Origin: a bacterium | Lineage (GTDB): Bacteria; Hydrothermota; Tepidihabitantia; Tepidihabitantales; Tepidihabitantaceae | NCBI GenBank assembly: GCA_035505375.1 | Contig: DATJQV010000081.1 | Coordinates: 30,596 to 94,595 of the forward strand | Direction: 5' to 3' | DNA: 64,000 nucleotides | Shown: positions 1 through 64,000 of the stretch, in pieces | Position numbering within the stretch: the stretch's first letter is position 1 | Layout of the letters: every line of letters starts with the position of its first letter | Program-made: the position numbers and the translations under genes | Notes under the pieces: model-generated | The model's input: the letters and a program-made list of their open reading frames with translations, nothing else | What the model was told of the DNA's origin: nothing | The model's database searches: none

Positions 1-1445
1 TCTCGCTCATTGGTTGTCCTGATCTTCTCGATCCGCGCCCGCACCTGGGCCTGCGTCTTCTCATCCGGTATCTGCGCCATTTCCTTCTCAATCAGGGCAA
101 AGCCGTCCCGCTTCGTCTGCTCCGATGCGTAATCGGTCAGGTACTCGGCCAGCGTAGTCAAGGCATTGGGCGTGCAATAGCGCTTGATGAACCCGGGAAT
201 CGAGAACTCCATGAAGTGCTCGCCGGTCCGGCCCAGCCGGTAGCAGGACGTGCACCAACTCGGAATGTAACCGTCCCGGATGAGCTCTCCCACGACCGCG
301 TCGAGCGGCCGCGTGTCATGTAGCTCGAACTGCTCGCGGTTCAGTTCCTGACACTCGCCCTCCCGACATTCCTGGTAGGAACCGAGTTCGAGTCGGGAGC
401 CTGCGTCAATCTGCGAGACCCCGAGCTGCAGCCCTTCGCGCCGCATCTCCGGCGTCTCGCGGGCGGTGAGAATCATGCCGGTGTAGGGCACTGCCAGCCG
501 CAGCACCGCAATCACCTTCTTGAAGTCCTCGTCCGAGACAAAGTGCGACCGGTCCAGCTCCACGTTGGAGGCAATGTTGATGCGGGGAAAACTGATAGTA
601 TGAGGCCCGACTCCGAACCGCTCTTCGAGATGGATGGTGTGCGCCAGCAGCCCCATCACCTCGAACCGCCAGTCGTAGAGGCCGAAAAGGGCGCCGATGC
701 CCACGTCGTCCACGCCGCCTTTCATCGCGCGGTCGTGCGATGTCAGCCGCCACACGTAGTCGCCCTTGCGCGTGTTCGCCGGGTGCACTGTTCGATAGGT
801 CGGATGATGGTAAGTCTCCTGAAAGACCTGGTACGTGCCGATGCCGGCCGCCTTCATCGTCCGGTACCCCTCGACGTCGAGCGGTGCGGCGTTGATATTG
901 ACGCGCCGAATCTCGCCCTTGCCTACCTTGGTCGTGTAGGCAATCTTCACGATGCGCGCCATCTCCTCGGCCGAATAGTTCGGATGCTCGCCCCAGACGA
1001 GAATCAGCCGCTTGTGTCCTTGCCCTTCGAGCGCGACCAGTTCTGACCGGAGTTCATCGTCGGACAGAGTCTTTCGCACGACGTCGCGGTTGGAGCACTT
1101 GAACCCGCAATAGGCGCAATTGTTGATGCACTTGTCCCCGACGTAGAGCGGAGCGAACAGGACGATGCGGTTACCGTAGACGTCGTTCTTCAACTTCCGG
1201 GCAGCGGCGAACACCTCCTGCCACAGCGCCGGGTCTTTGATGACAAGCAACGCCGCCGTCTCCTCCGGCTCCAGCCGTTTCTTGGCAAGCGACTTTGCCA
1301 GCACCTCGCGCACTCTTCCCGGGTCCGGCCGCGCTGCCGCCAGCGTCTCCTCGATCCTGCCGTCGTCGATGAAGTCGTCCTGGCTCCTGAGTCCAGCCGG
1401 GTTTTGGCTCTTGGCTCTTGGCTTTTCGCCCTTGACTTCACTCAT
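1..1445 (-). CDS. hydG: [FeFe]-hydrogenase maturase HydG (radical SAM tyrosine lyase); last few C-terminal residues cut by the window edge
   Basis: Absent from the ORF track because it runs off the window. Manual reverse-strand translation from the ATG at 1445 stays open to position 1. It gives MSEVKGEK...LFAPLYVGDKCINNCAYCGF (Cx3Cx2C radical SAM motif, about 1105-1135). The C-terminal part reads ...IPSWCTSCYRLGRTGEHFMEF...RYCTPNAL (about 150-260), the HydG-type second cluster region. Confidence 0.85.
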   Translation of the reverse strand, partial: MSEVKGEKPRAKSQNPAGLRSQDDFIDDGRIEETLAAARPDPGRVREVLAKSLAKKRLEPEETAALLVIKDPALWQEVFAAARKLKNDVYGNRIVLFAPLYVGDKCINNCAYCGFKCSNRDVVRKTLSDDELRSELVALEGQGHKRLILVWGEHPNYSAEEMARIVKIAYTTKVGKGEIRRVNINAAPLDVEGYRTMKAAGIGTYQVFQETYHHPTYRTVHPANTRKGDYVWRLTSHDRAMKGGVDDVGIGALFGLYDWRFEVMGLLAHTIHLEERFGVGPHTISFPRINIASNVELDRSHFVSDEDFKKVIAVLRLAVPYTGMILTARETPEMRREGLQLGVSQIDAGSRLELGSYQECREGECQELNREQFELHDTRPLDAVVGELIRDGYIPSWCTSCYRLGRTGEHFMEFSIPGFIKRYCTPNALTTLAEYLTDYASEQTKRDGFALIEKEMAQIPDEKTQAQVRARIEKIRTTNER

Positions 1446-1831
1446 GTCTCGTCCTCGTTCTGCGCTCTAGCATCTAGCTTCTGGCTTCTCGCTTCGTTCG
1501 ACCTACCGTCCTCAATCTTGCAGCTTGCATCTTGCCCCTTGCACTCTGCATCTCCGTTCTTCTTGCGAAGCGCCGCCTTCACGCTCACGCCAGGTATCGC
1601 CCCCAGCCTCCCGGTCATCGCGCCAATCTCGTCGTTCGAGCCATCAACTATGACTGCGATGACAGACAGATTCCTCTCTCGATAGGGAATGCCCATCCGG
1701 CCGACGAGAATCCGACCGTACTCACTCAATATCTGGTTCACCTTGGGCGCGGTATCAAGCCGGTTCTCGACGAAGACGGCGACAACGCCAAGGCGGTGTT
1801 CATGGATAGCTTCAGACTCATTCATGATCAA
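1442..1831 (-). CDS. TM1266-like putative iron-only hydrogenase system regulator (ACT/NikR-C-like small protein) with a low-complexity C-terminal tail
   Basis: ORF track 129 aa. The core HRLGVVAVFVENRLDTAPKVNQILSEYGRILVGRMGIPYRERNLSVIAVIVDGSNDEIGAMTGRLGAIPGVSVKAA matches my recollection of the TM1266 family that neighbours hydG. Its stop TGA overlaps the hydG ATG (ATGA at 1442-1445). The last ~40 codons cross word repeats. Confidence 0.7.
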   Translation of the reverse strand: MIMNESEAIHEHRLGVVAVFVENRLDTAPKVNQILSEYGRILVGRMGIPYRERNLSVIAVIVDGSNDEIGAMTGRLGAIPGVSVKAALRKKNGDAECKGQDASCKIEDGRSNEARSQKLDARAQNEDET

Positions 1832-2127
1832 TTCTCCTAGAGTAGCTCTACGCTCTAGGCATGACGCTCCACGCCCGAAACCGAAAGCTCTGTCCGGCGT
1901 TATGCGTGATGCGTCTAGCTTAGCGCGGGCTTTTCAGATGAAGCGTTCCCTGTGGATTCAGGCGCTGCGCGCCCTCATCTCGGAAGTGGCTTCAGTTCTG
2001 ATTCCTCCGGGCCGGCAAAGCCTGCCCGTCAGACGTAGAAAGGATAATATGAAAAGCCCTATATGTCAAACGAGGCGAAAGAAACCAAGAGACAGAAGGA
2101 TCGAGGGATCGAGAGCCGGAAAGGCCA

Positions 2128-2435
2128 TCGGGGTCGCGACGAAAACCGCGGTCCGAACCGCTCTGCAAATCGCCGTCAGAATCGCCGCGGCAGTCGCGGC
2201 GAGACTCAAACGGCGAATCACCGTGCACTCCGCCACGGAAACCGGGCCGAGAGTCGACTTCCGAGTGCCCTTGCGAGTCGCCATGGAAACCGCCTCCCGA
2301 ACCGCTCCGGGAACGGTTCCCAAGGCGATTCCCGACATGACCTTTTCAGCCGATACCGCGGCTTAACGCATAGTAGATTAACAACTTAGCTACAAATGAG
2401 CGGAAAATGGGTAGCGTCCCTATTTAGAGGACCGA
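2128..2435 (+). repeat. 12-nt phased degenerate array A (19 units, 2133-2360) plus AT-richer flank (2367-2435); inverted homolog of 51636-51995
   Basis: Units in exact register from 2133: gtcgcgacgaaa accgcggtccga accgctctgcaa atcgccgtcaga atcgccgcggca ... Consensus is RYCGCC-NNNN-GA. It is coextensive with a possible ORF 2049-2366 (ATG preceded by AAAGGA) of period-4 sequence x-Ala-x-x. All six frames are largely open here, so coding is unproven. Confidence 0.8.
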
Positions 2436-2443
2436 TTCCGTGG

Positions 2444-2836
2444 TTACGCGGCGGGGTCAGGCTTCGCAGCCGAAGTCTGGAAGGCCACGATGTCGCCGAG
2501 TTGAGTTCTGGTTGACGCGATGACACCGACCGGCAACTCAATCGTCTTTGTCCCGCGCCAGGACCCGGCCATGCCCCACGGCTTCAGGTTGCGACGGAGG
2601 CCGACGACACGATTCTTCTTGTCGAGGAAGACGACGTCTATCGGGAAACGCATGAACCACATATGGATCGACGAGCACGGGTCGATGAGCAAACCAGTAT
2701 CGGGCTTCAATCCGCTGCGTCCGAGCAGGCCCTTGCTGCGTGCCGCGAATGAATTGGCGACCTCCAATTCGGAGGCGATGGCAACACCCTTGGTGACGTT
2801 GATGGCGGCCGTGTTGGGCTTCTGAGGTGCTACCAC
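2444..2836 (-). CDS. DUF192 domain protein
   Basis: ORF track 130 aa. ...ANSFAARSKGLLGRSGLKPDTGLLIDPCSSIHMWFMRFPIDVVFLDKKNRVV fits the DUF192 (COG1430) pattern. Confidence 0.7.
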   Translation of the reverse strand: MVAPQKPNTAAINVTKGVAIASELEVANSFAARSKGLLGRSGLKPDTGLLIDPCSSIHMWFMRFPIDVVFLDKKNRVVGLRRNLKPWGMAGSWRGTKTIELPVGVIASTRTQLGDIVAFQTSAAKPDPAA

Positions 2837-2891
2837 AGGTTAGTCAGGATAGCCGCGACACCGGCCGTGTCAAAAGAGAAAGACGGATAGT

Positions 2892-2917
2892 CCAGAATTC
2901 AGAGACCAGAATCCAGA
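2892..2917 (+). repeat. Dispersed word-repeat family F1 (CCAGAATTCAGARACCAGAAWC), copy 1
   Basis: ccagaattcagagaccagaatccaga. Related copies are at 27251, 28098(-), 29060(-) and 31992(-). Confidence 0.7.
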
Positions 2918-3027
2918 TAGCAGGCAATCAGCAGATTCTGCAGACTCCACAGATTCTGTTCTCTCGACAGGGGAAATTGGGCCATCTGCGTAATCTGCGC
3001 AATCTGCGGATACTTGTTGCCCTGGCG

Positions 3028-5712
3028 TCAATCGAGTTTGACGAGTTTCTTGATGGCCCGGAACTCGCCCGCGGCCATGCGGCAGTAGTAGACACCGCGC
3101 GGTACAGCCACACCCCGGTCGTCGCGGCCATCCCACACCAGGGAATAGGTGCGAGGGACGAGGGACTTGGGTGCGGAGAGGACCCGGACCAGAGCGCCGG
3201 TGGCGGAATAGATGTTGATGCTGGTCTGGGTCGTGCGGGGAATGCTGAAGCGGATAGTCGTCTTGCCGGAGAACGGTGTGGGCTGCGCACGGTCGAGCGC
3301 GAATACTCGCGGCAGCGTACCGCGGTCTTCGATGCCGGGCGGCGTTCGTACTACGACTTTCACCGCCACCGTGTCGTTCGCCGGGAACTGGTCGCCAGTG
3401 AGCTTTGTGAAGCAGCTCAGGTCGAAGGTGTCAATCGTGTCCGCAGTCCAGGTGCCGGTGAACTTGACCGTATCGAGCGCCCCGGCCGCAAGTGTGACCT
3501 GGGCCGAATCGGCGTAGGTCGTCCCGATCTTCATCCTGACGGGGAAGGTCTCCTGGTAGGTGCCGAAGTTGCGGACTACGGCAGTCGGTGTCACGACCGT
3601 GCCTGAATCAACTGTATCGGCAGGCGCGACGACCTTCGTCACTCCGACATCGTGGACGTTGCCCACCGTCACCGCGCCGGTGATGACGACCGCGTACGGC
3701 TGACGTCGCGTCACTACGTTCTGCGCTGCTACGCGCAGCGTCCAAAGACCGGCGGCCGGTTGGTTCACGCGGAACATCTCCTCCGGGTCGAGGTTGTTGT
3801 ACGCACCCGATGGGTTCAGAGTTGACTGGCCGTTGGTATAAAGGTCTCCTTTGTAGAAGCCGGCATTGGGCGCGGTCAGCAGGCAATCGAGGTTGTTGAT
3901 AAGCGCCGGGTTCGCGCCGGCCGCGGCCGCGGTGTCGGTCCAGACCACGCCAACGCGCAGCGGCATGGTCGAATCCACGTGGAAGTCGAAATCCCGATAG
4001 TCGCCCGTCGCAAGCCCGGTCGTATCATCGTAGGCAAGCAGCTTGCGCGTGTCGCCGGTGAAGTACAGCACCGAGTCGAGGTCAATCCGGCCCCAGCCGA
4101 TGTACACACTCGGTACTACGTAGCTCTCTACGTCAGGGTCGGCTGATACGAATATCATCGCCTTGAGCATCGCGCTTGAAACATAGCCCCAGGTGTCGGC
4201 CGGTGTCGCGGTGCCGGACGGGTAGTAGCCCTTGCGCAGGTACGAACGGCACAATCCAATGCAGCCATTCACGCAGGGCGAGGCCATCGAGGTGCCGCTC
4301 ATTTGGGCGTAGCCGCTCTCGGAATTCGCAAAGGCTGAGTAGATGTTCTCGCCGGGCACCGAGATATCCGGCTTGATGCGGCCGTCCGGCGCCGGGCCGT
4401 CCGACGAGTAGCTGGACAGCAGGTTTGCGTTTGTCCCGTTCTGCACCGACGTGGCCGCGATGATGGATTTGGCATTACCGGGCTCGGTAATCGTGTACCG
4501 CTGAGTGTGGTACTGATTGCCGGCCGACTTGATAGTTTGGATGTCCCGGTTCTCCCACGAGAACATGTCGAACGTCGCTGAGGCGGTGGTGTATTGTCCC
4601 AGGTCCCCGGTCCACCACGAATTGCCAATGGTGTGCGGACGTAGTTCCGGGTGGCGCAGGTCGTTCGTGATCTCGTTGAGCGGCACTGTGAAATCGTTAC
4701 CGGGAGGCGACGGGATGGGGCTCAGGACGACGATGCGCGCATCCTTGGCGTGCCCATCATATCGGCCAGAGCCGCCATTGGCGGAGTCATTTCCTGCCAT
4801 GGTTCCAGCGACATGCGTGCCGTGGACTGCTGTGTCCCAGACGAAGCTCGTGTCCGCCGGATAGAGTTTGACCGCTACGACCTTGCGGTGGGTCGGGAAC
4901 TCGCCAGTATCGGTGATCGGAACCGACGCGTCGTAGAAGGCCCAGTGGTTCACGTTGAGGCCCTCGTCACTGTAGCCGAGAATCTCGCCGGCTCCACGGA
5001 CGCCATTGTCCCAGACCTTGCGCACGTTCTTGGTCCAGTCTTGCACAACCCACTGGCACGAGTCGTTCTCCGCCTCGGGCCGGTGCCATTCCTCTATCGA
5101 GAACACCCAAGGCAGGCGAGCGATGGCGGCGAGTTGCTCCCGCGAGCAGTCGACCTCGACCACTTTCATGTTCTTCGAGACGCCTGAGCGCACGAACTTG
5201 AGTCCGAGCGCGGCAAGGTCGCGCTTCGCCGCCTCGATGTCCTCGGGGTAGAACAACACGACGGAGACCCGGCCAAAGCCGGTACTGGCAAGCGTGCGCG
5301 ACCAGAGTTTGTACCCGGGCTGGTACACTCCGACCCAGCGCACGAACGGCAGTGCCGCCACTTTCCCGGCGACGGCGCGGTTCATCTTCACGAATGAGAG
5401 GTAGCGTGAGTGGAAGCCCAGGAACTTGCCGCCGGCGCGTTGCAGTTGGTCTATCTGCATACTGTATACCGGACCTCCAAACTGAACGAGATAGTAGCCG
5501 GTTCCGTCTCCCGGGTACTCGCTCATCTGAAGCGCCGGGGGCAACTCGGGCTGCTCGGTCAGGGGGTCGAACTTGCGGCTGTCCCAGAACCCGACCTTGA
5601 AATCACCCGGGTTGGCCTGCGGCGAGAAGCTGCCGCGGCCCGCGGGGCGGAAAGGGTTTGCCGCGAATGTCGTAGCTGCCAAGATGAGCACTGCGGCCAT
5701 GGTCTTCCTCAT
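3028..5712 (-). CDS. Secreted subtilisin-like S8 peptidase with CARDB-like domain and T9SS/FlgD-like C-terminal sorting domain
   Basis: 894 aa. Signal peptide MRKTMAAVLILAATTFA. Catalytic His HGTHVAGTMAG and Ser SGTSMASPCVNG. C-terminus ...INIYSATGALVRVLS...YSLVWDGRDDRGVAVPRGVYYCRMAAGEFRAIKKLVKLD. Confidence 0.9.
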   Translation of the reverse strand: MRKTMAAVLILAATTFAANPFRPAGRGSFSPQANPGDFKVGFWDSRKFDPLTEQPELPPALQMSEYPGDGTGYYLVQFGGPVYSMQIDQLQRAGGKFLGFHSRYLSFVKMNRAVAGKVAALPFVRWVGVYQPGYKLWSRTLASTGFGRVSVVLFYPEDIEAAKRDLAALGLKFVRSGVSKNMKVVEVDCSREQLAAIARLPWVFSIEEWHRPEAENDSCQWVVQDWTKNVRKVWDNGVRGAGEILGYSDEGLNVNHWAFYDASVPITDTGEFPTHRKVVAVKLYPADTSFVWDTAVHGTHVAGTMAGNDSANGGSGRYDGHAKDARIVVLSPIPSPPGNDFTVPLNEITNDLRHPELRPHTIGNSWWTGDLGQYTTASATFDMFSWENRDIQTIKSAGNQYHTQRYTITEPGNAKSIIAATSVQNGTNANLLSSYSSDGPAPDGRIKPDISVPGENIYSAFANSESGYAQMSGTSMASPCVNGCIGLCRSYLRKGYYPSGTATPADTWGYVSSAMLKAMIFVSADPDVESYVVPSVYIGWGRIDLDSVLYFTGDTRKLLAYDDTTGLATGDYRDFDFHVDSTMPLRVGVVWTDTAAAAGANPALINNLDCLLTAPNAGFYKGDLYTNGQSTLNPSGAYNNLDPEEMFRVNQPAAGLWTLRVAAQNVVTRRQPYAVVITGAVTVGNVHDVGVTKVVAPADTVDSGTVVTPTAVVRNFGTYQETFPVRMKIGTTYADSAQVTLAAGALDTVKFTGTWTADTIDTFDLSCFTKLTGDQFPANDTVAVKVVVRTPPGIEDRGTLPRVFALDRAQPTPFSGKTTIRFSIPRTTQTSINIYSATGALVRVLSAPKSLVPRTYSLVWDGRDDRGVAVPRGVYYCRMAAGEFRAIKKLVKLD

Positions 5713-5800
5713 TACCTATGAAGTGTACATCACCTAATTCCAATGGCAACAGCGTCCGGGGCTTATTGACTCTGACCGCGATGTCGTCATACTGACGGAC

Positions 5801-8410
5801 GTGGAAACGCTCACAAGCGTCGTCCTGCTTCGGCAAGTGCCGCCTGAGGCAGGCGCGTCGGTTGGCGCCAAGGCATTGAACCTGGCCGCGCTGATGCGGG
5901 CCGGCCTGCCGGTGCCGGACGGATTCTGCGTCACGACCGAGGCGTATCGCGCGCATCTCTCTCAACTGCCGCTCGGAGAAATGCGACGTGAACGCCTGGC
6001 CGAAATCCGGGAACTCATCACCACTGCCGAGTTGACCAAAGACGCCGCCGCCGAGATTCGCGCTGCGTTTGCCGGACTGCACACGCCGCAGGTCGCGGTC
6101 CGTTCTTCCGGGACCGCCGAGGACCTTCCCGGCCATTCGTTCGCCGGGCTCTACGACACCTACCTGCGCTCGACCGACGCTGACGGCTGCGTCGAGCTTG
6201 TCAAGCGGTGCTGGGCCTCGCTCTGGACGGAACGGGCATTCGACTATCGCGCCGAGAACGGATTCGACCACGGCAAGACGGCCATGGCTGTCCTGGTGCA
6301 GAAACTTGTAGCGGCGGACGCGGCCGGGGTCATCTTCACCGCAGACCCGGTCACCGGCAACCCCAAACACATCACTGTTGAGTCCTGTTGGGGACTCGGC
6401 GAGACGCTCGTGTCCGGCAAGGTAACGCCTGACCGGTTCGTGATAACGCGTGACGCGGAGCAGGTCGTGGACCGCTCCATCTCGACCAAGTCCATCGAGA
6501 CCGTCCTGTCCCCGACCGGGACCAGCGCCGAGCAGCCCGTGCCGCCGGGCCGGTCCGATAAGCCGTCAATCTCCGACGAAGCCGCTGGGCAGATTGCCCG
6601 CCTCGCGCTCAAGGTCGAACGCTTGTTCGGGACGCCGCAGGACATCGAATGGGCGCTGGCCGGTTCCAACCTGTTCATCCTCCAGTCGAGACCGATAACA
6701 ACTATCGCCCCGGCCAAGTCATGGGAGGACCGCCAGGTCTGGTCCAATTCCAACACCGCCGAAGTCCTGCCCGGTGTGCTCACGCCGCTCGTCTGGTCCA
6801 CGGTTGGCGAGCACGTCGGCAAGCTGCTCGGAAGCGTCATCGGACGCCTTGGCATCTCGTTCGGCGAGAACCCGTTCATCGGCGAGGTCGCGGGCCGCGC
6901 CTACACGAACCTCAACACCTTCATGGGGATGGTGCGCCGGATGCCGTTTGCGAACCGGATGAACCAGGCCCAGATGTTCGGCGGCCAGGACCTGAAGCCC
7001 GAAGACCGGGCCAAGCTCGAAATCGGAGCCGGCGACATGCCTGATATCAAGGTCAGCCCGCTCAAGACCCTGCTCAAGCTCCCGGGGTTCATGCTCTGGA
7101 TGTCGCGACACGGACCGGGCCGCGGCAGGAAGTGGGTCAGCGCGGCGGTTGAGGCCTATGAGAAGAAGCCCCGGCCGGACGTGACCCGATTCTCGGACAA
7201 GGAACTGTCGGCGAAGGCCGTGACCACGCTTGCGCAACTCGGGGCCGGCGGTGAGGCACTGGGCTACGCGCTCGGCGGGATGATGTTCACGTCGGTGCTG
7301 TACGACCTGTGCCGCAGGTGGTTCAAGGATGAGACCGGCGTGAACGCAAGCCGCCTGCTGGCTGGGACCGGCGAACTCCAGAGCGCGAACGCCGGCATCG
7401 AACTCTGGCGGCTCGCTCGCACGGCGGCCATGTCCCCCGACGTGAAGTCCGCCATCCTTTCCCAGATGACGTGGTCCGAACTGCGTGGACAACTGGAAGA
7501 GACGACAGCAGGACGCGACTTCCTCGCAAGCTGGGACCGATTCATGCACCGTCACGGACACCACGCGCGCGGCGAAATGGACATGTACAACCCGCGCTGG
7601 CGCGAACAGCCAGACTACGTGCTCGACGTGGTCCGCAACTACATCAGGGGCGAAGGCAAGACCGACCCGGAAGCCGACCAGCGGCGACACGCGGAAGAAC
7701 GCGACCGCCTGCGGGCGAAGCTGCTCGCCATCACGAGTAACCCGGTCAAGCGCTGGGTATTCAGCTACGTCGTGCGCAAGGCCCAGCTCTCTGCCGCCAT
7801 CCGCGAAAACGTGAAGGACGCGGGCATACGCGTCTTCGCCGACACACGGGAGCTTGTGGTCGAACTCGGGCGCAGACTGACTGCGCATGGAGTCCTGGCC
7901 GAAGCCGACGACATCTTCTTCCTTCGGTTCGAGGAAATCGAGCCGGTCGTTTCCGGCAAGGCCGGGTTTGACGTCCGGGGCAGGGTTACCGAACGCCGGG
8001 CCGAGTACAAATGGAACCTTGCGCTGACACCGCCGGCGATCATCGTCGGCCGCTACGACCCAGACAAGCACAAGCCGGACACCGTCGATGCATCAGCGGA
8101 ACTCAAGGGGCTAGCGGTCAGCCCCGGAATCGTGACCGGTCCGGCCCGCGTGGTGCTGCTCGCCGGTACCGAGCAGGTTCTGCCCGGCGAAATCCTCGTC
8201 GCGCCCTTCACCGACCCGGGCTGGACGCCCTACTTCATACCCGCGGCCGGAATCGTCATGGACCAGGGCGGGCTGCTCAGCCACGGCAGCATCGTGGCGC
8301 GTGAGTACGGAATCCCGGCGGTGGTGAACGTCGGCCCGGCCACCAAGCTAATCAAGACCGGGCAGATGATTCAGGTGGACGGCGATAACGGCCGAGTGCG
8401 AATCCTGTAG
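5801..8410 (+). CDS. PEP-utilising enzyme with rifampin-phosphotransferase-like architecture (N-terminal ATP-grasp, long middle region, C-terminal phosphohistidine swivel domain)
   Basis: 869 aa. N-terminus ...ASVGAKALNLAALMRAGLPVPDGFCVTTEAY...RSSGTAEDLPGHSFAGLYDTYL. C-terminus ...GEILVAPFTDPGWTPYFIPAAGIVMDQGGLLSHGSIVAREYGIPAVVNV. No PEP/pyruvate TIM-barrel segment follows. Confidence 0.8.
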   Translation: METLTSVVLLRQVPPEAGASVGAKALNLAALMRAGLPVPDGFCVTTEAYRAHLSQLPLGEMRRERLAEIRELITTAELTKDAAAEIRAAFAGLHTPQVAVRSSGTAEDLPGHSFAGLYDTYLRSTDADGCVELVKRCWASLWTERAFDYRAENGFDHGKTAMAVLVQKLVAADAAGVIFTADPVTGNPKHITVESCWGLGETLVSGKVTPDRFVITRDAEQVVDRSISTKSIETVLSPTGTSAEQPVPPGRSDKPSISDEAAGQIARLALKVERLFGTPQDIEWALAGSNLFILQSRPITTIAPAKSWEDRQVWSNSNTAEVLPGVLTPLVWSTVGEHVGKLLGSVIGRLGISFGENPFIGEVAGRAYTNLNTFMGMVRRMPFANRMNQAQMFGGQDLKPEDRAKLEIGAGDMPDIKVSPLKTLLKLPGFMLWMSRHGPGRGRKWVSAAVEAYEKKPRPDVTRFSDKELSAKAVTTLAQLGAGGEALGYALGGMMFTSVLYDLCRRWFKDETGVNASRLLAGTGELQSANAGIELWRLARTAAMSPDVKSAILSQMTWSELRGQLEETTAGRDFLASWDRFMHRHGHHARGEMDMYNPRWREQPDYVLDVVRNYIRGEGKTDPEADQRRHAEERDRLRAKLLAITSNPVKRWVFSYVVRKAQLSAAIRENVKDAGIRVFADTRELVVELGRRLTAHGVLAEADDIFFLRFEEIEPVVSGKAGFDVRGRVTERRAEYKWNLALTPPAIIVGRYDPDKHKPDTVDASAELKGLAVSPGIVTGPARVVLLAGTEQVLPGEILVAPFTDPGWTPYFIPAAGIVMDQGGLLSHGSIVAREYGIPAVVNVGPATKLIKTGQMIQVDGDNGRVRIL

Positions 8411-8421
8411 TAGCCGGGCTT

Positions 8422-9501
8422 CTACCTGCTGACAATCACCTTTCGAACGAGCCCTGCGGTCCTCACAAAGTAGACGCCGGGACGCACTTCTACAGCCAGG
8501 CGTCCAGACGCATCTCGCACCGAACATGCACGGCTGGACAGCAGGGAACGCAAAGAGACCGCGGTCATGAGCGTCGCACCTGGTCGCGCCTTACCGACTG
8601 CGGGCCGTTGCTCAGCGACCGCCTCGACGCCTGACACCCAGAAAAACTGCCGCAGGGTGTCGTTCACGTGGTTCGAGTCGTTTGCCAGCGTCGTCCAGGC
8701 GGAGGCGCGGTGTTCCACAGCGGAGTCCGGATGGAAAGGCTTGAACTGGACGTTCGCCGAGTCTCCCGGCTGCACACCGACGTAGACCGTGTCAGTATAG
8801 TAGGAGGCCAGGCCGACGTGCTGGATCGCCATCACGGTCTGGACTGACTCGGCGACGTTGCCCAGGTTCGCCACCCGACAGACCGGGTTGTAGGTGGAAT
8901 CGAGCGCAATCGTGTCGCGCGGACAGGCTATCGCCGTGACCGCCACATCGTGATAGATTTTCACGAGCGAGACGTCGTCGACGTACGTGCTTTCGGTCCC
9001 CGGGCCCGAGTAGCCCCATAGGCGAAAACCGACAAGGCTCTTGCTCCGGTTCAAGTTGCTTGTGACGTCGTATTGCTGCCAGGCAACCGTCGGATTCAAG
9101 ATGAACTCTCCCTGTGACCCATCCGAATAGAGGAAGTCGTATGCCATCACCTGCGCGTTCGGCTGGCGCGACCAGAAGGTGACGCTCAGGATTTCGCTCC
9201 CCGGTGTTGTGTCAACCGACTGCATGATTGGGTAATTCCCGGAGTCGCAGGCGCAGTACGTACCGCTGTGTGGGTAGGTCGTGGTCACGACCCAGTTGCT
9301 GCTCACCCAAGGCGGCAGCGACCCGGTCTCGAATCCGGGATTGAGGAGCAATTCGTGCGAGTCCAAGTGTTGCCCGCACGTATTCGTGCCGGGCATGACA
9401 GCGGCACGAGTATCGACGACGCAGCCGCCGGTTATCACCTGCGCAGCGGCCAAGAGCCCGACTGCGAGCACGAGCGCTAACGCGAATCTCAGCATTTGCA
9501 C
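8422..9501 (-). CDS. Secreted protein: galactose-binding-like/CBM-like N-domain, CARDB-like domain, T9SS-type C-terminal domain
   Basis: 359 aa. Signal MQMLRFALALVLAVGLLAAAQ. LLNPGFETGSLPPWVSSNW motif. HDVAVTAIACP...CRVANLGNVAE (CARDB-like). C-terminus ...RPGVYFVRTAGLVRKVIVSR. Confidence 0.6.
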   Translation of the reverse strand: MQMLRFALALVLAVGLLAAAQVITGGCVVDTRAAVMPGTNTCGQHLDSHELLLNPGFETGSLPPWVSSNWVVTTTYPHSGTYCACDSGNYPIMQSVDTTPGSEILSVTFWSRQPNAQVMAYDFLYSDGSQGEFILNPTVAWQQYDVTSNLNRSKSLVGFRLWGYSGPGTESTYVDDVSLVKIYHDVAVTAIACPRDTIALDSTYNPVCRVANLGNVAESVQTVMAIQHVGLASYYTDTVYVGVQPGDSANVQFKPFHPDSAVEHRASAWTTLANDSNHVNDTLRQFFWVSGVEAVAEQRPAVGKARPGATLMTAVSLRSLLSSRACSVRDASGRLAVEVRPGVYFVRTAGLVRKVIVSR

Positions 9502-9593
9502 CTCCTTTGCGGTCGTGGGATTATACCGCAGGGACGGCGCTCGTCAACCGGCCTTCAGGTCAGGCCGGCGACCTGCTGACGACCGTGCGTGAG

Positions 9594-10385
9594 CTACGCG
9601 CCGACCACGAATGAGGTCATGGTCAGAGAGCCGGCCACCGGCTGGTCGTTGAACCACTTGAGCGGCTCATCTTCGCCGCGGAGCGCGAGGATGTAGAGCA
9701 TCGGCAGGTAGTGCTCGGGCGTCGGCACCGCGAGCTGCGCCGGACGACCCAGCGACTGGTAGTCGAAGAGCTCCTTGTAGCTGCGCTTCGTGGCAAGCGC
9801 GCGGAACTTGCGGTCCGCCTCAACCGCCCAGTCGAACCCGAAGGGCTCGTTGAAGTCATCGCCCCGCAACTCCATCATGCCGAGGTTGTGAACGATGTTC
9901 CCGCTGGCAACTACCAGCACTCCCTCCCGCCGCAGCGGAGCCAACTGCGCTCCAATCTCGAAATGTCGCTTTGGTTCGGCATCGTAGTCCAGGCTCAACT
10001 GCACAACCGGGACATCTGCATCAGGGAACATGCGGGACAGCACGACCCAGCACCCATGGTCCAAACCCCAGCCCTTGTCGAGCTTGGCACCGGACACAAA
10101 GCCGGCTACTTGCCGCGCCAGTTCCGGGCTGCCCGGCGCCGGGTATTGGACCTGGTATAGCTCTTCCGGGAACCCGCCGAAGTCGTGAATGGTGCGCGGG
10201 TGTTCCATCGCGGTCACCTGCACGCCAGCGGTCTCCCAGTGTGCGGAAACGCAAAGGATGGCTTTGGGCTTAGGCAGAGTGCGTGCTACACGTGCCCAAC
10301 CACGACCAAAGGCATTGTCCTCAATGGCATTCATCGGACTTCCATGTCCGACGAACAGCACCGGCATTAGTTTGTTGCCGTTCAT
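9594..10385 (-). CDS. Class III extradiol dioxygenase, LigB/YgiD (4,5-DOPA dioxygenase-like) family
   Basis: Trimmed from the 339-aa ORF to the internal ATG at 10385: MNGNKLMPVLFVGHGSPMNAIEDNAFGRGW...ILCVSAHWET...HDFGGFP. The upstream 76 codons look like open-frame read-through into the uvrC 3' region. Confidence 0.75.
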   Translation of the reverse strand: MNGNKLMPVLFVGHGSPMNAIEDNAFGRGWARVARTLPKPKAILCVSAHWETAGVQVTAMEHPRTIHDFGGFPEELYQVQYPAPGSPELARQVAGFVSGAKLDKGWGLDHGCWVVLSRMFPDADVPVVQLSLDYDAEPKRHFEIGAQLAPLRREGVLVVASGNIVHNLGMMELRGDDFNEPFGFDWAVEADRKFRALATKRSYKELFDYQSLGRPAQLAVPTPEHYLPMLYILALRGEDEPLKWFNDQPVAGSLTMTSFVVGA

Positions 10386-10458
10386 AAGACGGGAAAATGA
10401 GGGACACTCCCACGGAGCGCTTGCGTCCGACTCAGCGCGGTAACGTCCCTGTTTTCCC

Positions 10459-12237
10459 TCACCGAAGCCCTTCAAAAACCTTCTGGGCCAATGCGGAACC
10501 GAAGCCCTTGACCTTGGCAATCTCGTCAACGCTGGCCAGCCGGAGCTTGTCAAGCGAGCCGAAGTGTTGGATAAGGACCTTCTTCCGAAACGGCCCGAGC
10601 CCCGGAATCTCATCCAGCTCCGACTCGACCATCTTCTTGCCGCGCAGCTTGCGGTGAAAGGTGATCGCGAACCGGTGCGACTCGTCCCGGATGCGCTTCA
10701 GCAGTTTCAGAGCGGGCGACGTCACCGGAATCGTGATTTCCCTGCCGTCGTCGTAGTAGAGCGTGTCGGTTCGCTTGGCCAGACCGAGAATGGGTATCTC
10801 GGTGTCGAACTGGCCATAGGCCTTCACCGCTGAAGACAACTGCCCCTTGCCGCCGTCAACCAGCACGAGGTCGGGCAACGGCCGGTTCTTCTCCAGCAGA
10901 CCGCGCACCCTCCGCGCCAGAACTTCTTCCATCATCGCGAAGTCGTTCGACCCGGTCACGGTGCGTATCTTGAACAGGCGGTACTGCTGCTTGGTCGGCC
11001 GGTCATCGCGGAACACCACAATCGAGCCGACCGCGTTCGTGCCCTGCGTATTCGAGATGTCCACGCCCTCAATCAGGCGCGGCACCGCGGAGAGTCCGAG
11101 AATGTCGGCCAACTCTCGGTTACCGGCCGGCACTCGTTCCTCCGGTCTCAGTTCGACCAGCGCCTTCTCGGCATTCGCCCGCGCAAGTTCCATCAGCCGC
11201 ACCTTCTCTCCCCGCTCCGGCACGACTATCTTCACCTTTCGTCCCCGCTTCTCGGCAAACAACGCCTCCAGCGCTTCAGCGTCGTCAATCGCCGCGGGCA
11301 GGATAATCTCTTCCGGGATATCGTGGGTGTGAGTGTGTATTGAACGAACCAGAGTGGAGAGCAGTTCGGAATCGGGCGCATTCTCGCCAGCGGTCAGCGG
11401 ATACTCCTCACGCGAAACGATCTTTCCTTCTCTCACTCGAAACAGCGCGGCGACCGCCGACTTCTTCCCGCGGGCCAGCCCGATGATGTCGCGGCTCGTC
11501 TTGTCCTGCACTACCGCCTGCTGGTTCCTGCTGATGTCGCGGAGGGCCATCAATTGGTCTCGCAGCACGGCCGCGGTCTCGAAGTCCTGTGTTTGCGACG
11601 CGGCCCACATCCTCTGCTCGACCTGCTCGACCAGTTCGTCCGACCGGCCGGAGAGGAATCGAATGACGTCGTTTACCTGGCCGGCATACTGCTCCTTTGT
11701 CGCCTTGTCCGCGCACGGTCCGGAGCAGCGGTTCAACTCGAAGTCGAGGCATGGCCGGTTCGGCCTGTCTTCGGGGAGCCGGTACTTGCACGTCCGCATG
11801 CGGAATATGCGCTTCACGGCCTTCAGCGCCTTCCGCAGCTCCCTGGCCGATGTGTACGGCCCAAAGAAGACGCTGCCGTCGTCCTTGAGGTTCCGGGTCA
11901 CGAAGATGCGCGGGTAAGGTTCGGATGCGGTTATCTTGAGATACGGGAACTTCTTGTCGTCGCGCAGCCGCACGTTGTAGCGCGGCTTCTTGAACTTGAT
12001 GAAGTTCTCTTCGAGGATCAGGGCCTCGACTTCGGAACGGGTGATGACCGTTTCGAGGTCGGCGACCTTGCTCACGAGCGACTGCAGCCGCGGGTCTTCC
12101 TTCGGCTGAGTGTAGGCCTGGAGTCGGTCACGAAGCACTCTCGCCTTGCCGACATACAGCACGCGGCCCTTGCTGTCCTTGAGTAGATAGACGCCAGGCG
12201 CCTCGGGCGCGGTGGCGACCTTGTCAGCGAAGCTCAC
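10459..12237 (-). CDS. uvrC: Excinuclease ABC subunit C
   Basis: GIY-YIG start ...APEAPGVYLLKDSKGRVLYVGKARVLRDRLQAY and C-terminal HhH ...IPGLGPFRKKVLIQHFGSLDKLRLASVDEIAKVKGFG. The start is moved to the in-frame GTG at 12237, because the preceding 34 ORF codons translate an intergenic hairpin repeat. Confidence 0.9.
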   Translation of the reverse strand: MSFADKVATAPEAPGVYLLKDSKGRVLYVGKARVLRDRLQAYTQPKEDPRLQSLVSKVADLETVITRSEVEALILEENFIKFKKPRYNVRLRDDKKFPYLKITASEPYPRIFVTRNLKDDGSVFFGPYTSARELRKALKAVKRIFRMRTCKYRLPEDRPNRPCLDFELNRCSGPCADKATKEQYAGQVNDVIRFLSGRSDELVEQVEQRMWAASQTQDFETAAVLRDQLMALRDISRNQQAVVQDKTSRDIIGLARGKKSAVAALFRVREGKIVSREEYPLTAGENAPDSELLSTLVRSIHTHTHDIPEEIILPAAIDDAEALEALFAEKRGRKVKIVVPERGEKVRLMELARANAEKALVELRPEERVPAGNRELADILGLSAVPRLIEGVDISNTQGTNAVGSIVVFRDDRPTKQQYRLFKIRTVTGSNDFAMMEEVLARRVRGLLEKNRPLPDLVLVDGGKGQLSSAVKAYGQFDTEIPILGLAKRTDTLYYDDGREITIPVTSPALKLLKRIRDESHRFAITFHRKLRGKKMVESELDEIPGLGPFRKKVLIQHFGSLDKLRLASVDEIAKVKGFGSALAQKVFEGLR

Positions 12238-12247
12238 AGTGCTACGT

Positions 12248-12368
12248 GCAAACCCGAAGCTCGAAACCCGAATGACGATTGAATGTCCGAATGACCAAAT
12301 GACGAAGGTCAGGTCTGACATTCGGGTTTCGGGTTTCAATCGTCATTCGGACTTCGGAATTCGTCATT
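12248..12368. repeat. Long imperfect inverted repeat built from tandem words (GAAACCCGAA / CCGAATGACG) between the uvrC start and the rtcB stop
   Basis: The 16-nt segment ccgaatgacgattgaa (about 12267-12283) is perfectly complementary to ttcaatcgtcattcgg (about 12333-12348). Flanking words repeat in both arms. A separate small palindrome cgcgcc-cta-ggcgcg lies at about 12369-12384. Confidence 0.6.
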
Positions 12369-12386
12369 CCGCGCCCTAGGCGCGGG

Positions 12387-13931
12387 TCATCCTTTGACCA
12401 CACCCAGCGGCTTCATGCGCGCCACCTTGCGGCAGATGCCTGCCCGTGTGCAGACGTCCACGACCCTGTCCACATCCTTGTAGGCGTCCGGCACTTCCTC
12501 ACGCAGCACCTCGCGGCTGGCGGCCATCACCATGATGCCCTTCGCCCTGAGCTCTTCGGCGACGTTGCGACGCTCGGTCTCCTTGAGCGCGCGGGTACGG
12601 GACCATACCCGGCCGGCGCCATGGCAGGCCGAGCCGAATGTGTCGGTCTCGGCTTTCTCGGTGCCCAGCAGCAGGTACGAACATGTACCCATATCCCCGG
12701 GAATCAACACCGGCTGGCCGAGATGGCGGTAGCGCGACGGCAGGGCGTGGCTGCCGGTCTGATTATGGCACTGGGTTCCGGAACCGGGCCTGGCCGGTCC
12801 GAACGCACGCGTGGCTCCCTTGCGGTGAACGCACAACCTGACGCAATCCTTGCCGACCGCGTGGGTCTCGAACTTGGCGATGTTGTGGGCGACGTCGTAG
12901 ACCTGGCCCATGCCCAGTCGCTCGAACGGAAGCCCGAGCACCTGGCCGAACGCCTCGCGTACCCAATGCGCGATCGCCTGTCGGTTCGCCCAGGCGTAGT
13001 TGGCCGCGCAGACCATCGCCCCGAAATAGCGTTTGCCCTCAGGCGACTCGATGGGCGCGCAGGCGAGCTGCCGGTCAACCAGCTCGATGCCGTACTTCTT
13101 CGAAACCGCGCCGAGCGTCTTCACGTTGTCGTCGCATATCTGGTACCCGAGCCCGCGCGAGCCGGTGTGGATCATTACCGTTATCTGGCCTTCGGCAATC
13201 CCGAGGTCTCGCGCTGCGCCGAGGTCGTAGACCTCGGCCACTTCCTGGATTTCGAGGAAATGGTTGCCCGCTCCGAGCGTGCCCAGTTGCGGCATCCCGC
13301 GTTCCAACGCGCGCTCCGACACTCCGGTCAGGTCGGCCCCGGCCATGGCTCCGTGCTCCTCGGTGAACTCGAGGTCCTCCTCCGTGCCGTAGCCCTTTTC
13401 GACCGCCCAGCGGGCACCCCGGGTCAGGACCTGTGCCACCTCGGTCTGCGAGATGCGGATCTTGCCCTTTGACCCGACGCCGGATGGCACGTTTTCGTAC
13501 ATCGCCCGGACCAGCTTCTCAAGTAGTGGACTGGTGCGGGACATGACCGAATCGTCCGACGATTTGGATCGTGTCCCAAGCCCGAGATCCTCTCGCGTCA
13601 GCTTCGTCCGGAGCATCCGCACGCCGCAATTGATGTCATAGCCCACGCCGCCGGGCGAAATGACGCCCTCGCTCGTCTCGAACGCGGCCACACCGCCGAT
13701 GGGAAAACCGTAGCCCCAGTGGATGTCAGGCATCGCCATAGACTGCCCAACGATCCCGGGCAGGGTCGCGACGTTCGCCACCTGCTCCGGCGCCTGGTCC
13801 TGCTTGATGTCCTCGAGCAGAGAGGTATCCGAGTAGATGATGCCGTCCACGCGCATCTTCGGATTGTAGCTCTTCGGAATCCGCAGCCGGGTATCGTCAA
13901 TCCGCTCTAACGGTCCGTTCCAGGTGGGCAT
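12387..13931 (-). CDS. rtcB: RNA-splicing ligase RtcB (3'-phosphate/5'-hydroxy ligase) carrying an in-frame repeat-element insertion
   Basis: ...GYDINCGVRMLRT...VPSGVGSKG...HTGSRGLGYQI...HRKGATRA...GQPVLIPGDMGT...CHGAGR. The start is trimmed to the ATG at 13931 (MPTWNGPLERIDD...). Confidence 0.9.
   Translation of the reverse strand: MPTWNGPLERIDDTRLRIPKSYNPKMRVDGIIYSDTSLLEDIKQDQAPEQVANVATLPGIVGQSMAMPDIHWGYGFPIGGVAAFETSEGVISPGGVGYDINCGVRMLRTKLTREDLGLGTRSKSSDDSVMSRTSPLLEKLVRAMYENVPSGVGSKGKIRISQTEVAQVLTRGARWAVEKGYGTEEDLEFTEEHGAMAGADLTGVSERALERGMPQLGTLGAGNHFLEIQEVAEVYDLGAARDLGIAEGQITVMIHTGSRGLGYQICDDNVKTLGAVSKKYGIELVDRQLACAPIESPEGKRYFGAMVCAANYAWANRQAIAHWVREAFGQVLGLPFERLGMGQVYDVAHNIAKFETHAVGKDCVRLCVHRKGATRAFGPARPGSGTQCHNQTGSHALPSRYRHLGQPVLIPGDMGTCSYLLLGTEKAETDTFGSACHGAGRVWSRTRALKETERRNVAEELRAKGIMVMAASREVLREEVPDAYKDVDRVVDVCTRAGICRKVARMKPLGVVKG
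13536..13586 (+). repeat. GGGACA hairpin element, copy inside the rtcB coding sequence
   Basis: gcgggacatgacc-gaatcgtccgacgattt-ggatcgtgtcccaagcccgag. Same architecture as the copies at 30536-30588 (+) and 19566-19616 (-). Translated in the rtcB frame as ...GLGTRSKSSDDSVMSRT... Confidence 0.75.
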
Positions 13932-14297
13932 GAGAGAGTATAGAGACGAGGGACACCGTGCGCAACCAGCGACCAGTGCCCCCCAGGACAAGACGAAGTC
14001 AGAACCTAGAAGCTAGAGCACAGACCGCGGAATTCCGGAACACTCCAACCCCTGTAATCTCGCTTCCAACTTCTGGCTTCGTTCGACCATAAACGTTCAC
14101 CAGCAAGTCTCCAATCCCGACACCGAAATCCCGAAGGCACGAAAGACCCGTAACAGACGGGTGCAGAACGCCACCAGCCCGTTTCATTCCGTCTTCGTGT
14201 CTTGGTGGCCGTCAATATCGGACTCAGTCCGGTCATCGCTGCTTGACTCAGGTCTGCCGGAGGCTAAGCTCCCTGCCTTACCCAACAGGAGGACTGT

Positions 14298-15635
14298 ATG
14301 ATGATACGATTTCTGCTTCTTCTTGCAGCCGGACTGACTTCGGTTCAGGCCGCCGGGCTCCAGGTGCCGCGGTACGGACTGAAGCCGGGCATGGTGCTGT
14401 GGTACTCGGGCCTGTCCGACACAAAGGACCCGCACGGCACAAGCCACAGCGCGCGACTGCGCGAGCACTGGATGCTCAGCGATTCCGGCGGAACGTTCCG
14501 GGTGCTGATGCGCGTCGTGGACAACTCATACAGGACCGATACCGCCGGCAAGCGAATCGACCAGCCGGCGCAAAGCGGCTGGGAGCTGTTCGAGATGACT
14601 CCGGACGGGAAGTTGCTGCGCGACCAGTCGACCATCGACGTGGACGTGTCGGCGCTGTTCCCGCCGCTGCCGCCCGACTCGGGCGCTGCCGCGGCCGGCT
14701 GGCAGCACACCGACACCTTCGTCGGGTCGGTAGACCACTACCGGCTGGACAACAAGAGCCTGTCCGACAGCTTGTGGCTCATCGACTGGAACCGGTCCAC
14801 GCCCTTCGACAGCATCTACGGGCCACAAACTGCCAAGGCACGCGTGACTTTCAACACCCGGCGCGGTCTGCCGCTGCGGCGCGAGAGCAGGAGCGCGGAC
14901 ACGGCAAACAAGCGGGAATCGCAGGGGACAATCGTGCTCGATTCCGTCACGAAGTTCGACGCCGCCAGTCTGCCGCCGCAAATTCGGGCGGTCCTCGCCT
15001 ACTTCGATGTGAAGAAGGCCTACGACGCAGAAGGCGACAAGGCCGACCCTGACGACACTACCGGCGCGGCCGACAAGCGCGCCCTGGCAATCCTCCAGAA
15101 CGCGCTTGAACATACGCAGGACAGCACCGTGGCCGGAATGCTGAAACGGGACATCAACCAGCAGCAACAGTCAAGCGCATACCAGCTCGCCGAAACCAAG
15201 ACTCGTGTGGAATGGCGCGGCAAGCCCGCTCCGGCGTGGGCGCTCACCGACCTCGACGGCAAGAAGCACTCGCTCAGCGACTATCGGGGCAAGGTGCTCG
15301 TGCTCGACTGGTGGTACAAGAACTGTCCGTGGTGCATGCTCGCCATGCCCAAACTCACCGAGGTCGCCCGGCGCTACGCCGACCGGCCCGTGGTGATTCT
15401 GGGCATGAACGTGGACAAGGACACAAACGACGCGCGGTTCGCGGTCACGAAGGTCAAGCCGGGATACTCCAGCCTCATCGCGGGCAAGGAAACCGCAAAG
15501 CAGTACGGCGTGACCGGCTACCCGACGCTCTTCATCGTCGACAAGAAGGGCAAAGTCGCGGACGTCCACGTCGGGTACGACAAGGACCTCACAGCGTTAC
15601 TGTCTAAGAAGCTCGATGCTCTCCTAGCGCACTGA
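14298..15635 (+). CDS. Secreted protein with C-terminal TlpA/ResA-like thioredoxin domain (thiol-disulfide oxidoreductase)
   Basis: 445 aa. Signal MMIRFLLLLAAGLTSVQAAG. C-terminal domain ...KVLVLDWWYKNCPWCMLAMPKL...GYPTLFIVDKKGKV with a CPWC active site. GGAGG lies 6 nt upstream of the ATG. Confidence 0.8.
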   Translation: MMIRFLLLLAAGLTSVQAAGLQVPRYGLKPGMVLWYSGLSDTKDPHGTSHSARLREHWMLSDSGGTFRVLMRVVDNSYRTDTAGKRIDQPAQSGWELFEMTPDGKLLRDQSTIDVDVSALFPPLPPDSGAAAAGWQHTDTFVGSVDHYRLDNKSLSDSLWLIDWNRSTPFDSIYGPQTAKARVTFNTRRGLPLRRESRSADTANKRESQGTIVLDSVTKFDAASLPPQIRAVLAYFDVKKAYDAEGDKADPDDTTGAADKRALAILQNALEHTQDSTVAGMLKRDINQQQQSSAYQLAETKTRVEWRGKPAPAWALTDLDGKKHSLSDYRGKVLVLDWWYKNCPWCMLAMPKLTEVARRYADRPVVILGMNVDKDTNDARFAVTKVKPGYSSLIAGKETAKQYGVTGYPTLFIVDKKGKVADVHVGYDKDLTALLSKKLDALLAH

Positions 15636-15657
15636 CCTCGCCGACCTCTAGTTTCGC

Positions 15658-15679
15658 GCGGGGCTTAGGCAGGCCCCGC
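15658..15679. terminator. GC-rich hairpin between convergent genes (possible bidirectional terminator)
   Basis: gcggggc-ttaggcag-gccccgc (7-bp stem) between the stops at 15635 (+) and 15766 (-). No clear U-tract. Confidence 0.35.
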
Positions 15680-15765
15680 CGGGTCAGAGCTTGTGCTTGA
15701 GCTTAGGCTTGCTCTCATGGCCTGAAGCTCCCCAGTCGCCTGCCGCAACTGCAGCGATGCAACGC

Positions 15766-18270
15766 CTACTGGCTCGACATTACCAGTCGCTTGTGGATGC
15801 GGTCGGTCTTGCCTGAGTGCTCATAGTCGAGCACGTACTCGTAGGTGCCCGGCGCGACATGACGGCTATCGTCATTGGTTCCATCCCAAGGTACGATGTG
15901 GACACCGGCGGTCATTGGCACTTGGTCATTGGTCATTAGTCTACGTACTCTCTCCCCGGCACGGGTGTAGATGGTCAGGCTCACCTTGCCGGCTTCGGGC
16001 AGGCCGATGACAAACGAGGTGCTAGTGCTGAATGGATTCGGGAAGTTGTGGATGGAGAAGCCCGGCATTAGGGTCAGGTTCAAGACGGCTGTGTCCGCAA
16101 CCAGCGTGTCATTGCCCAGGCGCCCGGCTATCAGGAACGTCCGTTGAGCAAGCGACGCCGTATCGCCTATCAAACCAGAAGACGCCGTCACATCGAGCGA
16201 GAACCAGCATGACTCGCCTGGGGCGACGTAGCCAAGGTCAGGTATTCCGTCACCATCCGTGTCCGTCAGGTCCTTCGCGCCGGCCGCGTCACGGAGCCAG
16301 ACGTTCCAACCCGCCGACGCGGACGGCCGCGCCACTTCGACAACTCCGCCAGTGTCTCCCTGAACCAGAGCATAGAATCGATAGGTCTTGCCTTGGCCGG
16401 CCTGGAGCTGGTCCGACTGGTCCGGCCCTATCTGCAACGACTGCGGATACGTCTGCACCGAAGAGCTGACCTTGTCGTTGGCACGGTTCACATCACTCGC
16501 CAGCATCGTCGAGCAACTTACCACCCATTGACCCGGCGGCGCTACCCATTCTGAGAACGTCAGGTCCATGGTGGAGTCAGGCGAGAGCGCCTGCGTTACA
16601 GTCACCGTCCTGCTATAGCCCGTACTGATGCGGAACTGCACCCCGAACAATCGCTCCGCAGTGGTTCCGAAGTTCTTGATTCTCACCTTCGGCATCGCGG
16701 TGTCGCCGGCGCGCAACAAGCCAGGCGGCGCGAGAATCGCGACCGCCCCGACATCGTGCCTCGGCGGGCCGTTCACCTGAATCGACTCTCTGAAGGTATC
16801 ATTGGCCGGTTTCTGGTCACCGGCCAGCGACGTGTAACACGTGACCGGGACTGAACCGACCGGACCCGCAGTCCACGCAGGGAACGCCAGTGTTTCCTGC
16901 GGCACCGAGACCAGCGTCTCCTGTACAGTTTGGGAATAACCGGAGCCGATTTCCATCGTCACCGGGAGTGTACCCGAAGTCAGACCGAAGTTGCGGACGA
17001 CAGCACGCGGGACATACGTGCTACCTGAATCGGCGATTCCGGGTGGCGACAGAATGGCTACCGGGCCGACGTCGAGAACGCCGTTGGTCTTGATGAGAAA
17101 GACGTCATCGCTTCCTGCACCGGCCGAGGCGGTGTAGCCCGCGACGACGTAGCCGCCATCGGCGGCCTGCCGGACCGAGTAGCCTTCGTTGTCGCCCCTG
17201 CCGCCATAGGTTCTGGTCCAGAGCGTGTCGCCCTGAGAATCAGTCTTGACGAGATAGACGTCACCGGGTCCTACAAAATACTGGGAGAAGGTCGCGCCGA
17301 CAATAATGTAGCCACCATCGGCAGTCTGCTGGACCGAGGAGCCGTACCCGCCGGGCGCTCTCCCATACACTCTGGTCCAAAGAGTATCGCCCTGAGCATT
17401 GGTCTTGATGAGATAGACATTAGAGTTGGTAGGTGTCCCCGGACCGAAGGAAGAGGTCCCGCCCCCGATGATATAGCCGCCGTCAGTAGTCTGTTGGACT
17501 GAGTTGCCCACGTCATCGCTTGTCCCGCCATAAGTTCTGGTCCAGAGCGTATCGCCTTGGCCGTTGGTCTTGACAAGGTAGACGTCATACCCCCCTGCAC
17601 CAAACGAGCCGGTACTGCCGGCGATGATGAAGCCGCCATCGGCAGTCTGACAAACCGAGTTCCCCACATCGGTGCTGGCCCCGCCCAAAGCTCGGGTCCA
17701 GAGCGTATCGCCTGAGCTATTTGTCTTGATGAGATAGACATTGGCGCTGTTCGGTGTGCCGGGACCGAAGGAGTAGGTGTAGCCTGCAATGACGTAGCCG
17801 CCATCCGAAGTCTGCTCGACGGAGTTGCCCACTTCGTCATCCAGCCTGCCAATAGCTCTAGTCCAGAGTGTGTCGCCATGAGCGTCGGTCTTGATGAGAT
17901 AGACATTGGCGTAGTCGGGCGCGCCCGGGCCAAAAGTGTTGGTGTAGCCCGCGATGATGTAGCCGCCATCCGAAGTCTGCTGGACAGAGTAGCCCTCGTC
18001 ATCGCCTGTCCCGCCATAGGTTCTGGTCCAAAGCGTATCGCCTTGAGCGTTAGTCTTGATGAGATAGACATCATAATTCCCTGCACCAAAGGACGCAGTC
18101 AGCCCCGCAATGATGTAGCCGCCATCCGAAGACTGCTGGACAGACCGGCCCTCGTCGTCATCTGGCCCGCCGTAGGTTCTCGCCCAGTTCGTCTGGGCAG
18201 AGGCAATCGAAGCAAGGCAGCCAGCGGACAGCAAGACGCTGACCACCGGCAAGACGCCGATCCTCATCAC
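15766..18270 (-). CDS. Large secreted repeat protein: about 7 tandem ~50-aa beta-propeller-like units, CARDB-like domains, T9SS/FlgD-like C-terminal domain
   Basis: 834 aa. Signal MMRIGVLPVVSVLLSAGC. Repeats of GDTLWTRTYGG..DD.G.SVQQT.DGGYIIAG.T.SFG.G..DVYLIKTN. C-terminus ...LTIYTRAGERVRRLM...VPWDGTNDDSRHVAPGTYEYVLDY. Confidence 0.8.
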   Translation of the reverse strand: MMRIGVLPVVSVLLSAGCLASIASAQTNWARTYGGPDDDEGRSVQQSSDGGYIIAGLTASFGAGNYDVYLIKTNAQGDTLWTRTYGGTGDDEGYSVQQTSDGGYIIAGYTNTFGPGAPDYANVYLIKTDAHGDTLWTRAIGRLDDEVGNSVEQTSDGGYVIAGYTYSFGPGTPNSANVYLIKTNSSGDTLWTRALGGASTDVGNSVCQTADGGFIIAGSTGSFGAGGYDVYLVKTNGQGDTLWTRTYGGTSDDVGNSVQQTTDGGYIIGGGTSSFGPGTPTNSNVYLIKTNAQGDTLWTRVYGRAPGGYGSSVQQTADGGYIIVGATFSQYFVGPGDVYLVKTDSQGDTLWTRTYGGRGDNEGYSVRQAADGGYVVAGYTASAGAGSDDVFLIKTNGVLDVGPVAILSPPGIADSGSTYVPRAVVRNFGLTSGTLPVTMEIGSGYSQTVQETLVSVPQETLAFPAWTAGPVGSVPVTCYTSLAGDQKPANDTFRESIQVNGPPRHDVGAVAILAPPGLLRAGDTAMPKVRIKNFGTTAERLFGVQFRISTGYSRTVTVTQALSPDSTMDLTFSEWVAPPGQWVVSCSTMLASDVNRANDKVSSSVQTYPQSLQIGPDQSDQLQAGQGKTYRFYALVQGDTGGVVEVARPSASAGWNVWLRDAAGAKDLTDTDGDGIPDLGYVAPGESCWFSLDVTASSGLIGDTASLAQRTFLIAGRLGNDTLVADTAVLNLTLMPGFSIHNFPNPFSTSTSFVIGLPEAGKVSLTIYTRAGERVRRLMTNDQVPMTAGVHIVPWDGTNDDSRHVAPGTYEYVLDYEHSGKTDRIHKRLVMSSQ

Positions 18271-18273
18271 GGG

Positions 18274-18302
18274 ATTCTAAGATTCGTGGACGGCGATGTC
18301 AA
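18274..18302 (-). promoter_or_regulatory. Near-consensus sigma70-type promoter placed for a leaderless or near-leaderless transcript of the 15766-18270 gene
   Basis: The reverse strand reads TTGACA (18302-18297), a 17-nt spacer, TAGAAT (18279-18274), then ccc GTG ATG (ATG at 18267-18265). Confidence 0.5.
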
Positions 18303-18559
18303 ATCGGCGGGTCGGACGGCTGACAGCTAGCGGCTCACGGCCGGAGGCCTTGGCGGGAGCCACATCTGACGTGAGTCAAGGGTCAGAGGCCAAGAGCCAA
18401 GAGGCAGAACGCAGAGGGATGCCGACGAGATCGCAGACCTCAGCCGGGAACTAACCTCGGCGCGGACCCTGTGGGCGGCGTTCACGCTCGCGGTACTGGT
18501 CTGGGGCGGCGCGCAGATTCACAACTCACACTGAAAGACGAGCGCGGAGTGAGCGAAGG

Positions 18560-19501
18560 AGCGCCACAGTAGTCATGGCTTGGCTCCGCTTTAGCGCAAA
18601 ACAGGACTTCAAGGCACGCACGTCTACAGAGCTACTATGCAACACTAACTAGTCAATCTAACTTCAATGATTACGTGTCTTACGTATACAGCCGCAGCTA
18701 TTTCTTCTACCATCACTGGCTTCTACTAGACCGTCTACCAGACCGTCCGGTAGACCGTCTGGTGGACGGTCCAGTAGTGGGTCCAGCGGTCAGACCTGTG
18801 GTTGGTATCGTAAACCATAGTTAGATTCGACCGGTAGTCTAACTATCGGATGGACTGACGGTTGCACTACTGGGTGGTATTCTGAGCGGACTATGGGTTG
18901 GTCTTGTGGATTAACAGGCAGACGGTTTGCCGATTGAACCTGCGTACGGACCTCAGAGCAGTACGGATGACTGTCTGTAGGGCGGTCTAGGAGACTGTGA
19001 GTTAAACGCTATGCCGGACTAGGCCTGGCTAGATGCGTGCGGTCAGGCTTCGGGCTTGGTCAGCGGGGGTGACCAAGCCGGCGAGGTGGCGAACCGTTTG
19101 TCAGACAGCACCGGTATGGCTTGGCGGTGTCTGCGAAGAGGAAGTCGAGAATTCCCCTCGAACTGTGTTCAAGGGAGCGTAGCAGGATGAATCTGAAGGA
19201 GCCATTGTCGGTGCGTCCGGGCGTGCGGCGAGTTGAGCTTTCGGGCGAGCTTGGCAGGGAGCAATGCTCTGAGCAGTTGTTTGAGCGATGCGAGGTCCAC
19301 TGGCGGGAGCATGCGAAGATGCAGGTTGAGGTCGACGTGGAGGTGCAGTTGGGATTCCGGTTGGATGAGCTATGCAGTTAGCCATGGACGATGCCATGGA
19401 AGGAGCGATGCGGCGTGCGATGTGAGGTGCTGTGTTCGCGTCTCTGCCGAGTCTGCGGTTCTGACCTTGGCGCTCTTGGCGGTTGCGACAGCCCGGGTCT
19501 T
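18560..19501 (+). repeat. 12-nt phased degenerate array C (65 units, 18722-19501) preceded by an AT-richer flank (about 18560-18721)
   Basis: Units stay in register with no indel. Early examples: tctactagaccg (18722), tctaccagaccg, tccggtagaccg. Later examples: cgtagcaggatg (19178 = 18722 + 38x12), aatctgaaggag, ..., cgatgtgaggtg (19418). The left half has consensus TC-N8-GG with stops in all frames. The right half has consensus C-N8-GAG/GTG. Confidence 0.85.
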
Positions 19502-19565
19502 GCGGCTCCTAGATTCCGGCCGGAGAATCTGCGTTATCTGCGTAATCTGCGGTTGTGCCTCTCGG

Positions 19566-19616
19566 TCGGGCTTGGGACACGATCCCAATTGCGGACAATT
19601 GGGTCATGTCCCCGCC
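19566..19616 (-). repeat. GGGACA hairpin element, intergenic copy
   Basis: The reverse complement reads gcggggacatgacc-caattgtccgcaattg-ggatcgtgtcccaagcccgacc. Confidence 0.75.
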
Positions 19617-19827
19617 CGGAACCACGGCATGAGCCTGCTTGTGTCTGTCTGTGTTCATCGGTGTTATCAGTAGTTGCTCTGAGAGACCCTTCGACTCCGC
19701 TTCGTTCCACTCAGGGTGACACTTCGTGTCGTCTGCGGCATCCGCGTAATCACCGGGTACTGCCCGGACCGGGACCGGGAGGGCTTGACTTTTGCTCTTG
19801 TCCGAATATCCTACACTGTCTGATTAT

Positions 19828-20460
19828 ATGCACAGAGCACCCGGTTACATTATCTTTGTACTGGTTCTGGCGGGAACAGCCCTCGCTCCACCGGTGCCGA
19901 TTCCCCTGTCTCAGCAGCCCGTGCCGACCGGGACTTCGGCCCGTACCGTGCTGATATTCCTTCCCCAGCAGTTGTTCTCGGGCGAGGAGTTTGAGCCGGC
20001 GCTGGCGCAGCTTACGCGGGCCGGATTGCAGACCCGGATTGCCGCAATGAACACGGGCATAGCTTCGAGCCTGGACCAGGTGCTGGTGAACACCGACATC
20101 ACCCTGCGTGACGCAGGCGTGTCGGATTATGCCGGGCTCGTGCTCGTCGGCGGGTCCGGGGCCGCGCTCTACTGGGACGATTCGCTGGTTCAGGCCAAGT
20201 GCCGCGAGTTCGCGGATAATGGCAAGGTCGTTGCCGCCATCGGCATCGCGCCGGTGACGCTGGCCCGCGCTGGAGTGCTGAAGGGCCACACGGCGGCCGT
20301 GTTTCACGACCGTGACGCCATCAACTGGTTGAAGCAGGGCGGTGCGAGGTTCAGCTTCAAGAACCTGGTGATCGACCGCAATATCATCACCGCGGCCACT
20401 GACGACCAGGCGCGCGCCTTCGGCAAAGCCGTGGCCTCGGCGGTGCTTGAGACCAGGTGA
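19828..20460 (+). CDS. DJ-1/PfpI-fold (class I glutamine amidotransferase-like) protein, apparently lacking the nucleophile Cys; N-terminal signal/anchor
   Basis: ...YAGLVLVGGSGAALYWDD...GKVVAAIGIAPVTLARAGVLKGHTAAVFHD...NIITAATDD. The canonical A-I-C-H/A-G-P elbow reads AIGIAP. The start is set at the ATG at 19828 (MHRAPGYIIFVLVLAGTALA). Confidence 0.7.
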   Translation: MHRAPGYIIFVLVLAGTALAPPVPIPLSQQPVPTGTSARTVLIFLPQQLFSGEEFEPALAQLTRAGLQTRIAAMNTGIASSLDQVLVNTDITLRDAGVSDYAGLVLVGGSGAALYWDDSLVQAKCREFADNGKVVAAIGIAPVTLARAGVLKGHTAAVFHDRDAINWLKQGGARFSFKNLVIDRNIITAATDDQARAFGKAVASAVLETR

Positions 20461-20461
20461 C

Positions 20462-21013
20462 ATGCGCGTGGCGATTCAGAGGGTGACGAGGGCGAAGGTC
20501 ACGGTCGACGGCGAGACCATCGGCGAGGTCGGGCCCGGCATGCTGCTCCTGGTCGGCGTGGGCCGAGAGGACAGCGAGGAAACGTGCCGGCGGATGGCGT
20601 CGAAGGCCGCCCGGCTCAGGATTTTCGATGACGAGGCAGGCAAGATGAACCGCTCGCTGCTCGACACCCACGGCCAGGCGTTGGTCGTGTCGCAGTTCAC
20701 GCTCTACGCCGATACGAGCCGGGGACTGCGACCGTCGTTCACGAACGCGGGTGAGCCGACGCGGGCGAAGGAGTTGTACGAACGATTCGCGTCCGAGCTT
20801 TCGCACCTGGGTGTGCCGACCCGTACCGGCCGGTTCGGCGCCCACATGTCCGTCGAGCTGGTTAATGACGGGCCGGTAACGTTGATGCTCGAAGAGCCGA
20901 GTCAAGGCCAGGGGTCAAGGGGTCAAGGACTCCAGGATTCCAGTCCGAGCACTCGACCCCTCGAATCCTCGAATCCTGGAACCCTATCCGAGAGGAGCGC
21001 TGCCAGTGGTTAA
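20462..21013 (+). CDS. dtd: D-aminoacyl-tRNA deacylase with a ~35-aa low-complexity C-terminal read-through tail
   Basis: MRVAIQRVTRAKVTVDGETIGEVGPGMLLLVGVGRED...ALVVSQFTLYADTSRGLRPSF...MSVELVNDGPVTLMLE, then a tail encoded by word repeats. The stop overlaps the yicC start. Confidence 0.85.
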   Translation: MRVAIQRVTRAKVTVDGETIGEVGPGMLLLVGVGREDSEETCRRMASKAARLRIFDDEAGKMNRSLLDTHGQALVVSQFTLYADTSRGLRPSFTNAGEPTRAKELYERFASELSHLGVPTRTGRFGAHMSVELVNDGPVTLMLEEPSQGQGSRGQGLQDSSPSTRPLESSNPGTLSERSAASG

Positions 21014-21881
21014 GAGCATGACCGGCGTAGGCCGGGCCGAAGCGATTCTGCCGCCGTGGGGCTCGAAGATTGTCGTTGACATCCGCTCGGTCAACCACAA
21101 GTATCTGGAGCTGGTGGCCAAGCTGCCGCCCCAGATTGCCGCATATGAAGGCGAGGTCCGCGACATGGTCCGTCGCCGCGTGCGCCGCGGCTACATTCAG
21201 TTGCAGGTTTCGCTCGACGAGAGCGCCGAAGCTCCGACCCTCGCGCTCGACCGCCGTATGGTGCGCGACTATCTCCGTTTGTCGCGCGAGCTGCAGACGA
21301 AGTACCGGATTCCGGGCGAGGTCGACATCAACACCGTGCTCGCCTATCCCGGCATCGTCGCTCCGCAGAAGGCCGACGCCGACCACGGCAGGCTCTGGAT
21401 CAAATGTCGCGCCGTCATCGCCCAAGCTCTGAACCGGCTGGTGAAGATGCAGCAGACCGAGGGCGCGGCGCTGATCAGCGACCTGAAGAAGCGCGTTACC
21501 AAGATACGGAGCGCGGTCCGCGCCATCGAGCAGCGCGTGCCGGAACGCCTGAAAGAACGACGCGCTAACCTCATCGCCCAGCTCAAGGACTTGAACGTCG
21601 AGTCCGACTCCAAGCGCATCCTCGAAGAAGTCGCCTTCATCAGCGAGAAAGTCGACATCCACGAAGAGTGCGTGCGCCTGAAGAGCCACTGCTCGTTGTT
21701 CCTCGGCGCGCTCAGCTCGTCAGCGGCGTCAGGCAAGAAGCTCGACTTCATTGCGCAGGAGATGCTGCGTGAGACCGACACCCTCGCGGCCAAGGCCCGC
21801 GACATGATCATCTCGCGCCGGGCAATCGAGATAAAGGGCGAGATCGAGAAGCTGAAGGAACAAGTGCGGAATGTCGAATAG
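21006..21881 (+). CDS. yicC: YicC family stress-induced protein
   Basis: (M)VKSMTGVGRAEAILPPWGSKIVVDIRSVNHKYLEL... and C-terminal ...DFIAQEMLRETDTLAAKARD...IEIKGEIEKLKEQVRNVE. The GTG start at 21006 overlaps dtd by 8 nt. Confidence 0.85.
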   Translation: MVKSMTGVGRAEAILPPWGSKIVVDIRSVNHKYLELVAKLPPQIAAYEGEVRDMVRRRVRRGYIQLQVSLDESAEAPTLALDRRMVRDYLRLSRELQTKYRIPGEVDINTVLAYPGIVAPQKADADHGRLWIKCRAVIAQALNRLVKMQQTEGAALISDLKKRVTKIRSAVRAIEQRVPERLKERRANLIAQLKDLNVESDSKRILEEVAFISEKVDIHEECVRLKSHCSLFLGALSSSAASGKKLDFIAQEMLRETDTLAAKARDMIISRRAIEIKGEIEKLKEQVRNVE

Positions 21882-22587
21882 GGCAAGTACGAACTCCGAA
21901 CGCCGAACTCCGAAGTCCGGGGCCCCATCTTCGGCGGTTGGCGTTCGGCATTCGCCCTTTCTGATTGTGCTCTCTTCGCCGTCCGGCGCGGGCAAGACGT
22001 CAATCAGCCGCGAGGTGGAACGTCGCGACCCGGACGTCTTCTACTCGGTATCGGCCACGACTCGGCCGAAGCGGGATGGCGAAGTCCACGGCCGCAGCTA
22101 CTTCTTCTATTCGAAGAAGCAGTTCCAGCGGCTGGAAGCGAGAGGTGGCATGATCGAGAGTGCCAGTGTCTACGACCACCGGTATGGCACTCCGAAGGCG
22201 CCGGTCCTGCGCAATTTCCACGAAGGCCGCGACGTGGTTGCCGACCTCGATATCCAGGGGATGCGCTCGTGCCGGAAGGCGCTGCCCGGCATGGTCAGCA
22301 TCTTCATCACTGCTCCCGACTCGGCCGAGCTCGGCCGGCGGCTCCGCAACCGCGGCACCGATTCGACCGAGGCCGTGAAGCGGCGGGAGGCCGACCGCGA
22401 GATGGAGCTGGCCGCAATCCCCGAGTTCGATTATCTGGTGGTCAACGACCGGCTGCAGCAGGCGGTCGACGACGTGATGGCGATTATCCGGGCCGAGAGG
22501 CTGCGGACATCGCGAATGAGTCCGACCGCACCCCAATCCCTAACCCCTAACTCCCAGTCCCTAGATCGAAGGAGGCCACGGAAATGA
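21871..22587 (+). CDS. gmk: Guanylate kinase with repeat-encoded N- and C-terminal extensions
   Basis: ...FLIVLSSPSGAGKTSISREV...YSVSATTRPKRDGEVHGRSYFF.... The ATG at 21871 overlaps the yicC end. The stop overlaps the next ATG (ATGA at 22584-22587). Confidence 0.9.
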   Translation: MSNRASTNSERRTPKSGAPSSAVGVRHSPFLIVLSSPSGAGKTSISREVERRDPDVFYSVSATTRPKRDGEVHGRSYFFYSKKQFQRLEARGGMIESASVYDHRYGTPKAPVLRNFHEGRDVVADLDIQGMRSCRKALPGMVSIFITAPDSAELGRRLRNRGTDSTEAVKRREADREMELAAIPEFDYLVVNDRLQQAVDDVMAIIRAERLRTSRMSPTAPQSLTPNSQSLDRRRPRK

Positions 22588-22862
22588 AAATAGTCTCACC
22601 CGAAGCACTGAAGAAGGTCTATCCGAACAAGTATCTGGCGGTCAATATCGCCGCTCTCGAAGCCCGGCATGTCATCGAGGGAATGCACAAGGACGAAATC
22701 ACGTTGCCGGTCAGCCCGTACGAATACGCGCTTGAACGGACCCTGAAGGGCGAAGTCAAGTGGGCAAGGATGACTGAGGCGGACATCGAGGCGCTGGCCC
22801 GTGAAGGCTTCGAGGAGCCGCCCATCAGTCGGATGCCGTTCCTCCCGCCGCCGACGCTCTAG
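22584..22862 (+). CDS. rpoZ: Probable RNA polymerase omega subunit
   Basis: 92 aa. NKYLAVNIAALEARHVIEG resembles the NRF.LV..AA.RARQL omega core. It sits in the conserved gmk-rpoZ-coaBC position. Confidence 0.55.
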   Translation: MKIVSPEALKKVYPNKYLAVNIAALEARHVIEGMHKDEITLPVSPYEYALERTLKGEVKWARMTEADIEALAREGFEEPPISRMPFLPPPTL

Positions 22863-22883
22863 TCCCCGGCTGGCGCTCTGCCG

Positions 22884-24176
22884 ATGGTTCTGCGAACCAG
22901 CCGCGCTGCCCGGTCGCGTAGTCCCAGGCCGCACCACGTATTGCTCGGCGTCACCGGCGGCATCGCCGCCTACAAGGCGCTCGAACTGGTGCGGCTGTTC
23001 CACAAGGCCGGCTGGGATGTCCAGGCAGTGATGACCGAATCGGCCCGCAAGTTCGTCGGCCCTGAATCGTTCCGCGCCCTCACCGGACACCCGGTCGCGC
23101 TGGAGCTCTTTCCCCGAACTCGTCCGACCAGTCCGACGAGTCAGACCGGTCAGACTCCAGGTCGCATCGAACACGTCGACCTTGCGACCTCGGCCGACCT
23201 CGTGGTCGTTGCGCCGGCAACCGCCAACATCATCGGCAAGCTCGCCTCAGGAATTGCCGACGACCTGCTCTCAACGCTGCTGCTCGCGATTCCGAAGAAG
23301 ACGGTGCAGGACGGAAAGGTCATCTTCGCGCCGGCGATGAACATGAACATGTGGCAGAACCCGGCCGTCGCGGCCAATATCAGGCAGTTGTCCGCGGCCG
23401 GGTACCGGTTCGTCTCCCCGGGCGAAGGCGAACTTGCCTGCGGCACGTCCGGCCCCGGCCGCATGGCCGAACCCCAGGTCATCTTCGAGCAGTGCCGCAC
23501 GGCCCTCCGCGTCAGCCCGTCCCCAATCGGCCATGCTCCGCTGTTCGCCGGCACCCGGGTTGTCGTCACTGCCGGCCGTACCGAGGAGCCGCTCGACCGG
23601 GTGCGCGTAATCACCAACCGTTCGTCCGGCCGGATGGGAGTCGAACTCGCCCGCGCTTTCCTCGACGCCGGAGCCGAAGTGCGGCTCATTGCCGGAGAGC
23701 TGTCAGTGCCGCTGCCGACGGGAGTCACGGTCATTCGGGCCACGACTACTGAGAAGATGCTCAAGAGTGTTCTTGCCGGGCTTCCTCGGACCGACGTGCT
23801 GGTGATGTGCGCCGCGGTGGCCGACTATCGCCCGGTCCATGCCGCACCCGGCAAGCACCACGAACCCGCCATTACGGTCCGGCTCGAACGGACGCCGGAT
23901 ATCCTGAAAGAAGTGAGCCGGCGCCATCATCATGCGCTCGTTATCGGCTTCTCGCTGGACGATTCTGCGGCGCGGGCGCGGACCAAGCTTGAAGACAAAC
24001 GCCTTGACCTGATTGTCGCCAATCCCTTCGCCACCGCCGGCTCGGGCGCCATCAGAGCCCGGCTCGCCACCCGCAGCGGGAGGCCGCGCAACCTGAAGCC
24101 GATGTCCAAACCCGATTTCGCCCGCGTGCTCGTGGGCGAGGTGGCGGAACTGCTCCACGGAAGGACGAAGAAATGA
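22884..24176 (+). CDS. coaBC: Bifunctional phosphopantothenoylcysteine decarboxylase / phosphopantothenate-cysteine ligase
   Basis: HVLLGVTGGIAAYKALELVRLFHKAGWDVQAVMTESA...VVAPATANIIGKLASGIADDLLS...ITNRSSGRMG...AAVADYRP. Confidence 0.9.
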   Translation: MVLRTSRAARSRSPRPHHVLLGVTGGIAAYKALELVRLFHKAGWDVQAVMTESARKFVGPESFRALTGHPVALELFPRTRPTSPTSQTGQTPGRIEHVDLATSADLVVVAPATANIIGKLASGIADDLLSTLLLAIPKKTVQDGKVIFAPAMNMNMWQNPAVAANIRQLSAAGYRFVSPGEGELACGTSGPGRMAEPQVIFEQCRTALRVSPSPIGHAPLFAGTRVVVTAGRTEEPLDRVRVITNRSSGRMGVELARAFLDAGAEVRLIAGELSVPLPTGVTVIRATTTEKMLKSVLAGLPRTDVLVMCAAVADYRPVHAAPGKHHEPAITVRLERTPDILKEVSRRHHHALVIGFSLDDSAARARTKLEDKRLDLIVANPFATAGSGAIRARLATRSGRPRNLKPMSKPDFARVLVGEVAELLHGRTKK

Positions 24177-25594
24177 GCCCCGAGACCGCTCCTGAGTCTT
24201 CGCTCCGCAAACCCCCGCAGGCGCTCGAGGCCGAGGCGGCGGTCATCGGGGCGATGTTGCTCAATCCCGACACTGTGCCCACCGTGCTCCAGTACCTGAA
24301 ACCCCATGACTTCTATCTCCAGACCCACCGTCGGGTCTACGAAGCCGTCATCACTCTGTTCGAACAGAACTCGCCGACCGACATCGTCACCGTCACCACC
24401 GAGCTGAAACGGATGAAAGAGCTCGAAGCCATCGGCGGACAGTCCTTCCTGTCCGCGCTGCTCGACGGCGTGCTGACCACCGCCAACTGCGAGGAGTACG
24501 CCCAGCTCGTACTCGAGAAGTCCGTGCAGCGCCAGCTCATCAGCACCGCGACCGAAATCGTCCAGGCCAGCTACGACGAATCGCGCCGGGCCAACGAACT
24601 GGTGGAAGAAGCCGAACAGAAGATATTCAACATCCGCGAGGCGGGCTCCCGCCGCGGCTTCGCCAACATGAAGGACCTGCTGAAAGTCGAGATGGAGCGG
24701 GTTGAGAAAGCGATGGCCGACAAGAAGCTGATAACCGGCATCGAGACCGGCTTCACCGATCTGGACGAAAGAACCAGCGGGTTCCAACCCGGGGACCTCA
24801 TCATCATCGCCGGCCGCCCCGGCATGGGCAAGACCGCCTTTGCGCTCAGCATTGCCGCAAAAGCCAACACCCGTCGCCCGGTTCCAACCGCGATATTCAG
24901 CCTTGAGATGTCGGCCGAGGCCCTGACGCAGCGGCTGATGTGCTCGGAGGCGGGTCTGAGCATGCACTCGCTGCGCCGCGGCATGCTGACTCCGCGCCAG
25001 CGTACGCGGCTGGCGGCCACGCTCGGCGGGCTGTACGAAGCCCCGATCCACGTGGATGACACGCCCGGGCTGACTGCGCTCGACATGCGTGCCCGCGCCC
25101 GGCGACTGAAGTCCCAGGGCCCCCTCTCCATGGTTATCATCGACTACCTGCAGCTGATGGAGGCGACCACCCGGCGACGTGAGGCCAATCGCCAACAGGA
25201 AATAACCGAAATCACTCGCGCGCTCAAGGCCATGGCCAAGGAGCTGGAGATCCCGGTTGTCGTGCTCTCCCAGCTTTCCCGGGCGACCGAGAAACGTGAC
25301 GACCGCCGGCCCCAGCTCGCCGACCTGCGCGAGTCCGGCTCAATCGAGCAGGATGCGGATGTGGTGCTCTTCCTCTTCCGTCCGGCAATGTATCAGAAAG
25401 GCGAGAACGTCGACCCCAACATCGAGCACGAGGCCCATCTCGACATTGCCAAGCAACGCAACGGACCGACCGGCGAGATTCCGCTGACCTACCTGCCTGA
25501 GTGCATGCGCTTCGAGAACCCCGCCGGCCGCGAGATGCAGGGACCGCTGGGCCCGCCCGAGGAAGAAGAAGCCGAGGACGTCCTGCCGGAATGA
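24173..25594 (+). CDS. dnaB: Replicative DNA helicase DnaB
   Basis: PPQALEAEAAVIGAMLLNPD...LIIIAGRPGMGKTAFALSIA...SLEMSAEAL...IIDYLQLM...VVVLSQLSRATE...IEQDADVVLFLFRP...IAKQRNGPTG. ATGA overlap with coaBC. Confidence 0.92.
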   Translation: MSPETAPESSLRKPPQALEAEAAVIGAMLLNPDTVPTVLQYLKPHDFYLQTHRRVYEAVITLFEQNSPTDIVTVTTELKRMKELEAIGGQSFLSALLDGVLTTANCEEYAQLVLEKSVQRQLISTATEIVQASYDESRRANELVEEAEQKIFNIREAGSRRGFANMKDLLKVEMERVEKAMADKKLITGIETGFTDLDERTSGFQPGDLIIIAGRPGMGKTAFALSIAAKANTRRPVPTAIFSLEMSAEALTQRLMCSEAGLSMHSLRRGMLTPRQRTRLAATLGGLYEAPIHVDDTPGLTALDMRARARRLKSQGPLSMVIIDYLQLMEATTRRREANRQQEITEITRALKAMAKELEIPVVVLSQLSRATEKRDDRRPQLADLRESGSIEQDADVVLFLFRPAMYQKGENVDPNIEHEAHLDIAKQRNGPTGEIPLTYLPECMRFENPAGREMQGPLGPPEEEEAEDVLPE

Positions 25595-25694
25595 GAACGG
25601 CTAACAGCCTACAGCCAACAGCTAGCAGCTCGGATACGTTTCCCGGTTCCAGGTCTGCAGTTCATCCCTCATCCTTCATCCTTCATCCTTACGC

Positions 25695-27065
25695 ATGAAG
25701 TCTTCTGCTTTCGTCTGCCAGAACTGCGGGTTCGAAACTCCGCGCTGGCTGGGCCGGTGTCCGTCCTGCGGCCAGTGGAACACGCTGGTCGAGGAACAGC
25801 GGGTGGCGAAACGCGCGGGCAAGGTCAACGAGCGCGTGCGCGTCGCGACGACCGGCGCCCGTCCGGTCAAACTCAGCCAGGTCGTTTCCAGGTCGGCCAA
25901 GCGTACTTCGACCGGCATCGGCGAGCTTGACCGCGTTCTCGGCGGCGGGCTCGTTCCGGGCTCGCTCCTGCTCATCGGTGGCGAGCCCGGCATCGGCAAG
26001 TCGACCCTGACGCTGCAGGTCTGCAACGAACTCGCCAAGGCCGGCACCAAGGTGCTCTACGTCACCGGCGAAGAATCGGCCGAACAGGTCCGCCTCCGCG
26101 CCGAACGGTTGTCGGCAAAGGCTGACAGCATCTACATCCTCTGCGCGATTGACCTCGACGAGATACTGGGCGCGGCCGATGAAGTGCAGCCCGGCCTGCT
26201 CGTCGTCGATTCCATCCAGACGATGTTCCGTTCGAGTCTCACGAGTGCGCCGGGCAGCGTCGGCCAGGTCCGCGAGTGCACGGCCGAGATGCTCCGCCTG
26301 GCCAAGTCGCGCACCGTGACCACGTTCATCGTCGGCCACGTCACCAAGTCCGGCGCCGTCGCCGGCCCCCGCACCCTCGAACACATGGTCGATACCGTCC
26401 TGTACTTCGAGGGCGAGGGGTTCCAGCAGTACCGGATCGTCCGTGCCGCCAAGAACCGGTACGGCTCGACCAATGAGATCGGCGTCTTCGAGATGACCGA
26501 ATCCGGCCTCGCCGAAGTCGCCAATCCGTCCGAGTTCTTTCTCTCCGGCCGCCATCCGGACGTGTCCGGGTCAGCGGTCGTCGCTACCATCGAAGGCACC
26601 CGGCCCCTGCTCGTCGAAATCCAGGCCCTCGCTGCATCCACGCCCTTTGCCCTGCCGCAGCGCGTCGCCACCGGTTTCGACGCAAGGCGACTGAGCATGC
26701 TCCTCTGTGTGCTCGAGCGCCGGGCCGGAGTCAGCGCCGCCGGACAGGACATCTTCGTCAACATCGCCGGCGGCCTGAAAATCCAGGAACCTGCGGCCGA
26801 CCTCGCGGTCATCGCGGCCCTGGCGTCTTCGATTCGCAACCAGCCGTTGCCCCAGGACGCGGTGTTCATCGGCGAGGTCGGGCTGGGCGGCGAGGTCCGC
26901 TCGGTCGCCCGCACCGAGTCACGCATCGCGGAAGCGGCACGGCTGGGATTCACCAATGTGGTAGTGCCCCGGCGCAGCGTCACCAAGAAGACGCGCACCG
27001 CCGGGGCGCAACTGAAGCCTGTTGATACGGTCCGCGAGGCGCTCGGTGAAGTACCTGATTTCTGA
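25695..27065 (+). CDS. radA: DNA repair protein RadA/Sms
   Basis: MKSSAFVCQNCGFETPRWLGRCPSCGQWNTL (zinc ribbon). GGEPGIGKSTL Walker A. KNRYGSTNE. Lon-like C-terminal domain ...GEVGLGGEVRSV. Confidence 0.92.
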   Translation: MKSSAFVCQNCGFETPRWLGRCPSCGQWNTLVEEQRVAKRAGKVNERVRVATTGARPVKLSQVVSRSAKRTSTGIGELDRVLGGGLVPGSLLLIGGEPGIGKSTLTLQVCNELAKAGTKVLYVTGEESAEQVRLRAERLSAKADSIYILCAIDLDEILGAADEVQPGLLVVDSIQTMFRSSLTSAPGSVGQVRECTAEMLRLAKSRTVTTFIVGHVTKSGAVAGPRTLEHMVDTVLYFEGEGFQQYRIVRAAKNRYGSTNEIGVFEMTESGLAEVANPSEFFLSGRHPDVSGSAVVATIEGTRPLLVEIQALAASTPFALPQRVATGFDARRLSMLLCVLERRAGVSAAGQDIFVNIAGGLKIQEPAADLAVIAALASSIRNQPLPQDAVFIGEVGLGGEVRSVARTESRIAEAARLGFTNVVVPRRSVTKKTRTAGAQLKPVDTVREALGEVPDF

Positions 27066-27250
27066 GCCGCCCAAGCCGGACCACCGGCGCAAGACCAGAC
27101 GAGTGCAGATGCTAGATGCTAGAATGCAGAACACAGAAGTTCGGGGCGCTCAAGCCTCCGCAATCTCGCTTCTCGCTTCTGACTTCGACCATGATTCCTC
27201 GTCCATCTGCGCCGGAATAACCAGTAGCAGCCCGAGAACCGAACGGACAA

Positions 27251-27289
27251 TCCAGAATTCAGAAACCAGAAATCAGAATTCAGAATTCC
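27251..27289 (+). repeat. Word-repeat family F1, copy 2 (upstream of the PIN/TRAM gene)
   Basis: tccagaattcagaaaccagaaatcagaattcagaattcc. Confidence 0.7.
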
Positions 27290-27388
27290 TGAACACTCTA
27301 CCTTCTGTACCCTGCCTTCTGCTTTCTGACTTCGGTCGTACGTTCTCGGGCCATACGCCTCCGGGTACCTGCCCGGGGCGGAGGAGTA

Positions 27389-27967
27389 ATGCTTTTCGGC
27401 AACAAGAAAACGTATGTCATCGACTATGAGACACTGACCGACCCTCGCATCGCCGAGTTCATCGCTTTCGGCCTGATGCAGGGCAAACTCCTGCTCCCTG
27501 AACCGGACCACCCAACGGACAAGGGCGGAAACGACCACGCCAAACGCCGTGCCTGGGAAACCATCGAGAAACTGAAGGCAATCCCCGGCGTCACGGTCAA
27601 ACTGGACAAGAACCTGTTGAAGAAAGACCAACTGCTGGCTGCGGTGCGCAAGAACAAGGCCACGCTCGTCACAGCCGACCCGAACCTGAAGACCGCCCTC
27701 GGTGACGGCAGCGCGGTCACGACGAGCGAAATCTACAACCTGTTCCGGCCGACCTACCTGCCCGGCACCGAGCTCAAGGTCCGCATCGCCAAGAAAGGCA
27801 AAGAGACGGACGAAGGCATCGGCTACCTCGAAGGCGGCATCAAAGTCGTCGTGTCCGGAGCTGCCAATACGGTAGGCCAGGAAATCGAGGTCGTCATCCA
27901 GGGCGGGCTCGACACCGACGTCGGCCGGGTCGTGTTCGCCAAGCCCCGCTTCGCCGAGGTCAAGTAG
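27389..27967 (+). CDS. PIN/TRAM domain protein (YacL-like)
   Basis: 192 aa. N-terminal PIN-like part (...YVIDYETLTDPRIAEFI...TLVTADPNLKTA) and C-terminal TRAM-like beta domain (...LKVRIAKKGKETDEGIGYLEGGIKVVVSGA...IEVVIQ...GRVVFAK). A position after radA is typical for yacL. Confidence 0.55.
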   Translation: MLFGNKKTYVIDYETLTDPRIAEFIAFGLMQGKLLLPEPDHPTDKGGNDHAKRRAWETIEKLKAIPGVTVKLDKNLLKKDQLLAAVRKNKATLVTADPNLKTALGDGSAVTTSEIYNLFRPTYLPGTELKVRIAKKGKETDEGIGYLEGGIKVVVSGAANTVGQEIEVVIQGGLDTDVGRVVFAKPRFAEVK

Positions 27968-27981
27968 GCATCTCGGAATCG

Positions 27982-28019
27982 AAGCCGGACGCCTGCCTTG
28001 GCGTCCGGCTTCTTGCTTG
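27982..28019 (+). terminator. Rho-independent terminator after the PIN/TRAM gene
   Basis: aagccggacgc (27982-27992), loop ctgccttg, gcgtccggctt (28001-28011): an 11-bp perfect stem followed by cttgcttgg. Confidence 0.65.
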
Positions 28020-28097
28020 GCTCGTTCTGCCGAATCCAACGAGATAGCCAGGCCCGGATAGATCGGAGGTCAGGACTCAGAATTGCAGGCGTCCGAA

Positions 28098-28133
28098 CTT
28101 CTGATTTCTGGTATCTGAATTCCGGTCTCTGAC
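28098..28133 (-). repeat. Word-repeat family F1, copy 3 (inverted relative to copy 2)
   Basis: The plus strand reads cttctgatttctggtatctgaattccggtctctgac. Confidence 0.7.
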
Positions 28134-28145
28134 TTGTCCGGTCCT

Positions 28146-29006
28146 CTAAATCGGGTACTCGTACACCAGCACCTTGCCGATACGCGGGTGCGGCTTGAGG
28201 CCGAGTGATGCGAACGCCGCTGCCATCTCGTCGCTCGCCGCCATCCCGCTGATGCTCTTCGCTCCGCAATCGTACGCCACACGGGAAATGAAGGAACGGA
28301 AAGCCGCGAGCGCCTGTCTGTTGCCGGCGACGAAGGAGATGTCGAGATCGTTCCCATGGTACCGGTGCGGCCTCAGCACAAGCAACCCTGCCAGACTTCC
28401 GCCTGACCGATATCCGAAAGCGTAACCGGAACGCGCCAACTCCGCCATGTATCGCCGGTCGAGGGTCCGGAACAGCCAGGTGTACTGCAGCAGGCCCTTG
28501 CTGGCCGCGAGCTCCGAGCTTCGCCTGACGTAGTGCAGCGCCTCAGCAACCGATGGCGTGACGAGCGCTGGTCCCGGCCGTGACTTCTTGGGCTCGCCGA
28601 GAAAGAACCGGTACTGCGCGAGTGGTTTGAAACGCATCACGGTCTCGATGATGTGGAGCGACTCGTGGTTCACGTCGGCGGTTGCGAGTCGGAGCGAGAC
28701 CGGCCGTGATTCAAGCGTCTTGTCCAGCACCCGACGCGACAGCTCCTTCCCTATCCCCTGCTTGCGGCATTCCGGATCGACCCGCAGGCCTTCCAGCCAG
28801 TACTCTCCCGGTGACAGTTGCGTCGCCTTGCCATAGCCGACGATTCTCCGTCGAAGCTCTGCTGCCCAGAACCCGCCGTCTTCCACCCAGCGGTCGAAGA
28901 AGAGCGGCACGTAGTCGTTGCCTTCCCATATACGGCGTGAAATCCGCAGCACGGCAGGCTTGTCAGCCAAGGCCATTGGTCGAACGCGGAGCGTCGCGGA
29001 CGCCAC
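28146..29006 (-). CDS. GNAT family N-acetyltransferase (two-domain)
   Basis: ...LRVRPMALADKPAVLRISRRIW...LEGLRVDPECRKQGIGKELSRRVLD.... The start is set at the in-frame GTG at 29006. Upstream ORF-track codons translate an F1 repeat. Confidence 0.7.
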   Translation of the reverse strand: MASATLRVRPMALADKPAVLRISRRIWEGNDYVPLFFDRWVEDGGFWAAELRRRIVGYGKATQLSPGEYWLEGLRVDPECRKQGIGKELSRRVLDKTLESRPVSLRLATADVNHESLHIIETVMRFKPLAQYRFFLGEPKKSRPGPALVTPSVAEALHYVRRSSELAASKGLLQYTWLFRTLDRRYMAELARSGYAFGYRSGGSLAGLLVLRPHRYHGNDLDISFVAGNRQALAAFRSFISRVAYDCGAKSISGMAASDEMAAAFASLGLKPHPRIGKVLVYEYPI

Positions 29007-29059
29007 TCGCCTAGCGCCCCTCGCTGACTGCTTATGGCATCCCGAATCGCCGCGCCGCG

Positions 29060-29106
29060 AATTCTGCTCTCTGGATTCTGGTTTCTGACCTCTGAATTGT
29101 CTGGAT
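29060..29106 (-). repeat. Word-repeat family F1, copy 4
   Basis: The plus strand reads gaattctgctctctggattctggtttctgacctctgaattgtctgga. Confidence 0.65.
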
Positions 29107-29110
29107 CCGC

Positions 29111-30475
29111 TCATGCGACCTCCCACGCGACTTCGTTGTGTACCCATCGGTTCCGGTAGTAGCCGACGGCGAGAATCCCTGCCTCGACGACGATGGAAAC
29201 ACCGATGCCCAGCCAGACGCCGATGACGCCGAGCCCCATCGCTCGCGCGAAGAGCAGCGCGGCCGGAATCTTGATTCCCCAGTTGGAGACGAGCGCGGCA
29301 ACCATCGGGTTACGGGTTGCCCCAGCCCCACGCTGGGCGCTGTCCCAGGCGGTCGACAAACCGAGTACGATGAGCATCGGCGCGAGCACGCGCAGGTACG
29401 CAGTGCCGTAGCGCACGACGTCCGGGTCGCCGTTGAACACACGCACGAGCAAGGGGGCCGACAGAAACAGCACGGGCATCACCGCAAGCTGAAGCAGAGA
29501 GGCGATCCAGAGGACACGCTGACTGACCTTCAGCGCCAGCTCCGGCTTCTGCTGTCCGAGGCTCTGGCCCACGAGCGTCTGCCCGGCCGAGGCCAGACCG
29601 CCGAGATAGATATACATGAGCTGCAGCAGTCTGAGCCCGATGCCGAATGCCGCGGTTGCGGCCGTGCCGAACCGGGTCACGATGCCGAACAATAGCATGC
29701 CGGTGAGCGGCCGGGTGATGGCCTGCAGTCCGGCAGGAATCCCGATATTGAGAATCGTCTTGACCGCCGCGGGCCTGACCGGCCCGCGCAGAGTGAGAAG
29801 CTCGCGCCGGTGCAGTAGTATCGCCATCGCCACCAGCCCGCCGGATTGAGACAGAACGGTTGCCAGCGCCGCTCCGGCTGCGCCCAGCCGCGGCAGGCCC
29901 AGCCAGCCGAAGATGAGCAACGGGTCGAGCGCGAAGTTGAGGACGTTGGTCGCGAGGGTGATGAACATCGGCGTCCGCGTGTCTCCGAGCGCCTGGAACC
30001 CGGAATAGAGCACCATCCCGGCGAAGAAACCGGGCAGCACTGCCAGCAGTATCGCGAGGAAACCCCGGCCCGCGGCCACGACGTCGGGCGCCGCTCCGAA
30101 CCAACCCAGGATGCGGCCGGAGAGAATCACGCCGAACACGGCCAGCGGAATCGAACCGAGCACCGCCAGCATGAGCCCGTGCCGCAGGCTCTCCCGCACA
30201 CCGGCTCTGCTGTCCGCGCCGGCCGCGCGCGATGCGGTCGCGAGCACGCCGACCATCACCACCTGCCCCAGCGAATAGAGCACGCTGAGCACCGAGCCGC
30301 CCAGCGCCACCGCGGCCACGGTCGCCGCGCCCAGCCGGCCGACCCAGAACATGTCGACAACGGTCAGCATCGTGTACAGCAGTTGCCCGGTCATCACCGG
30401 CCAGGCAACCTGCCATATCGCGTGGCCCAGCCTGCCGGACAGGTCAACCGTGCTCAGACGTGTCTCTTCAGACAT
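29111..30475 (-). CDS. MATE family efflux transporter
   Basis: MSEETRLSTVDLSGRLGHAIWQVAWPVMTGQLLYTMLTVVDMFWVGRLG... with 12-TM-like hydrophobic periodicity. The start is trimmed to the ATG at 30475, because the upstream 35 ORF codons translate the GGGACA element and GCAGATTACGCAGAT words. Confidence 0.85.
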   Translation of the reverse strand: MSEETRLSTVDLSGRLGHAIWQVAWPVMTGQLLYTMLTVVDMFWVGRLGAATVAAVALGGSVLSVLYSLGQVVMVGVLATASRAAGADSRAGVRESLRHGLMLAVLGSIPLAVFGVILSGRILGWFGAAPDVVAAGRGFLAILLAVLPGFFAGMVLYSGFQALGDTRTPMFITLATNVLNFALDPLLIFGWLGLPRLGAAGAALATVLSQSGGLVAMAILLHRRELLTLRGPVRPAAVKTILNIGIPAGLQAITRPLTGMLLFGIVTRFGTAATAAFGIGLRLLQLMYIYLGGLASAGQTLVGQSLGQQKPELALKVSQRVLWIASLLQLAVMPVLFLSAPLLVRVFNGDPDVVRYGTAYLRVLAPMLIVLGLSTAWDSAQRGAGATRNPMVAALVSNWGIKIPAALLFARAMGLGVIGVWLGIGVSIVVEAGILAVGYYRNRWVHNEVAWEVA

Positions 30476-30535
30476 GAAGCGAGATACTACCGAAGAGAAC
30501 TGCGGGCGCAACCGCAGATTACGCAGATGACGCGG

Positions 30536-30588
30536 GCGGGGACATGACCGAATCCGCCGAGGATTCGGATCGTGTCCCAAGCCCGAAC
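30536..30588 (+). repeat. GGGACA hairpin element, copy upstream of the MATE gene
   Basis: gcggggacatgacc-gaatccgccgaggattc-ggatcgtgtcccaagcccgaacgg. Confidence 0.75.
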
Positions 30589-30849
30589 GGAAGGAGACGA
30601 CCGCTGATGTCGCAGATTCAGGATTCGGACAGAGGAGAAATCAGAATCGAGGACGCGGAGGGAACGTTCACAGATTACGCCGATTCCGCCGACTAGAGAC
30701 GCGGACGGCGAGAACCGCAGACGACGCGCAGCGTCGCCCTGAGCGAGTATGACGAGTCGAAGGGTCTCGCCCGGAAAGGACTACCACGGATGTCGCAGGT
30801 TCCTAACCAGAACCCCTGAACCCCAGAACCCGAACGCTGGAGCGCGGGC

Positions 30850-31098
30850 TCAGGACGAACCGAAGAGCCGGAGTTCGAGTTCGCCGCGGTCGATTCCGAG
30901 ATGATGCGCCACGCTTGCCAGGATGTACTCAAGCGTGCCCACGCGAAGCGACTCGTGGGCCGGTATCGTGACGTGGTGCTCGCCACGCTCGTGCGTCGTC
31001 AGGCGCATGTGGCTGCCGACGCAATGCGTCACCTGGTAGCCGAAATGCCCGAGCAGGTGCGCCAGGTGCTGGCCCGAGACATCGCGCGGCAGCTTCAC
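30850..31098 (-). CDS. hicA: HicA-like toxin (YcfA/HicA mRNA interferase fold)
   Basis: From the in-frame GTG at 31098: VKLPRDVSGQHLAHLLGHFGYQVTHCVGSHMRLTTHERGEHHVTIPAHESLRVGTLEYILASVAHHLGI.... This shows the G-S-H motif and size typical of HicA. GTGA overlap with the upstream gene. Confidence 0.65.
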   Translation of the reverse strand: MKLPRDVSGQHLAHLLGHFGYQVTHCVGSHMRLTTHERGEHHVTIPAHESLRVGTLEYILASVAHHLGIDRGELELRLFGSS

Positions 31099-31307
31099 GG
31101 CGTGATTGTCTCTTCGCGCACGACCTGCACGAACCGCAGCTTGATCGCGTCCGGCTTGGCGCACTCCGCGGCGTGGCACACCGCGGCCTCGCGCACGTTG
31201 GTGTAGAGTTCCTCCAGCGTATCGGCTTCGGTCACGATGCACCCGCACGACGACCGGGCAACAAACCCGCCGTCCCGCTCCTCGACCATGAACTCAACCG
31301 TTGCCAT
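31095..31307 (-). CDS. hicB: HicB-like antitoxin (UPF0150 fold)
   Basis: 70 aa. MATVEFMVEERDGGFVARSSCGCIVTEADTLEELYTNVREAAVCH... follows the HicB N-domain pattern (..E.DGG(Y/F)VA......C.T.G.TLEE....(I/V).EA...). TATAAT lies about 35 nt upstream (plus-strand attata at 31344-31349). Confidence 0.6.
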   Translation of the reverse strand: MATVEFMVEERDGGFVARSSCGCIVTEADTLEELYTNVREAAVCHAAECAKPDAIKLRFVQVVREETITP

Positions 31308-31470
31308 TAATCCTGCCTTTCAGGTACTGATGAGGCACATACCATTATACTCGACCACAACAGAGCCCGCCAGATAGGACAACCGCAGATTACGCAGGTC
31401 AGCCGCCACCTGGCGCTCAAGTTCGGACACTGGAAACTGGTAACTGGGAACTGGAAACTCGCAGCCAAAG

Positions 31471-31746
31471 GCTGCGCTGAAAGCTCGTCAGAAAGCTCGT
31501 TTCAGAGTTCGCCTGAAAGTACCTTAGAAAGCTTACTCGAAAGCTCACTTCATAGCATCTTCCATTGCTCAGCTCAAAGCTCGTCACATCGCATCGCGCA
31601 TCGCTCATCTCAAGGCTCAGCGCATTGCTTCTCACATCGCTCGCTGCAAAGCTCCGTCGAAAGCTCGCGTCAGAGTTCTTTTGAAAGCTCGATTCAAAGC
31701 TCATCTCAAAGCTCGTTTCATCGCTTCTTCGAAAGCTCCCCAAGAG
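31471..31746 (-). repeat. 12-nt phased degenerate array D (23 units)
   Basis: A plus-strand unit start (G-C/T-T/A-C/T, mostly GCTC) occurs at every 12th position from 31471: 31483, 31495, ..., 31735. I checked all 23 by hand. Units look like gctcgtcagaaa gctcgtttcaga gttcgcctgaaa .... Plus-strand 31579-31606 is the reverse complement of a 28-nt block matching array C 19403-19430 at 23/28 positions. Confidence 0.85.
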
Positions 31747-31991
31747 GCAAGCCCCCAGGCGACCCCTATATGCGGATTTTCCGCGACACGACAGTATTTA
31801 ACCGACCGAGAGTAATTGAGTTACGCTCGGTTGGCGAGTGTCACTGAACCTCCAGTTCTTTTTGCCGTCTCGGTGAACCCGGAGTCCACTCGTTCATCGT
31901 TCCACGTCTCCGGTTTTGCCTTTTGGCTCTTGGCTTCTGCCTCTTGACCTCGTCCCCGCCGTCGTGTCCTAAGTCCTCCCCGTTCGGGCAT

Positions 31992-32031
31992 TTCTTGTTT
32001 CTGGTCTCTGAATTCTGGTTTCTGAATTATC
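31992..32031 (-). repeat. Word-repeat family F1, copy 5
   Basis: The plus strand reads ttcttgtttctggtctctgaattctggtttctgaattatc. Confidence 0.65.
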
Positions 32032-32063
32032 CGGTCTTCTCTGTCCCCTACACGGCTGGGGGA

Positions 32064-32423
32064 GTTCCTGTCCCCCATCCGGCCCTCGTTCCTGCGGCCG
32101 GCCCAGCCCCGGAAACAGCGGCCGTTCCAGCCGCTGCAACGGCAACCGCTCCGGCCCCATGCTCGGCCCTCGCACCAGCCTCCGGCACTCGAACCCCAAC
32201 AGCGCCTGATCCCGGCACTGCTCCTGCGCCCTGAACCGCACCTGGTCCTCGTATCGCAACGGCTACCGGCCCTGCTGCCGCAACGGCTTTCGTGCCTGTG
32301 CCCGTAACAGCATCTGTTCCCGGCCCCGAAACAGCGTCCGTTCCGGCCCACGTTCCCGCACCCGAAACAGCCGCCGTTCCTGCTTCTGCAACGGTATCCA
32401 GCCCTGCGCCTGCCCCATTATTC
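32064..32423 (-). repeat. 12-nt phased degenerate array E (30 units, partial 24-nt super-period)
   Basis: Plus-strand units in register: gttcctgtcccc (32064) ... gaaacagcggcc (32112) gttccagccgct gcaacggcaacc ... gaaacagccgcc (32364) gttcctgcttct gcaacggtatcc. From gaaacagcggcc (32112) onward, 21 of 26 units start with G. The minus strand is GGA-rich. A purine-rich (minus-strand) flank lies at 32460-32640. Confidence 0.85.
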
Positions 32424-32776
32424 CTGTGCGTCCGCATCCGTGCGTCCGCTTGACTCCGGGCCATGCACGAATAACATCCCTACTGATGCAAGGCCAAATC
32501 CGGCCAAACCCGACGTCTCCGTCGCTGCTCGGAACTTCGTCCTCAGGTCCTGACGTGAATCCTCCATCCTCCGACCTCGGTCTTTCTTCCTCGCCTCACT
32601 CTTCAGTCCTCTTTCCTCAGTCCTTTTCTCGTCCCGCGCCCCGCCGCAAGCGTATTGCCTCGCCTGTCCGCAACCCCGCCCGAAATGAGTGAGGTTTCCC
32701 TGAAATCCCGTGAGCAGTTGTCCCCGGAGACGCGTGGCGCTTGTCGGCCCGTACGTCCTAGCGGGTTTTTAGGTGC

Positions 32777-32805
32777 TTGACAGCACGATGGGCTCGACCG
32801 ATAAT
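32777..32805 (+). promoter_or_regulatory. Near-consensus sigma70-type promoter facing the RM-gene stub and the downstream cassette
   Basis: TTGACA (32777-32782), 17-nt spacer, GATAAT (32800-32805). Confidence 0.45.
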
Positions 32806-32810
32806 CGAGC

Positions 32811-33041
32811 ATGTCGTGCCCAAGTGTGGCAAGGCCCGCGTCCCGCGACCTTATTTCCTCGCCCGTCCGCAACACCGCCCGACATGAGCAGGCGTCTCCG
32901 CAATTCCTTGACCGACTCGACCAGAACCGCGAGGTCTTCCTCTCCGGCGACTACAAAGAAGAACAACTCCGCCTTGAGTTCCTCAACCCCTTCTTCACCG
33001 GGCTTGGCTGGGACATGTGTGAGAAAGGAGGCTCATCGTGA
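32811..33041 (+). pseudogene. 5' remnant of an Eco57I-type (type IIG) restriction-modification / N6-DNA methylase gene, truncated after about 60 codons
   Basis: Translation ...FLDRLDQNREVFLSGDYKEEQLRLEFLNPFFTGLGWDM matches the characteristic N-terminus (..SGKYNE.QLR.EF(I/L)NPFF.ALGWD(V/M)) of this enzyme family as I recall it. Homology stops at GWDM, where the GGAGG and GTG start of the next gene begin. Confidence 0.6.
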
Positions 33042-34240
33042 GCGTTTTCGGCAAGCCGCTTGACGTGGTCGCCAGCACAGACATCGAGGCCCTGAAGTCC
33101 ACCGGAGCCCAAGAGTCCCAGTATCTAGACTACAAGAGAGACGCGTATGGGAGCGACACGAAAGAACTGCTGAGAGACATCACTTCGTTCGCAAACGCCT
33201 ACGGCGGCGAGGTCATTGTTGGGGTCGAAGAAGACGGGGACGGACGGCCGCAGAGCATCCCTGGTCTCAATGAGTACAAGTTGGAGTGCACTCGCTACGA
33301 ACAGAGCGCAATGACCGGCATTGATCCGAGAATCCCCGGACTCAAGGTCTACGCTGTCCCATTCGCCGACCCAGCGAAAGGGGTGATCATTGTCAGCGTT
33401 CCACGGAGCAGCCGTGCTCCGCACATGGTTACCGTTGGCGGCGAGGACAGATTCTGGAGGCGTCACGGCAGGCACAAGAGCAGAATGACGACAGCGGACA
33501 TCGGCGAGTCGTTCAGGTTCGGACGTGAGTACCTGAAACTCTCGGAAGACTACCTGGAGGGTGCCAAGAGAGCAGCCCTGAACTCAGGGATCTCCGAGCC
33601 AAGGCTGGTTCTTGGCGCGCTGCCGGCATTGCAGCCCGAGCGACCCATCGGACCCGGCGAGGCATGGGCCAGAGAAATCCTGGCGAGGCCGCACGGCAAG
33701 CAGAATCGCGCGTCGCTGTTGCCCGAGATGGACCCCCAGCACGAGGAGATACGACCCACGTTGAGAGGCTTGGTCAGATTGTGGCGGGCTGAGCCTCAAC
33801 AACCGTCCCTTGCGTTACACAGGAATGGATACCTAGAGCTCCGCAACAGGTGCATCACGGGCATCGGCGGTGTTCGCGAAGACGAGATCGAGTTTGGGGG
33901 CTTCGCATCGCTCTGTGTCGATTTCTTCCGGCTCGCGTCTCAAGTCTACCATAAGCTAGGGTATGAAGGCGAAGTCTTCGCCTTCGGTGCCATTGCGAAG
34001 ACGGAAGGACTGAGACTACGCGACATGCCGGTCGCCCTCACCGGCGGTTCCGACCATCGCTCCCGCGACGCCGACCCGCGGGGATGTCCGGAAGTCCCCA
34101 ACCTAGTCGTAGAACCGTGGTCGTACTCGACGAGTGAGACACCTGAGTCACAAGCTCAACGGTTCGCGGACGTGGTATACAACGCATTCGGGCACGAGCG
34201 CGCACCCTCGATTAAGGACAGCCAATATGGTCACGTCTGA
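33038..34240 (+). CDS. AlbA_2 / Schlafen-like (divergent AAA, putative nucleic-acid-binding) domain protein with an unknown ~260-aa C-terminal region
   Basis: 400 aa. GGAGG lies 7 nt upstream of the GTG. N-terminus ...DIEALKSTGAQESQYLDYKRDAYGSDTKELLRDITSFANAYGGEVIVGVEEDGDGRP... fits the E..LE(F/Y)K......(I/L)..(I/L).AFAN..GG.(I/L).(I/V)GV.D.G pattern of AlbA_2. Confidence 0.65.
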   Translation: MSVFGKPLDVVASTDIEALKSTGAQESQYLDYKRDAYGSDTKELLRDITSFANAYGGEVIVGVEEDGDGRPQSIPGLNEYKLECTRYEQSAMTGIDPRIPGLKVYAVPFADPAKGVIIVSVPRSSRAPHMVTVGGEDRFWRRHGRHKSRMTTADIGESFRFGREYLKLSEDYLEGAKRAALNSGISEPRLVLGALPALQPERPIGPGEAWAREILARPHGKQNRASLLPEMDPQHEEIRPTLRGLVRLWRAEPQQPSLALHRNGYLELRNRCITGIGGVREDEIEFGGFASLCVDFFRLASQVYHKLGYEGEVFAFGAIAKTEGLRLRDMPVALTGGSDHRSRDADPRGCPEVPNLVVEPWSYSTSETPESQAQRFADVVYNAFGHERAPSIKDSQYGHV

Positions 34241-34440
34241 TCTGTGCCATGGTACTACGACCTACAAGGCGGTCGGCGCGCTACGACCAGAGGACAGGAA
34301 GCATGATGATGGGCGGCACACGCCTTGAGATGACAAGACTGCCCGTTTCCGCTGCAACCTGCCCATGACGGAAGGCGTCCGACCCTCAGTCCGAAAGAAG
34401 GGACCTTGACCCGCGACAGGAAACGGTTCGTTCCACGGAT

Positions 34441-35235
34441 TTGCTCGTGATGGCGGCAGACACCGTCTGGGTTGGAATTCGACAGACTGGATCTACTGCC
34501 ACCATCCTCGCCCTGATAACTGCGCTGGCCGCAATTGGGGCCTCGATCCTCGCGGCCATCTTCTCCTTGGGGCGCGAGAAGAGAATGCTCAGGGTCCGTC
34601 TGCGGTATGATGCCTGCAGGGCGGTGTCCCGTCAGCTGGACAAGACCCAAGCGGCCCTCGGGTCCATCAGTACGCTGGTTGCCACAATTGGCCATGGTTG
34701 GATGCCGTCGCAAAGCCCTCCCAAGCGCGTGGCGAGTGGTGAGGCGCGGGCCGACGTGATACCTGAACTGGCGGGCACGTACTACCAGGATGAGGAGTCG
34801 ATTTCCTTCGCTCGGCTCCAGATTAGGCTGTCGAGGGAGACCGTGGGCATTGCCAAGACATTTCTAGACCAAGAGTTCCTACTGGCCGACATGCGGCCGG
34901 CCGTCACGGCGCTCAACGAGTCGTCTCTCCGGCTGCATACCGCACTCGACGACCTGGAGACGACGCTCCGCAAGTTCGCTGACGGTAAGGCTACCCACGA
35001 GGAGGTCACGGCCAGAAGCGGCAAGGCACTGACTGTCCTGTTCAGGTACGAAATACACCTATTTCAGTTCGCATGGGCGCTTCAGCGACTCGCGGTGGGC
35101 GATGTCACTAAGCATCAGAAGCCTCTAGATTTGTTCACCACCAATGACCCCGAGGAACTCATTCTGACAAAAGACGGGTTCGTTGCGGCCAAACACACGG
35201 AGTTCTTCAATCCATCCAGGAAGAGCCACGGCTGA
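34441..35235 (+). CDS. Hypothetical protein with one N-terminal transmembrane helix and a helical C-terminal region
   Basis: 264 aa (TTG start in the track; in-frame ATG at 34450). TM segment TATILALITALAAIGASILAAIFSL. No motif recognised. Confidence 0.45.
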   Translation: MLVMAADTVWVGIRQTGSTATILALITALAAIGASILAAIFSLGREKRMLRVRLRYDACRAVSRQLDKTQAALGSISTLVATIGHGWMPSQSPPKRVASGEARADVIPELAGTYYQDEESISFARLQIRLSRETVGIAKTFLDQEFLLADMRPAVTALNESSLRLHTALDDLETTLRKFADGKATHEEVTARSGKALTVLFRYEIHLFQFAWALQRLAVGDVTKHQKPLDLFTTNDPEELILTKDGFVAAKHTEFFNPSRKSHG

Positions 35236-35336
35236 CGTGGGCGCTTCTATGAGGGGTCTCCTGTCCACAACCGCGCGCGACCTCGCTGTCAGCCTGGCTA
35301 CGACCTGTCCAAGATACTCGACGTTGCACGGCGCCC

Positions 35337-37664
35337 GTGCAGAAGGGCACGAGCATGAATAGCGATTCACTGAGTCCGAGCGTTCCCCGCATTCCTGGTC
35401 TCAGGGATTCCGTGTCCGGGGCCGCGTACAAGAAGGGCGATGTCATTGGCCAGAAGTATGAGGTCTATGGCATTCTGGGAGCAGGCGGATTCGGCATCGT
35501 CTTTCTGGTCTATTCCCACGAGACCAAGTATGTATACGCCCTGAAGACCTTCCGGGATGAATACCTCGCAGATTCTCATGCGAGAGAGCGGTTTCGCAAG
35601 GAGGCAAGTGTCTGGGTGGACCTGGAGCGACACCCGTATCTTGTGCGGGCCTCCTACGTGGAAGAAGTCGCCGGCAGGTTGTTTGTCGTCATGGAGCATA
35701 TTGCTCCAGACGAGCACGGGCTGAATACACTCGAGGGCTATCTGCGACAAAGGCCACCTGACCTGGCCCAGAGCCTGCGCTGGGCAATCCAGTTCTGCTA
35801 CGGAATGGAATACGCGTACTCAAAGGGCATCCGTTGTCATCGGGACATCAAGCCTGCTAATATCATGATAAGTCAGGACAAGACGGTGAAGATTACAGAC
35901 TTCGGCCTGGCGGGGGTGCTCGGCCCGTCTCAGGCCGTCTCGGGAATCAGGTTGAACATCCAGCAGGGAACGGTCGGTCTGTCAGGCCAGACAATGGAAG
36001 GGACAGGCTTTGGCACACCGACCCACATGTCTCCGGAGCAGTTTACTGACGCTGCCTCCTGTGACGAGAGAAGCGACATCTACTCCTTCGGGGTTGTCCT
36101 GTTCCAGATGGCGAGCGGCGGCCGGCTTCCCTTCCTTACGCCTTTGCCCGAGGTGATAGGAGAATCGGAATCGGCCCGGTTCTGGAGGGAGATGCATCGC
36201 CTGCACACAAGAGCTCCCGTGCCAAAGCTCAACTCGCCGCTGTTTTCCATCATCCACCGCTGTATGGAGAAGGAACCCGGAAAGAGATACAGGGGCTTCG
36301 AGGAACTCCGCGGGGTCCTCGAACCATTGCTCCGACGTCTGACCGGAGAAGCCGTGAGACCGACCGAGTTGGGAACGCTAGAGGCTTGGGAGTGGAGCAA
36401 CAAGGGTTTCAGCCTCGACAGCCTGGGCCGCCACGAAGAGGCGCTTCGCTGCTTTGACAAAGCCCTGGAACTTGACCCGCGGGACGCAGCAGTCTGGAAC
36501 AACAAGGGAACCAGCCTCGGCAGTTTGGGCCGACACGAGGAGGCAATCCGCTGCTACGACAAGGCTCTGGAACTTGACCCGCAGCACACAAGCGCTTGGT
36601 ACAACAAGGGAACCGTCTTCTCCGGCCTGCGCCGCCACGAAGAGGCAATTCGCTGCTACGACAAGGCCTTGGAACTTGACTCGCGTCTGGCGTCGGCTTG
36701 GGAAAACAAGGGTACCAGCATGGGCAGACTAGGCCGCCAAGAGGAGGCTATCCGCTGCTACGACAAGGCTCTGGAACTCGACCCGCGAGATGCAAAAGCA
36801 TGGCGCAACAAGGGCAAGAGACTCGCCGACCTGAGTCGCTACGAAGAGGCGCTTATCTGCTTTGACAAGGCTCGGGAACTTGAGCCGCAGAACACGGAGG
36901 TCTGGTACGACAAGGGGTTCTGCCTCCACCACCTGAGTCGCTACAGTGAAGCAATCCGCTGCTTTGATAAGGCCTTGGAACTCGACCCGCGTCTGGTGTC
37001 GGCTTGGAACAACAAGGCTGTCAGCTTAAGCAGACTGGGCCGCCATGAGGAGCAGATTCGCTGCTACGACAAGGCCCTAGAACTCGACCCGCAGGATGCA
37101 CTAACCTGGCACAACAAGGGCCGTGGCCTCGGCGGCCTGCGCCGCTACGAGGAGGCGATTCGCTGCATCGACAAGGCCCTAGAGCTTGACCCGCAGAAGG
37201 CTGCGGCCTGGTACGACAAGGGGTTCTGCCTCCACCACCTGAATCGCTACGGTGAGGCAATCCACTGCTTTGACGAGGCCTTGGAACTCGACCCGCGGGA
37301 CGCAAGTACCTGGTACAACAAGGGTAGCGACCTCCATACTCTGGGCCGCTACGAGGAGGCGATTCGCTGCTTTGACAAGGCCTCGGAACTTGACCCGCGG
37401 AACGCAAGAACCTGGTACAACAAGGGCTGTTGCCTTGATGACCTAGGCAGGCCCGAGGAGGCCATAGGCTGCTTTGACAAAACCCTGGAACTTGACCCGC
37501 GGTACGGCATGGCATGGTACGCAAGGGCACTGGCACAGGAGAAACTTGGCCGAAGACAGGAGGCGGTTCAGTCGTACAGGCAGTTCATCGCGCTCGCCCC
37601 GGCCCAGCACGCGGAAGAAATCGCATACGCTCGGCAGCGTGTCCGCGAACTGGAAGCGAAGTAA
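35337..37664 (+). CDS. Hanks-type Ser/Thr protein kinase fused to 12 tandem TPR units
   Basis: GAGGFGIVF (G-loop), YALK, HRDIKPANIM, DFGLAG, GTPTHMSPEQ. These are followed by 12 units of ..W.NKG..L..LGRHEEAIRCYDKALELDP.... An alternative start is the ATG at 35355. Confidence 0.9.
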   Translation: MQKGTSMNSDSLSPSVPRIPGLRDSVSGAAYKKGDVIGQKYEVYGILGAGGFGIVFLVYSHETKYVYALKTFRDEYLADSHARERFRKEASVWVDLERHPYLVRASYVEEVAGRLFVVMEHIAPDEHGLNTLEGYLRQRPPDLAQSLRWAIQFCYGMEYAYSKGIRCHRDIKPANIMISQDKTVKITDFGLAGVLGPSQAVSGIRLNIQQGTVGLSGQTMEGTGFGTPTHMSPEQFTDAASCDERSDIYSFGVVLFQMASGGRLPFLTPLPEVIGESESARFWREMHRLHTRAPVPKLNSPLFSIIHRCMEKEPGKRYRGFEELRGVLEPLLRRLTGEAVRPTELGTLEAWEWSNKGFSLDSLGRHEEALRCFDKALELDPRDAAVWNNKGTSLGSLGRHEEAIRCYDKALELDPQHTSAWYNKGTVFSGLRRHEEAIRCYDKALELDSRLASAWENKGTSMGRLGRQEEAIRCYDKALELDPRDAKAWRNKGKRLADLSRYEEALICFDKARELEPQNTEVWYDKGFCLHHLSRYSEAIRCFDKALELDPRLVSAWNNKAVSLSRLGRHEEQIRCYDKALELDPQDALTWHNKGRGLGGLRRYEEAIRCIDKALELDPQKAAAWYDKGFCLHHLNRYGEAIHCFDEALELDPRDASTWYNKGSDLHTLGRYEEAIRCFDKASELDPRNARTWYNKGCCLDDLGRPEEAIGCFDKTLELDPRYGMAWYARALAQEKLGRRQEAVQSYRQFIALAPAQHAEEIAYARQRVRELEAK
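36370..37640 (+). repeat. Tandem ~102-nt DNA repeats encoding the TPR array
   Basis: Recurrent strings such as gaggaggc(a/g)at(c/t)cgctgctacgacaaggc(t/c)ctggaact(t/c)gacccgc recur at ~102-nt spacing. Confidence 0.8.
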
Positions 37665-37668
37665 GGCA

Positions 37669-40092
37669 ATGGAAGGACTCTCAGCTGGCACCTCCCTGGC
37701 TTGGCAGATTGCAGCCTCGGAGGCTGCGGCGGCGAAGCATCACTACATCGAGAAGGAACACATGATGACTGGTGTTCTGAGCCTTGAGAAGGTGCTCGGC
37801 GGCGAGAGCACAGAAATCACGCCGGACGTACGGGAACTGCTGCAAGCAGAGTGCGACGGCGTTGAGGACGTGCTGCGGGCCTTCGAGCTTGACTCGACCC
37901 AACTGCGACGGCAGGTCAGGGAAGGGCTTGGCATGGGCAGCTTCAAGCGGACAGAGAAGGTGGTTCACCGAAGTGAGGATTGCAGGCGGGTCTTCGCGAG
38001 GGCAGAGCAGATGGCGCAGCCGGGCCAAGCTACCTGCCTTCATCTGCTGGCGGCCATACTGGAAGAGCCGGGTGATGTCATCAGCGGCGTCCTTGCAGAG
38101 GCCGGCGTGAAGCCGACAGACCTGCGGGCACGGACCTTGGCCAACCTGCAAGGACAGAATCAACCGCCAAGGACGCCAAGAGCGCCGAGGGGTGGTGTAG
38201 CAGGAGCGGACGAGAAAGAGCACGAGCCGGAGAGGGTGCAGGCGGGCGAGCAGAAGCAGGACTTGACCGCCACGCATTACCTTGACCGCTATGGCCGCGA
38301 CCTTACGCAAGAGGCCAAGGAAGGGAAGCTCGGCCCGATCATCGGACGCAGGCGGGAACTACTCGAAGTAATCCAGACTCTTGCCCGCCGCACTAAGAAC
38401 AACCCGGTGCTCGTGGGTGAGGCCGGGGTGGGTAAGACCGCAATCGTGGAAGCGCTGGCTATCCGAGTCGCAGAGGGCAAGGACTCGCAAGTCCTTGGCG
38501 GCAAGCGCATCATCGAGCTGAACGTCGGCTCTCTGGTGGCAGGGACCAAGTACCGGGGCGAGTTTGAGGAGAGGCTCACGCGCATCATCAAGGAAGCGCA
38601 GGCGCATCCGGAGGTGATTCTCTTCATCGATGAGCTGCACAATGTCGTGGGTGCGGGCAGGGCCGAGGGGAGCATAGACGCGGCCAATATCATGAAGCCG
38701 GCGCTGGCTCGGGGAAACCTGAGTTGTATCGGGGCCACGACCATCGCCGAATACCGCCGGTACATTCAGCCGGACTCGGCCCTGGAGCGACGGTTTGAGA
38801 AGATCATCGTGAATGAGCCGAGCGCGGATGAGACAATGGCGATACTCAGGGGCATGAGGCCGAAGTGGGAGGAGCACCACAAGGTACGGATTGCCGACAA
38901 GGCGCTTGAGGCGGCAGTGAACCTTTCCGTGCGCTTTGACCCAGACCATCAGTTGCCCGACAAGGCGATTGACCTCGTGGACAAGGCCGGGGCGCGAACA
39001 CGGGTTCCCGTCCTTAGCATGATGCCGGGCAACGGAAGACGGAAGACGGATGACGGACGACGGGAGGCAGGCGGCGAGGTTACAGAGCTGACCGTGGCGC
39101 AGGTGTTGTCCGACAAGATTGGCGTGCCGCTGGAAGTCGTCACCGGCCATCTGGAAGGGATGGCGCAGTCCCGGCTGCTGGAACTCAACTCGTTCCTGAA
39201 GAAGCGGCTCATTGGTCAGGATGAGGCGGTGGAGCGCGTGTGCCGGCGGCTCCTCATGGCCCATGCCGGGCTGGCCCAAAGGCGCGGCCCGCTTGGGGTC
39301 TTCCTTTTCCTCGGACCCACCGGCGTGGGAAAGACGCAACTGGCGAAGCTGATGGCGGAGTTTCTCTTCGGCAGCGAGTCCGACATGATACGGCTCGACA
39401 TGTCCGAGTACATGGAAGAGCACAGCGCTGCCAAGCTCATCGGGTCGCCGCCCGGCTATGTTGGTCATGAGGAGGAAGGGCAGTTGACCGGCAGGCTGCG
39501 GACGAAGCCCTATTCAGTTGTCCTGCTGGACGAGGTGGAGAAGGCTCACCCGAGGGTCTTTGACCTGTTCCTGCAGGTCTTCGATGAGGGCCGCGTCACC
39601 GATGCCAAGGGCAGAACCGCGGACGCAAGGAACGCCATCTTCGTCATGACCTCCAACATCCAGGCCGGCAAGCAGTTCAATGTCGGTTTCCAGGATAAGG
39701 CTGAATCAAGCGCAGCGATGCAGCATGAGGTCAAGGCGCGGTTCCGGGCCGAGTTCATCAATCGGGTTGACGAGCAGATTGTCTTTCGGCCGCTGAGCGA
39801 GGAGGACGCGAGGAGAATCCTGCGGCCGATGCTGGACGCGATTGCAGAGGAACTGCGCAAGCGGCACAACGTCACGCTGCACGTCAGCGAGGAAGCGGAG
39901 CTGGCACTCGCGCAGGCAGGCTTTAGCCCGGAGTACGGGGTCAGGGAGCTTCAGCGCACAGTGGAGCGGCTCGTCCAAGCCCCTTTGAGCGGGCTGATTC
40001 TGAGCGGCAGGCTGAAGGAACATGACGCCTGGCAGCTCGTGCGCGGCGAACAGGGGCTCGTGGTTGTGCCGGTCGTCCGAGAAGCGCACTAG
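37669..40092 (+). CDS. ClpC/ClpA-like double-ring AAA+ unfoldase (Clp_N repeats, D1, no long M-domain, D2)
   Basis: The ATG at 37669 lies 4 nt after the kinase TAA. Clp_N-like ...LAWQIAASEAAAAKHHYIEKEHMMTGVL and ...CLHLLAAILEEPG. D1 NPVLVGEAGVGKTAIVEALA...ILFIDELH. D2 FLFLGPTGVGKTQLAKLMA...VVLLDEVEKAH. NVGF lies at the position of the ClpC VGF / ClpA IGL ClpP-docking loop. Confidence 0.9.
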   Translation: MEGLSAGTSLAWQIAASEAAAAKHHYIEKEHMMTGVLSLEKVLGGESTEITPDVRELLQAECDGVEDVLRAFELDSTQLRRQVREGLGMGSFKRTEKVVHRSEDCRRVFARAEQMAQPGQATCLHLLAAILEEPGDVISGVLAEAGVKPTDLRARTLANLQGQNQPPRTPRAPRGGVAGADEKEHEPERVQAGEQKQDLTATHYLDRYGRDLTQEAKEGKLGPIIGRRRELLEVIQTLARRTKNNPVLVGEAGVGKTAIVEALAIRVAEGKDSQVLGGKRIIELNVGSLVAGTKYRGEFEERLTRIIKEAQAHPEVILFIDELHNVVGAGRAEGSIDAANIMKPALARGNLSCIGATTIAEYRRYIQPDSALERRFEKIIVNEPSADETMAILRGMRPKWEEHHKVRIADKALEAAVNLSVRFDPDHQLPDKAIDLVDKAGARTRVPVLSMMPGNGRRKTDDGRREAGGEVTELTVAQVLSDKIGVPLEVVTGHLEGMAQSRLLELNSFLKKRLIGQDEAVERVCRRLLMAHAGLAQRRGPLGVFLFLGPTGVGKTQLAKLMAEFLFGSESDMIRLDMSEYMEEHSAAKLIGSPPGYVGHEEEGQLTGRLRTKPYSVVLLDEVEKAHPRVFDLFLQVFDEGRVTDAKGRTADARNAIFVMTSNIQAGKQFNVGFQDKAESSAAMQHEVKARFRAEFINRVDEQIVFRPLSEEDARRILRPMLDAIAEELRKRHNVTLHVSEEAELALAQAGFSPEYGVRELQRTVERLVQAPLSGLILSGRLKEHDAWQLVRGEQGLVVVPVVREAH

Positions 40093-40128
40093 CGGGACGG
40101 CAATGGTCCGCATCCGCGGCCGGGACAG

Positions 40129-40156
40129 TTGACAGTCGGGCGGGCCGGACTATCCT
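40129..40156 (+). promoter_or_regulatory. Candidate sigma70-type promoter for the hydrolase gene
   Basis: TTGACA (40129-40134), 16-nt spacer, TATCCT (40151-40156). AAGGAGG lies just before the GTG at 40216. Confidence 0.4.
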
Positions 40157-40215
40157 TCACCGCTGTTAGACTTCCTATGATTCTGCCGACCGTCAGGTTC
40201 TGATAAGGAGGCCAT

Positions 40216-41619
40216 GTGTCTAAGACAAACCGCTTTGTTCCGGTCATTCTTCCTATCGCCTGTCTGCTCCTGTTCGCATCGAGTTGCAAGGCCAGTGCCA
40301 CCAAAGACGTTGAGGGTCTGTGGCAGGGCACGCTCAAGGTGCCGAACGGCGAACTGCGGGTCGTGTTCCACATCAACAAGGCCGCCGACGGCAGGCTGAG
40401 CGCCAGCATGGACAGCCCGGACCAGGGCGCGACCGGTATTCCGGTCGATGAGTGCACGTTCACCAATGGAAAGCTGTCACTGACCGCGAAGGGCATCGGC
40501 GGCGCGTACGATGGGACCATGAAGAACGACAGCACTATCGATGGGATATGGTCACAATCAGGTGCGTCTTTGCCGCTCACACTCAAGCGGATTGAGAAGG
40601 TCGCTGAAGCAAGCCGGCCTCAGGAACCGAAGAAGCCGTACCCGTACAGAGAAGAGGAAGTCACGGTTGAGAACAAGACGGCGGGAATCACGCTCGCGGG
40701 AACGTTGACCGAGCCCGATTCCGGCGGCCCGTTTCCTGCGGTCGTGCTCATCACCGGTTCCGGACCCGAGAACCGCGACGAGGAGGTATTCGGTCACAAA
40801 CCGTTCCTGGTTCTGGCCGACTATCTGACCCGGCAGGGAATCGCAGTGCTCCGCTGTGACGACCGGGGCGTGGGGAAATCCGGCGGAGACGAAAAGACTG
40901 CGACCACCTCCGACCTCGCCACCGACACGAGGGCTCAGTTCGAGTACCTAAAGACGCGCAAGGATATCGACCCGAAGCACGTCGGTCTCATCGGGCACAG
41001 CGAGGGCGGTCTGATAGCGCCGATAGTGGCGAACGAAGCCCCGGACGTGGCGTTCGTCGTGATGATGGCGGGCCCCGGATTGCCGGGCGACTCTATTCTC
41101 ATGCTGCAGTCAGTAGCCGTGGCCAGGTCCGAGGGCGCGCCCGACTCGGCCCTGAAGCAGATAGCGACGGCTGAACGCGCCGTCCTCGACATCGTCAAGG
41201 CTGAAAAGGACACTGCCGCCGCTGCCGCGAAACTCCGCCCGTTGCTCAAGAAGCAGTCCTTGTCCGACCAGGCAATTGACGCACAGACTAAGGCCGTGCT
41301 CAGTCCGTGGTTCCGCTTCTTCGTCAGCTACGACCCGCGTCCGGCCCTCTCTCAACTTAGGCAGCCGGTGCTGGCGATTGACGGAGAGAAAGACGTACAG
41401 GTCGCGGCTGTGGAGAACCTCGCGGCAATCGAGACCGCGCTCAAGGCGGGCGGCAACAAGGACTTCGAAACCAAGGAACTGCCAGGTCTGAACCACCTGT
41501 TCCAGACGGCGAATACCGGGGCGGTGACCGAGTACGCGAAGATCGACGAGACCATCTCGCCCTCAGCGCTCCAGGTGATGGGCGACTGGATCCTCGCGCA
41601 CGCGGGCACCAAGAAGTAG
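40216..41619 (+). CDS. Alpha/beta-hydrolase lipoprotein (S9/dienelactone-hydrolase-like)
   Basis: 467 aa. Lipobox LLFASSC. Nucleophile elbow GLIGHSEGG. ...VVLITGSGPENRDEE.... Confidence 0.75.
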   Translation: MSKTNRFVPVILPIACLLLFASSCKASATKDVEGLWQGTLKVPNGELRVVFHINKAADGRLSASMDSPDQGATGIPVDECTFTNGKLSLTAKGIGGAYDGTMKNDSTIDGIWSQSGASLPLTLKRIEKVAEASRPQEPKKPYPYREEEVTVENKTAGITLAGTLTEPDSGGPFPAVVLITGSGPENRDEEVFGHKPFLVLADYLTRQGIAVLRCDDRGVGKSGGDEKTATTSDLATDTRAQFEYLKTRKDIDPKHVGLIGHSEGGLIAPIVANEAPDVAFVVMMAGPGLPGDSILMLQSVAVARSEGAPDSALKQIATAERAVLDIVKAEKDTAAAAAKLRPLLKKQSLSDQAIDAQTKAVLSPWFRFFVSYDPRPALSQLRQPVLAIDGEKDVQVAAVENLAAIETALKAGGNKDFETKELPGLNHLFQTANTGAVTEYAKIDETISPSALQVMGDWILAHAGTKK

Positions 41620-41862
41620 CCCATCCGGCACCGAAGCGGAGTCTTACCACAAAGACACCAAGACACCAAGGTCCAGGCAGTCGGATGCAGGCGACGCGAT
41701 CCATGCTTGGCCGAGACTTGGAAGTCGTCGGGCGGTCCGAACGTACTGAGGCATTTGCTGCTGGGAGCTTCTTTGTGTCTTTGTGCCTTGGTGGTTAACT
41801 CCTGCCCCGACTCTGGCTCCGAAGCTCCGAAGCCGGATTGACTTGGCCGCACCAATCGGCTA

Positions 41863-42321
41863 TTGTTGTCTGACGTGCTCCCACTAGCCATCCTGCTCCT
41901 GATTTCGGGCGTCGCACCGACCGATTCCGGCTACCTCACGGTCCGGTCGAACTCGGTCGGCATCGCGATTTACGTCGAGGGCGATTACGTCGGCCGGACA
42001 CCGGTTGAGATGCACGCGCTGAAGCCGGGCAAGTACTCGGTCTCCATTGTGTCGGACGACAGCCTGGAGAACGTCTACTGGCATCTTCGCCAGGGGAACG
42101 TTGGCAAGATGCTCTCATCGGTCTGGACTCTGGCCGCCATTAACGCCGGGACGAGTTCGGTCGAAGTCGACTCCGGCAAGGTGACCGAGCTATCTATCGA
42201 CTATGGAAAGGTCCTGAACGCGCCGACCGAAGCCAAATGGATTGCCTTCGGCTCGGTCGGCGGCCTGTTCATCGTCGGTGCAGCAGTCGGGTTCCTCATC
42301 CACTGGCTCGCCTTCCACTGA
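41863..42321 (+). CDS. PEGA domain protein with C-terminal transmembrane helix
   Basis: 152 aa. GYLTVRSNSVGIAIYVEGDYVGRTPVEMHALKPGKYSVSIV fits the PEGA motif. C-terminus GSVGGLFIVGAAVGFLIHWLAF. Confidence 0.6.
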   Translation: MLSDVLPLAILLLISGVAPTDSGYLTVRSNSVGIAIYVEGDYVGRTPVEMHALKPGKYSVSIVSDDSLENVYWHLRQGNVGKMLSSVWTLAAINAGTSSVEVDSGKVTELSIDYGKVLNAPTEAKWIAFGSVGGLFIVGAAVGFLIHWLAFH

Positions 42322-42349
42322 TGCCTAGAAGAAGAGCTAAGAGAGAAGA

Positions 42350-43573
42350 GTGAAGAGAGAAAGCAAGACCGGGCTACACCCCTCTCAATTCATCATCCGC
42401 TCTTTCCCCAAGACCGCTGCCCTGTTTGTGCTCGTCGTGCTGCTGCTTGCGCCCGGTTTGCGAGCGTCGGGACATGCCCCGGAAAACGGGGGACAGTCCC
42501 TGGAAGTCGCACAGGGCCCTGCGAAGGGACAGTCCCCGTTTTCGAGTCGCCAATCGCCAGTCGCCGTTCGCGAGGCCGACTTCTACCGCAAGCTGGGCAA
42601 TAACCTGGTCGCGTGCGACCTCTGCCCGCGCCGGTGTGTCATCGCCCCGGGCCAACGTGGATTCTGCCGCGCCCGGGAAAACCGCGACGGCAAGCTCTAC
42701 TCGGTAGTCTACGGCCACCCCTGCTCACTCAACAAGGAGCCGATTGAGAAGGCTCCGTTCTTCCACTTCCTGCCCGGCAGCGAGCGTATTACGCTCGCCA
42801 CCGCCGGCTGCAACCAGACGTGCAAGTACTGTCAGAACTGGGAGATCTCGCAAGCCCGCATGGAAGATCTGCAGAACTACAATCTTTCGCCCTCGGACGT
42901 CGTCGCCCTTGCGGTCGAAGAGAAAGTGCCGATTATCTGCTTCACCTACTCCGAGCCGACCGTGTTCTACGAGTACATGATAGACATCGCCCGCCTGGCC
43001 CGGGCCAAGGGCATCAGGACCGCGGTGGTGACCGGCGGCTACATCAACCCCGAGCCGCTCAAGCAGCTCTGCTCGCTGGTCGATGCTATCAAGATTGACC
43101 TGAAGGGCTTCACTCCCGAGTTCTACCAGAGCGTCTGCGGTTCGACACTCGAGCCAGTGCTCGAAGCGTGCAAGACTGTTGCGCAGACCCAGACTCATCT
43201 GGAGCTTGTGAACCTCGTGGTCCCGGCCCTGAATGACGACACGGCGACAATCAGGAAGATGTGCCGGTGGATCCGTGATAGCCTCGGCGACACGATCCCG
43301 GTCCATTTCACCCGGTTCTATCCCCAGTACCGACTCCAGAACTCGCCGGCCACGCCTATCGCCACACTCGAACGGACCATCGCCATCGCCAGGTCGGAAG
43401 GCCTCAAGTTCACCTACATCGGCAACGTGCCCGGCAACGCATCGGAGAACACCTATTGCCCCAAGTGCGGCAAGACTGTAATCCAGCGCAGCGGCTACAC
43501 GATAGTAGATAACAAGCTGAAGGACGGCAACTGCCCGTTCTGCGGAACTCATATCCCCGGCGTATGGCAGTAA
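42350..43573 (+). CDS. AmmeMemoRadiSam-type radical SAM enzyme with an N-terminal hydrophobic extension
   Basis: ...FYRKLGNNLVACDLCPRRCVIAPGQRGFCRARENRDGKLYSVVYG...ATAGCNQTCKYCQNWEIS...CPKCGKTV...CPFCG. The first ~70 aa include AALFVLVVLLLAPGL. Confidence 0.75.
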   Translation: MKRESKTGLHPSQFIIRSFPKTAALFVLVVLLLAPGLRASGHAPENGGQSLEVAQGPAKGQSPFSSRQSPVAVREADFYRKLGNNLVACDLCPRRCVIAPGQRGFCRARENRDGKLYSVVYGHPCSLNKEPIEKAPFFHFLPGSERITLATAGCNQTCKYCQNWEISQARMEDLQNYNLSPSDVVALAVEEKVPIICFTYSEPTVFYEYMIDIARLARAKGIRTAVVTGGYINPEPLKQLCSLVDAIKIDLKGFTPEFYQSVCGSTLEPVLEACKTVAQTQTHLELVNLVVPALNDDTATIRKMCRWIRDSLGDTIPVHFTRFYPQYRLQNSPATPIATLERTIAIARSEGLKFTYIGNVPGNASENTYCPKCGKTVIQRSGYTIVDNKLKDGNCPFCGTHIPGVWQ

Positions 43574-44601
43574 AGACAGCCATCGTCTACTCGGTGCCGC
43601 CCGAAAGGGCGCAGGAAGGGGTCGGCGCGATACTCGAAGCGTCCGAGTACTTCAAGCGTCTGCGGCCCAAGAAGCGGGTCGGCATCAAGGTCCACTTCGG
43701 CGAACACGGCAACCATAACCACCTGCGGCCGGAGTTCGTCCGCGCCGCGGCGGTTGCTGCCAGCTACTACAATCTGCAGCCCGTCGTCATCGAGACCACT
43801 GCCCTGTACCGAGGACGCCGCCAGGAGGCAACCGAGCACCTCAGGCTGGCCCGGGAGCATGGCTTCACGATCAAGAACGTTCTCGCCCCGCTGGAAATCC
43901 TCGACGGCCGGCACGGCGAGAAATCCTACCCGGTCCCGCTCGATTCCGCGCTCGTGCCCGTCGCCCGCCTGGCCCAGGGGCTCCGCCGCATCCGCTACGT
44001 CATCAACCTCGCCCACTTCAAGGGGCACATGGTGGCGGGCTTCGGTGGTGTATTCAAGAACCTCGCCATGGGCCTCGCCGCCAAGGCCGGCAAGCTTGAG
44101 ATGCACTCGCAATCCAAGCCGTGGGTCGATTCGGACCGATGCGTCAGCTGCGGCGACTGCGTCGACTACTGCCCTAGTGACGCCATCAATTACGAACAAT
44201 ACGTGGCCCACGTCGGCCCTAATTGCACCGGCTGCGGTGGCTGCCTCGCCATCTGCAAGCAGAACGCGATCAGGTTCGACTGGGACGCCGGGTCGGAGAT
44301 GGTCCAGCGCAAGATTGTCGAGTACGCCCAGGCAGTGATGCTCGACCGCGAACTCATCCACCTCAACTTCTGCCTGAACATCACCCGCAACTGCGACTGC
44401 AACACTCAGACCGAGAAACCGATAATGCCTGATGTCGGGCTGTTCGGCTCGCTCGACCCGATCGCCTGCGAACAGGCTGCCTGGGACCGAACCGGGCCGA
44501 AGCTCAAGACCATCTACCCCGAACTCCGGCCCGAGCTGCTCCTCGAAACCGCGGAGGCCCGTGGCCTCGGAACCCGCCGCTACCGTCTCGTCGAGCTATG
44601 A
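43564..44601 (+). CDS. DUF362 domain protein with 2x[4Fe-4S] ferredoxin insert
   Basis: 345 aa. ...KRVGIKVHFGEHGN... . CVSCGDCVDYCPSDAI and CTGCGGCLAICKQNAI. Overlaps the upstream gene by 10 nt. Confidence 0.7.
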   Translation: MAVKTAIVYSVPPERAQEGVGAILEASEYFKRLRPKKRVGIKVHFGEHGNHNHLRPEFVRAAAVAASYYNLQPVVIETTALYRGRRQEATEHLRLAREHGFTIKNVLAPLEILDGRHGEKSYPVPLDSALVPVARLAQGLRRIRYVINLAHFKGHMVAGFGGVFKNLAMGLAAKAGKLEMHSQSKPWVDSDRCVSCGDCVDYCPSDAINYEQYVAHVGPNCTGCGGCLAICKQNAIRFDWDAGSEMVQRKIVEYAQAVMLDRELIHLNFCLNITRNCDCNTQTEKPIMPDVGLFGSLDPIACEQAAWDRTGPKLKTIYPELRPELLLETAEARGLGTRRYRLVEL

Positions 44602-45419
44602 CCCCGGATTCCCCTTCCCCCGTCCCAGTCGACAATCGACAATCGGCAATCGACAATCCCACTTCTCCGGCCTCAATCGACAATCGACAATCGAAAATCG
44701 AAAATCCCCCGTCCCCTGTCCTGGACGTCCGCCTCGACCTGTTTGAGGGCCCGGTCGAATTGCTGCTCTACCTTGTCCGAAAGAGCGAACTGGACGTGTC
44801 CGACGTACCGGTGGGCCGCCTGACTGACGACTTCCTCGGTGCGGTCCGCCAGGCCCGGAAACTGGACATGGAATCGGCCTCGGACTTCCTCATCATGGCC
44901 GCGGTCCTGCTCCGGATGAAGACCCGCGCCCTGCTCCCGCGCAGCCCGGAAGAGGACCTGACCACTCCTACCGTCAGCCTCGACCAGATCATGGACGAGT
45001 TCCGCCGCTACCAGCAGGTCGCCCGCATGCTTTCCGACAAGGAGTCGGAGCGCCGGCTGCTTTACCCGCGCGCCGGCGAGTCGCCTCGCGCCAAGCAGGC
45101 CGAAAGCGAGGACGTCGTTGCCCTCGCGGCCGCGCTGAAGCGGGTGCTGGCTAAACTCACCCCGGAACGCGTCGCCCAGATTGCGCCGCCCCGGGTCAGA
45201 CTGGAAGACAAGATCGCCGACCTGCGTCGCCTCATGCGCGAACGCCGGTCGGCTGACTTCGAGGAAGTCGTGACCGGGACCACAATCGCCGAAGTCATCG
45301 TGCTGTTCATCGCCGTACTCGAGCTGGTCCGGCTGGGCGAGCTGCGCGTCCGCCAGCCGGACGAATTCGGCACGATCCGACTGGAGTTGCGGGAAGCGGA
45401 CCCCGTTCCCAACGGATAG
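44598..45419 (+). CDS. scpA: Segregation and condensation protein A, N-terminus encoded by tandem word repeats
   Basis: ...LDLFEGPVELLLYLVRKSELDVSDVPVGRLTDDFL...ASDFLIMAAVLLRMKTRALLP.... ATGA overlap with the upstream stop. The first ~45 codons cross the CAATCGACA tandem words. Confidence 0.85.
   Translation: MTPDSPSPVPVDNRQSAIDNPTSPASIDNRQSKIENPPSPVLDVRLDLFEGPVELLLYLVRKSELDVSDVPVGRLTDDFLGAVRQARKLDMESASDFLIMAAVLLRMKTRALLPRSPEEDLTTPTVSLDQIMDEFRRYQQVARMLSDKESERRLLYPRAGESPRAKQAESEDVVALAAALKRVLAKLTPERVAQIAPPRVRLEDKIADLRRLMRERRSADFEEVVTGTTIAEVIVLFIAVLELVRLGELRVRQPDEFGTIRLELREADPVPNG
44625..44705 (+). repeat. Tandem 8-9-nt words (CAATCGACA / AATCGAAA)
   Basis: gtcgacaatcgacaatcggcaatcgacaatccc...tcaatcgacaatcgacaatcgaaaatcgaaaatcc. 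Confidence 0.8.
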
Positions 45420-45486
45420 CGCCGCACTTTACTTGTCTTGGTTCCTGGTCTAGGATTGAGGGCCGCCAACTGACCAACCACCGCCA

Positions 45487-45996
45487 ATGAAAGTCTTTAC
45501 CATCGGCACCGACCACCGGACGAACTTCGATTTCGCCCGGCTGCTCGTGAAATATGGGATCGAGGTGCTGTTCGACGTCCGCCGCACCCCGGAGGCGCGC
45601 GAAGACTACTTCCGCCGCGACGGCCTGCAGGCGCTCGCTGCCGGCCAGGGCATCGACTACGTTTTCATGGGCAACGAACTGGGCGGGCCCCGGGACGCTG
45701 GCTTCACTCAATGGACCGCCGGCGACGAATTCAAGCGCGGCATCGACATCATCCGCAGCAAGGCCGCCAGGCGGGCCTGCTGCATCCTCTGCTCCGAGCG
45801 CACACCGGAGAACTGCCACCGCCTGGTCATCGCCGAGCACCTGGTGAAGCAGGGCATCGAGGTCGTGCACATTATCGATGAGACTTCGGTCTGGACTCCG
45901 CCGCCTCCTCGTCCGCCGCGCCCTACCCCCCGGCCCGACCTTCGCCCCTCTCAACCCGGTCGTGGCCGCTGGCGCCGTCCCGGCCCGCGCCGATGA
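45487..45996 (+). CDS. DUF488 domain protein with Pro/Arg-rich tail
   Basis: MKVFTIGTDHRTNFDFARLLVKYGIEVLFDVRRTP...CCILCSERTPENCHRLVIAEHL.... The stop overlaps the nadA ATG (ATGA at 45993-45996). Confidence 0.7.
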   Translation: MKVFTIGTDHRTNFDFARLLVKYGIEVLFDVRRTPEAREDYFRRDGLQALAAGQGIDYVFMGNELGGPRDAGFTQWTAGDEFKRGIDIIRSKAARRACCILCSERTPENCHRLVIAEHLVKQGIEVVHIIDETSVWTPPPPRPPRPTPRPDLRPSQPGRGRWRRPGPRR

Positions 45997-46955
45997 GTTC
46001 CTCTTCCGCGTCCGCCAATCTAGAATCTACAATCTCCAATCTAAAATCCTCGGTTGGCGCCGTCATCCTTGCCCATAACTACCAGAATCCGGAGATATAC
46101 GACGTGGCCGACTTCATCGGCGACTCCCTGGAACTCGCCCGCCAGGCACGCGCGGCGAGCGCCCGGCTGATTGTCTTCTGCGGGGTCCGGTTCATGGCCG
46201 AAACGGCAAAGCTGGTCAACCCGGAAACCCCGGTCGTCCTCGCCGCTCCGGACGCGGGCTGCCAGATGGCGGACATGATAACGGCCGATGCCCTGCGCGC
46301 GAGAAAGAACCAACTGGGCGATGTCACCACGGTTGCCTACGTCAATACCCCGGCCGACGTCAAGGCCGAATCCGACATTTGCTGCACCTCGGCCAACGCC
46401 ATCGCGGTCGTGAATTCGCTGCCCCGAGACAAGCGCATCCTCTTTGTGCCCGACCGCAACCTCGCCGCCTACGTCGCCCGCGAGACCGGCCGTCCGTTGC
46501 TGGATCCCGGTTCGCCAAGCGCCATTCGCCAATCGCCATTCGCCATTGTTCCATGGGAGGGCTTCTGCTACGTCCATGCGTCTTTCCGGGCGTCCGACGT
46601 GGCGCGCGCCCGCCGTGAGCACCCCGATGCATTCATCGTCGTCCACCCGGAATGCCCGCTCGAGGTAATTGACGCCGCGGACGCGGCCGCTTCGACCTCC
46701 GGCATGGTCCGACTGGCGCGGGAACACCGTGAAATCGTGCTCGGGACCGAGGCCGGGATGTGCGACCGCATCCGCCGCGACCTCCCGGACGTGAGATGCT
46801 GGCCGCTGCGCCGGACCGCGCTCTGCCGGAACATGAAGCTCACCCGGCTTGAAGACGTCCGGGCCGCGCTGGAAGGCGGGAGGGCCGAGACGACCTTGCC
46901 CGACGACATTGCCGCCCGCGCGCGTCAAGCCATTGATCGGATGATGGCGGTGTAG
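45993..46955 (+). CDS. nadA: Quinolinate synthase A with repeat-encoded N-terminus and an internal in-frame low-complexity insertion
   Basis: ...AVILAHNYQNPEIYDVADFIGDSLELARQA...FCGVRFMAETAKL...TVAYVNTPADVKAESDICCTSANA...FVPDRNLAAYV...WEGFCYVH...VVHPECP.... Confidence 0.9.
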   Translation: MSSSSASANLESTISNLKSSVGAVILAHNYQNPEIYDVADFIGDSLELARQARAASARLIVFCGVRFMAETAKLVNPETPVVLAAPDAGCQMADMITADALRARKNQLGDVTTVAYVNTPADVKAESDICCTSANAIAVVNSLPRDKRILFVPDRNLAAYVARETGRPLLDPGSPSAIRQSPFAIVPWEGFCYVHASFRASDVARARREHPDAFIVVHPECPLEVIDAADAAASTSGMVRLAREHREIVLGTEAGMCDRIRRDLPDVRCWPLRRTALCRNMKLTRLEDVRAALEGGRAETTLPDDIAARARQAIDRMMAV

Positions 46956-47009
46956 CCCTCGCCCCTTGCCGTTCTTGACTCTCAAGGACAAGCGACCTAC
47001 AGTCTCACC

Positions 47010-47543
47010 ATGCTCTCCTTACTGATCGTGCCTCTCCTGCTGACCGGCGGTTTTGAGCTCGGGGGCCGGGTCGGCGTCCTGTTCCCGGCGTCCGGACTCG
47101 AAACCAACCACGGCGATGCCGCGCTATTCGGGGTCGATTTCGGCTACCGGACCGGCCCGAATGTCTTCACGCTGGAATACCGCTACTCCGGGCTGCATGC
47201 GAAGGAGGCCAGCCCGTATCGGCTCGACATCAACGAACCTGCGATCGGCTACGGCCGCGATTTCTCGCTGGGCCGGGCCGGCGCGACATCGGATTGGGGA
47301 CTCGAAGGGTCGGTGGCAGCCGGTTTCGGCCTGCTCAGTCGCACGCTGGGCTCGGCTCGGGAGACCGGCGCGGCGCCCTCCGGCCATCTCGACGTCGGCG
47401 TCTTTCAGCGCCAGGGACACAGCCGTCTTTCGCTCACGCTGGACAATATCGTTTTCTCCGAGTCACAATCGGCCGGGAGCAGTCGCACCGTCTCACTCAC
47501 CTACCTCATCGCGCTCAAGGGAGGAGTGGCCTATGTCTTCTGA
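47010..47543 (+). CDS. Possible small outer-membrane beta-barrel protein
   Basis: 177 aa. N-terminal hydrophobic segment, alternating pattern, C-terminal ...GGVAYVF. Weak. Confidence 0.4.
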   Translation: MLSLLIVPLLLTGGFELGGRVGVLFPASGLETNHGDAALFGVDFGYRTGPNVFTLEYRYSGLHAKEASPYRLDINEPAIGYGRDFSLGRAGATSDWGLEGSVAAGFGLLSRTLGSARETGAAPSGHLDVGVFQRQGHSRLSLTLDNIVFSESQSAGSSRTVSLTYLIALKGGVAYVF

Positions 47544-48195
47544 TGCCCCGGGCCGAACCGGTCGGGTCGCTCTCGCGGCCGCCGTCGCATTGATAGTCCT
47601 GGCCGGATGCAACGACATGACCCTCCTGCGGGCGAAGTCCGACTACTTCCCGCTGATATCAGGCAGTCGCTGGACCTACGACGTCGCCGGCAACGCGGCG
47701 GTCGATTCGGTCGCCGGCGACAGCGCGATTGACGACCGGGCCTGCATCGTTGTGCTGCGCGACTACTCACCGGAGTACTGGACAAAGGCAGCGACCGAGG
47801 CAAGGAAACTCACCCGCCTCACCGTGATCCGCGAAGGCCAAGAATACACGATCGAGGAACGGTACGGTCTCGTCTACGAACTCCCGTTCGTCCTCGGCGC
47901 AACCTGGAGTGAATCGTTCTGCGACACTGTCGTGCTCATGGGCACGGACACGGTAAAACTGAACGACAGCCTGGCGGGCCGGGTCGCGGCCATCGACAGC
48001 GTGGCGACGCCGGCGGGGACGTTCATTCAGTGCTACCGCGTCGACACCTACCGCGACATCAAGACCGTCGAACCTTCAGACACCACTGACTCCCTGCTTG
48101 TCTACTCCGAATGGCTGGCTCCGGGCGTCGGCCTGGTGAAACGGGTAACCGGCACGGAGACCAGGGTGCTCACCGCCTACGAGCCCGGTTCTTAG
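47533..48195 (+). CDS. Hypothetical lipoprotein
   Basis: In-frame ATG at 47533 within track ORF 47053..48195. MSSDAPGRTGRVALAAAVALIVLAGC lipobox. The upstream part of the track ORF overlaps the previous gene out of frame. Confidence 0.5.
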   Translation: MSSDAPGRTGRVALAAAVALIVLAGCNDMTLLRAKSDYFPLISGSRWTYDVAGNAAVDSVAGDSAIDDRACIVVLRDYSPEYWTKAATEARKLTRLTVIREGQEYTIEERYGLVYELPFVLGATWSESFCDTVVLMGTDTVKLNDSLAGRVAAIDSVATPAGTFIQCYRVDTYRDIKTVEPSDTTDSLLVYSEWLAPGVGLVKRVTGTETRVLTAYEPGS

Positions 48196-48200
48196 CCGGT

Positions 48201-48974
48201 ATGGCCGACGGTAAGTCGATGACGGCGCGCCGTGACTGGGTGCCGGTAGCGCAAACCTGGGTACGCGACCCGGAAGACAAAGAGCCCTGGCGCCGACTCG
48301 CGAGCATGCCGGCGCTGGCGCTCAACGTTGTCGAACAGGAATTGATCGGCCCGGCCGCGGGCCGGACCACCTGCGTGCTCGGCGCCGGCGACGGCACGGC
48401 GCCTCTGGCGCTGGGGGCAATAGGCGCCCGGGTCACCGTCGTCGACCCAAGCCGGAGCCTGCTCGACATGGTGATGATCCGGGCACGCATCATCGGTGTC
48501 GAACTGGATTTCGTCCAGACCGATTTCTGCGACCTGTCGGCCATCCACGATACGTCCTTTGACTTCGCGTACGCAGCCCAGGCGACACGCCAGATCGAAG
48601 ACCTGGACCGGTTCTATGCCGAGGTCCACCGCATCCTCTGCCCCGGCGGCCGCTTCATCGTCAATGAGTACCATCCGGTGCGCCGCGTCTGGAAGCAGGA
48701 ACCCGGCAACCCGCAAGTCGAGTGTTCTTACTTTGACCGACGCCGTCCTCGGGAGGAGGGAGACCTGTTCCCCGACCCGAACGATCCCGGCGCAAGCCTT
48801 GGCCGGTTCGACTTCAGTTGGACCGTATCGGACCACTTCGGCGCTCTCGTTGCCGCCGGGTTCCGCGTCACGGCACTAGAGGAGGTCGGCGACACCCGCC
48901 AGAAATGGGAGATCCCGAACCTCAAAGGGCTGCCTGAGCAGCTCGTACTCGCCGCTGACCGACCCGCGTCCTGA
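48201..48974 (+). CDS. Class I SAM-dependent methyltransferase
   Basis: Motif I VLGAGDGTAPLALGAIGARVTVVDPS. ...LCPGGRFIVNEYHP. The start is trimmed to the ATG at 48201. Confidence 0.7.
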   Translation: MADGKSMTARRDWVPVAQTWVRDPEDKEPWRRLASMPALALNVVEQELIGPAAGRTTCVLGAGDGTAPLALGAIGARVTVVDPSRSLLDMVMIRARIIGVELDFVQTDFCDLSAIHDTSFDFAYAAQATRQIEDLDRFYAEVHRILCPGGRFIVNEYHPVRRVWKQEPGNPQVECSYFDRRRPREEGDLFPDPNDPGASLGRFDFSWTVSDHFGALVAAGFRVTALEEVGDTRQKWEIPNLKGLPEQLVLAADRPAS

Positions 48975-49195
48975 CCGATACGCAGTTTCAATTGCGCGAC
49001 TTCGTAGCCTTCCAGACCACTGCCGCGAAGCCCGAGTAATCGGGTTCGAGTTCCGCTCCTCGGGTCGTCCGTTCCACTGGGCCCTGCGGCCGTGCATGAG
49101 TCGCGGAAGGCCAGTTATTGACAGCGCCCGAGACGGTGTATAATTGTACGGCTGCTGTCTGCTTCACAGCTCGGGTTTCGCCCAAAGGAGGACCC

Positions 49196-51604
49196 GTGAA
49201 CGTCCGTCCCGCCCGTGGTCCGTACAACCGAAGCGCCCTTGCCCACAACCGGGCCGCGTGCCCCATGGCCGTGCTGTTGGCCATTTGCTGCTGTCTGTCG
49301 GCGGCCAGCGGACAATCCGTGGAAACCACCATCTACCTACCCGGAATGGTAAACCCGGGGTGCCTGGCGTACGACTCGGCCAACAACACCATCTATGTCG
49401 GCGGCGATGGCACCTGTGTGCTCGCGATTGATGGGGCTACGAACCAGAAGATTGCCTGGATCCCAGCCGGGTCGAATGTGGGGGCCATCTGCTACAACCC
49501 GACGAACAACAGGGTCTACTGCGCGAACTGCTGGGACTCCACGGTGACGGTGATAGACGGCGCGACCAACGGGGTCATCGCCACCGTGATAACAGGCAGC
49601 AACCCTCTTGCCCTCTGTTACAACCCGGCCAACAACAAGATCTACTGCGCGAACAACGGGAGCAACAACGTGACCGTGATTGACGGCGCGACCAACGGTG
49701 TCGTCGCGACCGTGCCCGCAGGCAACACGCCTTGGGCTATCTGCTACAATCCTCAGAACAACAGAGTCTACTGCGCGAACTCCGATTTCCTTGGCAACGT
49801 TACAGTAATTGACGGCGCGACTAATGGGGTCGTCGCGACCGTGGCCACAGGCAGCTTTCCTCAGGCCCTCTGTTACAACCCGACCAACAACAGGGTCTAC
49901 AGCGCGAACATGGGGAGCGACAACGTGACCGTGATTGACGGGGCGACCAACGGCGTTATCGCTACCGTGGCCTCAGGCCGTTTCCCAGGGGCATTCTGCT
50001 ACAACCCGACCAACAACAAGGTCTACTGCGTGAATAGGGGAGGCGTAAGCGTGACCGTGATTGACGGCGCGACCGACAGCGTCATCGCGACCACGGGCGC
50101 AGGCAGCGGACCGAACGCCCTCTGCTACGACGCGACCAACAACAATGTCTACTGCGCGAACTTGGGCGACACCACTGTGACCGTGATTGACGGTGTGACT
50201 AACGGGGTCATCGCGACCGTGGCCGCAGGCAACGGACCGTACGCCCTCTGCTACAACCCAACCAACTACAAGGTCTACAGCGCGAATCGGTACGGCAACA
50301 ACGTGACCGTGATTGACGGGGCGACCAACGGCGTTATCACGACCGTGGCCGCAGGCCGCTTCCCTCGGGCACTCTGCTACAACCCGACCGACAATAGGGT
50401 CTACTGCGCGAACGATAGCAGCGCCAACGTGACCGTGATTGACGGCGCTGCCGACAGCATCATCACCACCGTTACTGCAGGTAGCAACCCTCATGCCCTC
50501 TGCCATAACCCGGCCAACAACAAGGTCTACTCCGCGAACAAGGGCAGCAGCAACGTGACCGTGATTGACGGCGCGACCAACGCGGTCATCGCCACCGTGA
50601 TAACAGGTAGCAACCCTCTTGCCCTCTGTTACAACTCGGCCAACGACAAGGTCTACTGCGCGAACGAGGGCAGCGACAACGTGACCGTGATTGACGGTGC
50701 GACGAACGGGGTCATTGTCACAGTGACTGCAGGTAGCAACCCTCTTGCCCTCTGCTACAATCCGGCCAACAACAAGGTCTACTGCGCGAACGAGGGCAGC
50801 GGCGGCGTGACCGTGATTGACGGCGCGACCAACGGGGTCATTGCCAACGTGATGACAGGTAGCAACCCTCTTGCCCTCTGCTACAACCCGACCGACAACA
50901 AGGTCTACTGCGCGAACGGTGGCAGCGGCAACGTAGCCGTGATTGACGGCGCGGCCAACACGGTCATCGCGACCGTGGCCGCAGGCACTAACCCTTGCGC
51001 TCTCGGCTACAATCCGACCAACAACAAGGTATACTGCGCCAACGATAGTAGTGGCAACGTGACCGTGATAGACGGCGCGACAAATGCGGTCGTCGCCACC
51101 GTGATAACAGGTAGCAACCCTCTTGCTCTCTGCTACAACCCGACCATCAACAAGGTCTACTGCGCGAACGGTGGCAGCAACGGCGTGACCGTGATAGACG
51201 GCGCGACCGACGGCGTTGGCGTGACCATCGGGGTCGGCGGGTACCCGATTGATCTAGCCTGGAACCCGGCCCAGAGCCGGATGTATGTCGCGAACTACTA
51301 TGGCTCCACCATCTCAGTCTTGCGCAATTCGCACCCGGGAATCGAGGAGAGCCCCAAGCCGCAGGTCGCATGCTCCAAGCCGTTGCCGACCGTCATCCGC
51401 GGCGTGCTGCTCCTGCCGAAAGCCACAAGCCGCAAGCCGCACGCTGCAAGCTTGCTCGACATCAGCGGCAGGAAGGTGATGGACCTGCGGCCGGGCCCGA
51501 ATGATGTGCGGGCGCTGGCGCCGGGCGTGTACTTCGTGAGGACAGCCCAAACCCAGACTCAAGTCCAAGCCCAAGCCATCCGCAAGGTCGTCCTGACGCG
51601 CTAG
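49196..51604 (+). CDS. Secreted YVTN-family beta-propeller repeat protein (about 15 units) with T9SS-type C-terminal domain
   Basis: AAAGGAGG lies 5 nt before the GTG at 49196. Signal ...MAVLLAICCCLSAASGQ. Units of GSNPLALCYNPANNKVYCAN.GS.NVTVIDGATNGVIATV. C-terminus ...LLDISGRKVMDLRPGPNDVRALAPGVYFVRT...IRKVVLTR. Confidence 0.85.
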   Translation: MNVRPARGPYNRSALAHNRAACPMAVLLAICCCLSAASGQSVETTIYLPGMVNPGCLAYDSANNTIYVGGDGTCVLAIDGATNQKIAWIPAGSNVGAICYNPTNNRVYCANCWDSTVTVIDGATNGVIATVITGSNPLALCYNPANNKIYCANNGSNNVTVIDGATNGVVATVPAGNTPWAICYNPQNNRVYCANSDFLGNVTVIDGATNGVVATVATGSFPQALCYNPTNNRVYSANMGSDNVTVIDGATNGVIATVASGRFPGAFCYNPTNNKVYCVNRGGVSVTVIDGATDSVIATTGAGSGPNALCYDATNNNVYCANLGDTTVTVIDGVTNGVIATVAAGNGPYALCYNPTNYKVYSANRYGNNVTVIDGATNGVITTVAAGRFPRALCYNPTDNRVYCANDSSANVTVIDGAADSIITTVTAGSNPHALCHNPANNKVYSANKGSSNVTVIDGATNAVIATVITGSNPLALCYNSANDKVYCANEGSDNVTVIDGATNGVIVTVTAGSNPLALCYNPANNKVYCANEGSGGVTVIDGATNGVIANVMTGSNPLALCYNPTDNKVYCANGGSGNVAVIDGAANTVIATVAAGTNPCALGYNPTNNKVYCANDSSGNVTVIDGATNAVVATVITGSNPLALCYNPTINKVYCANGGSNGVTVIDGATDGVGVTIGVGGYPIDLAWNPAQSRMYVANYYGSTISVLRNSHPGIEESPKPQVACSKPLPTVIRGVLLLPKATSRKPHAASLLDISGRKVMDLRPGPNDVRALAPGVYFVRTAQTQTQVQAQAIRKVVLTR

Positions 51605-51635
51605 CAGACAAGGCTCGAATCGCCGCAGTAGACCC

Positions 51636-52112
51636 TTCTAAATGGGGACGCTACCCATTTTCCGTTCATCTGTAGCTAAGTTATTAAAACACGACGCTTT
51701 AAGCCGCAATATTGGCTGAAAAGATCACGTCGGGAATCGCCCTGGGGACCGTTCCGGGAACGGTTCGGGGGGTGGTTCGGAACGTGACTCTCAAGGGAAC
51801 CTGGATGGCGATTCTCGGCCCGGTTTGCGGGGTCACGTACGCCGCGGTTCGCACTCCGATTCCGGAGCTGATTCTCAGGAGCGGTTCCAGGGCGACCTGA
51901 ACGGTGATTCGCCGTTTGAGTCTCACCGCAACTGCCGCGGCGATTCCGACGGCGGTCTGCGGAGTGGTTTGGACCGCGGTTTCCGTCGCGACTCCCAGCA
52001 TGACTTCAGAGCTCACGAGGCACATTGGTTCTGTCTCCCGCAAGGACACAAAGGGGTCGGGGACGGAAATCGACTCTCTCCGCTCGGTGCGCTTGGTGTC
52101 GTTCTGGTTCAA
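51636..52112 (-). repeat. 12-nt phased degenerate array B (34 units, 51705-52112) with AT-richer flank (51636-51704); inverted homolog of array A
   Basis: Plus-strand units in register from 51705: cgcaatattggc tgaaaagatcac gtcgggaatcgc cctggggaccgt tccgggaacggt .... Clear homology to the reverse complement of 2128-2431 up to about 51995, with an extra 60 nt (5 units). It is coextensive with track ORF 51699..52112(-), which ends at the same TAA as the array-A ORF. Confidence 0.85.
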
Positions 52113-52244
52113 AATCGGATTCAGTGAAACCGGCTGCGGTTTGACTTCTTCACGGCCCTGTCATATCATTAAAATACCGGAGCAGCCGAAGTCGTGGCTG
52201 CCCCGAAGTCTCATAAGCAGATATCATTGCCCGGAGGCAAACAA

Positions 52245-54959
52245 ATGCGTCAGAGAGTACTTTTCGTCGTAGTCGCCGCGGTAGCGATGACTTTCGCATG
52301 GCCGGACTACAATCGCCCGGTCGTCAGGAGCAAGGACATCGCCGACCATGTGGCCGGCCAGGTTATCATCCAGCTCAGCCAGTCCCAGCGTGGCCTGGTC
52401 AGACTGACCAAGTCCGCCGGCGTCGCGCTCTTCGGCATCCCGGCGCTCGATGAATTGAGCCGCAAGTGGCACGTCGATGATGCCGAGCCGCTGTTGGTAA
52501 GTCTCCACCCGACCGACATCCAGCGGAAATACGGCCTCGACCTTCAGTACATTGTCCAGTTCGGCGCCAACCAGGATATCGCACCGGTGATGGCGGACTA
52601 CAAAGCTCTGGCCGAGGTCGAGCTTGCCTGTCCGAACAACGTCAGGCATTTCTGTGACGCTCCCAATGACCCGAACTACGCGAGCCAGTGGCACCTGCAG
52701 AAGATCGGTGCGCCATGGGCCTGGACCATCGCCAAAGGCGAAACGACCGTGCTGAACGCGCCGCTCGACAACGGCGTCGATCTCGACCACCCGGACATCA
52801 AAGCCAACCTCTGGATCAACGATTCCGAAGACATCAACCACAACCACCAGTTCGACACCCTCTGGTCCCCGGACGGCGACCTTGACGGCGTTGACCAGGA
52901 TGCCGACAACTTCTTCGACGATGTGGTCGGGTACGACTTCATGGGCGGCGACCCGATACCGCAGTGCGATTCCGGCGACGACCACGGCACCCACTGCTGG
53001 GGCATTTCCAATGCCGTGACCAACAACGGTATCGGTGTGGCCGGCGCCGCCTGGAACAGCCGCACGATCGCCGTGCGCTGCGGCCACGGCACCGGCGTCT
53101 ACACGGCCCCCGTCATCCAGGCCTTGAGCTACCTGACGCAACACAACATCTGGGCCGTATCGATGAGCTTCGGAGACACAGGGGCCGGGGCCTATAATGC
53201 GGCGGAGTCAGTCGCCTGTCAGGCTGCCTGGGACGCCGGCGCGGTCCTGTTCGGTGCCGCGGGCAACGACTACGCACGCGTAAAGGGCTACCCGGCCTGC
53301 TATCCGCACGTCGAGAACGTGGCGGCGTCCGACCAGTCCGACAAGAAGACGGACTTCTCCAACTATGGCCCGTGGGTTGACATCACGGCCCCGGGCCTGA
53401 ACATCTATTCGACCGTGCCCAGACTCGAGGGCAGCTACGCCCTGATGAGCGGCACGTCCATGGCCACGCCGCTCGTCGCCGGCGTCGCCTCCTGGATGAA
53501 GTCATGGAACCCGTCTCTGACCAACCAGCAGGCACTGGACATGATGCACGTCGCCTGCGACACGATGCCGGACTCGCTCTTCCGCGCCGGCGAGCTCGGG
53601 GCCGGCCGCGTGAGTATGGCCAACCTCGTCCTGCCGATCTACTGGTGCGACCTGAAGCTCACATCGTGGCGGTTCAACGATGCCTCGGGCAACAACAACG
53701 GCCGGCCGGACCCGGGCGAGACCGTTTCGCTCATCGTCACCTACCACAATACCACCGGCTACCGTACCGCCACCGGCGTTTTCGCCACACTCGCCTGTTC
53801 CGATACCAACGTCAAGATCACCAGGGACACGGCCCGGTTCGTTGATATCCCCGGCGGCGACAGCGCCAACTGCTCGACCGATTCCTTTGTCATTACCGTG
53901 CCGGCCTCGGTTCCTCCGCAGAAACTCGGCTTCTACGTGACCGCGCACGCCACCCCGAACCCGACCTATCCTCTGACTATTTTCACCGTCAAGTGCGGCG
54001 AGCCGCACGTGCTCATCGTCGACGACGACAAGGGCGCAGGCTACCAGTCGTACTACACTGGCGCCTGCGACTCCAACTTCGTGCTCTACGACACCTTTTC
54101 GGTCCTGAATTCGGGCTCGCCCACGGCCGAAACGCTGAAGCACTATCCGGTCGTGGTCTGGTTCTGCGGTAACGATTCGACCAGCACCCTCACGTCAACC
54201 GACGAGGCAAACCTGAAGAGCTATCTGGACAACGGCGGCAACCTGCTCCTCGCCGGCCAGAACATCGCGCAGGACGTCGCCGGCGACTCCTTCCTCACCA
54301 ACTACCTCCATGCCCAATTCGTGACTCCCGCGACCGGCCAGGTCTACGTGATCGGCAAAGCGGGTGACCCGATTACCAGCCACGGCCCGAGCGCTCAGGA
54401 CACAATGGTGCTCGGCGGAGGCGGCGGAGCGAACAACTCCACGTCGGCCGACGGCATCCGGCCGCTCGGCGGAGCCGTCGGTTGCGGCACCTACAAGGGC
54501 TACTCGGACACAACGGTTCAAGCCGTCATCCGCTACTCCGGTTCGTACAAGGTGGTCCTCTTCTCCTGCGCGTTCGAAGCGATAGACCACCAGGTGTCGC
54601 GCTACCTGCAGAAATGGACTCTCATGCGGCGGATACTCCTCTACTTCGGTGAGGGAATCCCGCCGGCCGTAGCGCAGCAAACACGGCAACCCGAGGTCAA
54701 GCCTTATGTTCTGAAGGTCAGCCCGAGCCCAACGCGCGGCAGGGCAACGGTCGAGTTCATCGCGCCGATCTCGGGTCTGATCGAGCTCAAGACCTTCGCG
54801 ACCAACGGGCGACTGGTCCAAAGCCAGACTCGTAATGCCACCATGGGCCAGCGCCTGAGCTTCACGCTCGACGGCGCGAAGCTGCCAACCGGCACGTACC
54901 TTGTTCAGGTGAAGACGCCGGCCGGTCTCTACGCCCAGAAGATCGCGGTGCTGAAGTAA
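52245..54959 (+). CDS. Secreted subtilisin-like S8 peptidase with T9SS/FlgD-like C-terminal domain
   Basis: GGAGG lies 7 nt before the ATG at 52245. Signal MRQRVLFVVVAAVAMTFA. VDLDHPDI, HGTHCWGISNA, SGTSMATPLVAGV. C-terminus ...IELKTFATNGRLVQSQ...GTYLVQVKTPAGLYAQKIAVLK. Confidence 0.9.
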   Translation: MRQRVLFVVVAAVAMTFAWPDYNRPVVRSKDIADHVAGQVIIQLSQSQRGLVRLTKSAGVALFGIPALDELSRKWHVDDAEPLLVSLHPTDIQRKYGLDLQYIVQFGANQDIAPVMADYKALAEVELACPNNVRHFCDAPNDPNYASQWHLQKIGAPWAWTIAKGETTVLNAPLDNGVDLDHPDIKANLWINDSEDINHNHQFDTLWSPDGDLDGVDQDADNFFDDVVGYDFMGGDPIPQCDSGDDHGTHCWGISNAVTNNGIGVAGAAWNSRTIAVRCGHGTGVYTAPVIQALSYLTQHNIWAVSMSFGDTGAGAYNAAESVACQAAWDAGAVLFGAAGNDYARVKGYPACYPHVENVAASDQSDKKTDFSNYGPWVDITAPGLNIYSTVPRLEGSYALMSGTSMATPLVAGVASWMKSWNPSLTNQQALDMMHVACDTMPDSLFRAGELGAGRVSMANLVLPIYWCDLKLTSWRFNDASGNNNGRPDPGETVSLIVTYHNTTGYRTATGVFATLACSDTNVKITRDTARFVDIPGGDSANCSTDSFVITVPASVPPQKLGFYVTAHATPNPTYPLTIFTVKCGEPHVLIVDDDKGAGYQSYYTGACDSNFVLYDTFSVLNSGSPTAETLKHYPVVVWFCGNDSTSTLTSTDEANLKSYLDNGGNLLLAGQNIAQDVAGDSFLTNYLHAQFVTPATGQVYVIGKAGDPITSHGPSAQDTMVLGGGGGANNSTSADGIRPLGGAVGCGTYKGYSDTTVQAVIRYSGSYKVVLFSCAFEAIDHQVSRYLQKWTLMRRILLYFGEGIPPAVAQQTRQPEVKPYVLKVSPSPTRGRATVEFIAPISGLIELKTFATNGRLVQSQTRNATMGQRLSFTLDGAKLPTGTYLVQVKTPAGLYAQKIAVLK

Positions 54960-54979
54960 CCGAGAACGGACAATACTGC

Positions 54980-55013
54980 GAGGGGCGGCCTTCCGGCCGC
55001 CCCTCACTTTGTG
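54980..55013 (+). terminator. Rho-independent terminator (between convergent genes)
   Basis: gaggggcggcc (54980-54990), loop ttcc, ggccgcccctc (54995-55005): an 11-bp stem followed by actttgtg. Confidence 0.7.
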
Positions 55014-55094
55014 AGCCGTTCGTTCGCCGTGTAGGAAAGTGCTCAGCCGGCTGTGAGCCGCCGGCCGTCGGCCTGCGCCGCGCCGCCTCGACGC

Positions 55095-56099
55095 CTAGTA
55101 CCCGACGAATGTGACCGAGTTGTCATCGCGATTGGCGACGTAGACACCGGAACCGTCAGGCAGGCTGGCCGCGTCGTAAGGCGTGCTGCCGACGCCCACT
55201 GTCGCGACGACCGAATCATCCGATGTCCGGATGATGTCCACGCAATCGGCGTCCCGGTTTGTAACGTAGACGTAGCGCCCGTTGGGCAAAGCGGCGAGGC
55301 CGCACGGACGCCCGTCGGACACGACGATGCTGTCCACCACAGTATTGTCCGACGTGCGTATCACCATGACCGGCGCGTAGTCGTACCGGCTTAGGTAGAC
55401 ATAGTCGCCGGTCGGCAGAACCGCCAGCCGGTGAGGGGCGCTGCCGACGCCTATCTTCCCGACAACCGTGTTGTCCGCGGTCCGGATGACGTACACGGAG
55501 TCAGAATACGTGCAGGCCACGTAGACGAACCGGCTGTTGGGCAGGGCGACGAGGCCGCGTGGTTCTGTGCCGACCGGGATGTTGGCGATGACTGACAAGT
55601 CCGAGGCACGGATGACCGCCACCTTGTTGGTCGGGTCGTCCAACGACACATAGATGGACGCGCCGTTCGGCAGGCAGGCGATGCCGTGCGGCACACCGAT
55701 GAGGTCGACGCTGTCCACAATGGCATTGTCGGAAGTGCGAATCGAATACAGACGGCGCGGCGCGCTGGAGTCGACGTCGTCGAAGCTCCCGACGTAGACG
55801 TACTTGCCGTTGGGGCTGCAACCGATGTGCGTGGGGCAGTTCCCCAGGCGCAGCGTATCCGCAACCACGCTGTCCGAGGTCCGTATGACATAGACGGCAT
55901 CATCCCAACCGCCCGTCACGTATACCCGTCCGGTGTTGGATGGGCAAACGAGATTCTGGGGGTGGCCGTCCGTCGTCGGAATTGTTGCGCGGACCGTATC
56001 CGGATACCTGTTGCTGGGCGCGGTCGAACGGCAGCCGACAAACGCCGCGGGGCCTGTCAGTGCCAACACTGCCAGCACGAACCAGGGACCGGTTCGCAC
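55095..56099 (-). CDS. YVTN-family beta-propeller lipoprotein
   Basis: 334 aa. MRTGPWFVLAVLALTGPAAFVGC. Repeats of ..YVYV(A/S)....D.V.VIRTSDN.VV..I.VG..P.G.A.LP.G. Confidence 0.8.
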   Translation of the reverse strand: MRTGPWFVLAVLALTGPAAFVGCRSTAPSNRYPDTVRATIPTTDGHPQNLVCPSNTGRVYVTGGWDDAVYVIRTSDSVVADTLRLGNCPTHIGCSPNGKYVYVGSFDDVDSSAPRRLYSIRTSDNAIVDSVDLIGVPHGIACLPNGASIYVSLDDPTNKVAVIRASDLSVIANIPVGTEPRGLVALPNSRFVYVACTYSDSVYVIRTADNTVVGKIGVGSAPHRLAVLPTGDYVYLSRYDYAPVMVIRTSDNTVVDSIVVSDGRPCGLAALPNGRYVYVTNRDADCVDIIRTSDDSVVATVGVGSTPYDAASLPDGSGVYVANRDDNSVTFVGY

Positions 56100-56422
56100 C
56101 TCAACTCCTCATCGTGGCAAGGTGCACATCATTGACTCCGCCGTCAACTGATAGTGCGACCATGCTCTTGACTGCACCGGCCACGGCCTGATTCTAGGAC
56201 TCGCGGGCGGGATGTCAATCAGGAAGAGGAACCAGGGGTCGGGAATTGCTGGTCTTGGAGCAAGGGCTGGCCGTCGCCGCTGGCCGGTTTCGATTCCGGC
56301 AACTGACCCATCGCGGCCTCGGTATCCCACGCTTCGACGGCATCTTATGTCAAGACCGGACTGCAGACTGCCTGCCCCTTCCAACGCAGTAGTATATGAT
56401 ATCAAACCCAAGGAGGAGTCAG

Positions 56423-58237
56423 ATGCGTAACTTGCTGTGCTTGGTTCTGATCGCACCCTTGCTGGCGCTGGCCGCAGGCAAGACCCAACTGTCGCCGACG
56501 ACGGATGTCGTGCGGGTGCCGACCTTTCTCGGTGGAAACCTGACGCCGGCGTCTCCGGCGCAGGTTGTCCACGGCGGGGCGCACGTCCCCGCGCGGGCTC
56601 TCGTCGGCACCATTGACACCATCGGTGGCACGACCTTTGACTGGTGGGCCAATGGTCCGATCTGGAGAATGATCGTGAACTCGCCGGGACACGGAGTGCA
56701 CGTGACCTGGATGTACTGCAACGACGACACCGGCCAGACCTTCCCGAGCCGGCGCATGTACTACAACTTCTACGATTACTCCGTCCATGCCTGGAACTGG
56801 CTTGGCCAGGACTTCATGGCTGACGACGGCATCCCGGTGTTCCCGGCCAGTCTTCGCACGGGCTACGGCAATATAGCCGCCGATTCGTCCGGGGCGGCAG
56901 TTGTCAGTTGCCATCGTAGGGCTCTCGATACCCACTTGAGCCCACGGGTCGCCAGGGACGCGGGCTCGGGTCTCGGTATCTTCAGCTACTGCGACTCCGT
57001 GGTCTTCGGCTCGAACATCGGGTGGCCGCCGCTTGACGTAGGCGGCACCGACCTCGGAACCGTCCACATCTTCCCAATCGAAAGCACGTACGTGTTGGAG
57101 TACAGCCACTCCCACCTGTCTGATAGCTGGCCGCATTTTTCCGCTCCGGTGTTTGGCTTTGACCCCAATCCCGGCTTCCCGACCCAGAACATCGCGGCCT
57201 CGAAAGTATCGAACAAGGTCGCACTAACCTGGGTTATCGAGCTAGGTGTGGGGTCAGGACCCCAGGACGGCTATGTCGACTTCAGCACTGATGGCGGCAA
57301 GACCTGGGGCGGCCCGACCAAGATAGATACCCCCTCTGCCTATGCCGCCGACTCGGCGAGGACGAGCTTCGATATCACGTCGATCTTCCCGTACTATGAC
57401 CGGCATGACCGGTTCCACATAGTGGCCGACCTCCTGCCGTGCCCCGCTACCGACACAATTCACGTAATCCCGGCGGAGATATGGCACTACTGCCCGGACA
57501 ATACCCCGCACTGGAGCCTGATCAGCGTCGCGACCACCAGCACGTGGCCTACCGGCGTCACTATGGGCTACAACGCCGCGATGGCCTGCCGCCCCAGCAT
57601 CGGCGAGGATAGTCACGGCAACCTGTTCGTTACGTGGGAGCAGTTCGACTCGCTGAACTACGAGCCGACAACCAATCGCATGCGCGCCGACATCTTCGCA
57701 TCGGCCTCAAGCGACAACGGCCTCACCTGGGCGCCGGCGGCCAAGCTGACCGATGCCGGTTCGTACTCGATGCGATTTCCGTCGGTCATCGACTACGCGA
57801 TCAAGGGCGACGCGAATTCGGATACCATGGCGGTCATCTATGAGGAAGACTCCATCGCCGGCTTCTACGTGGCGGCTTCCGGGTCGACAGCCGAAGGCGC
57901 GGCGTCGCACAACCCGGTCGTGGTCCAAAAGATTCCTGTATTCGGGGGAATCGCTGAGCAACCGAGTGTAGCGCCGGTAAGGCTCGATGCGGCCGCAAAG
58001 CCGAACCCGTTCGAAATCCGGACGCGGATATCCTATTCGCTACCACGAACAGGAGACGTGTCGCTGGTCGTCTACGACGTGGCCGGGCGTCCGGTCCAGA
58101 CTCTGGCTTCAGGACACCGCCAAGCCGGCCGCTACACGGCGACGTGGGACGCGAGGAATGTCGCTGCCGGCGTCTACTTCTGCACGCTGACCAACGGCAA
58201 GGCGTCGACCACCAGGAAGCTCATGCTCACACGCTGA
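56423..58237 (+). CDS. Secreted BNR/Asp-box repeat (sialidase-like propeller) protein with T9SS-type C-terminal domain
   Basis: AAGGAGG lies 6 nt before the ATG at 56423. Signal MRNLLCLVLIAPLLALAAG. Asp-boxes FSTDGGKTWG and SSDNGLTWA. C-terminus PNPFEIRTRISYSLPRTGDVSLVVYDVAGRPVQTL...GVYFCTLTNGKASTTRKLMLTR. Confidence 0.7.
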   Translation: MRNLLCLVLIAPLLALAAGKTQLSPTTDVVRVPTFLGGNLTPASPAQVVHGGAHVPARALVGTIDTIGGTTFDWWANGPIWRMIVNSPGHGVHVTWMYCNDDTGQTFPSRRMYYNFYDYSVHAWNWLGQDFMADDGIPVFPASLRTGYGNIAADSSGAAVVSCHRRALDTHLSPRVARDAGSGLGIFSYCDSVVFGSNIGWPPLDVGGTDLGTVHIFPIESTYVLEYSHSHLSDSWPHFSAPVFGFDPNPGFPTQNIAASKVSNKVALTWVIELGVGSGPQDGYVDFSTDGGKTWGGPTKIDTPSAYAADSARTSFDITSIFPYYDRHDRFHIVADLLPCPATDTIHVIPAEIWHYCPDNTPHWSLISVATTSTWPTGVTMGYNAAMACRPSIGEDSHGNLFVTWEQFDSLNYEPTTNRMRADIFASASSDNGLTWAPAAKLTDAGSYSMRFPSVIDYAIKGDANSDTMAVIYEEDSIAGFYVAASGSTAEGAASHNPVVVQKIPVFGGIAEQPSVAPVRLDAAAKPNPFEIRTRISYSLPRTGDVSLVVYDVAGRPVQTLASGHRQAGRYTATWDARNVAAGVYFCTLTNGKASTTRKLMLTR

Positions 58238-58255
58238 GTTCAATTGGCGACCGCG

Positions 58256-58279
58256 GGGCGGGCAGCGATGCCCGCCCCT
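58256..58279. terminator. GC-rich hairpin between convergent genes
   Basis: ggggcgggc-agcgat-gcccgcccc (9-bp stem). No clear U-tract. Confidence 0.45.
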
Positions 58280-58304
58280 CGCTGCCGACCGCTGCTGACC
58301 TTGT

Positions 58305-58940
58305 TCAGTCGCGGATGAAGTTCGTGGACACGGGCTCCTCCCGTTCAGGGAACGGGATACCGGCCTTGCTGCCGGCCCTCTTGCACTTCAGGAACCACGC
58401 CATGTTCCTTCCCAACACGCGCATCGTCTGCAATCCCTCCAGGTCTTTTTTCACATCCTCGGGCGTGAAGCCGTGAACCATGTTCCAGTACCTGGACGAG
58501 ATGACCGGCATCTGCGATATCGTGAAGTACTTGTTCAGTTGGTCGAGCGTCGCTGTCGTTCCCGCCCTTCTGGCCGAGACAACCGCCGCGGCCGGCTTCA
58601 GATAGAAAGGTCGGCTCCGTGAGCGCATCCCGGCGAAGAAGACGCGGTCCATGAAAGACGTGATGGCACCTCCTGCGGCCGCGAAGTGCACGGGCGAACC
58701 GAATACGAACCCGTCGGCGCTTTCCGCCATGTCGAGAAACTCATTGACTCCGTCAGAGATCTTGCAACGCCCGGTCTCCCGGCAGACATAGCAGCCGAGA
58801 CAACCCGAGACAGGCCTGGTCCCAACCTGGAATACCTCGGTCTCGATGCCGTCCGAATTTAGCGCCCGGGCTACTTCTTCCAAGGCAGTGTATGTGCACC
58901 CCTTGGCGTGTGGGCTGCCATTCACGAGCAGTACCTTCAT
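58305..58940 (-). CDS. Flavodoxin-like fold NAD(P)H-dependent FMN reductase / iron-sulfur flavoprotein-like
   Basis: MKVLLVNGSPHAKGCTYTALEEVARAL...CLGCYVCRETGRC...ADGFVFGSPVHFAAAGG.... The start is trimmed to the ATG at 58940. Confidence 0.75.
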   Translation of the reverse strand: MKVLLVNGSPHAKGCTYTALEEVARALNSDGIETEVFQVGTRPVSGCLGCYVCRETGRCKISDGVNEFLDMAESADGFVFGSPVHFAAAGGAITSFMDRVFFAGMRSRSRPFYLKPAAAVVSARRAGTTATLDQLNKYFTISQMPVISSRYWNMVHGFTPEDVKKDLEGLQTMRVLGRNMAWFLKCKRAGSKAGIPFPEREEPVSTNFIRD

Positions 58941-59806
58941 TCCCGGCTCCCGGTCGCGCCCGGCATCTGCGGTGCCGCGTTTGTTCGCCATAACCTGTCT
59001 GCCACGTCGTTGACTTCTCTCTGTCATGGTTGTCTCCTTTGCAGTCTCGAATGGAACGGTGCCTCGATGGCGCCCTTGCCTCCACCGCGCTCGCCATCCG
59101 TCACAACTGTGTCTGCCAATCTGGAATCGACATCCGCTTTAGCTTGCCGCTCCGAAACGCTTCATCAGCATCCTGTCTCGTCGCCGTGAGCTGCAAGCCG
59201 TCAGCCGTTGGCGCTCCCCGTCTCGTCGCGGTCATCGAGTGGCGTACCTGTCACTGGTTCTTCTGCTCCCGCTTGTTACGAGGGGACAGCAAGACCTTGC
59301 GGTCGAGGCGCAAACTCGACCGGACGTCTAACTACGTCAGGTGCGGACGCGCCCATGTCTCGAATAGGATATGTCTCCGTCGACACAAGTCAAGCGGAGA
59401 TGGGAAACTCAGGCTTTCTAGGAACCCCGGAGTCGGCTGGCCGCCCGCGGTCAGGCTCGTGCGTCACTGTTGAAGACGCCACGCGCTGCGGCACGCCGCT
59501 GCCGGTCGATTCCAGCACGCAGAAGCTACGAGGTTAGCGACGCTGGAATACGCGTGCGCGAAACTGGCGAATTCGCCGCGACCAAGAACGGACCTAGGAT
59601 TCCTACTACCAACTGCTCTAGCAGCAGGTCGTGTCTCGAAGATCAGGGTAGGGGTCGCCTGCGTTGACGGACGCCTCCGTAATAACAACCTGCGCGGTAT
59701 CGACGTCCACTTGCTGGGAACGTCGCCCCTGGGCCTTGACCTGGGCAGACTTCAGAATCGCGGTCGGGACTGTGCGGAGAAGTGCAATATCAATCAGGAA
59801 CGGCCG

Positions 59807-60535
59807 TCAGCGGCCGGATTCGAGACGGGAGGCGAGGGATTCGGGTAGACCGGCCGAGTGCATCTTGTCCTGGACCGCCGCGATGTCGTACGTCACGCGA
59901 TATCGCGTCATGCTCGGACCATCACTGTCATACAGCAGCCCGCATGCACGCGGGTCGCCGTCGCGGGGCTGGCCCACGCTGCCGGCGTTGATGAAGTACG
60001 TTGCTCCCGGCCGGAGAGTAAACTCATCCTGCCGCACATGCCGCACCGGTTTTCCGGGCAGGCGCTCAACCACCATCGGCACGTGCGAATGACCGACGAT
60101 GCACACCGGTCCGGGGCAGTATTCCATCTCGCACGCCGCATCGCGCGTGGTGAGAACGTATTTCCACACGTCAGGCGCGGAAGGCGACGCATGGACGATG
60201 AACAGCGAGTCGTTCCGGACAGTAAGCGGAAGGCTGTCGAGATAGAGCCGATTCTCCTCTGAAAGGAGCGGTCGCGTCCACATCACAGCGCTGGCCGCGG
60301 CAGAATTGAAGCGGTCGGTCGATACACTGCCGGTTGCTGCCAGGTCGTGGTTGCCGGCAACACACGTGCAGCCCAGGTTACGAACGACCTCGACGCAGCG
60401 GTTGGGGTCGGGCCCGTACCCGACAATGTCCCCGCAGCATATGAATTGCCTCGCACCGTGCTCCCGAAGCAGCCGTACGACCGCCTCAAGTGCTTCCAGG
60501 TTACCGTGTATGTCCGAAACGATACCGAACTTCAC
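59807..60535 (-). CDS. Metallophosphoesterase (YfcE/MJ0936-like)
   Basis: MKFGIVSDIHGNLEALEAVV...CCGDIVGYGPDP...VAGNHD...VGHSH.... Confidence 0.85.
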   Translation of the reverse strand: MKFGIVSDIHGNLEALEAVVRLLREHGARQFICCGDIVGYGPDPNRCVEVVRNLGCTCVAGNHDLAATGSVSTDRFNSAAASAVMWTRPLLSEENRLYLDSLPLTVRNDSLFIVHASPSAPDVWKYVLTTRDAACEMEYCPGPVCIVGHSHVPMVVERLPGKPVRHVRQDEFTLRPGATYFINAGSVGQPRDGDPRACGLLYDSDGPSMTRYRVTYDIAAVQDKMHSAGLPESLASRLESGR

Positions 60536-60954
60536 GCCTGGTTTCGGGATACCTCGGTTTCTCGGAACACGCTGTCGAGCACCCCGTTTACGAACTTACC
60601 GGCCTCGTCGTCCCCGTACTTCTTGGCAATCTCCACCGCCTCGTTGATGGACACCTTCGGCGGGACATCGTCAAAGTAGAGGATCTCAGCGGCCGCCAGC
60701 CGGAGAATCGCCCGGTCGAGCATGGTCAGCCGTTCTAAGCGCCAGCGCTTGAGGTGCTTACGCAGCACCTGGTCCAGCTCCTGCTGGTTGCCCTGCTCAG
60801 CGTCTACCAAACGGCGCAGATAGGTCTCGGCCTCTTCCGACGGATTCTTGCGCAGGAGGATCTCGGCAATCGTGTGCTCCGGTTCGTCGCCGACCAAGTC
60901 AAGCCTGTACAGCACTTCCAGTGCACACTCCCGGGCAAGTCGTCGATGGGTCAT
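60532..60954 (-). CDS. nusB: Transcription antitermination factor NusB
   Basis: The ATG at 60954 gives MTHRRLARECALEVLYRLD...LERLTMLDRAILRLAAAEILYFDDVPPKVSINEAVEIAKKYGDDEAGKFVNGVLD. 4-nt overlap with the downstream gene. Confidence 0.9.
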   Translation of the reverse strand: MTHRRLARECALEVLYRLDLVGDEPEHTIAEILLRKNPSEEAETYLRRLVDAEQGNQQELDQVLRKHLKRWRLERLTMLDRAILRLAAAEILYFDDVPPKVSINEAVEIAKKYGDDEAGKFVNGVLDSVFRETEVSRNQA

Positions 60955-61165
60955 CGCGAATGGATTTGAGGGTTCAAGGATTATCTTGCACCAGGGCTTC
61001 TTGAGCACAGTGCAATTTATATGCCAAACACGGATACATCTTAACGGTGGCGGATTCCAGCGTGCTTGTGCTGGAATCAGCCGTCGTGCTGTCTCCCCTG
61101 CGCGACGCCAAGCTCACGCTGACCCGATTTGAATCGTCGATCCCCTTCCCACTTGAGTCGTCTGC

Positions 61166-61633
61166 CTAGGTGAGCTTCTGCTTCTCAAGGTCGGCCATCT
61201 CGATAGCCGACAGAGCCGCAGTCCAGCCTTTGTTGCCGGACTTGGCGCCGGCTCGTTCCAGCGCCTGTTCAAGCGTGTCGGCCGTGATGACGCCGAAGGC
61301 CACCGGCACGCCGGTTTCGAGGTACACGTGCGCGATGCCCTTCGCCACCTCCGAGGAGATGTACTCGGCATGCGGCGTGTCCCCGCGAATGACCGCACCC
61401 AGCGCGACCACGGCGTCGCACTTCTTCATAGACGCGACGCGCAGCGCGACCGCCGGAATCTCGAACGCGCCCGATACCCAGAAAATGTCAACCGCCTTGG
61501 CATTGTGCCGTTCCAGGCAATCGAGCGCCCCGGACAGCAACTGCTTTCCCACCAGCTCGTTGAACCGCGACACGACGAGCGCGAACTTACGGCCGGTCGC
61601 GTCGAGCTTGCCCTTAAACTCCCTGGTTTCCAT
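61166..61633 (-). CDS. ribH: 6,7-dimethyl-8-ribityllumazine synthase
   Basis: The ATG at 61633 gives [38 protein letters not shown]...VSGAFEIPAVA...ALGAVIRGDTPHAEY...VAFGVITADTLEQA. Confidence 0.92.
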   Translation of the reverse strand: METREFKGKLDATGRKFALVVSRFNELVGKQLLSGALDCLERHNAKAVDIFWVSGAFEIPAVALRVASMKKCDAVVALGAVIRGDTPHAEYISSEVAKGIAHVYLETGVPVAFGVITADTLEQALERAGAKSGNKGWTAALSAIEMADLEKQKLT

Positions 61634-62855
61634 TCTTGACTCCTTTCTCAATGTCACCGAGCAGGTGACCGAGCCGGTCCCGCTTGGTGACCAAATAGCG
61701 TATGTTCTTGCGGCCGGGCCGGACAACGATGGGGACACGCTCCACGATGTCGAGCCCGAATCCACGCAGGCCGATTATCTTCCGGGGATTGTTGGTCAGC
61801 AGCCGGATGCTCGTCAGGCCGAGGTCGGAGAGTATCTGCGCGCCAATGCCGTAGTCGCGCAGGTCAGGCTCGAACCCAAGCGCGATATTGGCCTGAACCG
61901 TGTCGAGCCCCTGGTCCTGCAGGGCGTACGCCCGCAGCTTGTTCTCGATGCCGATGCCTCTCCCCTCCTGCCGCATGTAGAGCACCACGCCCCGGCCCTC
62001 GCGGGCGACCCGCTTCATCGCCTGTGCCAACTGGGTTCCGCAGTCGCAGCGGAGTGAATGGAACACGTCGCCGGTCAGGCACTGGGAGTGGACGCGGACC
62101 AGCACCCGCTCCTTGCCGCGGACGTCGCCCTTGACCAGAGCGATGTGGGCATAGGGCTCGACCACGTCCTCGTAGACGATAGCCTTGAAGTCGCCAAACT
62201 CGGTCGGCAGCACGGTCTCAACGACCTTGCGCACCAGCTTCTCCTGTTGCCGGCGATAAGCGATGAGGTCCTTGATGGTGACAATCTTCAACCGGAATCG
62301 CTTCGCCAGTCTCTTCAGTGCGGGTAACCGCGCCATCGTGCCGTCGTCGGCCATTATCTCGCAAAGTACGCCGGCCGATTCCAGACCGGCCAGCCGCGCC
62401 AGGTCCACGGTCGCCTCGGTGTGCCCGGCCCGCACCAGTACTCCGCCGTCCTGGGCAATCAGCGGGAAGATGTGCCCGGGACGCGCCAGGTCCAGAGGCT
62501 TCGTCGTGGGGTTCACCAGCGCGCGAACGGTCACGGCCCGGTCATGCGCTGAGATACCGGTCGACGTGCCTTTGGCCGCATCCACCGAGACGGTAAAGGC
62601 GGTGCCGTGCAGGGCAGTGCTGCCCTCGGTCTGCAGAGGAAGGCCGAGTTCCTGACACCGGCTCATGGTCAGGGGAACGCAGATGAGTCCGCGACCATAC
62701 CGGGCCATGAAGTTCACTTTGTCCGCGGTGATCTTGGCGGCGGCACAGACCAGGTCGCCCTCGTTCTCGCGCCCTTCATCGTCGACGACTATCACGAAGC
62801 GCCCGGCCCGCAGGTCGCGCAGTGCTTCAGCAACCGGGGCAAATGCTCGTTTCAT
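61614..62855 (-). CDS. ribBA: Bifunctional 3,4-dihydroxy-2-butanone-4-phosphate synthase / GTP cyclohydrolase II
   Basis: ...[17 protein letters not shown]...[11 protein letters not shown]...[23 protein letters not shown]...[13 protein letters not shown]. Confidence 0.92.
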
Positions 62856-63134
62856 ATTAATTGCCTTATCCTCGGCCCGACTCCGCTAAACATAAGCAGT
62901 CAAGATAATAGCTCGTCCGGCCAAGTCAAGCAAATGCGGGCGCGCGCGTGGCCGACTGGGGTCGAACTCAGCTATTGATTTGTCTCGGAAAATCGGTATC
63001 ATAGCCATCCTCTGCGAGAGGCCCGAATTCGTTCGCGGGACATCGGGTTCGAGTCTCCGCAGCGACCAACGGTCTTTCCTAGAAGCCCGTTTAACATTGA
63101 CAGTAGTGATGAATTTGGCATAAGGATAGCTACG

Positions 63135-63569
63135 ATGAAGACTTACGTCGCCAAGAAAGACGACATAAAGAGCGAATGGTATCTGTTCGACGCCGGCGGC
63201 CAGACCCTGGGCCGCCTCGCCACGCAGATTGCCGTCCGCTTGATGGGCAAGCATCGGCCGATCTACACCCCTCACATCGATTCCGGCGACCACGTGGTCG
63301 TGGTCAACGCCGATGGCATCAAGCTGACCGGCAAGAAGCACGACGAGAAGCTCTACTATCGCCACTCGATGTACCCGAACGGCCTGAAGACGTTCACCTA
63401 CGCCCAGGTCATCGAGCGTTTCCCTACCCGGCCGCTGGAGTTGGCCGTGAAGCGGATGCTGCCCAAGAACAAGCTTCAGGCCAAGCGGATAGCACGGCTC
63501 CACGTCTACGCTGGACCCGAGCACCGTCACCAGGCCCAGAAGCTCACACCGGTGAAGACGGAGGAATAG
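63135..63569 (+). CDS. rplM: 50S ribosomal protein L13
   Basis: MKTYVAKKDDIKSEWYLFDAGGQTLGRLATQIAVRLMGKHRPIYTPHIDSGDHVVVVNA.... Confidence 0.95.
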   Translation: MKTYVAKKDDIKSEWYLFDAGGQTLGRLATQIAVRLMGKHRPIYTPHIDSGDHVVVVNADGIKLTGKKHDEKLYYRHSMYPNGLKTFTYAQVIERFPTRPLELAVKRMLPKNKLQAKRIARLHVYAGPEHRHQAQKLTPVKTEE

Positions 63570-63642
63570 TGAATGGAGAATAGAGAATGGTAGAACCTGC
63601 ATTTTACTCTTCACTATTCACAATTCGCTGCTTTTAAGACAC

Positions 63643-64000
63643 ATGGACAAAACCTACTTTGCCACCGGCAGCCGCAAGTCAGCCACGGCCAAGGTCTGGC
63701 TGGTTTCGGGCGGCGCCGACACGGTCGTCAACGGTCAGCCCTTTGAGAAGTACTTCGGCCGAGCCGACCTCGTCAGTGCGGCGATGTCGCCGCTGAAGAC
63801 CACCGGCACTTCCGGCTTCGGGCTCAAGTGCCAATGTTCGGGAGGCGGCCTCTCCGCTCAGGCGGCGGCCGTCGCTCTGGGCGCTGCCCGCGCGCTTGTC
63901 GCCTACAACCCAGACCTGCGCAAGGCCCTGCGCGGCGCCGAGCTGCTCAAGCGCGACCCGCGCGAGAAGGAACGGATGAAGTACGGACTGGCCAAGAGGA
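63643..64000 (+). CDS. rpsI: 30S ribosomal protein S9 (3' end beyond the window)
   Basis: Manual translation from the ATG at 63643: MDKTYFATGSRKSATAKVWLVSGGADTVVNGQPFEKYFG...GGGLSAQAAAVALGAARAL...LKRDPREKERMKYGLAKR. Not in the ORF track because it is open at the window edge. Confidence 0.9.
   Translation, partial: MDKTYFATGSRKSATAKVWLVSGGADTVVNGQPFEKYFGRADLVSAAMSPLKTTGTSGFGLKCQCSGGGLSAQAAAVALGAARALVAYNPDLRKALRGAELLKRDPREKERMKYGLAKR

Follow-up and report, generated by a model that had tools for sequence, protein, structure and literature searches.

Three copies of a hairpin of about 50 nt lie dispersed in the 64-kb window analysed here (the window being the whole stretch of DNA under study). 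They share an outer shell and differ in the inner stem that the shell encloses. The original prediction read this pattern as selection on secondary structure, of either RNA or single-stranded DNA, rather than on sequence. The locus raises the question of what is being conserved, which molecule folds and how the copies reached their positions.

Three hairpin copies and their fold

A scan of the window for the exact pattern GGGACATGACC-N(16-17)-GGATCGTGTCCC returned matches at 13538-13577 (+), 19574-19612 (-) and 30539-30578 (+). The pattern GGGACATGACC-N-GGATCGTGTCCC thus occurs three times in the window and not once in 100 shuffles, and the three predicted copies of a shell around a variable palindrome are all present. 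Their locations were right, while their ends had been placed 1-3 nt off. Copy 1 (30533..30585, + strand, 56.5 bits) reads CGGGC-G-GGGACATGACC-GAATCC GCCGA GGATTC-GGATCGTGTCCC-AA-GCCCG. Copy 2 (13537..13584, + strand, 57.9 bits), a 48-nt insertion, reads C-GGGACATGACC-GAATCGT CCG ACGATTT-GGATCGTGTCCC-AAGCCCG, and copy 3 (19567..19618, - strand, 60.4 bits) reads CGGGC-G-GGGACATGACC-CAATTG TCCG CAATTG-GGATCGTGTCCC-AA-GCCCG. The right-hand shell, GGATCGTGTCCCAAGCCCG, has the same 19 letters in all three, and beyond the edges of the roughly 50-nt element the copies show no similarity to each other. A model search of the window detected no diverged copies, only unrelated GGGAC...GTCCC palindromes at 10392-10458 and 42481-42545.

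Copies 1 and 3 are intergenic. Copy 1 lies 58 nt upstream of the start (30475, - strand) of a murJ-like gene (29111-30475, -) and downstream of a hicA-like gene (30850-31098, -), and is antisense to both; copy 3 lies 210 nt upstream of a DJ-1/PfpI gene (19828-20460, +), to which it is antisense. Copy 2 sits inside rtcB (12387..13931, -), which encodes an RNA 3'-phosphate ligase (E 1e-160 to P. horikoshii RtcB). By the gene calls of the source contig, all three window hairpins are antisense to their neighbouring genes. As had been noted, GCAGATTACGCAGAT words adjoin two of the copies, at 30514-30528 by copy 1 and at 19527-19550 by copy 3. The words also occur elsewhere in the window (2931-3007 and 31385-31399; 11 matches in all against 1.1 expected), and none stands beside the rtcB copy. 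The association is not a general property of the hairpin family.

The shell does pair, and further than the 6 bp first proposed. It forms 11 bp (GGGACATGACC with GGATCGTGTCCC), including one T·G pair and leaving the single A of GGATCG bulged out, and is continuous with the inner stem, on which it stacks to give a hairpin of 17-18 bp. The inner segments of all three window copies are self-complementary, as described, and two of the copies have an additional outer CGGGC/GCCCG stem. Folded as RNA, the written strand of the window copies reached -31.6 to -41.9 kcal/mol (z -5.3 to -6.2) and was more stable than its complement in each case (-41.9 vs -35.1, -31.6 vs -23.0 and -38.9 vs -34.0 kcal/mol). 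Folded as DNA, it reached -15 to -23.4 kcal/mol, the complement again being less stable in every copy; taken together, the RNA and DNA folds of the written strand had z values of -3.6 to -6.2. Across the copy collection, G·T wobbles outnumbered A·C mismatches on the written strand by 36:14. This excess, with the conserved T·G pair and the bulge, shows that the folded form is one particular strand.

A covarying family across phyla

Beyond the window, 137 copies with 121 distinct inner segments were extracted. In 113 of the 137, between 6 and 10 contiguous pairs run inward from the shell, a length of six being reached by 11 of 2,740 shuffled controls (0.4%). When 132 distinct copies were aligned, inner pairs 1-6 were paired in 92-98% of them and pair 7, where a copy has one, in 84%; between 3 and 6 kinds of standard pair occurred at every inner position. 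Double-sided changes numbered 465, compared with 199 in shuffles, and none of 500 shuffles gave as many. Sliding the partner by one column lowered pairing from 86% to 40-51%. The covariation noticed in three copies thus holds at the scale of the family: the further copies are self-complementary as well, and none of this is the debris of some longer gene. These data support selection on the inner stem for pairing and not for sequence. The tip has the consensus [C/G][A/G]A[T/A]T[C/T], so its sequence is not free.

To the shell, by contrast, the idea of selection on structure rather than sequence does not extend. The shell is under strict sequence constraint, beyond what structure alone would impose, and its invariance is in part a product of collecting copies by exact-match search. 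Non-exact copies, detected by the model, are point-mutated, single-base variants of the same core; in one of them (L013, 1980-2040) a G-C pair within the shell has changed to A-T with compensation. By construction, every exact-core copy has the imperfection made up of the bulge and the T·G pair; most of the model-detected variants have it too.

With one genome per species scanned, the exact 23-nt shell was found in at least 120 stretches, all from metagenome-assembled genomes (MAGs) and from at least ten phyla. The taxa among the matches listed are Armatimonadota, Aminicenantes/Acidobacteriota, Desulfobacterota, Planctomycetota, WOR-3, Bipolaricaulota, Bacillota, Alphaproteobacteria, Myxococcota, Chloroflexota and Actinomycetes. 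A genome often carries many loci, up to about 14 in one MAG, and in contigs of DNA runs from the source wetland sample the element is abundant. Two classes of flank were distinguished. The WOR-3 type, to which the window copies belong, reads GGCGC-core-AAGCC; the other has an outer stem of 6-8 bp, for instance ggattccg/cggaatcc, with the profile ttccg-core-cggaa. Neither a GTAG nor a CGTC tag was seen at the hairpin ends in the flank profiles.

Copies also occur as inverted doublets (L012, L111) and as tandem arrays and iterated half-sites (L012, L003, L047). Neighbouring copies had the same orientation 18 times and opposite orientations 7 times (p = 0.04), which is weak evidence in the direction expected for a strand-specific process; an orientation bias relative to GC skew was not significant (78 vs 59, p = 0.12). 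Rfam 15 gave no match in the window at gathering thresholds, and a relaxed scan of six copy-rich loci gave only chance-level miRNA matches. A full-text search of the literature with four shell strings turned up chance primer matches and no relevant paper. The hairpin family is thus absent from Rfam and from the literature that can be searched.

The WOR-3 form is unusually compatible with coding sequence. In 26 of 38 copies the inner segment measures 17 or 20 nt, which makes an element of 48 or 51 nt (p = 1.5e-5, for copies that are not independent of each other), and the shell sequence itself can be read without a stop codon in five of six frames. The fraction of copies of this type that fall within stop-free frames of 150 codons or more is close to that of random positions (0.92 vs 0.90), whereas the other flank class is depleted there (0.65 vs 0.91). 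Besides rtcB and T9SS sorting domains, hosts confirmed by Pfam include a class-III aminotransferase with two copies in one gene, a radical SAM protein, a pyruvate:ferredoxin oxidoreductase, two amidohydrolases, a KdpD-like sensor, an Eco57I-type methylase, a poly(A) polymerase-family protein and C25 peptidases.

The C-terminal sorting domain of the type T9SS is a recurrent site. Unrelated proteins from four MAGs carry the element at the same junction (...VLxLP/RDMT...DRVPR/xxLLDxxGRKV..., with slashes at the element's ends), and other proteins carry it in the opposite orientation at almost the same codon (...LSP/LGTRS...VMSR/AALLD...). At this position the core is 100% conserved and the flanks are about 57% identical among copies gathered by exact core match. 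That manner of collection makes the comparison of core with flank unusable as proof of selection, and we set it aside.

Mobility and a candidate transposase

The window comes from a WOR-3 bacterium of a wetland metagenome, and the history of one copy can be read from its rtcB. Copy 2 is a clean 48-nt insertion, in frame, free of stop codons and antisense to the gene, which adds 16 residues (GLGTRSKSSDDSVMSR). RtcB is 514 aa long in the window; its counterpart in the three closest relatives has 497 aa, or 498 codons with the stop counted, and alignment to the Pyrococcus horikoshii RtcB structure left a 17-residue gap exactly at the element. These relatives, all WOR-3, encode RtcB proteins 86-90% identical to that of the window; precisely the 48 nt are absent from their genes, and the hairpin is present elsewhere in their genomes. 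In all three the empty site runs from GAGGATCT directly into GAGTCAGCC (...GTG/AG...). In the filled site of the window, GAGGATCT is followed by the insert, CGGGCTTGGGACACGATCC...GGTCATGTCCCG, and then by CACCAGTCC. Compared with the three empty sites, this single insertion event produced no target-site duplication. No empty-site rtcB allele was found in the contigs from the sample's DNA runs. The comparison of filled and empty sites shows that the rtcB copy landed recently and that the element is mobile.

Several familiar kinds of element were considered and either rejected or judged less likely. A bulge-helix-bulge or XBP1-like mini-intron in rtcB, suggested by the host gene being that of a ligase, is disfavoured, the insert being in frame and stop-free, and further so by inner lengths of the WOR-3 type biased to 2 mod 3, which give elements of 48 or 51 nt, and by copies in many unrelated genes in both orientations. 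The hairpin is not an intrinsic terminator: AAGCCCG(A) rather than T residues follows it, and its orientation is random relative to genes. A MITE of a DDE transposon was discarded on the absence of a target-site duplication at rtcB and of any DDE transposase recurring near copies. As for an integron attC site, the shell lacks the R''/R' core sites (RYYYAAC...GTTRRRY), and copies are dispersed singly and inside genes.

Clustering of the open reading frames around 120 loci revealed no shared mobility gene, only T9SS-tail proteins, ABC transporters, kinases and the like. A candidate enzyme was located through a weak tblastn match of E. coli YafM, an approximate query sequence that served as a probe only. 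In a Magnetovibrio MAG (L104), an open reading frame at 1622-2260 encodes a 212-aa Y1/HUH protein with a Pfam Y1_Tnp score of 42 bits (cut-off 23) and the motifs HVH and YVELNPVRA, the latter the tyrosine motif. Its best NCBIfam match is the REP-associated tyrosine transposase (E 5e-19), at 68.5 bits and hence below the 80-bit equivalog cut-off. Inverted hairpins bracket the gene: one at 1523-1562 (-), 60 nt upstream, and one at 2252-2291 (+), overlapping the stop codon. Three more lie nearby, making five in 1.6 kb, and a shortened second copy of the transposase gene lies upstream. At two other loci (L030, L204) an exact hairpin stands just upstream of a homologous transposase gene. Inverted hairpins around a transposase gene were not seen in the window or in WOR-3 loci.

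Homologues of this protein with 55-74% identity are spread over at least a dozen phyla. The arms around nearly all of them read ttccgGGGGACAC(C/A)ATACTTAATT ... AATTAAGTAT(G/T)GTGTCCCCggaa, often with iterated GGGGACA or TGTCCCC half-sites; among the homologous loci listed, about 60 have GGGGACAC(C/A)ATACTTAATT upstream and AATTAAGTAT(G/T)GTGTCCCC downstream. The hairpin matches these arms in part. Its foot, GGGGACAT, and its other arm read backwards, GGGGACACG, both fit GGGGWSAS, the reverse complement of its right arm, (G/T)GGGACACG, matches the arm motif, and the outer stems ggattccg/cggaatcc of many hairpins are identical in sequence to the flanks of the gene's arms. The likeness is confined to the GGGGACA foot and the outer flank, the TGACC/GGATCG part not being shared, and WOR-3 hairpins lie in an outer context (GGCGC...AAGCC) unlike the flank found at the WOR-3 transposase arm (gatttcg...). 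About 150 of 160 transposase loci have no hairpin within 1.5-2 kb.

No transposase gene was found in the 64-kb window. An orthologue is encoded by each of the closest hairpin-carrying relatives (UBA2258, JAFGRF, CAZSUX, CAZVCQ and CAZAKP), with 77-100% identity to the UBA2258 protein; in UBA2258 the gene shares a contig with rtcB. Judging from these relatives, the genome of the window's organism presumably encodes one too. Gene and hairpin co-occur also in two to three alphaproteobacterial MAGs.

The gene with its arms matches the TIRYT/TIRtron systems as published, in which RAYT-like genes are flanked by inverted arms sharing GGGGWSAS; the arm families are moderately abundant, often form dimers or clusters, and include repeats inside genes (Di Nocera, De Gregorio and Rocco 2013, PMC3733652). 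TIRYT corresponds to TnpA-REP subclass 2.1, and the survey that defines this subclass reports that REP-like sequences were not found beside its genes (Quentin et al. 2018, PMC6006769). The likeness lies in a Y1/HUH RAYT-like gene between inverted GGGGWSAS arms and in a hairpin foot that carries the same motif. The hairpin differs in being compact (48-70 nt), in having its own 23-nt core (TGACC/GGATCG with the bulged A), which is absent from the arms of most genes, and in keeping that core identical in at least ten phyla. The C-terminal helix-turn-helix characteristic of subclass 2.1 was not detected by Pfam in the hairpin-linked proteins either: the transposase has a C-terminal extension of about 90 aa, for which Pfam reports no helix-turn-helix family even at E up to 5.

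Readings of the element and what they imply

We regard the hairpin as probably a miniature, non-autonomous, REP-like palindromic mobile element whose folded single strand a Y1 transposase of the TIRYT type recognises. That the enzyme binds and cleaves the hairpin, and that it depends on single strands or replication forks, we infer. The written strand would fold into the hairpin of about 18 bp wherever the DNA becomes single-stranded, as the lagging-strand template does at a replication fork. The transposase would read the conserved lower part, that is, the foot GGGGACA/TGTCCCC, the T·G pair and the A that bulges from GGATCG, together with the outer stem or AAGC tail; its catalytic tyrosine would cut and rejoin the single strand, and the element would enter another single-stranded site without duplicating the target. 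The upper stem would not be read base by base. Pairing would suffice there, and we propose that the tip covaries because only copies that keep complementarity stay mobilisable.

Parts of this picture are familiar from classical REP and REPIN-RAYT systems of Enterobacteria and Pseudomonas. The hairpin resembles them as a short, imperfect, bulged palindrome with many dispersed copies, some in inverted doublets or clusters, as a repeat found inverted around a single-copy Y1 transposase gene (here in L104), and in its insertion without target duplication and presumed single-stranded DNA substrate. E. coli TnpA-REP is described as requiring an imperfect palindrome interrupted by a bulge (PMC8266576), a parallel to the hairpin's lower stem with its bulge and wobble. 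The hairpin departs from classical REPs in lacking their GTAG or CGTC tag, in a core identical across phyla where REP sequences are lineage-specific, and in its WOR-3 form, which is not extragenic.

The sub-terminal hairpins of IS200/IS605 elements (IS608, ISDra2) offer a second comparison: they too are imperfect hairpins of which a Y1 transposase recognises one strand, their elements insert without duplicating the target, and they are active when DNA is single-stranded. There, however, a full element has a hairpin near either end, and a guide sequence selects the cleavage sites by base-pairing, whereas here the hairpin is the whole element. The Rickettsia palindromic elements (RPEs), finally, are selfish DNA of about 100-150 bp, confined to that genus, that insert in frame into protein-coding genes and are tolerated as extra peptide segments; we know of no transposase identified for them. 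The WOR-3 hairpin form, which survives in frame inside genes, resembles them in this, though the sequences are unrelated.

Much of what would first suggest an RNA is real. A structured RNA motif (a cis-regulatory element, a small RNA, an mRNA stabiliser or a terminator), selected as RNA, would account for the strong predicted RNA hairpins (z about -6), for the covarying inner stem and for G·U-type wobbles favoured on one strand, and classical REPs are described as affecting mRNA stability and termination secondarily (PMC3733652). We nevertheless hold this explanation to be very unlikely. The family has no Rfam match even at relaxed thresholds and no T-run after the stem, and its orientation is balanced, with 23 sense and 27 antisense copies inside genes and 21 co-oriented and 18 counter-oriented copies between them, as assigned by a crude gene caller. 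At rtcB it is the non-transcribed strand that folds better, and at the two intergenic window copies the strand that folds better lies opposite to the genes on both sides; the rtcB copy is a recent insertion, and in-frame copies occupy many unrelated genes in both orientations. Of the alternatives left by the original prediction, RNA or single-stranded DNA, the single-stranded DNA of a mobile element is thus favoured over a functional RNA by the Rfam result, the lack of orientation bias, the rtcB insertion and the flanked transposase gene. We are highly confident that the hairpin is selfish repeat DNA and not a functional RNA.

Which enzyme moves it is a separate matter. The element might be MITE-like and depend on another enzyme, or spread by recombination or gene conversion, its likeness to TIRYT arms and its adjacency to their genes being secondary, as when hairpins insert near or into such loci. 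The many transposase loci without nearby hairpins would fit this, as would a foot of only 7-8 nt common to hairpin and gene arms, and the same junction in T9SS domains of unrelated proteins suggests spread with the domain or a hot spot. Yet no other transposase family recurs near copies, the absent target duplication argues against a DDE enzyme, the bracketing of the L104 gene by inverted copies is the arrangement that defines REP-transposase units, and gene and hairpin co-occur in the window's lineage; we judge such an origin unlikely. Mechanical production of the complementary tips, in which hairpin-primed or template-switch synthesis would copy one arm from the other without any selection on pairing, seems to us the least probable explanation of all. 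Inner stems are almost always perfectly paired, it is true, and slippage or copying does act on these sequences, as can be seen from nested palindromes and iterated half-sites in L012 (6490-6680) and L003 (2900-3010). Copying would erase both the T·G pair and the bulged A, however, and both are kept; tips contain wobbles and occasional mismatches, which are strand-biased; and a perfectly symmetric variant was encountered only once (L011 61-125). The element was most likely moved by an IS200-like tyrosine transposase, and mobilisation of the folded strand by the TIRYT-type enzyme is the reading we carry forward.

Palindromic repeats with Y1 transposases, the TIR-repeat families of TIRtrons and intragenic REPs are already known. 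The identical core that spans phyla, the covarying tip and the in-frame life inside WOR-3 genes go beyond the papers cited here. In a bolder reading, the coding-compatible WOR-3 form would be actively maintained in genes, as at its fixed position in T9SS sorting domains, and would serve host or element instead of being merely tolerated, for example as points of recombination or diversification for the tails of secreted proteins; one transposase-hairpin pair with a single universal 23-nt recognition core would have passed by horizontal transfer into a dozen or more phyla, whose members are mostly uncultivated anaerobes. It would set the hairpin apart from REPIN-RAYT systems, which are vertically inherited and lineage-specific. 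We consider it a doubtful extension of the data.

TIRYT-type tyrosine transposases are widespread and, to our knowledge, have no biochemistry. The hairpin is a concrete, compact candidate substrate for them and comes with natural mutational data, namely an invariant foot, bulge and wobble beneath a tip that is free but paired, so a TIRYT-type enzyme becomes directly testable. For the annotation of MAG proteins, unexplained inserts of 16-17 residues, such as (G)LGTRS...VMSR or RDMT...DRVP, are to be expected. The family also counsels caution in calling such covarying hairpins novel RNAs. More broadly, REP-like elements can have a core that is identical across phyla, and in WOR-3 they are routinely carried in frame in genes.

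Hairpins and lineage-specific inserts within genes

In T9SS C-terminal sorting domains, the hairpin occupies one fixed loop, between ...VLxLP and LLDxxGRKV.... The host proteins, which come from several WOR-3-type MAGs, are otherwise unrelated. Both orientations were found among these stretches from other genomes (sense at L013 3242, L040 263, L078 2731 and L088 2202; antisense at L017 1109, L073 115 and L048 4060), and more than one reading frame is used. The fixed position could reflect an insertion hot spot, spread of the hairpin together with the domain, or the sole loop that is permissive.

A hairpin with the exact core and a 6-bp tip stem is located inside a metF-like gene (...TYGAGGGSRDRTRDTILRLRDLNGLRVMSHLTG...) of a Desulfarculaceae MAG (L004 4554–4604). 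The net length of this gene is presumably equal to that of E. coli MetF despite the hairpin. About 0.4 exact-core matches are expected by chance across the whole collection; the metF-like hairpin could be such a chance match, or an insertion accompanied by a compensating deletion.

The window's rtcB, which houses hairpin copy 2, encodes a second lineage-specific insert of ~13 residues (...PARPGSGTQCHNQTGSH...; 12735–12790, minus strand), within which lies a perfect 12-nt palindrome, GGTTCCGGAACC. This insert is common to the three closest relatives and is absent from both a 76%-identical WOR-3 RtcB and the Pyrococcus structure.

Intergenic repeats and the surroundings of the hairpin copies

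Word repeats with a nine-base period (words GCAGATTAC GCAGAT...) are found at four intergenic places in the window (2931–3007, 19527–19550, 30514–30528, 30603–30684 and 31385–31399); they number 11 matches, where 1.1 would be expected. Hairpin copies are directly adjoined by two of these sites, in one case 5' of the hairpin and in the other 3' of it. In two stretches from elsewhere (L032 and L113), the hairpins are followed by similar words, cacaatctgtggaatctgt. Just past hairpin copy 1, upstream of a murJ-like gene, lie a hicA/hicB-like toxin–antitoxin pair (30850–31307, minus strand) and an SLFN/AlbA_2-domain gene (about 33038–34240, plus strand).

Further intergenic palindromes of the window genome are long, imperfect inverted repeats of short words: CGAAGCTCGAAACCCGAATGACGATTGAA / TTCAATCGTCATTCGGACTTCGGAATTCG at 12254–12363, directly downstream of rtcB, and AAGTACGAACTCCGAACGCCGAACTCCGAAG / its complement at 21885–21959. 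Other palindromic repeats, built on GGGAC...GTCCC (42481–42545 and 10392–10458; e.g. aaaacGGGGACTGTCCC ... GGGACTGTCCCCcgttttc), match the hairpin model weakly but belong to a different family.

Stuttering at the hairpin foot and copies on viral-classed contigs

Half-sites are iterated and nested around a single tip, with three left arms (GGGGACATGACC) and five right arms (GGATCGTGTCCCC); tandem arrays with a period of 58 nt are present as well, and next to transposase genes GGGGACA and TGTCCCC modules stutter in the same way (loci concerned: L012 6490–6680, L003 2900–3010, L047 5190–5425, and the flanks of L282 and L207). These patterns suggest a slippage or re-cleavage process acting at the hairpin foot. 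At three WOR-3 transposase loci (L261/L293, L294 and L295), the expected right-hand arm is absent and caagc-type word repeats, caagccacaagcttcaagccgcaagctgcaagc, are found instead, downstream of the gene (L261/L293 2640–2800).

The exact hairpin core also occurs in nine stretches (L283–L291) on eight IMG/VR contigs classed as viral, two of which carry at least two copies each. Such sequences may come from prophages, may be host DNA that was mis-binned, or may act as carriers in horizontal spread.

Follow-up and report, generated by a model that had tools for sequence, protein, structure and literature searches.

The window (the whole stretch of 64,000 nucleotides of bacterial DNA analyzed here) contains a hicBA gene pair on the minus strand, and no gene is called in the 1.5 kb between hicB and a divergent 76-aa ORF. 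HicB is a protein of 70 aa without a match to a Pfam DNA-binding domain, and neither a tRNA nor a tmRNA was found. The intergenic region carries two tandem arrays with a 12-nt register, D and E, together with several other short repeats and hairpins. In order of increasing window coordinate, the features are:

30850 to 31307, minus strand: hicB (31095 to 31307) and hicA (30850 to 31098).
31344 to 31371, minus strand: predicted hicBA promoter, a GGCGGGC box plus a TATAAT −10 element (31349 to 31344), conserved in orthologous loci and located downstream of D and E.
31380 to 31397, minus strand: exact 18-mer CTGCGTAATCTGCGGTTG, with further copies at 19538 to 19555 (plus strand) and 30509 to 30526 (minus strand).
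31425 to 31459, minus strand: heptamer tandem repeat (GGAAACT five times on the plus strand) adjoining D.
31460 to 31476, minus strand: GC-rich hairpin of 7 bp (CGCAGCC-TTT-GGCTGCG) at the end of D nearest the promoter; AGTTTCC (AGUUUCC in RNA) comes next, and the whole is weakly terminator-like.
31471 to 31746, minus strand: array D, 23 units of 12 nt, read from the sequence and from autocorrelation.
31772 to 31784: small hairpin (GCGGA-AAA-TCCGC) in the flank distal to D.
31801 to 31835, minus strand: strong hairpin within the distal, non-periodic flank of D.
31916 to 32028, minus strand: 7/14-nt tandem repeats filling the spacer between E and D.
32064 to 32423, minus strand: array E, in which 30 units of 12 nt are organized into a 24-nt higher-order repeat; its hicBA-sense strand is rich in G.
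32530 to 32640, minus strand: purine-rich, GGA-dense heptamer-like region distal to E, which the first-pass annotation treated as the flank of E.
32777 to 32805, plus strand: divergent predicted promoter (TTGACA-17-GATAAT) of a Schlafen/AlbA_2 gene, which bounds the repeat-built intergenic region.

The whole spacer from 31.3 to 32.7 kb is built of tandem repeats, and each copy of the 18-mer lies upstream of a gene in the sense orientation. The window belongs to a metagenome contig of 353.5 kb, and identical copies of the D/E region are present in three other assemblies; no second copy of D or of E was found.

The periodicity of both arrays was evaluated by autocorrelation against dinucleotide-preserving shuffles. 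For D, the identity at a lag of 12 nt is 0.564 (z = 10). Identities at lags 24 and 36 (0.59 to 0.60) are at or above that value, which points to a 12-nt unit with higher-order structure, while identities at lags 3, 6, and 9 are depressed (0.12 to 0.19), such that the periodicity of D is not codon based. In the plus-strand register, unit position 1 is G in all 23 units. The four-letter core G-[CT]-[TA]-[CT], previously described as present in every unit, holds in 22 of them, the exception being the first unit (GCTG), and the description of this core as mostly GCTC is accurate (14 of 23 units). The hicBA-sense (minus) strand gives the unit as GAGC-TWTS-NRNN, with 8 constrained and 4 variable positions. 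A near-invariant 8-mer thus stands beside 4-nt spacers that include 19 different tetramers among the 23 units.

Array E was reported as 30 in-phase units with a partial 24-nt super-period, and autocorrelation confirms this organization, with 24 nt as the main period (identity of 0.589, z = 13, compared with 0.437, z = 5.7, at lag 12). On the minus strand, the 24-nt higher-order unit of E reads GCNGGAAC-NNNN / GCTGTTTC-GGGN. Its register is strict, with C at position 5 in all 30 half-units and G at position 7 in 27 of them. A CRISPR array was considered as an identity for such elements and rejected: CRISPR repeats are near-identical, span ∼23 to 55 nt, and alternate with unique spacers of comparable length, whereas 8 nt are constrained and 4 nt variable here.

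Three further arrays in the window show periodicity like that of D and E by autocorrelation:

2066 to 2338, minus strand: array A, family 1 (unit ..GCGRTTC..), ending ∼0 to 60 nt upstream of a predicted promoter at 2069 to 2041.
18722 to 19500, plus strand: array C, ∼64 units in one register over ∼780 bp with a drifting consensus; its 3′ part (19200 to 19440) has a D-type unit.
51725 to 51995, plus strand: array B, an inverted paralogue of A (family 1), with a predicted promoter (TTGACT-17-TATCAT) at 52141 to 52169.

Arrays A and B are 82.6% identical, to the same extent across the array and the ∼70-nt flank, and differ by a single indel of 60 nt, or 5 units. Substitutions between them are evenly distributed over the unit positions, as neutral drift would predict. 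A mobile interspersed repeat (MITE/REP/BIME-like) would have dispersed copies with defined ends, terminal inverted repeats, or target duplications; inspection of the A and B boundaries revealed neither of the latter two. Array C shows no register slip across its 64 diverged units despite the drift of its consensus. The unit consensus of D is shared with the 3′ part of C (position weight matrix r = 0.76). A 28-nt block of D had been matched to C at 23 positions, and the count is correct; however, 23 matches are reached by 28 of 200 shuffles that keep the 12-nt column profile of D (0 of 200 composition-only shuffles do so), and the block therefore reflects the shared unit consensus rather than a specific shared segment. 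The proposed resemblance between the flank of D and that of A and B is at chance level, its Smith-Waterman score being reached by 98 of 500 shuffles. The three motifs cited for it occur in opposite order relative to the array in D and B, and one of them, ACACGAC, is missing from A. No homology of the D, E, or C flanks to the A/B flank was detected above chance. A rule that the purine-rich strand always starts next to the non-periodic flank stands for C, D, and E (purine fractions of 0.55 to 0.62) and fails for A (0.44) and B (0.49), as it does in relatives, in many of whose arrays the gene-sense strand is rich in pyrimidines. The broader view that these arrays form a related class rather than independent low-complexity runs is upheld, in that A and B are paralogues, one unit is common to D and the 3′ part of C, and all keep the 12-nt register.

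One explanation is that D and E are genes for tetrapeptide-repeat proteins (x-A-x-x, xxSF or GxGx). Open frames do run across both arrays (a 108-aa ORF at 31417 to 31743 and a 138-aa ORF at 32048 to 32464, both on the minus strand), and gene callers place ORFs over some arrays (90 aa in A and 212 aa in L121, a related locus). Three lines of evidence nevertheless contradict the x-A-x-x repeat peptides suggested by the first-pass annotation: stop counts, codon usage, and the codon-position distribution of A/B mismatches. The frames left open across D and E are simply ones where no stop can arise from the unit consensus, and stop codons in 17 arrays occur at the rate expected from column-preserving shuffles. 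The single in-frame TAG in D and the in-frame stop in E noted earlier for the Ala frame agree with these counts, and C contains at least 4 stops in all six frames. The 41 mismatches between arrays A and B are divided 13/13/15 over the codon positions, which excludes coding constraint in any frame on either strand. Across 25 real genes, the codon-usage log-odds score is 0.317 ± 0.088; HicB scores 0.39 and HicA 0.21. Every array frame scores 0.14 or less, and the ORFs across D and E score −0.24 and −0.30, respectively. Similarly, GC3 is 0.42 to 0.59 in D and 0.53 to 0.55 in the D/E ORFs, compared to ∼0.8 in genes. No gene is called in D or E in four assemblies, the E ORF has no Shine-Dalgarno sequence, a Pfam search of the D and E ORFs gave no match, and an exact-protein look-up found no record of the Ala-frame ORF of A. 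Arrays D and E encode no protein, and we reject the peptide explanation, the probability of which we consider vanishingly small.

The window comes from an uncultured bacterium of candidate division WOR-3. The RadA protein of the window is 76% identical to that of one metagenome-assembled genome (MAG; L008) and 62% identical to that of a candidate division WOR-3 MAG, and homologues of the TM1266-like protein are annotated as WOR-3. Two series of related loci were assembled. The first, obtained by a metagenome scan with a MATE alignment, comprises 28 loci with the conserved synteny hicB-hicA-MATE-GNAT-p192-RadA (RadA 92 to 94% and HicB 68 to 87% identical). An array lies upstream of hicBA in 12 of the 28 loci (L089, L092, L093/L103, L094/L095, L096, L105, L111, L113, and L115) and in L008; L111 has two arrays. 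A thirteenth locus, L100, has its array elsewhere, between convergent genes, and the hicBA slot contains no array in L090, L098, or L108. The second series was anchored on the TM1266-like/hydG (hydrogenase maturation) operon downstream of A. In this slot, arrays are present in L116, L117, L118, L119, and L121 and absent from L122 and L123. Recurrence of the array class outside this contig is observed at the same two slots. A specific link to toxin-antitoxin or defense genes, which had been put forward as a point to check, is not supported: hydrogenase maturation, lipoprotein, and other genes are also preceded by arrays, and the array of L100 is flanked by convergent genes.

In all, ∼23 arrays were detected in 313 kb of this lineage versus 1 comparable match in 1.15 Mb of control loci from other phyla, and the class to which D and E belong is found throughout one candidate division WOR-3 lineage. 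Arrays in relatives measure ∼250 to 430 bp (21 to 36 units); detected extents cluster at 264 to 483 nt, a range that includes ∼40 to 70 nt of detection padding, and no intermediate-size arrays were seen. Repeats of 7 and 14 nt are enriched 17-fold and 7-fold, respectively, in array-bearing loci. Contigs L003, L111, and L115 end within arrays, and synteny between species breaks on the far side of the hicBA array.

The arrays were grouped by their units. Family 1 (..GCGRTTC..) includes A, B, L093, L096, L116, L118, and L119; family 2 (GAGCTTTS) includes D, the 3′ part of C, and L089; and family 3 (GTTGCT) includes L092, L094, and L115 and, more loosely, L113, the second array of L111 (L111b), and L120/L121. 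Several units are singletons, including that of E, and no orthologue of E or E-like 24-nt array was found in relatives. Family 1 is dispersed, and its members have a conserved 47-nt array start in common. A possible identity of family 2 (D) with an inverted family 3 (L094/L115) was discarded as unconvincing, the matrix correlation being only 0.43 to 0.60. Within a family, the arrays keep one orientation toward the downstream gene, and one slot is occupied by at least three unit families across species. Between species, arrays are generally not alignable. The close pair L120/L121 is 94% identical without an indel, and L111 contains a young, very regular array with a lag-12 identity of 0.77 and a 36-nt higher-order repeat.

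Taken together, D and E are, with high confidence, noncoding satellite-type tandem arrays. In related species, the same intergenic slots hold arrays that match in register and are similar in size but have a replaced unit sequence; some orthologous slots contain no array. The arrays change by whole-unit steps and carry higher-order repeats, as minisatellites and satellites do.

The position of the arrays relative to promoters bears on whether they act as DNA or as RNA. The distance from an array to the predicted promoter downstream of it is ∼0 to 290 nt. Directly after the end of array A, and of its orthologues, comes a predicted canonical promoter (TTGACA-17-TATCMT) and then a conserved leader of ∼220 nt. 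For hicB, the comparison was confined to loci where the gene follows an intergenic region, and all positions are sequence predictions. In the window and in L089, L094, L105, L111, and L115, a motif is located 33 to 45 nt upstream of the start codon with the form GTGGCGGGCGG-N10-12-TGTATAAT or GTGGCGGGCGG-N10-12-(T)GTATAAT. D and E are co-oriented with hicBA, and a long leader had been proposed on this basis. This proposal is opposed by the conserved predicted promoter GGCGGGC...TATAAT (31371 to 31344, minus strand), which sits between D and hicB and would place both arrays outside the leader; accordingly, D and E are probably not the hicBA leader.

A more general form of this explanation holds that the arrays are transcribed on the hicBA-sense strand, as noncoding RNAs or long 5′ leaders, and serve as RNA scaffolds or sponges with ∼23 to 30 phased protein-binding units. 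Folding energies relative to shuffles favor such a role for E, for which the minimum free energy z-scores of the sense strand are −4.4 with flanks and −3.5 without, versus +0.6 and +1.7 for the antisense strand. Good folding of the sense strand is likewise seen for array B and for the 5′ part of C. A GC hairpin and AGUUUCC directly follow D, a terminator-like hairpin lies between array and promoter in L093, and the within-family conservation of orientation is also compatible with transcription. The suggestion of a common noncoding RNA is not supported by comparison across the arrays, however. For D-type arrays, both strands fold less well than shuffles (z of +1.9 and +1.7 for D; +2.1 and +2.1 for the 3′ part of C), the remaining arrays are mixed, and no fold common to the arrays was found. 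A search with Rfam 15 gave no match at the gathering score in the whole window, and in E-value mode gave no match in 30800 to 33200 (none at E ≤ 1) or in 1780 to 2480. Minus-strand scans upstream of D and E gave no promoter-like site, the predicted hicBA promoter is downstream of D, and simple scans revealed no consistent pattern of an own promoter upstream and a terminator downstream of each array. Furthermore, relatives do not retain the sense-strand bias toward purines or G.

Known RNAs of this kind include the multisite protein sponges CsrB and RsmZ and the phased triplet leaders of the TRAP type. The arrays resemble these in having many phased short motifs on one strand, the sense strands of C, D, and E containing abundant GGA and GAG; they differ in that they lack GGA units in hairpin loops, D is unstructured, their period is 12 rather than 5 to 6 nt, and Rfam gives no match. 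An RNA role may apply to E in particular, rather than being a property of the whole array class, for which we regard it as improbable and rank it third among the explanations.

The main rival to a functional interpretation is a neutral or selfish satellite, i.e., a by-product of slippage-prone replication in a lineage with largely repeat-built intergenic DNA, the 12-bp period of which is inherited by in-register exchange and serves no function. The enrichment of 7/14-nt repeats and the repeat-built nature of the entire spacer are as this explanation would have it, as are the flat divergence of A and B over unit positions, equal in array and flank, the arrays missing at some orthologous slots, and the swapping of unit families between species. 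In addition, L120 and L121 evolve as ordinary DNA. Set against neutrality are the near-invariant 8-mer of D alongside its 19 distinct spacers among 23 units, the intact register of C over 64 diverged units, the narrow range of array sizes, the continued occupancy of slots while the sequence is replaced, and the conserved orientation to the downstream gene within families. Bacterial genomes also normally delete inert DNA. A functionless satellite is a serious contender that we judge rather unlikely.

The 8-mer and diverse spacers of D, the single register of C, and the clustered array sizes suggest constraint, and we tentatively propose, by analogy, that the arrays work as DNA elements, providing upstream of promoters a phased platform or an architectural spacer. 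Several observations run against a DNA-level role, namely the flat A/B substitutions, the slots without an array (L090, L098, L122, and L123), and the array between convergent genes in L100; the sense-strand folding of E is a better fit to an RNA role. No sequence feature or W/S (curvature-type) profile common to all families was found, and a single binding protein would therefore need very low specificity. No candidate for a partner protein was identified, nor is a candidate gene adjacent.

The overall best explanation, which in our estimation approaches but does not reach an even chance, is a rapidly turning-over DNA satellite with a constrained register that has a cis role at the DNA level upstream of promoters. 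Such arrays would arise and be remodeled via in-register slippage or unequal exchange and would mostly sit just upstream of predicted core promoters of the sigma-70 type, outside the leaders of the genes that they precede. Some constraint would act on the register, on the unit anatomy of 8 constrained and 4 free positions, and on array length. The weakest step concerns what the array does: a polymerizing DNA-binding protein might bind every 12 bp, or the array itself might shape or insulate the promoter region, in either case with no transcript or peptide. A more specific version, which we put forward as speculative and rather doubtful, is that the arrays are a hitherto undescribed type of bacterial cis element, defined not by its sequence but by a strict 12-bp (12-nt) register over ∼25 to 35 units, forming a track for protein polymerization on DNA or on a transcript that would set or insulate the expression of the neighboring gene. 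The unit sequence would then be free to turn over as long as the register, the 8+4 anatomy, and the length are kept.

Among known systems, short phased repeats bound by polymerizing proteins include parC of R1, the heptad arrays bound by the omega repressor, and tubC of pBtoxis, which has a 12-bp unit. The tubC site upstream of tubR consists of direct repeats in blocks, over which TubR spreads and represses the promoter (PMC6009700). Like D and E, the iteron or operator arrays of plasmid partition systems are short direct repeats in head-to-tail arrangement immediately upstream of a promoter (a predicted one in the present case), and they bind one protein (dimer) per repeat, with polymerization along the DNA in a 12-bp or 7-bp register. 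The fixed 12-bp register over 23 to 64 units next to a predicted promoter is iteron-like in this sense, and arrays such as tubC appear to be the closest analogy to D and E. The partition arrays differ in that they comprise 4 to 12 near-identical units beside the gene for the binding protein and are plasmid or phage borne, whereas the WOR-3 arrays comprise 21 to 65 degenerate units at many chromosomal sites, with several unrelated units per genome and no partner gene identified.

Eukaryotic satellite DNA (the "library" model) and minisatellites or variable-number tandem repeats provide a second comparison. Shared characteristics are higher-order repeats, concerted evolution within arrays, a monomer length kept as the sequence diverges, replacement of variants between species, and assembly breaks. 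The WOR-3 arrays depart from these in being located in a compact bacterial genome at gene-proximal, syntenic slots and in their narrow length range, and between close relatives the differences are substitutions, not changes in copy number. Other conceivable readings are Rho-loading (rut) tracks, with YC every ∼12 nt, decoys for phosphorothioation or restriction sites (GAAC/GTTC and AGCT), and DnaA-box clusters.

Intergenic direct repeats of heptamers have been described in bacteria, namely the STRR of cyanobacteria and the TAACTGA repeats of Beggiatoaceae (PMC4679880). These are likewise lineage-specific short tandem repeats in intergenic DNA upstream of genes, with a role at most proposed as regulatory, and the WOR-3 array loci are also rich in heptamers. 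The WOR-3 unit is 12 bp rather than 7, however, and the arrays extend over 250 to 780 bp, are degenerate, combine constrained with free positions, keep the register rather than the unit sequence, and lie upstream of predicted promoters rather than beside start codons. A limited literature search found no description of 12-bp intergenic tandem arrays or of WOR-3 repeats. Short intergenic repeats and iteron arrays as such are known already; what appears to be new, as far as that search goes, are long, degenerate arrays at syntenic chromosomal slots, with register and size conserved without sequence.

In practical terms, the arrays break assemblies and are sometimes miscalled as hypothetical proteins (90 to 212 aa). 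If they are neutral, they still constitute an unusual satellite-like DNA that persists at syntenic, gene-proximal sites of a compact bacterial genome. If the constraints on register and length are functional, the arrays would represent a regulatory or architectural element of DNA (or RNA) that is defined by phase and invisible to annotation based on motifs or homology, and they would provide a way into gene regulation in WOR-3, a phylum for which most knowledge comes from metagenome-assembled genomes.

The array upstream of hicBA coincides with a synteny breakpoint in the region upstream of the array among L089 to L115, the metagenome loci of relatives that retain hicBA-MATE synteny. On one flank, hicBA-MATE-GNAT-RadA is kept across these loci, and on the opposite flank nearly all species differ in gene content; in the window, the variable flank holds a Schlafen/AlbA_2 gene. 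In L008, a related MAG with a 12-nt array upstream of hicBA, additional interspersed repeats adjoin the array (15040-15460), namely, two copies of a 41-nt unit, GCTGTCATTGCGAGGCCGCTCCGGCGG.CGTGGCAATCCTC, and three copies of GGTCATTCCGACGGAGC.

Three exact copies of the 18-mer CTGCGTAATCTGCGGTTG are present in the window, each sense-oriented upstream of a gene:

19538-19555, plus strand, 18-mer copy
30509-30526, minus strand, 18-mer copy
31380-31397, minus strand, 18-mer copy

The downstream genes are a DJ-1-like/Dtd operon, MATE, and hicBA. L089 and L111 contain related tandem copies of 9 nt, (N)ATCTGCG(N). The 18-mer may be a shared regulatory site.

Gene callers have assigned hypothetical ORFs of 73-212 aa over the arrays, both in the window and in loci anchored on the TM1266-like/hydG operon; these are likely spurious protein-database entries.

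2066-2338, minus strand, ORF call across array A
L121 4261-4899, ORF call across array
L119 1376-1687, ORF call across array
L116 363-584, ORF call across array

Window-wide, 7- and 14-nt tandem repeats, with many and various unit sequences, reach densities ∼17 and ∼7 times those of 78 control loci from other phyla. Some run into coding ends, namely, the hydG N terminus and, in the TM1266-like protein, the C-terminal tail; homologues of this protein span 81-177 aa. Three long coding repeats are unrelated to the 12-nt arrays.

1404-1544, 25596-25690, 27249-27288, 31425-31459, and 44629-44706, examples of 7/14-nt repeats
17370-18071, 165-nt coding units of an 834-aa protein
36393-37506, TPR coding units of 102/306 nt
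49484-51213, 126-nt beta-propeller coding units of a T9SS-sorted protein

Arrays A (2066-2338) and B (51725-51995) form an inverted repeat pair with copies of ∼365-430 nt apiece; because they are inverted, 83% identical, and 49 kb apart, they could potentially serve as a substrate for inverting the DNA between them. The segment duplicated between them includes, for each array, a AAATGGGGAC...(G)TCCCCATTT-type hairpin flanked by a 5′ A-tract and a 3′ T-tract. Such hairpins are placed after upstream genes or arrays and look like bidirectional terminators.

2405-2425, minus strand, hairpin
51640-51660, plus strand, hairpin
L093 6850-6915, hairpin

A conserved leader of ∼220 nt separates a canonical predicted promoter from the TM1266-like/hydG/hydF operon.

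2069-2041, minus strand, predicted promoter TTGACA-17-TATCCT
1825-2069, minus strand, leader
L116 620-915, L117 3650-4010, L118 3695-4010, L120 4706-5003, and L123 4646-5003, leader in relatives

The leader block GTCTGACGGGCAGGCTTTGCCGGCCCGGAGGAATCAGAAC (1995-2034) is near-invariant over ∼45 nt, and in L123 the two arms of its hairpin change jointly; a further block, GGGAACGCTTCATCTGA, lies at 1934-1950. Rfam gives no match. The leader is a candidate RNA element for cis-regulation of the [FeFe]-hydrogenase maturation genes.

Follow-up and report, generated by a model that had tools for sequence, protein, structure and literature searches.

A TPR-kinase gene linked to a ClpC-like unfoldase gene across many microbial phyla: a candidate module for phosphorylation-controlled protein degradation

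Four co-oriented open reading frames (ORFs) at 33038-40092 of a 64,000-nucleotide stretch of bacterial DNA (the window, by which the whole stretch is meant) encode an AlbA_2/Schlafen-like protein, a membrane (TM) protein, a kinase with TPRs and a double-AAA+ Clp unfoldase. The question raised by this locus is which of these genes belong together and what they do. The first-pass annotation read all four as a single cassette for stress or phage defence. Upstream of them lie HicA and the gene of a MatE/MurJ transporter, and downstream a gene of the Peptidase_S15/abhydrolase kind. The ORFs, domains, co-orientation, coordinates, flanking genes and promoter match described in that annotation are all reproduced. 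The features of the locus are the following.

30850-31307, minus strand: HicA toxin (30850-31098) with a putative partner of 70 aa (31095-31307), context only
32777-33041, plus strand: upstream context only; 32777-32805 resembles a sigma-70 promoter, 32843-32888 is a conserved lineage-specific motif and 32811-33041 is an ORF of 76 aa
33038-34240, plus strand: AlbA_2/Schlafen-like protein, 400 aa, outside the conserved pair, C-terminal half uncharacterised (Pfam, AF2, Foldseek)
34450-35235 (alternative TTG start at 34441), plus strand: orphan protein with a single hydrophobic helix at its N-terminus, outside the conserved pair (sequence)
35337-37664, plus strand: Hanks-type Ser/Thr kinase (aa 41-330) with ∼11-12 TPRs, first gene of the conserved pair (Pfam, motifs, tandem repeat)
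35478-35495, 35535-35549, 35838-35861, 35898-35906 and 36030-36044, plus strand: kinase catalytic motifs GAGGFG, ALK, HRDIKPAN, DFG and SPEQF, in that order
37662-37671, plus strand: kinase-Clp junction, with stop codon TAA (37662-37664), 4-nt spacer GGCA and Clp ATG at 37669 (sequence; gaps in orthologous loci)
37669-40092, plus strand: ClpC-like double-AAA+ unfoldase, 807 aa, second gene of the pair (Pfam, NCBIfam, AF2, Foldseek)
37669-38160, plus strand: Clp N-domain (aa 1-164)
38416-38439 and 38620-38640, plus strand: Walker A and Walker B of Clp D1
39313-39336 and 39520-39546, plus strand: Walker A and Walker B of Clp D2
39679-39690, plus strand: predicted ClpP-docking loop NVGF (alignment to the VGF of Bacillus subtilis ClpC)

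The spacing of the genes is uneven. The kinase-Clp junction suggests co-translation, while the gaps between the AlbA_2 and TM genes (∼200 nt) and between the TM and kinase genes (∼100 nt) are far looser than the 4 nt separating kinase and Clp. A TTGACA-17-GATAAT match (11/12) at 32777-32805 lies 233 nt 5′ of 33038. No terminator-like site is found in the AlbA_2-TM or TM-kinase gap, the sole plus-strand match (39286-39300) being inside the Clp gene. Two remnants of a restriction-modification (RM) gene had also been proposed. The first, the 76-aa ORF at 32811-33041, resembles the N-terminus of N6-methylase/type IIG enzymes; it has no Pfam match, and its tblastn matches are weak (E 4e-3 to 7e-3), the targets being N-termini that carry the annotation N-6 DNA methylase or Eco57I-type methylase. 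The second has in common with the first only a non-coding motif of ∼46-55 nt.

Linkage was assessed in 25 species-representative GTDB loci with a Clp of ≥50% identity and ≥3 kb of sequence upstream. An orthologous kinase-TPR gene lies beside Clp at 19 of them (kinase-domain identity 43-82%), a divergent Hanks kinase-TPR gene adjoins Clp at a further five, and one locus has no kinase; the kinase is retained in 5/5 metagenome loci checked. The orthologous kinase lies mostly immediately 5′ of Clp in the same orientation; at most loci the gap is -4 to 117 nt. Hosts of the pair belong to WOR-3, Chloroflexota, Nitrospirota, Acidobacteriota, Planctomycetota and Verrucomicrobiota and include Methanocellaceae MAGs, and related WOR-3 MAGs carry it at different positions. 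FHA and PP2C genes occur sporadically near the pair. The pairwise identities of the kinases correlate with those of the Clp proteins (r = 0.89, Mantel p ∼2e-4), a mirror-tree result that plain vertical co-inheritance would also give. Among more distant Clp relatives (≤49% identity, >40 loci), a kinase adjoins Clp at only three loci (L034, L039 and L043). No protein clusters other than Clp and kinase are common to the loci, and the closest relatives are homologous to the window at the DNA level over 35293-40086 only, the kinase and Clp genes. The coupling of kinase and Clp put forward in the first annotation is thus borne out, as the tight junction is conserved and the two genes recur together across phyla. 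Judged from these sequence comparisons, the kinase and Clp genes are a coupled two-gene unit, and only these two of the four belong together. The pair, which many microbial phyla retain, seems to have no prior description.

The first gene of the pair matches Pkinase (PF00069, E 2.4e-36) and, in 12 stretches, TPR_2; at the DNA level the TPR array is a tandem repeat at 36398-37506 with a unit of 102 nt and 10.9 copies. The Gly-rich loop, beta3 Lys, HRDxKxxN, DFG and APE-like motif that define a Hanks-type Ser/Thr kinase are all present, and GxGGFG, ALK, HRDxKPxN, DFG and PEQF are kept in 23/23 kinase orthologues. Among orthologues the TPR arrays differ greatly in length (573-1853 aa), and tandem kinase duplicates are also found. 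Kinases of this family occur without Clp as well: at 14 of 27 loci carrying an orthologous kinase, the flanks contain no Clp.

The second gene product matches the Pfam families AAA, AAA_lid_9, AAA_2, ClpB_D2-small and, weakly, Clp_N. Two AAA+ modules with Walker A and Walker B motifs and a hydrophobic-Gly-Phe/Leu docking loop in D2 mark it as a putative ClpP-dependent unfoldase of the ClpC/ClpA type. The best Foldseek matches are ClpC-ClpP complexes, and ClpC is also the best PDB sequence match. The double-AAA+ core is 40-47% identical to the canonical ClpC/ClpA/ClpB/ClpV families, and the protein scores below every NCBIfam Clp cutoff (TIGR02639 ClpA, 655 vs 993; TIGR03346 ClpB, 726 vs 1232; TIGR03345 ClpV, 620 vs 885); unlike those families, its subfamily has a near-obligate kinase neighbour. 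The VGF of its loop aligns with that of B. subtilis ClpC; of 25 Clp orthologues, most have an x-G-F/L tripeptide, which in the archaeal copies is QGF. Canonical ClpC carries a coiled-coil M-domain between D1 and D2 for MecA binding and the resting state, whereas none is found here: aligned to ClpC by phmmer, the protein falls short by ∼35-40 residues, and in the AF2 model D1 and D2 are joined by a short disordered stretch (446-467) that contains no coiled coil. In lacking an M-domain, the domain order resembles that of ClpA.

The N-domain is, by its sequence, a variant of the Clp_N double repeat peculiar to this family, divergent from the ClpC N-terminal domain (NTD) and bearing the family-specific motifs HRSxxC and CLHLL. 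Its first repeat contains an E-H (IEKEH), a possible counterpart of ClpC E32. In an alignment of 2.9 bits to the ClpC NTD that covers query residues 61-166, Leu124 of CLHLL falls at the position of E106, the second pArg-pocket glutamate. The canonical ClpC NTD forms its two pArg pockets around E32 and E106 (PMC12583610), and a Leu in place of E106 would speak against pArg-type phospho-recognition at both N-domain sites, as in ClpC, for this protein.

The nearest parallel proposed for the pair is McsA/McsB-ClpC of the Bacillus/Staphylococcus ctsR operon, in which McsB/pArg activates ClpC via the ClpC NTD (PMC12583610). Both systems place a kinase gene immediately 5′ of a ClpC-type double-AAA+ unfoldase gene, both unfoldases have a Clp_N-type N-domain and a VGF ClpP-docking loop, and in both, as proposed here for the window pair, phosphorylation would gate unfolding and degradation. 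In contrast, McsB is an ATP:guanido phosphotransferase and the window kinase a Hanks Ser/Thr enzyme with a TPR array, and the window Clp differs in its missing M-domain, its highly divergent N-domain and the Leu aligned with E106. The analogy is reasonable as a functional lead because the VGF loop is present; it does not extend to the kinase, which is of the Pkinase type, and neither McsA nor McsB is matched in the four window proteins scanned with Pfam and NCBIfam. A second parallel is in Listeria, where PrkA, a Hanks kinase, reportedly acts via ReoM to control the degradation of MurA by ClpCP (PMC7286690). There, as proposed here, a Hanks-type Ser/Thr kinase controls ClpC/ClpP-dependent proteolysis. 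The Listeria genes, however, are unlinked, PrkA is a membrane sensor of the PASTA type, the unfoldase is the canonical housekeeping ClpC and the effect of phosphorylation is to prevent degradation.

The kinase-Clp pairing suggests phosphorylation-controlled protein degradation, and with moderate confidence we read the pair, by analogy, as a McsB-ClpC-like module that may phosphorylate and then unfold or degrade, built on a Ser/Thr kinase. The TPR array would be a protein-binding scaffold that chooses clients, or a signal receiver; the kinase would phosphorylate the client, the unfoldase or both, and the Clp hexamer would then unfold the client. Since the ClpC-type VGF loop is kept, the client may be passed on to ClpP for degradation. 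The M-domain represses canonical ClpC at rest and is missing here, so control by the linked kinase would take the place of MecA/McsB-type control. We infer the phosphorylation target, the dependence on ClpP and the role, be it stress or regulatory proteolysis or defence. Archaea in general have no ClpP, and with the pair present in Methanocellaceae MAGs the dependence on ClpP may not hold everywhere.

It seems unlikely that the kinase mainly regulates the unfoldase, phosphorylation switching its assembly or activity, or that Clp remodels or turns over the TPR-kinase, with Clp possibly a ClpP-free chaperone or remodeller. Such a relation would fit the asymmetric dependence, in which the Clp subfamily is nearly always with the kinase and the kinase is often solo, and the occurrence of the pair in archaeal MAGs, where ClpP is usually missing. 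The loss of the M-domain also removes the resting-state control of canonical ClpC (PMC12583610), and Clp would therefore need another regulator. However, the docking tripeptide is kept in most of the family, the archaeal QGF included, which argues for a protease partner.

A doubtful rival reading casts the pair as an anti-phage system of the abortive-infection type, in which sensing of a phage protein by the variable TPR array would set off the kinase, and Clp/ClpP would destroy host or phage proteins. The very variable array length and the tandem kinase duplicates would suit such a sensor, as would the patchy spread over many phyla, archaea included, and the shifting position among WOR-3 MAGs. 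Accessory or defence-like genes lie next to or within some copies: hicAB, AlbA_2 and the RM remnant in the window, SIR2_2 and DUF2971 between kinase and Clp at L009, toxin-antitoxin pairs at L173-L175 with an AAA_15/AAA_21 ATPase at L173, and an OLD-like TOPRIM at L083. Extra kinases aside, however, no defence family recurs among 150 neighbouring ORFs at 23 loci, neighbours are often housekeeping genes (GlnA, AsnA, SmpB, HypF, Lon), and no orthologue turned up among viral contigs (best 40%) and plasmids (best 47%). The kinase domain scores on PD-T4-6 (E 5.8e-49), mad6 and Stk2 models, but the PD-T4-6 models match generic Hanks kinases as well, extra flank kinases among them. PADLOC gives the four proteins single-domain matches to DolB, PDC-M37B, mad6 and mad8, with no partner models and no complete known system, and these are matches to generic kinase and AAA+ domains. 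The likeness to its kinase and ClpB-like genes (PD-T4-6, Stk2, MADS mad6, Dodola DolB, PDC-M37B) is at the domain level only, mad6 and PD-T4-6 matching the window kinase and PDC-M37B and DolB matching Clp D2. The partners DolA, the MADS methyltransferase set and PDC-M37A are absent from the four window proteins, the window kinase differs from PD-T4-6 and Stk2 in its TPR array, and none of the five systems joins a TPR-kinase with a double-AAA+ Clp. A defence role for the pair is neither supported nor excluded.

That all four genes form one functional cassette is largely refuted by the comparative data and very improbable, despite their common orientation, the single strong promoter-like site 5′ of AlbA_2, the gaps devoid of terminator-like sites and the presence at other loci of varying accessory genes just 5′ of, or within, the pair. 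The AlbA_2 protein belongs to the Schlafen/AlbA_2 family (PF04326 SLFN_AlbA_2, 48.9 bits vs a cutoff of 25.3; AF2 pLDDT 86.6), and its N-terminal ∼170 aa share the folds of DIP2311, SLFN and SAMD9 (Foldseek matches to 3lmm, SLFN11/13/14 and SAMD9, E 2e-5 to 1e-3). Unlike those proteins, it has a C-terminal half with no match and belongs to a small family. Its 17 homologues stand by themselves in unrelated settings, beside RM, toxin-antitoxin and integrase genes, and none adjoins a kinase, Clp or TM gene. The TM protein is an orphan with no Pfam, NCBIfam or PADLOC match and one homologue (66% identity, on a 1-kb contig) among 1.84 billion representatives. Both genes are absent at every other kinase-Clp locus examined, the closest WOR-3 relatives (Clp 86-89% identity) included, and the earlier proposal of AlbA_2 as the sensor of the system is therefore unsupported. 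The 9.5-kb stretch in the window is a mosaic of independent accessory genes, and AlbA_2, hicAB, the TM gene and the RM remnant are each separate from the kinase-Clp pair, with which they share a variable region. Hardly credible, too, is an adjacency without functional meaning, in which an abundant kinase family happens to adjoin a Clp paralogue: Hanks kinase-TPR genes are plentiful in these lineages, with extra kinases in the flanks, but the same orthologous kinase lineage lies directly 5′ on the same strand, overlapping or near-touching, in more than eight phyla with otherwise unrelated flanks, and more distant Clp paralogues mostly have no adjoining kinase.

Taken further, the degradation reading makes the pair a dedicated phospho-Ser/Thr ‘mark-and-destroy’ machine, which we offer tentatively. 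The TPR-kinase would choose and tag the client, the N-domain of the specialised, M-domain-less ClpC-like unfoldase would read the tag or the kinase, and ClpP would degrade the client, in a system spread horizontally over at least eight bacterial phyla and methanogenic archaea and possibly serving as anti-invader surveillance. If true, the mark-and-destroy pair would be a Ser/Thr counterpart to the pArg/McsB-ClpC degron system.

The first-pass annotation proposed that four genes between a MATE transporter and a hydrolase form one defence-like cassette: an AlbA_2/Schlafen-like gene, a TM-protein gene, a Hanks kinase-TPR gene and a gene for a ClpC-like unfoldase (Clp). All four ORFs are present and co-oriented, with the domains attributed to them.

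Four ORFs of the proposed cassette (window positions)
ORF1, 33038-34240, co-oriented with ORF2-4: AlbA_2/Schlafen-like protein; PF04326 SLFN_AlbA_2, 48.9 bits against a cutoff of 25.3
ORF2, 34441 or 34450 to 35235, co-oriented: TM protein with a single hydrophobic helix near the N-terminus
ORF3, 35337-37664, co-oriented: complete Hanks kinase, then 11-12 TPRs (Pfam)
ORF4, 37669-40092, co-oriented: double-AAA+ Clp with AAA, AAA_lid_9, AAA_2, ClpB_D2-small and a weak Clp_N (Pfam)

The kinase TAA is followed after 4 nt by the Clp ATG, as had been described, and the promoter placed 230 nt upstream of the cassette corresponds to a near-consensus sigma-70-like site 233 nt 5' of ORF1. Coordinates, domains, junction and promoter-like site thus bear out the initial observation. 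The other intergenic gaps are ∼200 nt (ORF1-ORF2) and ∼100 nt (ORF2-ORF3). ORF2 has no match in Pfam, NCBIfam or PADLOC, and the TPR-coding DNA of ORF3 comprises 10.9 tandem copies of a 102-nt unit. Scanning all 64 kb of the window against Rfam (gathering threshold) and for tRNAs returns zero matches.

The partnership that recurs across genomes is that of the kinase and Clp. The Clp protein was used to scan 185,579 species-representative genomes, and all four proteins were compared with the returned loci by tblastn; 25 loci carry a full-length Clp orthologue (50-89% identity) together with ≥3 kb of sequence on its upstream side. According to MAG labels, the hosts of Clp orthologues include WOR-3, Dehalococcoidia, Chloroflexia, Anaerolineae, Nitrospirota, Cryosericum, Verrucomicrobiae, Scalindua, Pirellulales, Geobacteraceae, Vicinamibacteria and Methanocellaceae. 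The coupling of kinase to Clp suggested from the window holds in this set: an orthologous kinase-TPR gene is present in 19/25 loci, a divergent Hanks kinase-TPR gene adjoins Clp in 5/25, and a kinase is missing only from L018 (1/25). The kinase domain in the 19 loci is 43-82% identical to that of the window, compared with ∼25-34% for unrelated Hanks kinases. The kinase gene mostly lies directly 5' of Clp on the same strand, with gaps of -4 to 117 nt, and five metagenome loci retrieved via protein look-ups have the same arrangement. Among more than 40 loci with a more distant Clp (≤49% identity, same scan), a kinase adjoins Clp in only three (L034, L039 and L043). When all ORFs of 36 loci are clustered all against all, only the Clp and kinase-TPR clusters are common across loci, with no third conserved gene around the pair; PP2C (three loci), FHA (three loci) and SIR2_2 with DUF2971 (one locus) occur sporadically.

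The pairwise identities of kinase and Clp correlate (r = 0.89, Mantel p ∼2e-4), a result that vertical co-inheritance alone would also give. A reciprocal scan with the kinase domain yields 27 loci in which an orthologous kinase has sufficient flanking sequence; Clp is present in 13 of them and absent from 14. The dependence is therefore asymmetric, as this Clp subfamily is almost never found without a kinase-TPR neighbor while the kinase is often found without Clp, and the kinase family also works alone. The Clp-less loci include a syntenic group of very long kinase-TPR paralogues (1413-1715 aa) in WOR-3 relatives (L194, L195, L196 and L234), which have their own conserved neighborhood and no Clp gene.

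The kinase-Clp loci display further variation. Two tandem kinase-TPR paralogues are present in some (L003, L007 and L011), and the kinase-Clp interval is repeatedly invaded by small accessory genes: SIR2_2-like and DUF2971 genes (L009:6060-8132), DUF5677 with a HigB-like toxin and HTH antitoxin (L175:3941-6961), and a Phd antitoxin pair (L173:6362-6951). The Clp protein P0085 (L173:7001-9937 and L174:1375-4311) belongs to this subfamily with 71% identity and carries an adenylate/guanylate cyclase domain (PF00211) in place of Clp_N; the kinase-TPR gene is still upstream, separated from Clp by a PhdYeFM-type TA pair, and downstream of Clp comes an AAA_15/AAA_21 ATPase gene. Two related MAGs contain 5'-truncated Clp remnants (L068:7197-7990 and L080:3282-4292) that are homologous to window 38650-39622 with 94-95% DNA identity; one is frameshifted, the other has an in-frame stop, and both start at a common breakpoint just past the D1 Walker B. 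Either decay of a second copy or chimeric assembly at a conserved segment accounts for these remnants. Two loci of Methanocellaceae MAGs (L015 and L016) share their gene order around the pair with L030, labelled Acidobacteriaceae UBA1307, despite the differing labels; the bin assignment is probably wrong for at least one of the three, which bears on the claim of the pair in archaea.

The remaining two genes do not belong to this unit. In tblastn of the retrieved loci, the AlbA_2 and TM proteins are absent from all other kinase-Clp loci, and DNA homology between the window and its closest relatives (Clp 86-89% identical) is limited to 35293-40086, exactly the kinase and Clp genes. The AlbA_2 family is small, with 17 matches in 5.8 billion clusters and no relatives in the GTDB scan. 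Its homologues stand alone, adjoining an EcoRV-type RM system together with toxin-antitoxin genes (L088), beside integrase and Arm-DNA-binding genes (L090) or beside Bro-N/RhuM genes (L091), and none of the homologue loci checked has it beside a kinase, Clp or TM protein gene. In the AF2 model (pLDDT 86.6), the N-terminal AlbA_2 fold resembles DIP2311, SLFN11/13/14 and the SAMD9 tRNase domain, and a search with the same model finds no PDB match for the C-terminal half. For the TM protein, 1.84 billion representatives contain a single homologue, 66% identical and located on a contig of 1 kb that provides no context. The four-gene cassette is accordingly rejected as a real unit, and the original claim is corrected: the AlbA_2 and membrane-protein genes are hitch-hikers beside the pair and unrelated to it, and hence the locus is not to be catalogued as a four-gene defence system.

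The window lies on a metagenome contig of 353.5 kb (ERZ27256505 k141_709312), and its closest relatives are MAGs labelled candidate division WOR-3. The genes 3' of Clp (hydrolase, PEGA, radical SAM, DUF362, ScpA, DUF488 and NadA) form a core block whose synteny is shared by related WOR-3 MAGs, and the pair is located elsewhere in two of them, which marks a variable stretch between core blocks.

Contents of the variable stretch
Window 30.6-40.1 kb: hicA and partner, N6-methylase/type IIG-like remnant, AlbA_2, orphan TM gene, kinase-Clp pair

The RM-like remnant appears, from a weak match, to resemble the N-terminal part of an N6-methylase/type IIG enzyme. The genes glnA and asnA follow the pair in the L003 MAG, and in the L004 MAG two lipoprotein-like ORFs precede the hydrolase. 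When an empty MATE-hydrolase site was sought in relatives, the contigs of four MAGs end just 5' of the hydrolase, and L097, a more distant WOR-3 genome, has zero synteny with the site. The defence-island-like context proposed earlier survives in that the stretch is variable and island-like, but independent modules are gathered there rather than one cassette.

A conserved non-coding motif of ∼55 nt (…GCCGCAAGCGTATTGCCTCGCCTGTCCGCAACCCCGCCCGAAATG) has two window copies (32634-32690 and 32843-32888) and is also present in L003 (two copies), L021, L068 and L183-L188; a handful of WOR-3-related MAGs have 1-3 copies each, and the 185,579 genomes contain six exact-pattern loci. Each copy lies just 5' of a different, variable ORF; in L003, L021 and L068 it is a few kb upstream of the kinase-Clp pair or its remnant. 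The motif could be a shared leader/promoter or a recombination site. Between hicB and the RM-like remnant, where ORFs are sparse, lies a 36-nt tandem repeat of 3.2 copies (31540-31654); this stretch (31-33 kb) also has a strongly negative GC skew (∼ -0.2). Long tandem arrays at 49484-51213 (126-nt unit, 13.7 copies) and 17370-18071 (165-nt unit, 4.3 copies), presumably the 'phased arrays' of the first-pass annotation, likely encode repeat proteins.

Clp is closest in sequence and fold to ClpC, and both of its rings retain complete Walker A and B motifs. The phmmer alignment places 'NVGF' of Clp opposite VGF, the ClpP-docking tripeptide of Bacillus subtilis ClpC, and the hydrophobic-Gly-Phe/Leu tripeptide is kept in most of the 25 orthologues, Methanocellaceae included. 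The N-domain is a predicted eight-helix double repeat (pLDDT ∼90) that is barely alignable with the ClpC NTD (2.9 bits) and contains the family-specific conserved motifs AWQ, IExEH, LRRxxR, HRSxxC and CLHLL. Leu occupies the position aligned with ClpC E106, in an alignment that covers Clp residues 61-166; the first repeat retains an 'E-H' motif that may be the equivalent of E32. The two pArg pockets of ClpC have E32 and E106 as their key residues, and the M-domains maintain the resting state (PMC12583610). Clp has no M-domain, and its D1-D2 linker is ∼35-40 residues shorter than that of ClpC and predicted to be disordered. Clp scores below the curated NCBIfam cutoffs of ClpG and ClpK, and membership in ClpA, ClpB or ClpV is rejected on the same grounds. 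The lack of an M-domain, the divergent N-domain and the sub-cutoff scores with best matches to ClpC thus define a distinct ClpC-derived subfamily. Membership in Dodola, MADS or PDC-M37 is likewise rejected, as the PADLOC matches are to generic domains without partner genes.

The kinase contains all catalytic motifs, and GxGGFG, ALK, HRDxKPxN, DFG and GTPxxMxPEQF are kept in 23 orthologues; the activation segment is long and Ser/Thr/Gly-rich. Orthologues range from 573 to 1853 aa with an enormously variable TPR part, which accounts for the entire extra length in the three long orthologues scanned (L004, L014 and L022).

Given the observed linkage, conservation, catalytic integrity by motif, ClpP loop and missing M-domain, the evidence best supports a module of two components: the TPR-kinase, by phosphorylation, would control the unfolding activity of a dedicated Clp, with degradation via ClpP. 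The TPR array would recruit clients or receive signals, the kinase may mark clients and/or activate the unfoldase through the Clp N-domain, and ClpP would be the degradation partner. The McsB-ClpC likeness raised earlier stands for the logic, phosphorylation controlling ClpC-type proteolysis, but not for the component parts, and the PrkA-ReoM-ClpCP pathway (PMC7286690) likewise parallels the logic with different parts.

A role of the pair in defence is unlikely, even though its variable TPR arrays, patchy distribution and differing position between related genomes would suit one, as would the accessory genes beside or inside the loci (TA pairs in L173-L175, SIR2_2 with DUF2971 in L009, an OLD-like TOPRIM in L083 and the AAA_15/21 ATPase in L173). 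PADLOC matches on the pair itself are, however, generic domains whose partner genes are absent, and for 150 neighboring ORFs from 23 loci extra kinases are the sole recurring PADLOC matches among the top 25 families listed. Many neighbors are housekeeping genes, and a search of viral contigs and plasmids finds zero orthologues.

Most of what is known about phosphorylation-directed bacterial proteolysis comes from the arginine-kinase/ClpC system of Firmicutes. The Hanks kinase-TPR + Clp operon would add a further form of kinase-coupled ClpC-type proteolysis. No description of such an operon is found in the literature searched (full text), and a term search in the main comparative-genomics paper on NTP-dependent conflict systems (Kaur et al. 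2020, PMC7159879) finds no kinase-TPR + Clp pair. A widely distributed operon in which a eukaryote-like Ser/Thr kinase is wired to a ClpC-like unfoldase of its own would extend phosphorylation-directed proteolysis, and suggests that control of AAA+ proteases by phospho-Ser/Thr was invented independently and recurrently. With no M-domain to repress it, as one does in canonical ClpC, the unfoldase provides a natural experiment in how a ClpC-type machine can be controlled otherwise, and the pair would serve as a compact two-gene system for how Hanks kinases pick substrates via TPR arrays.
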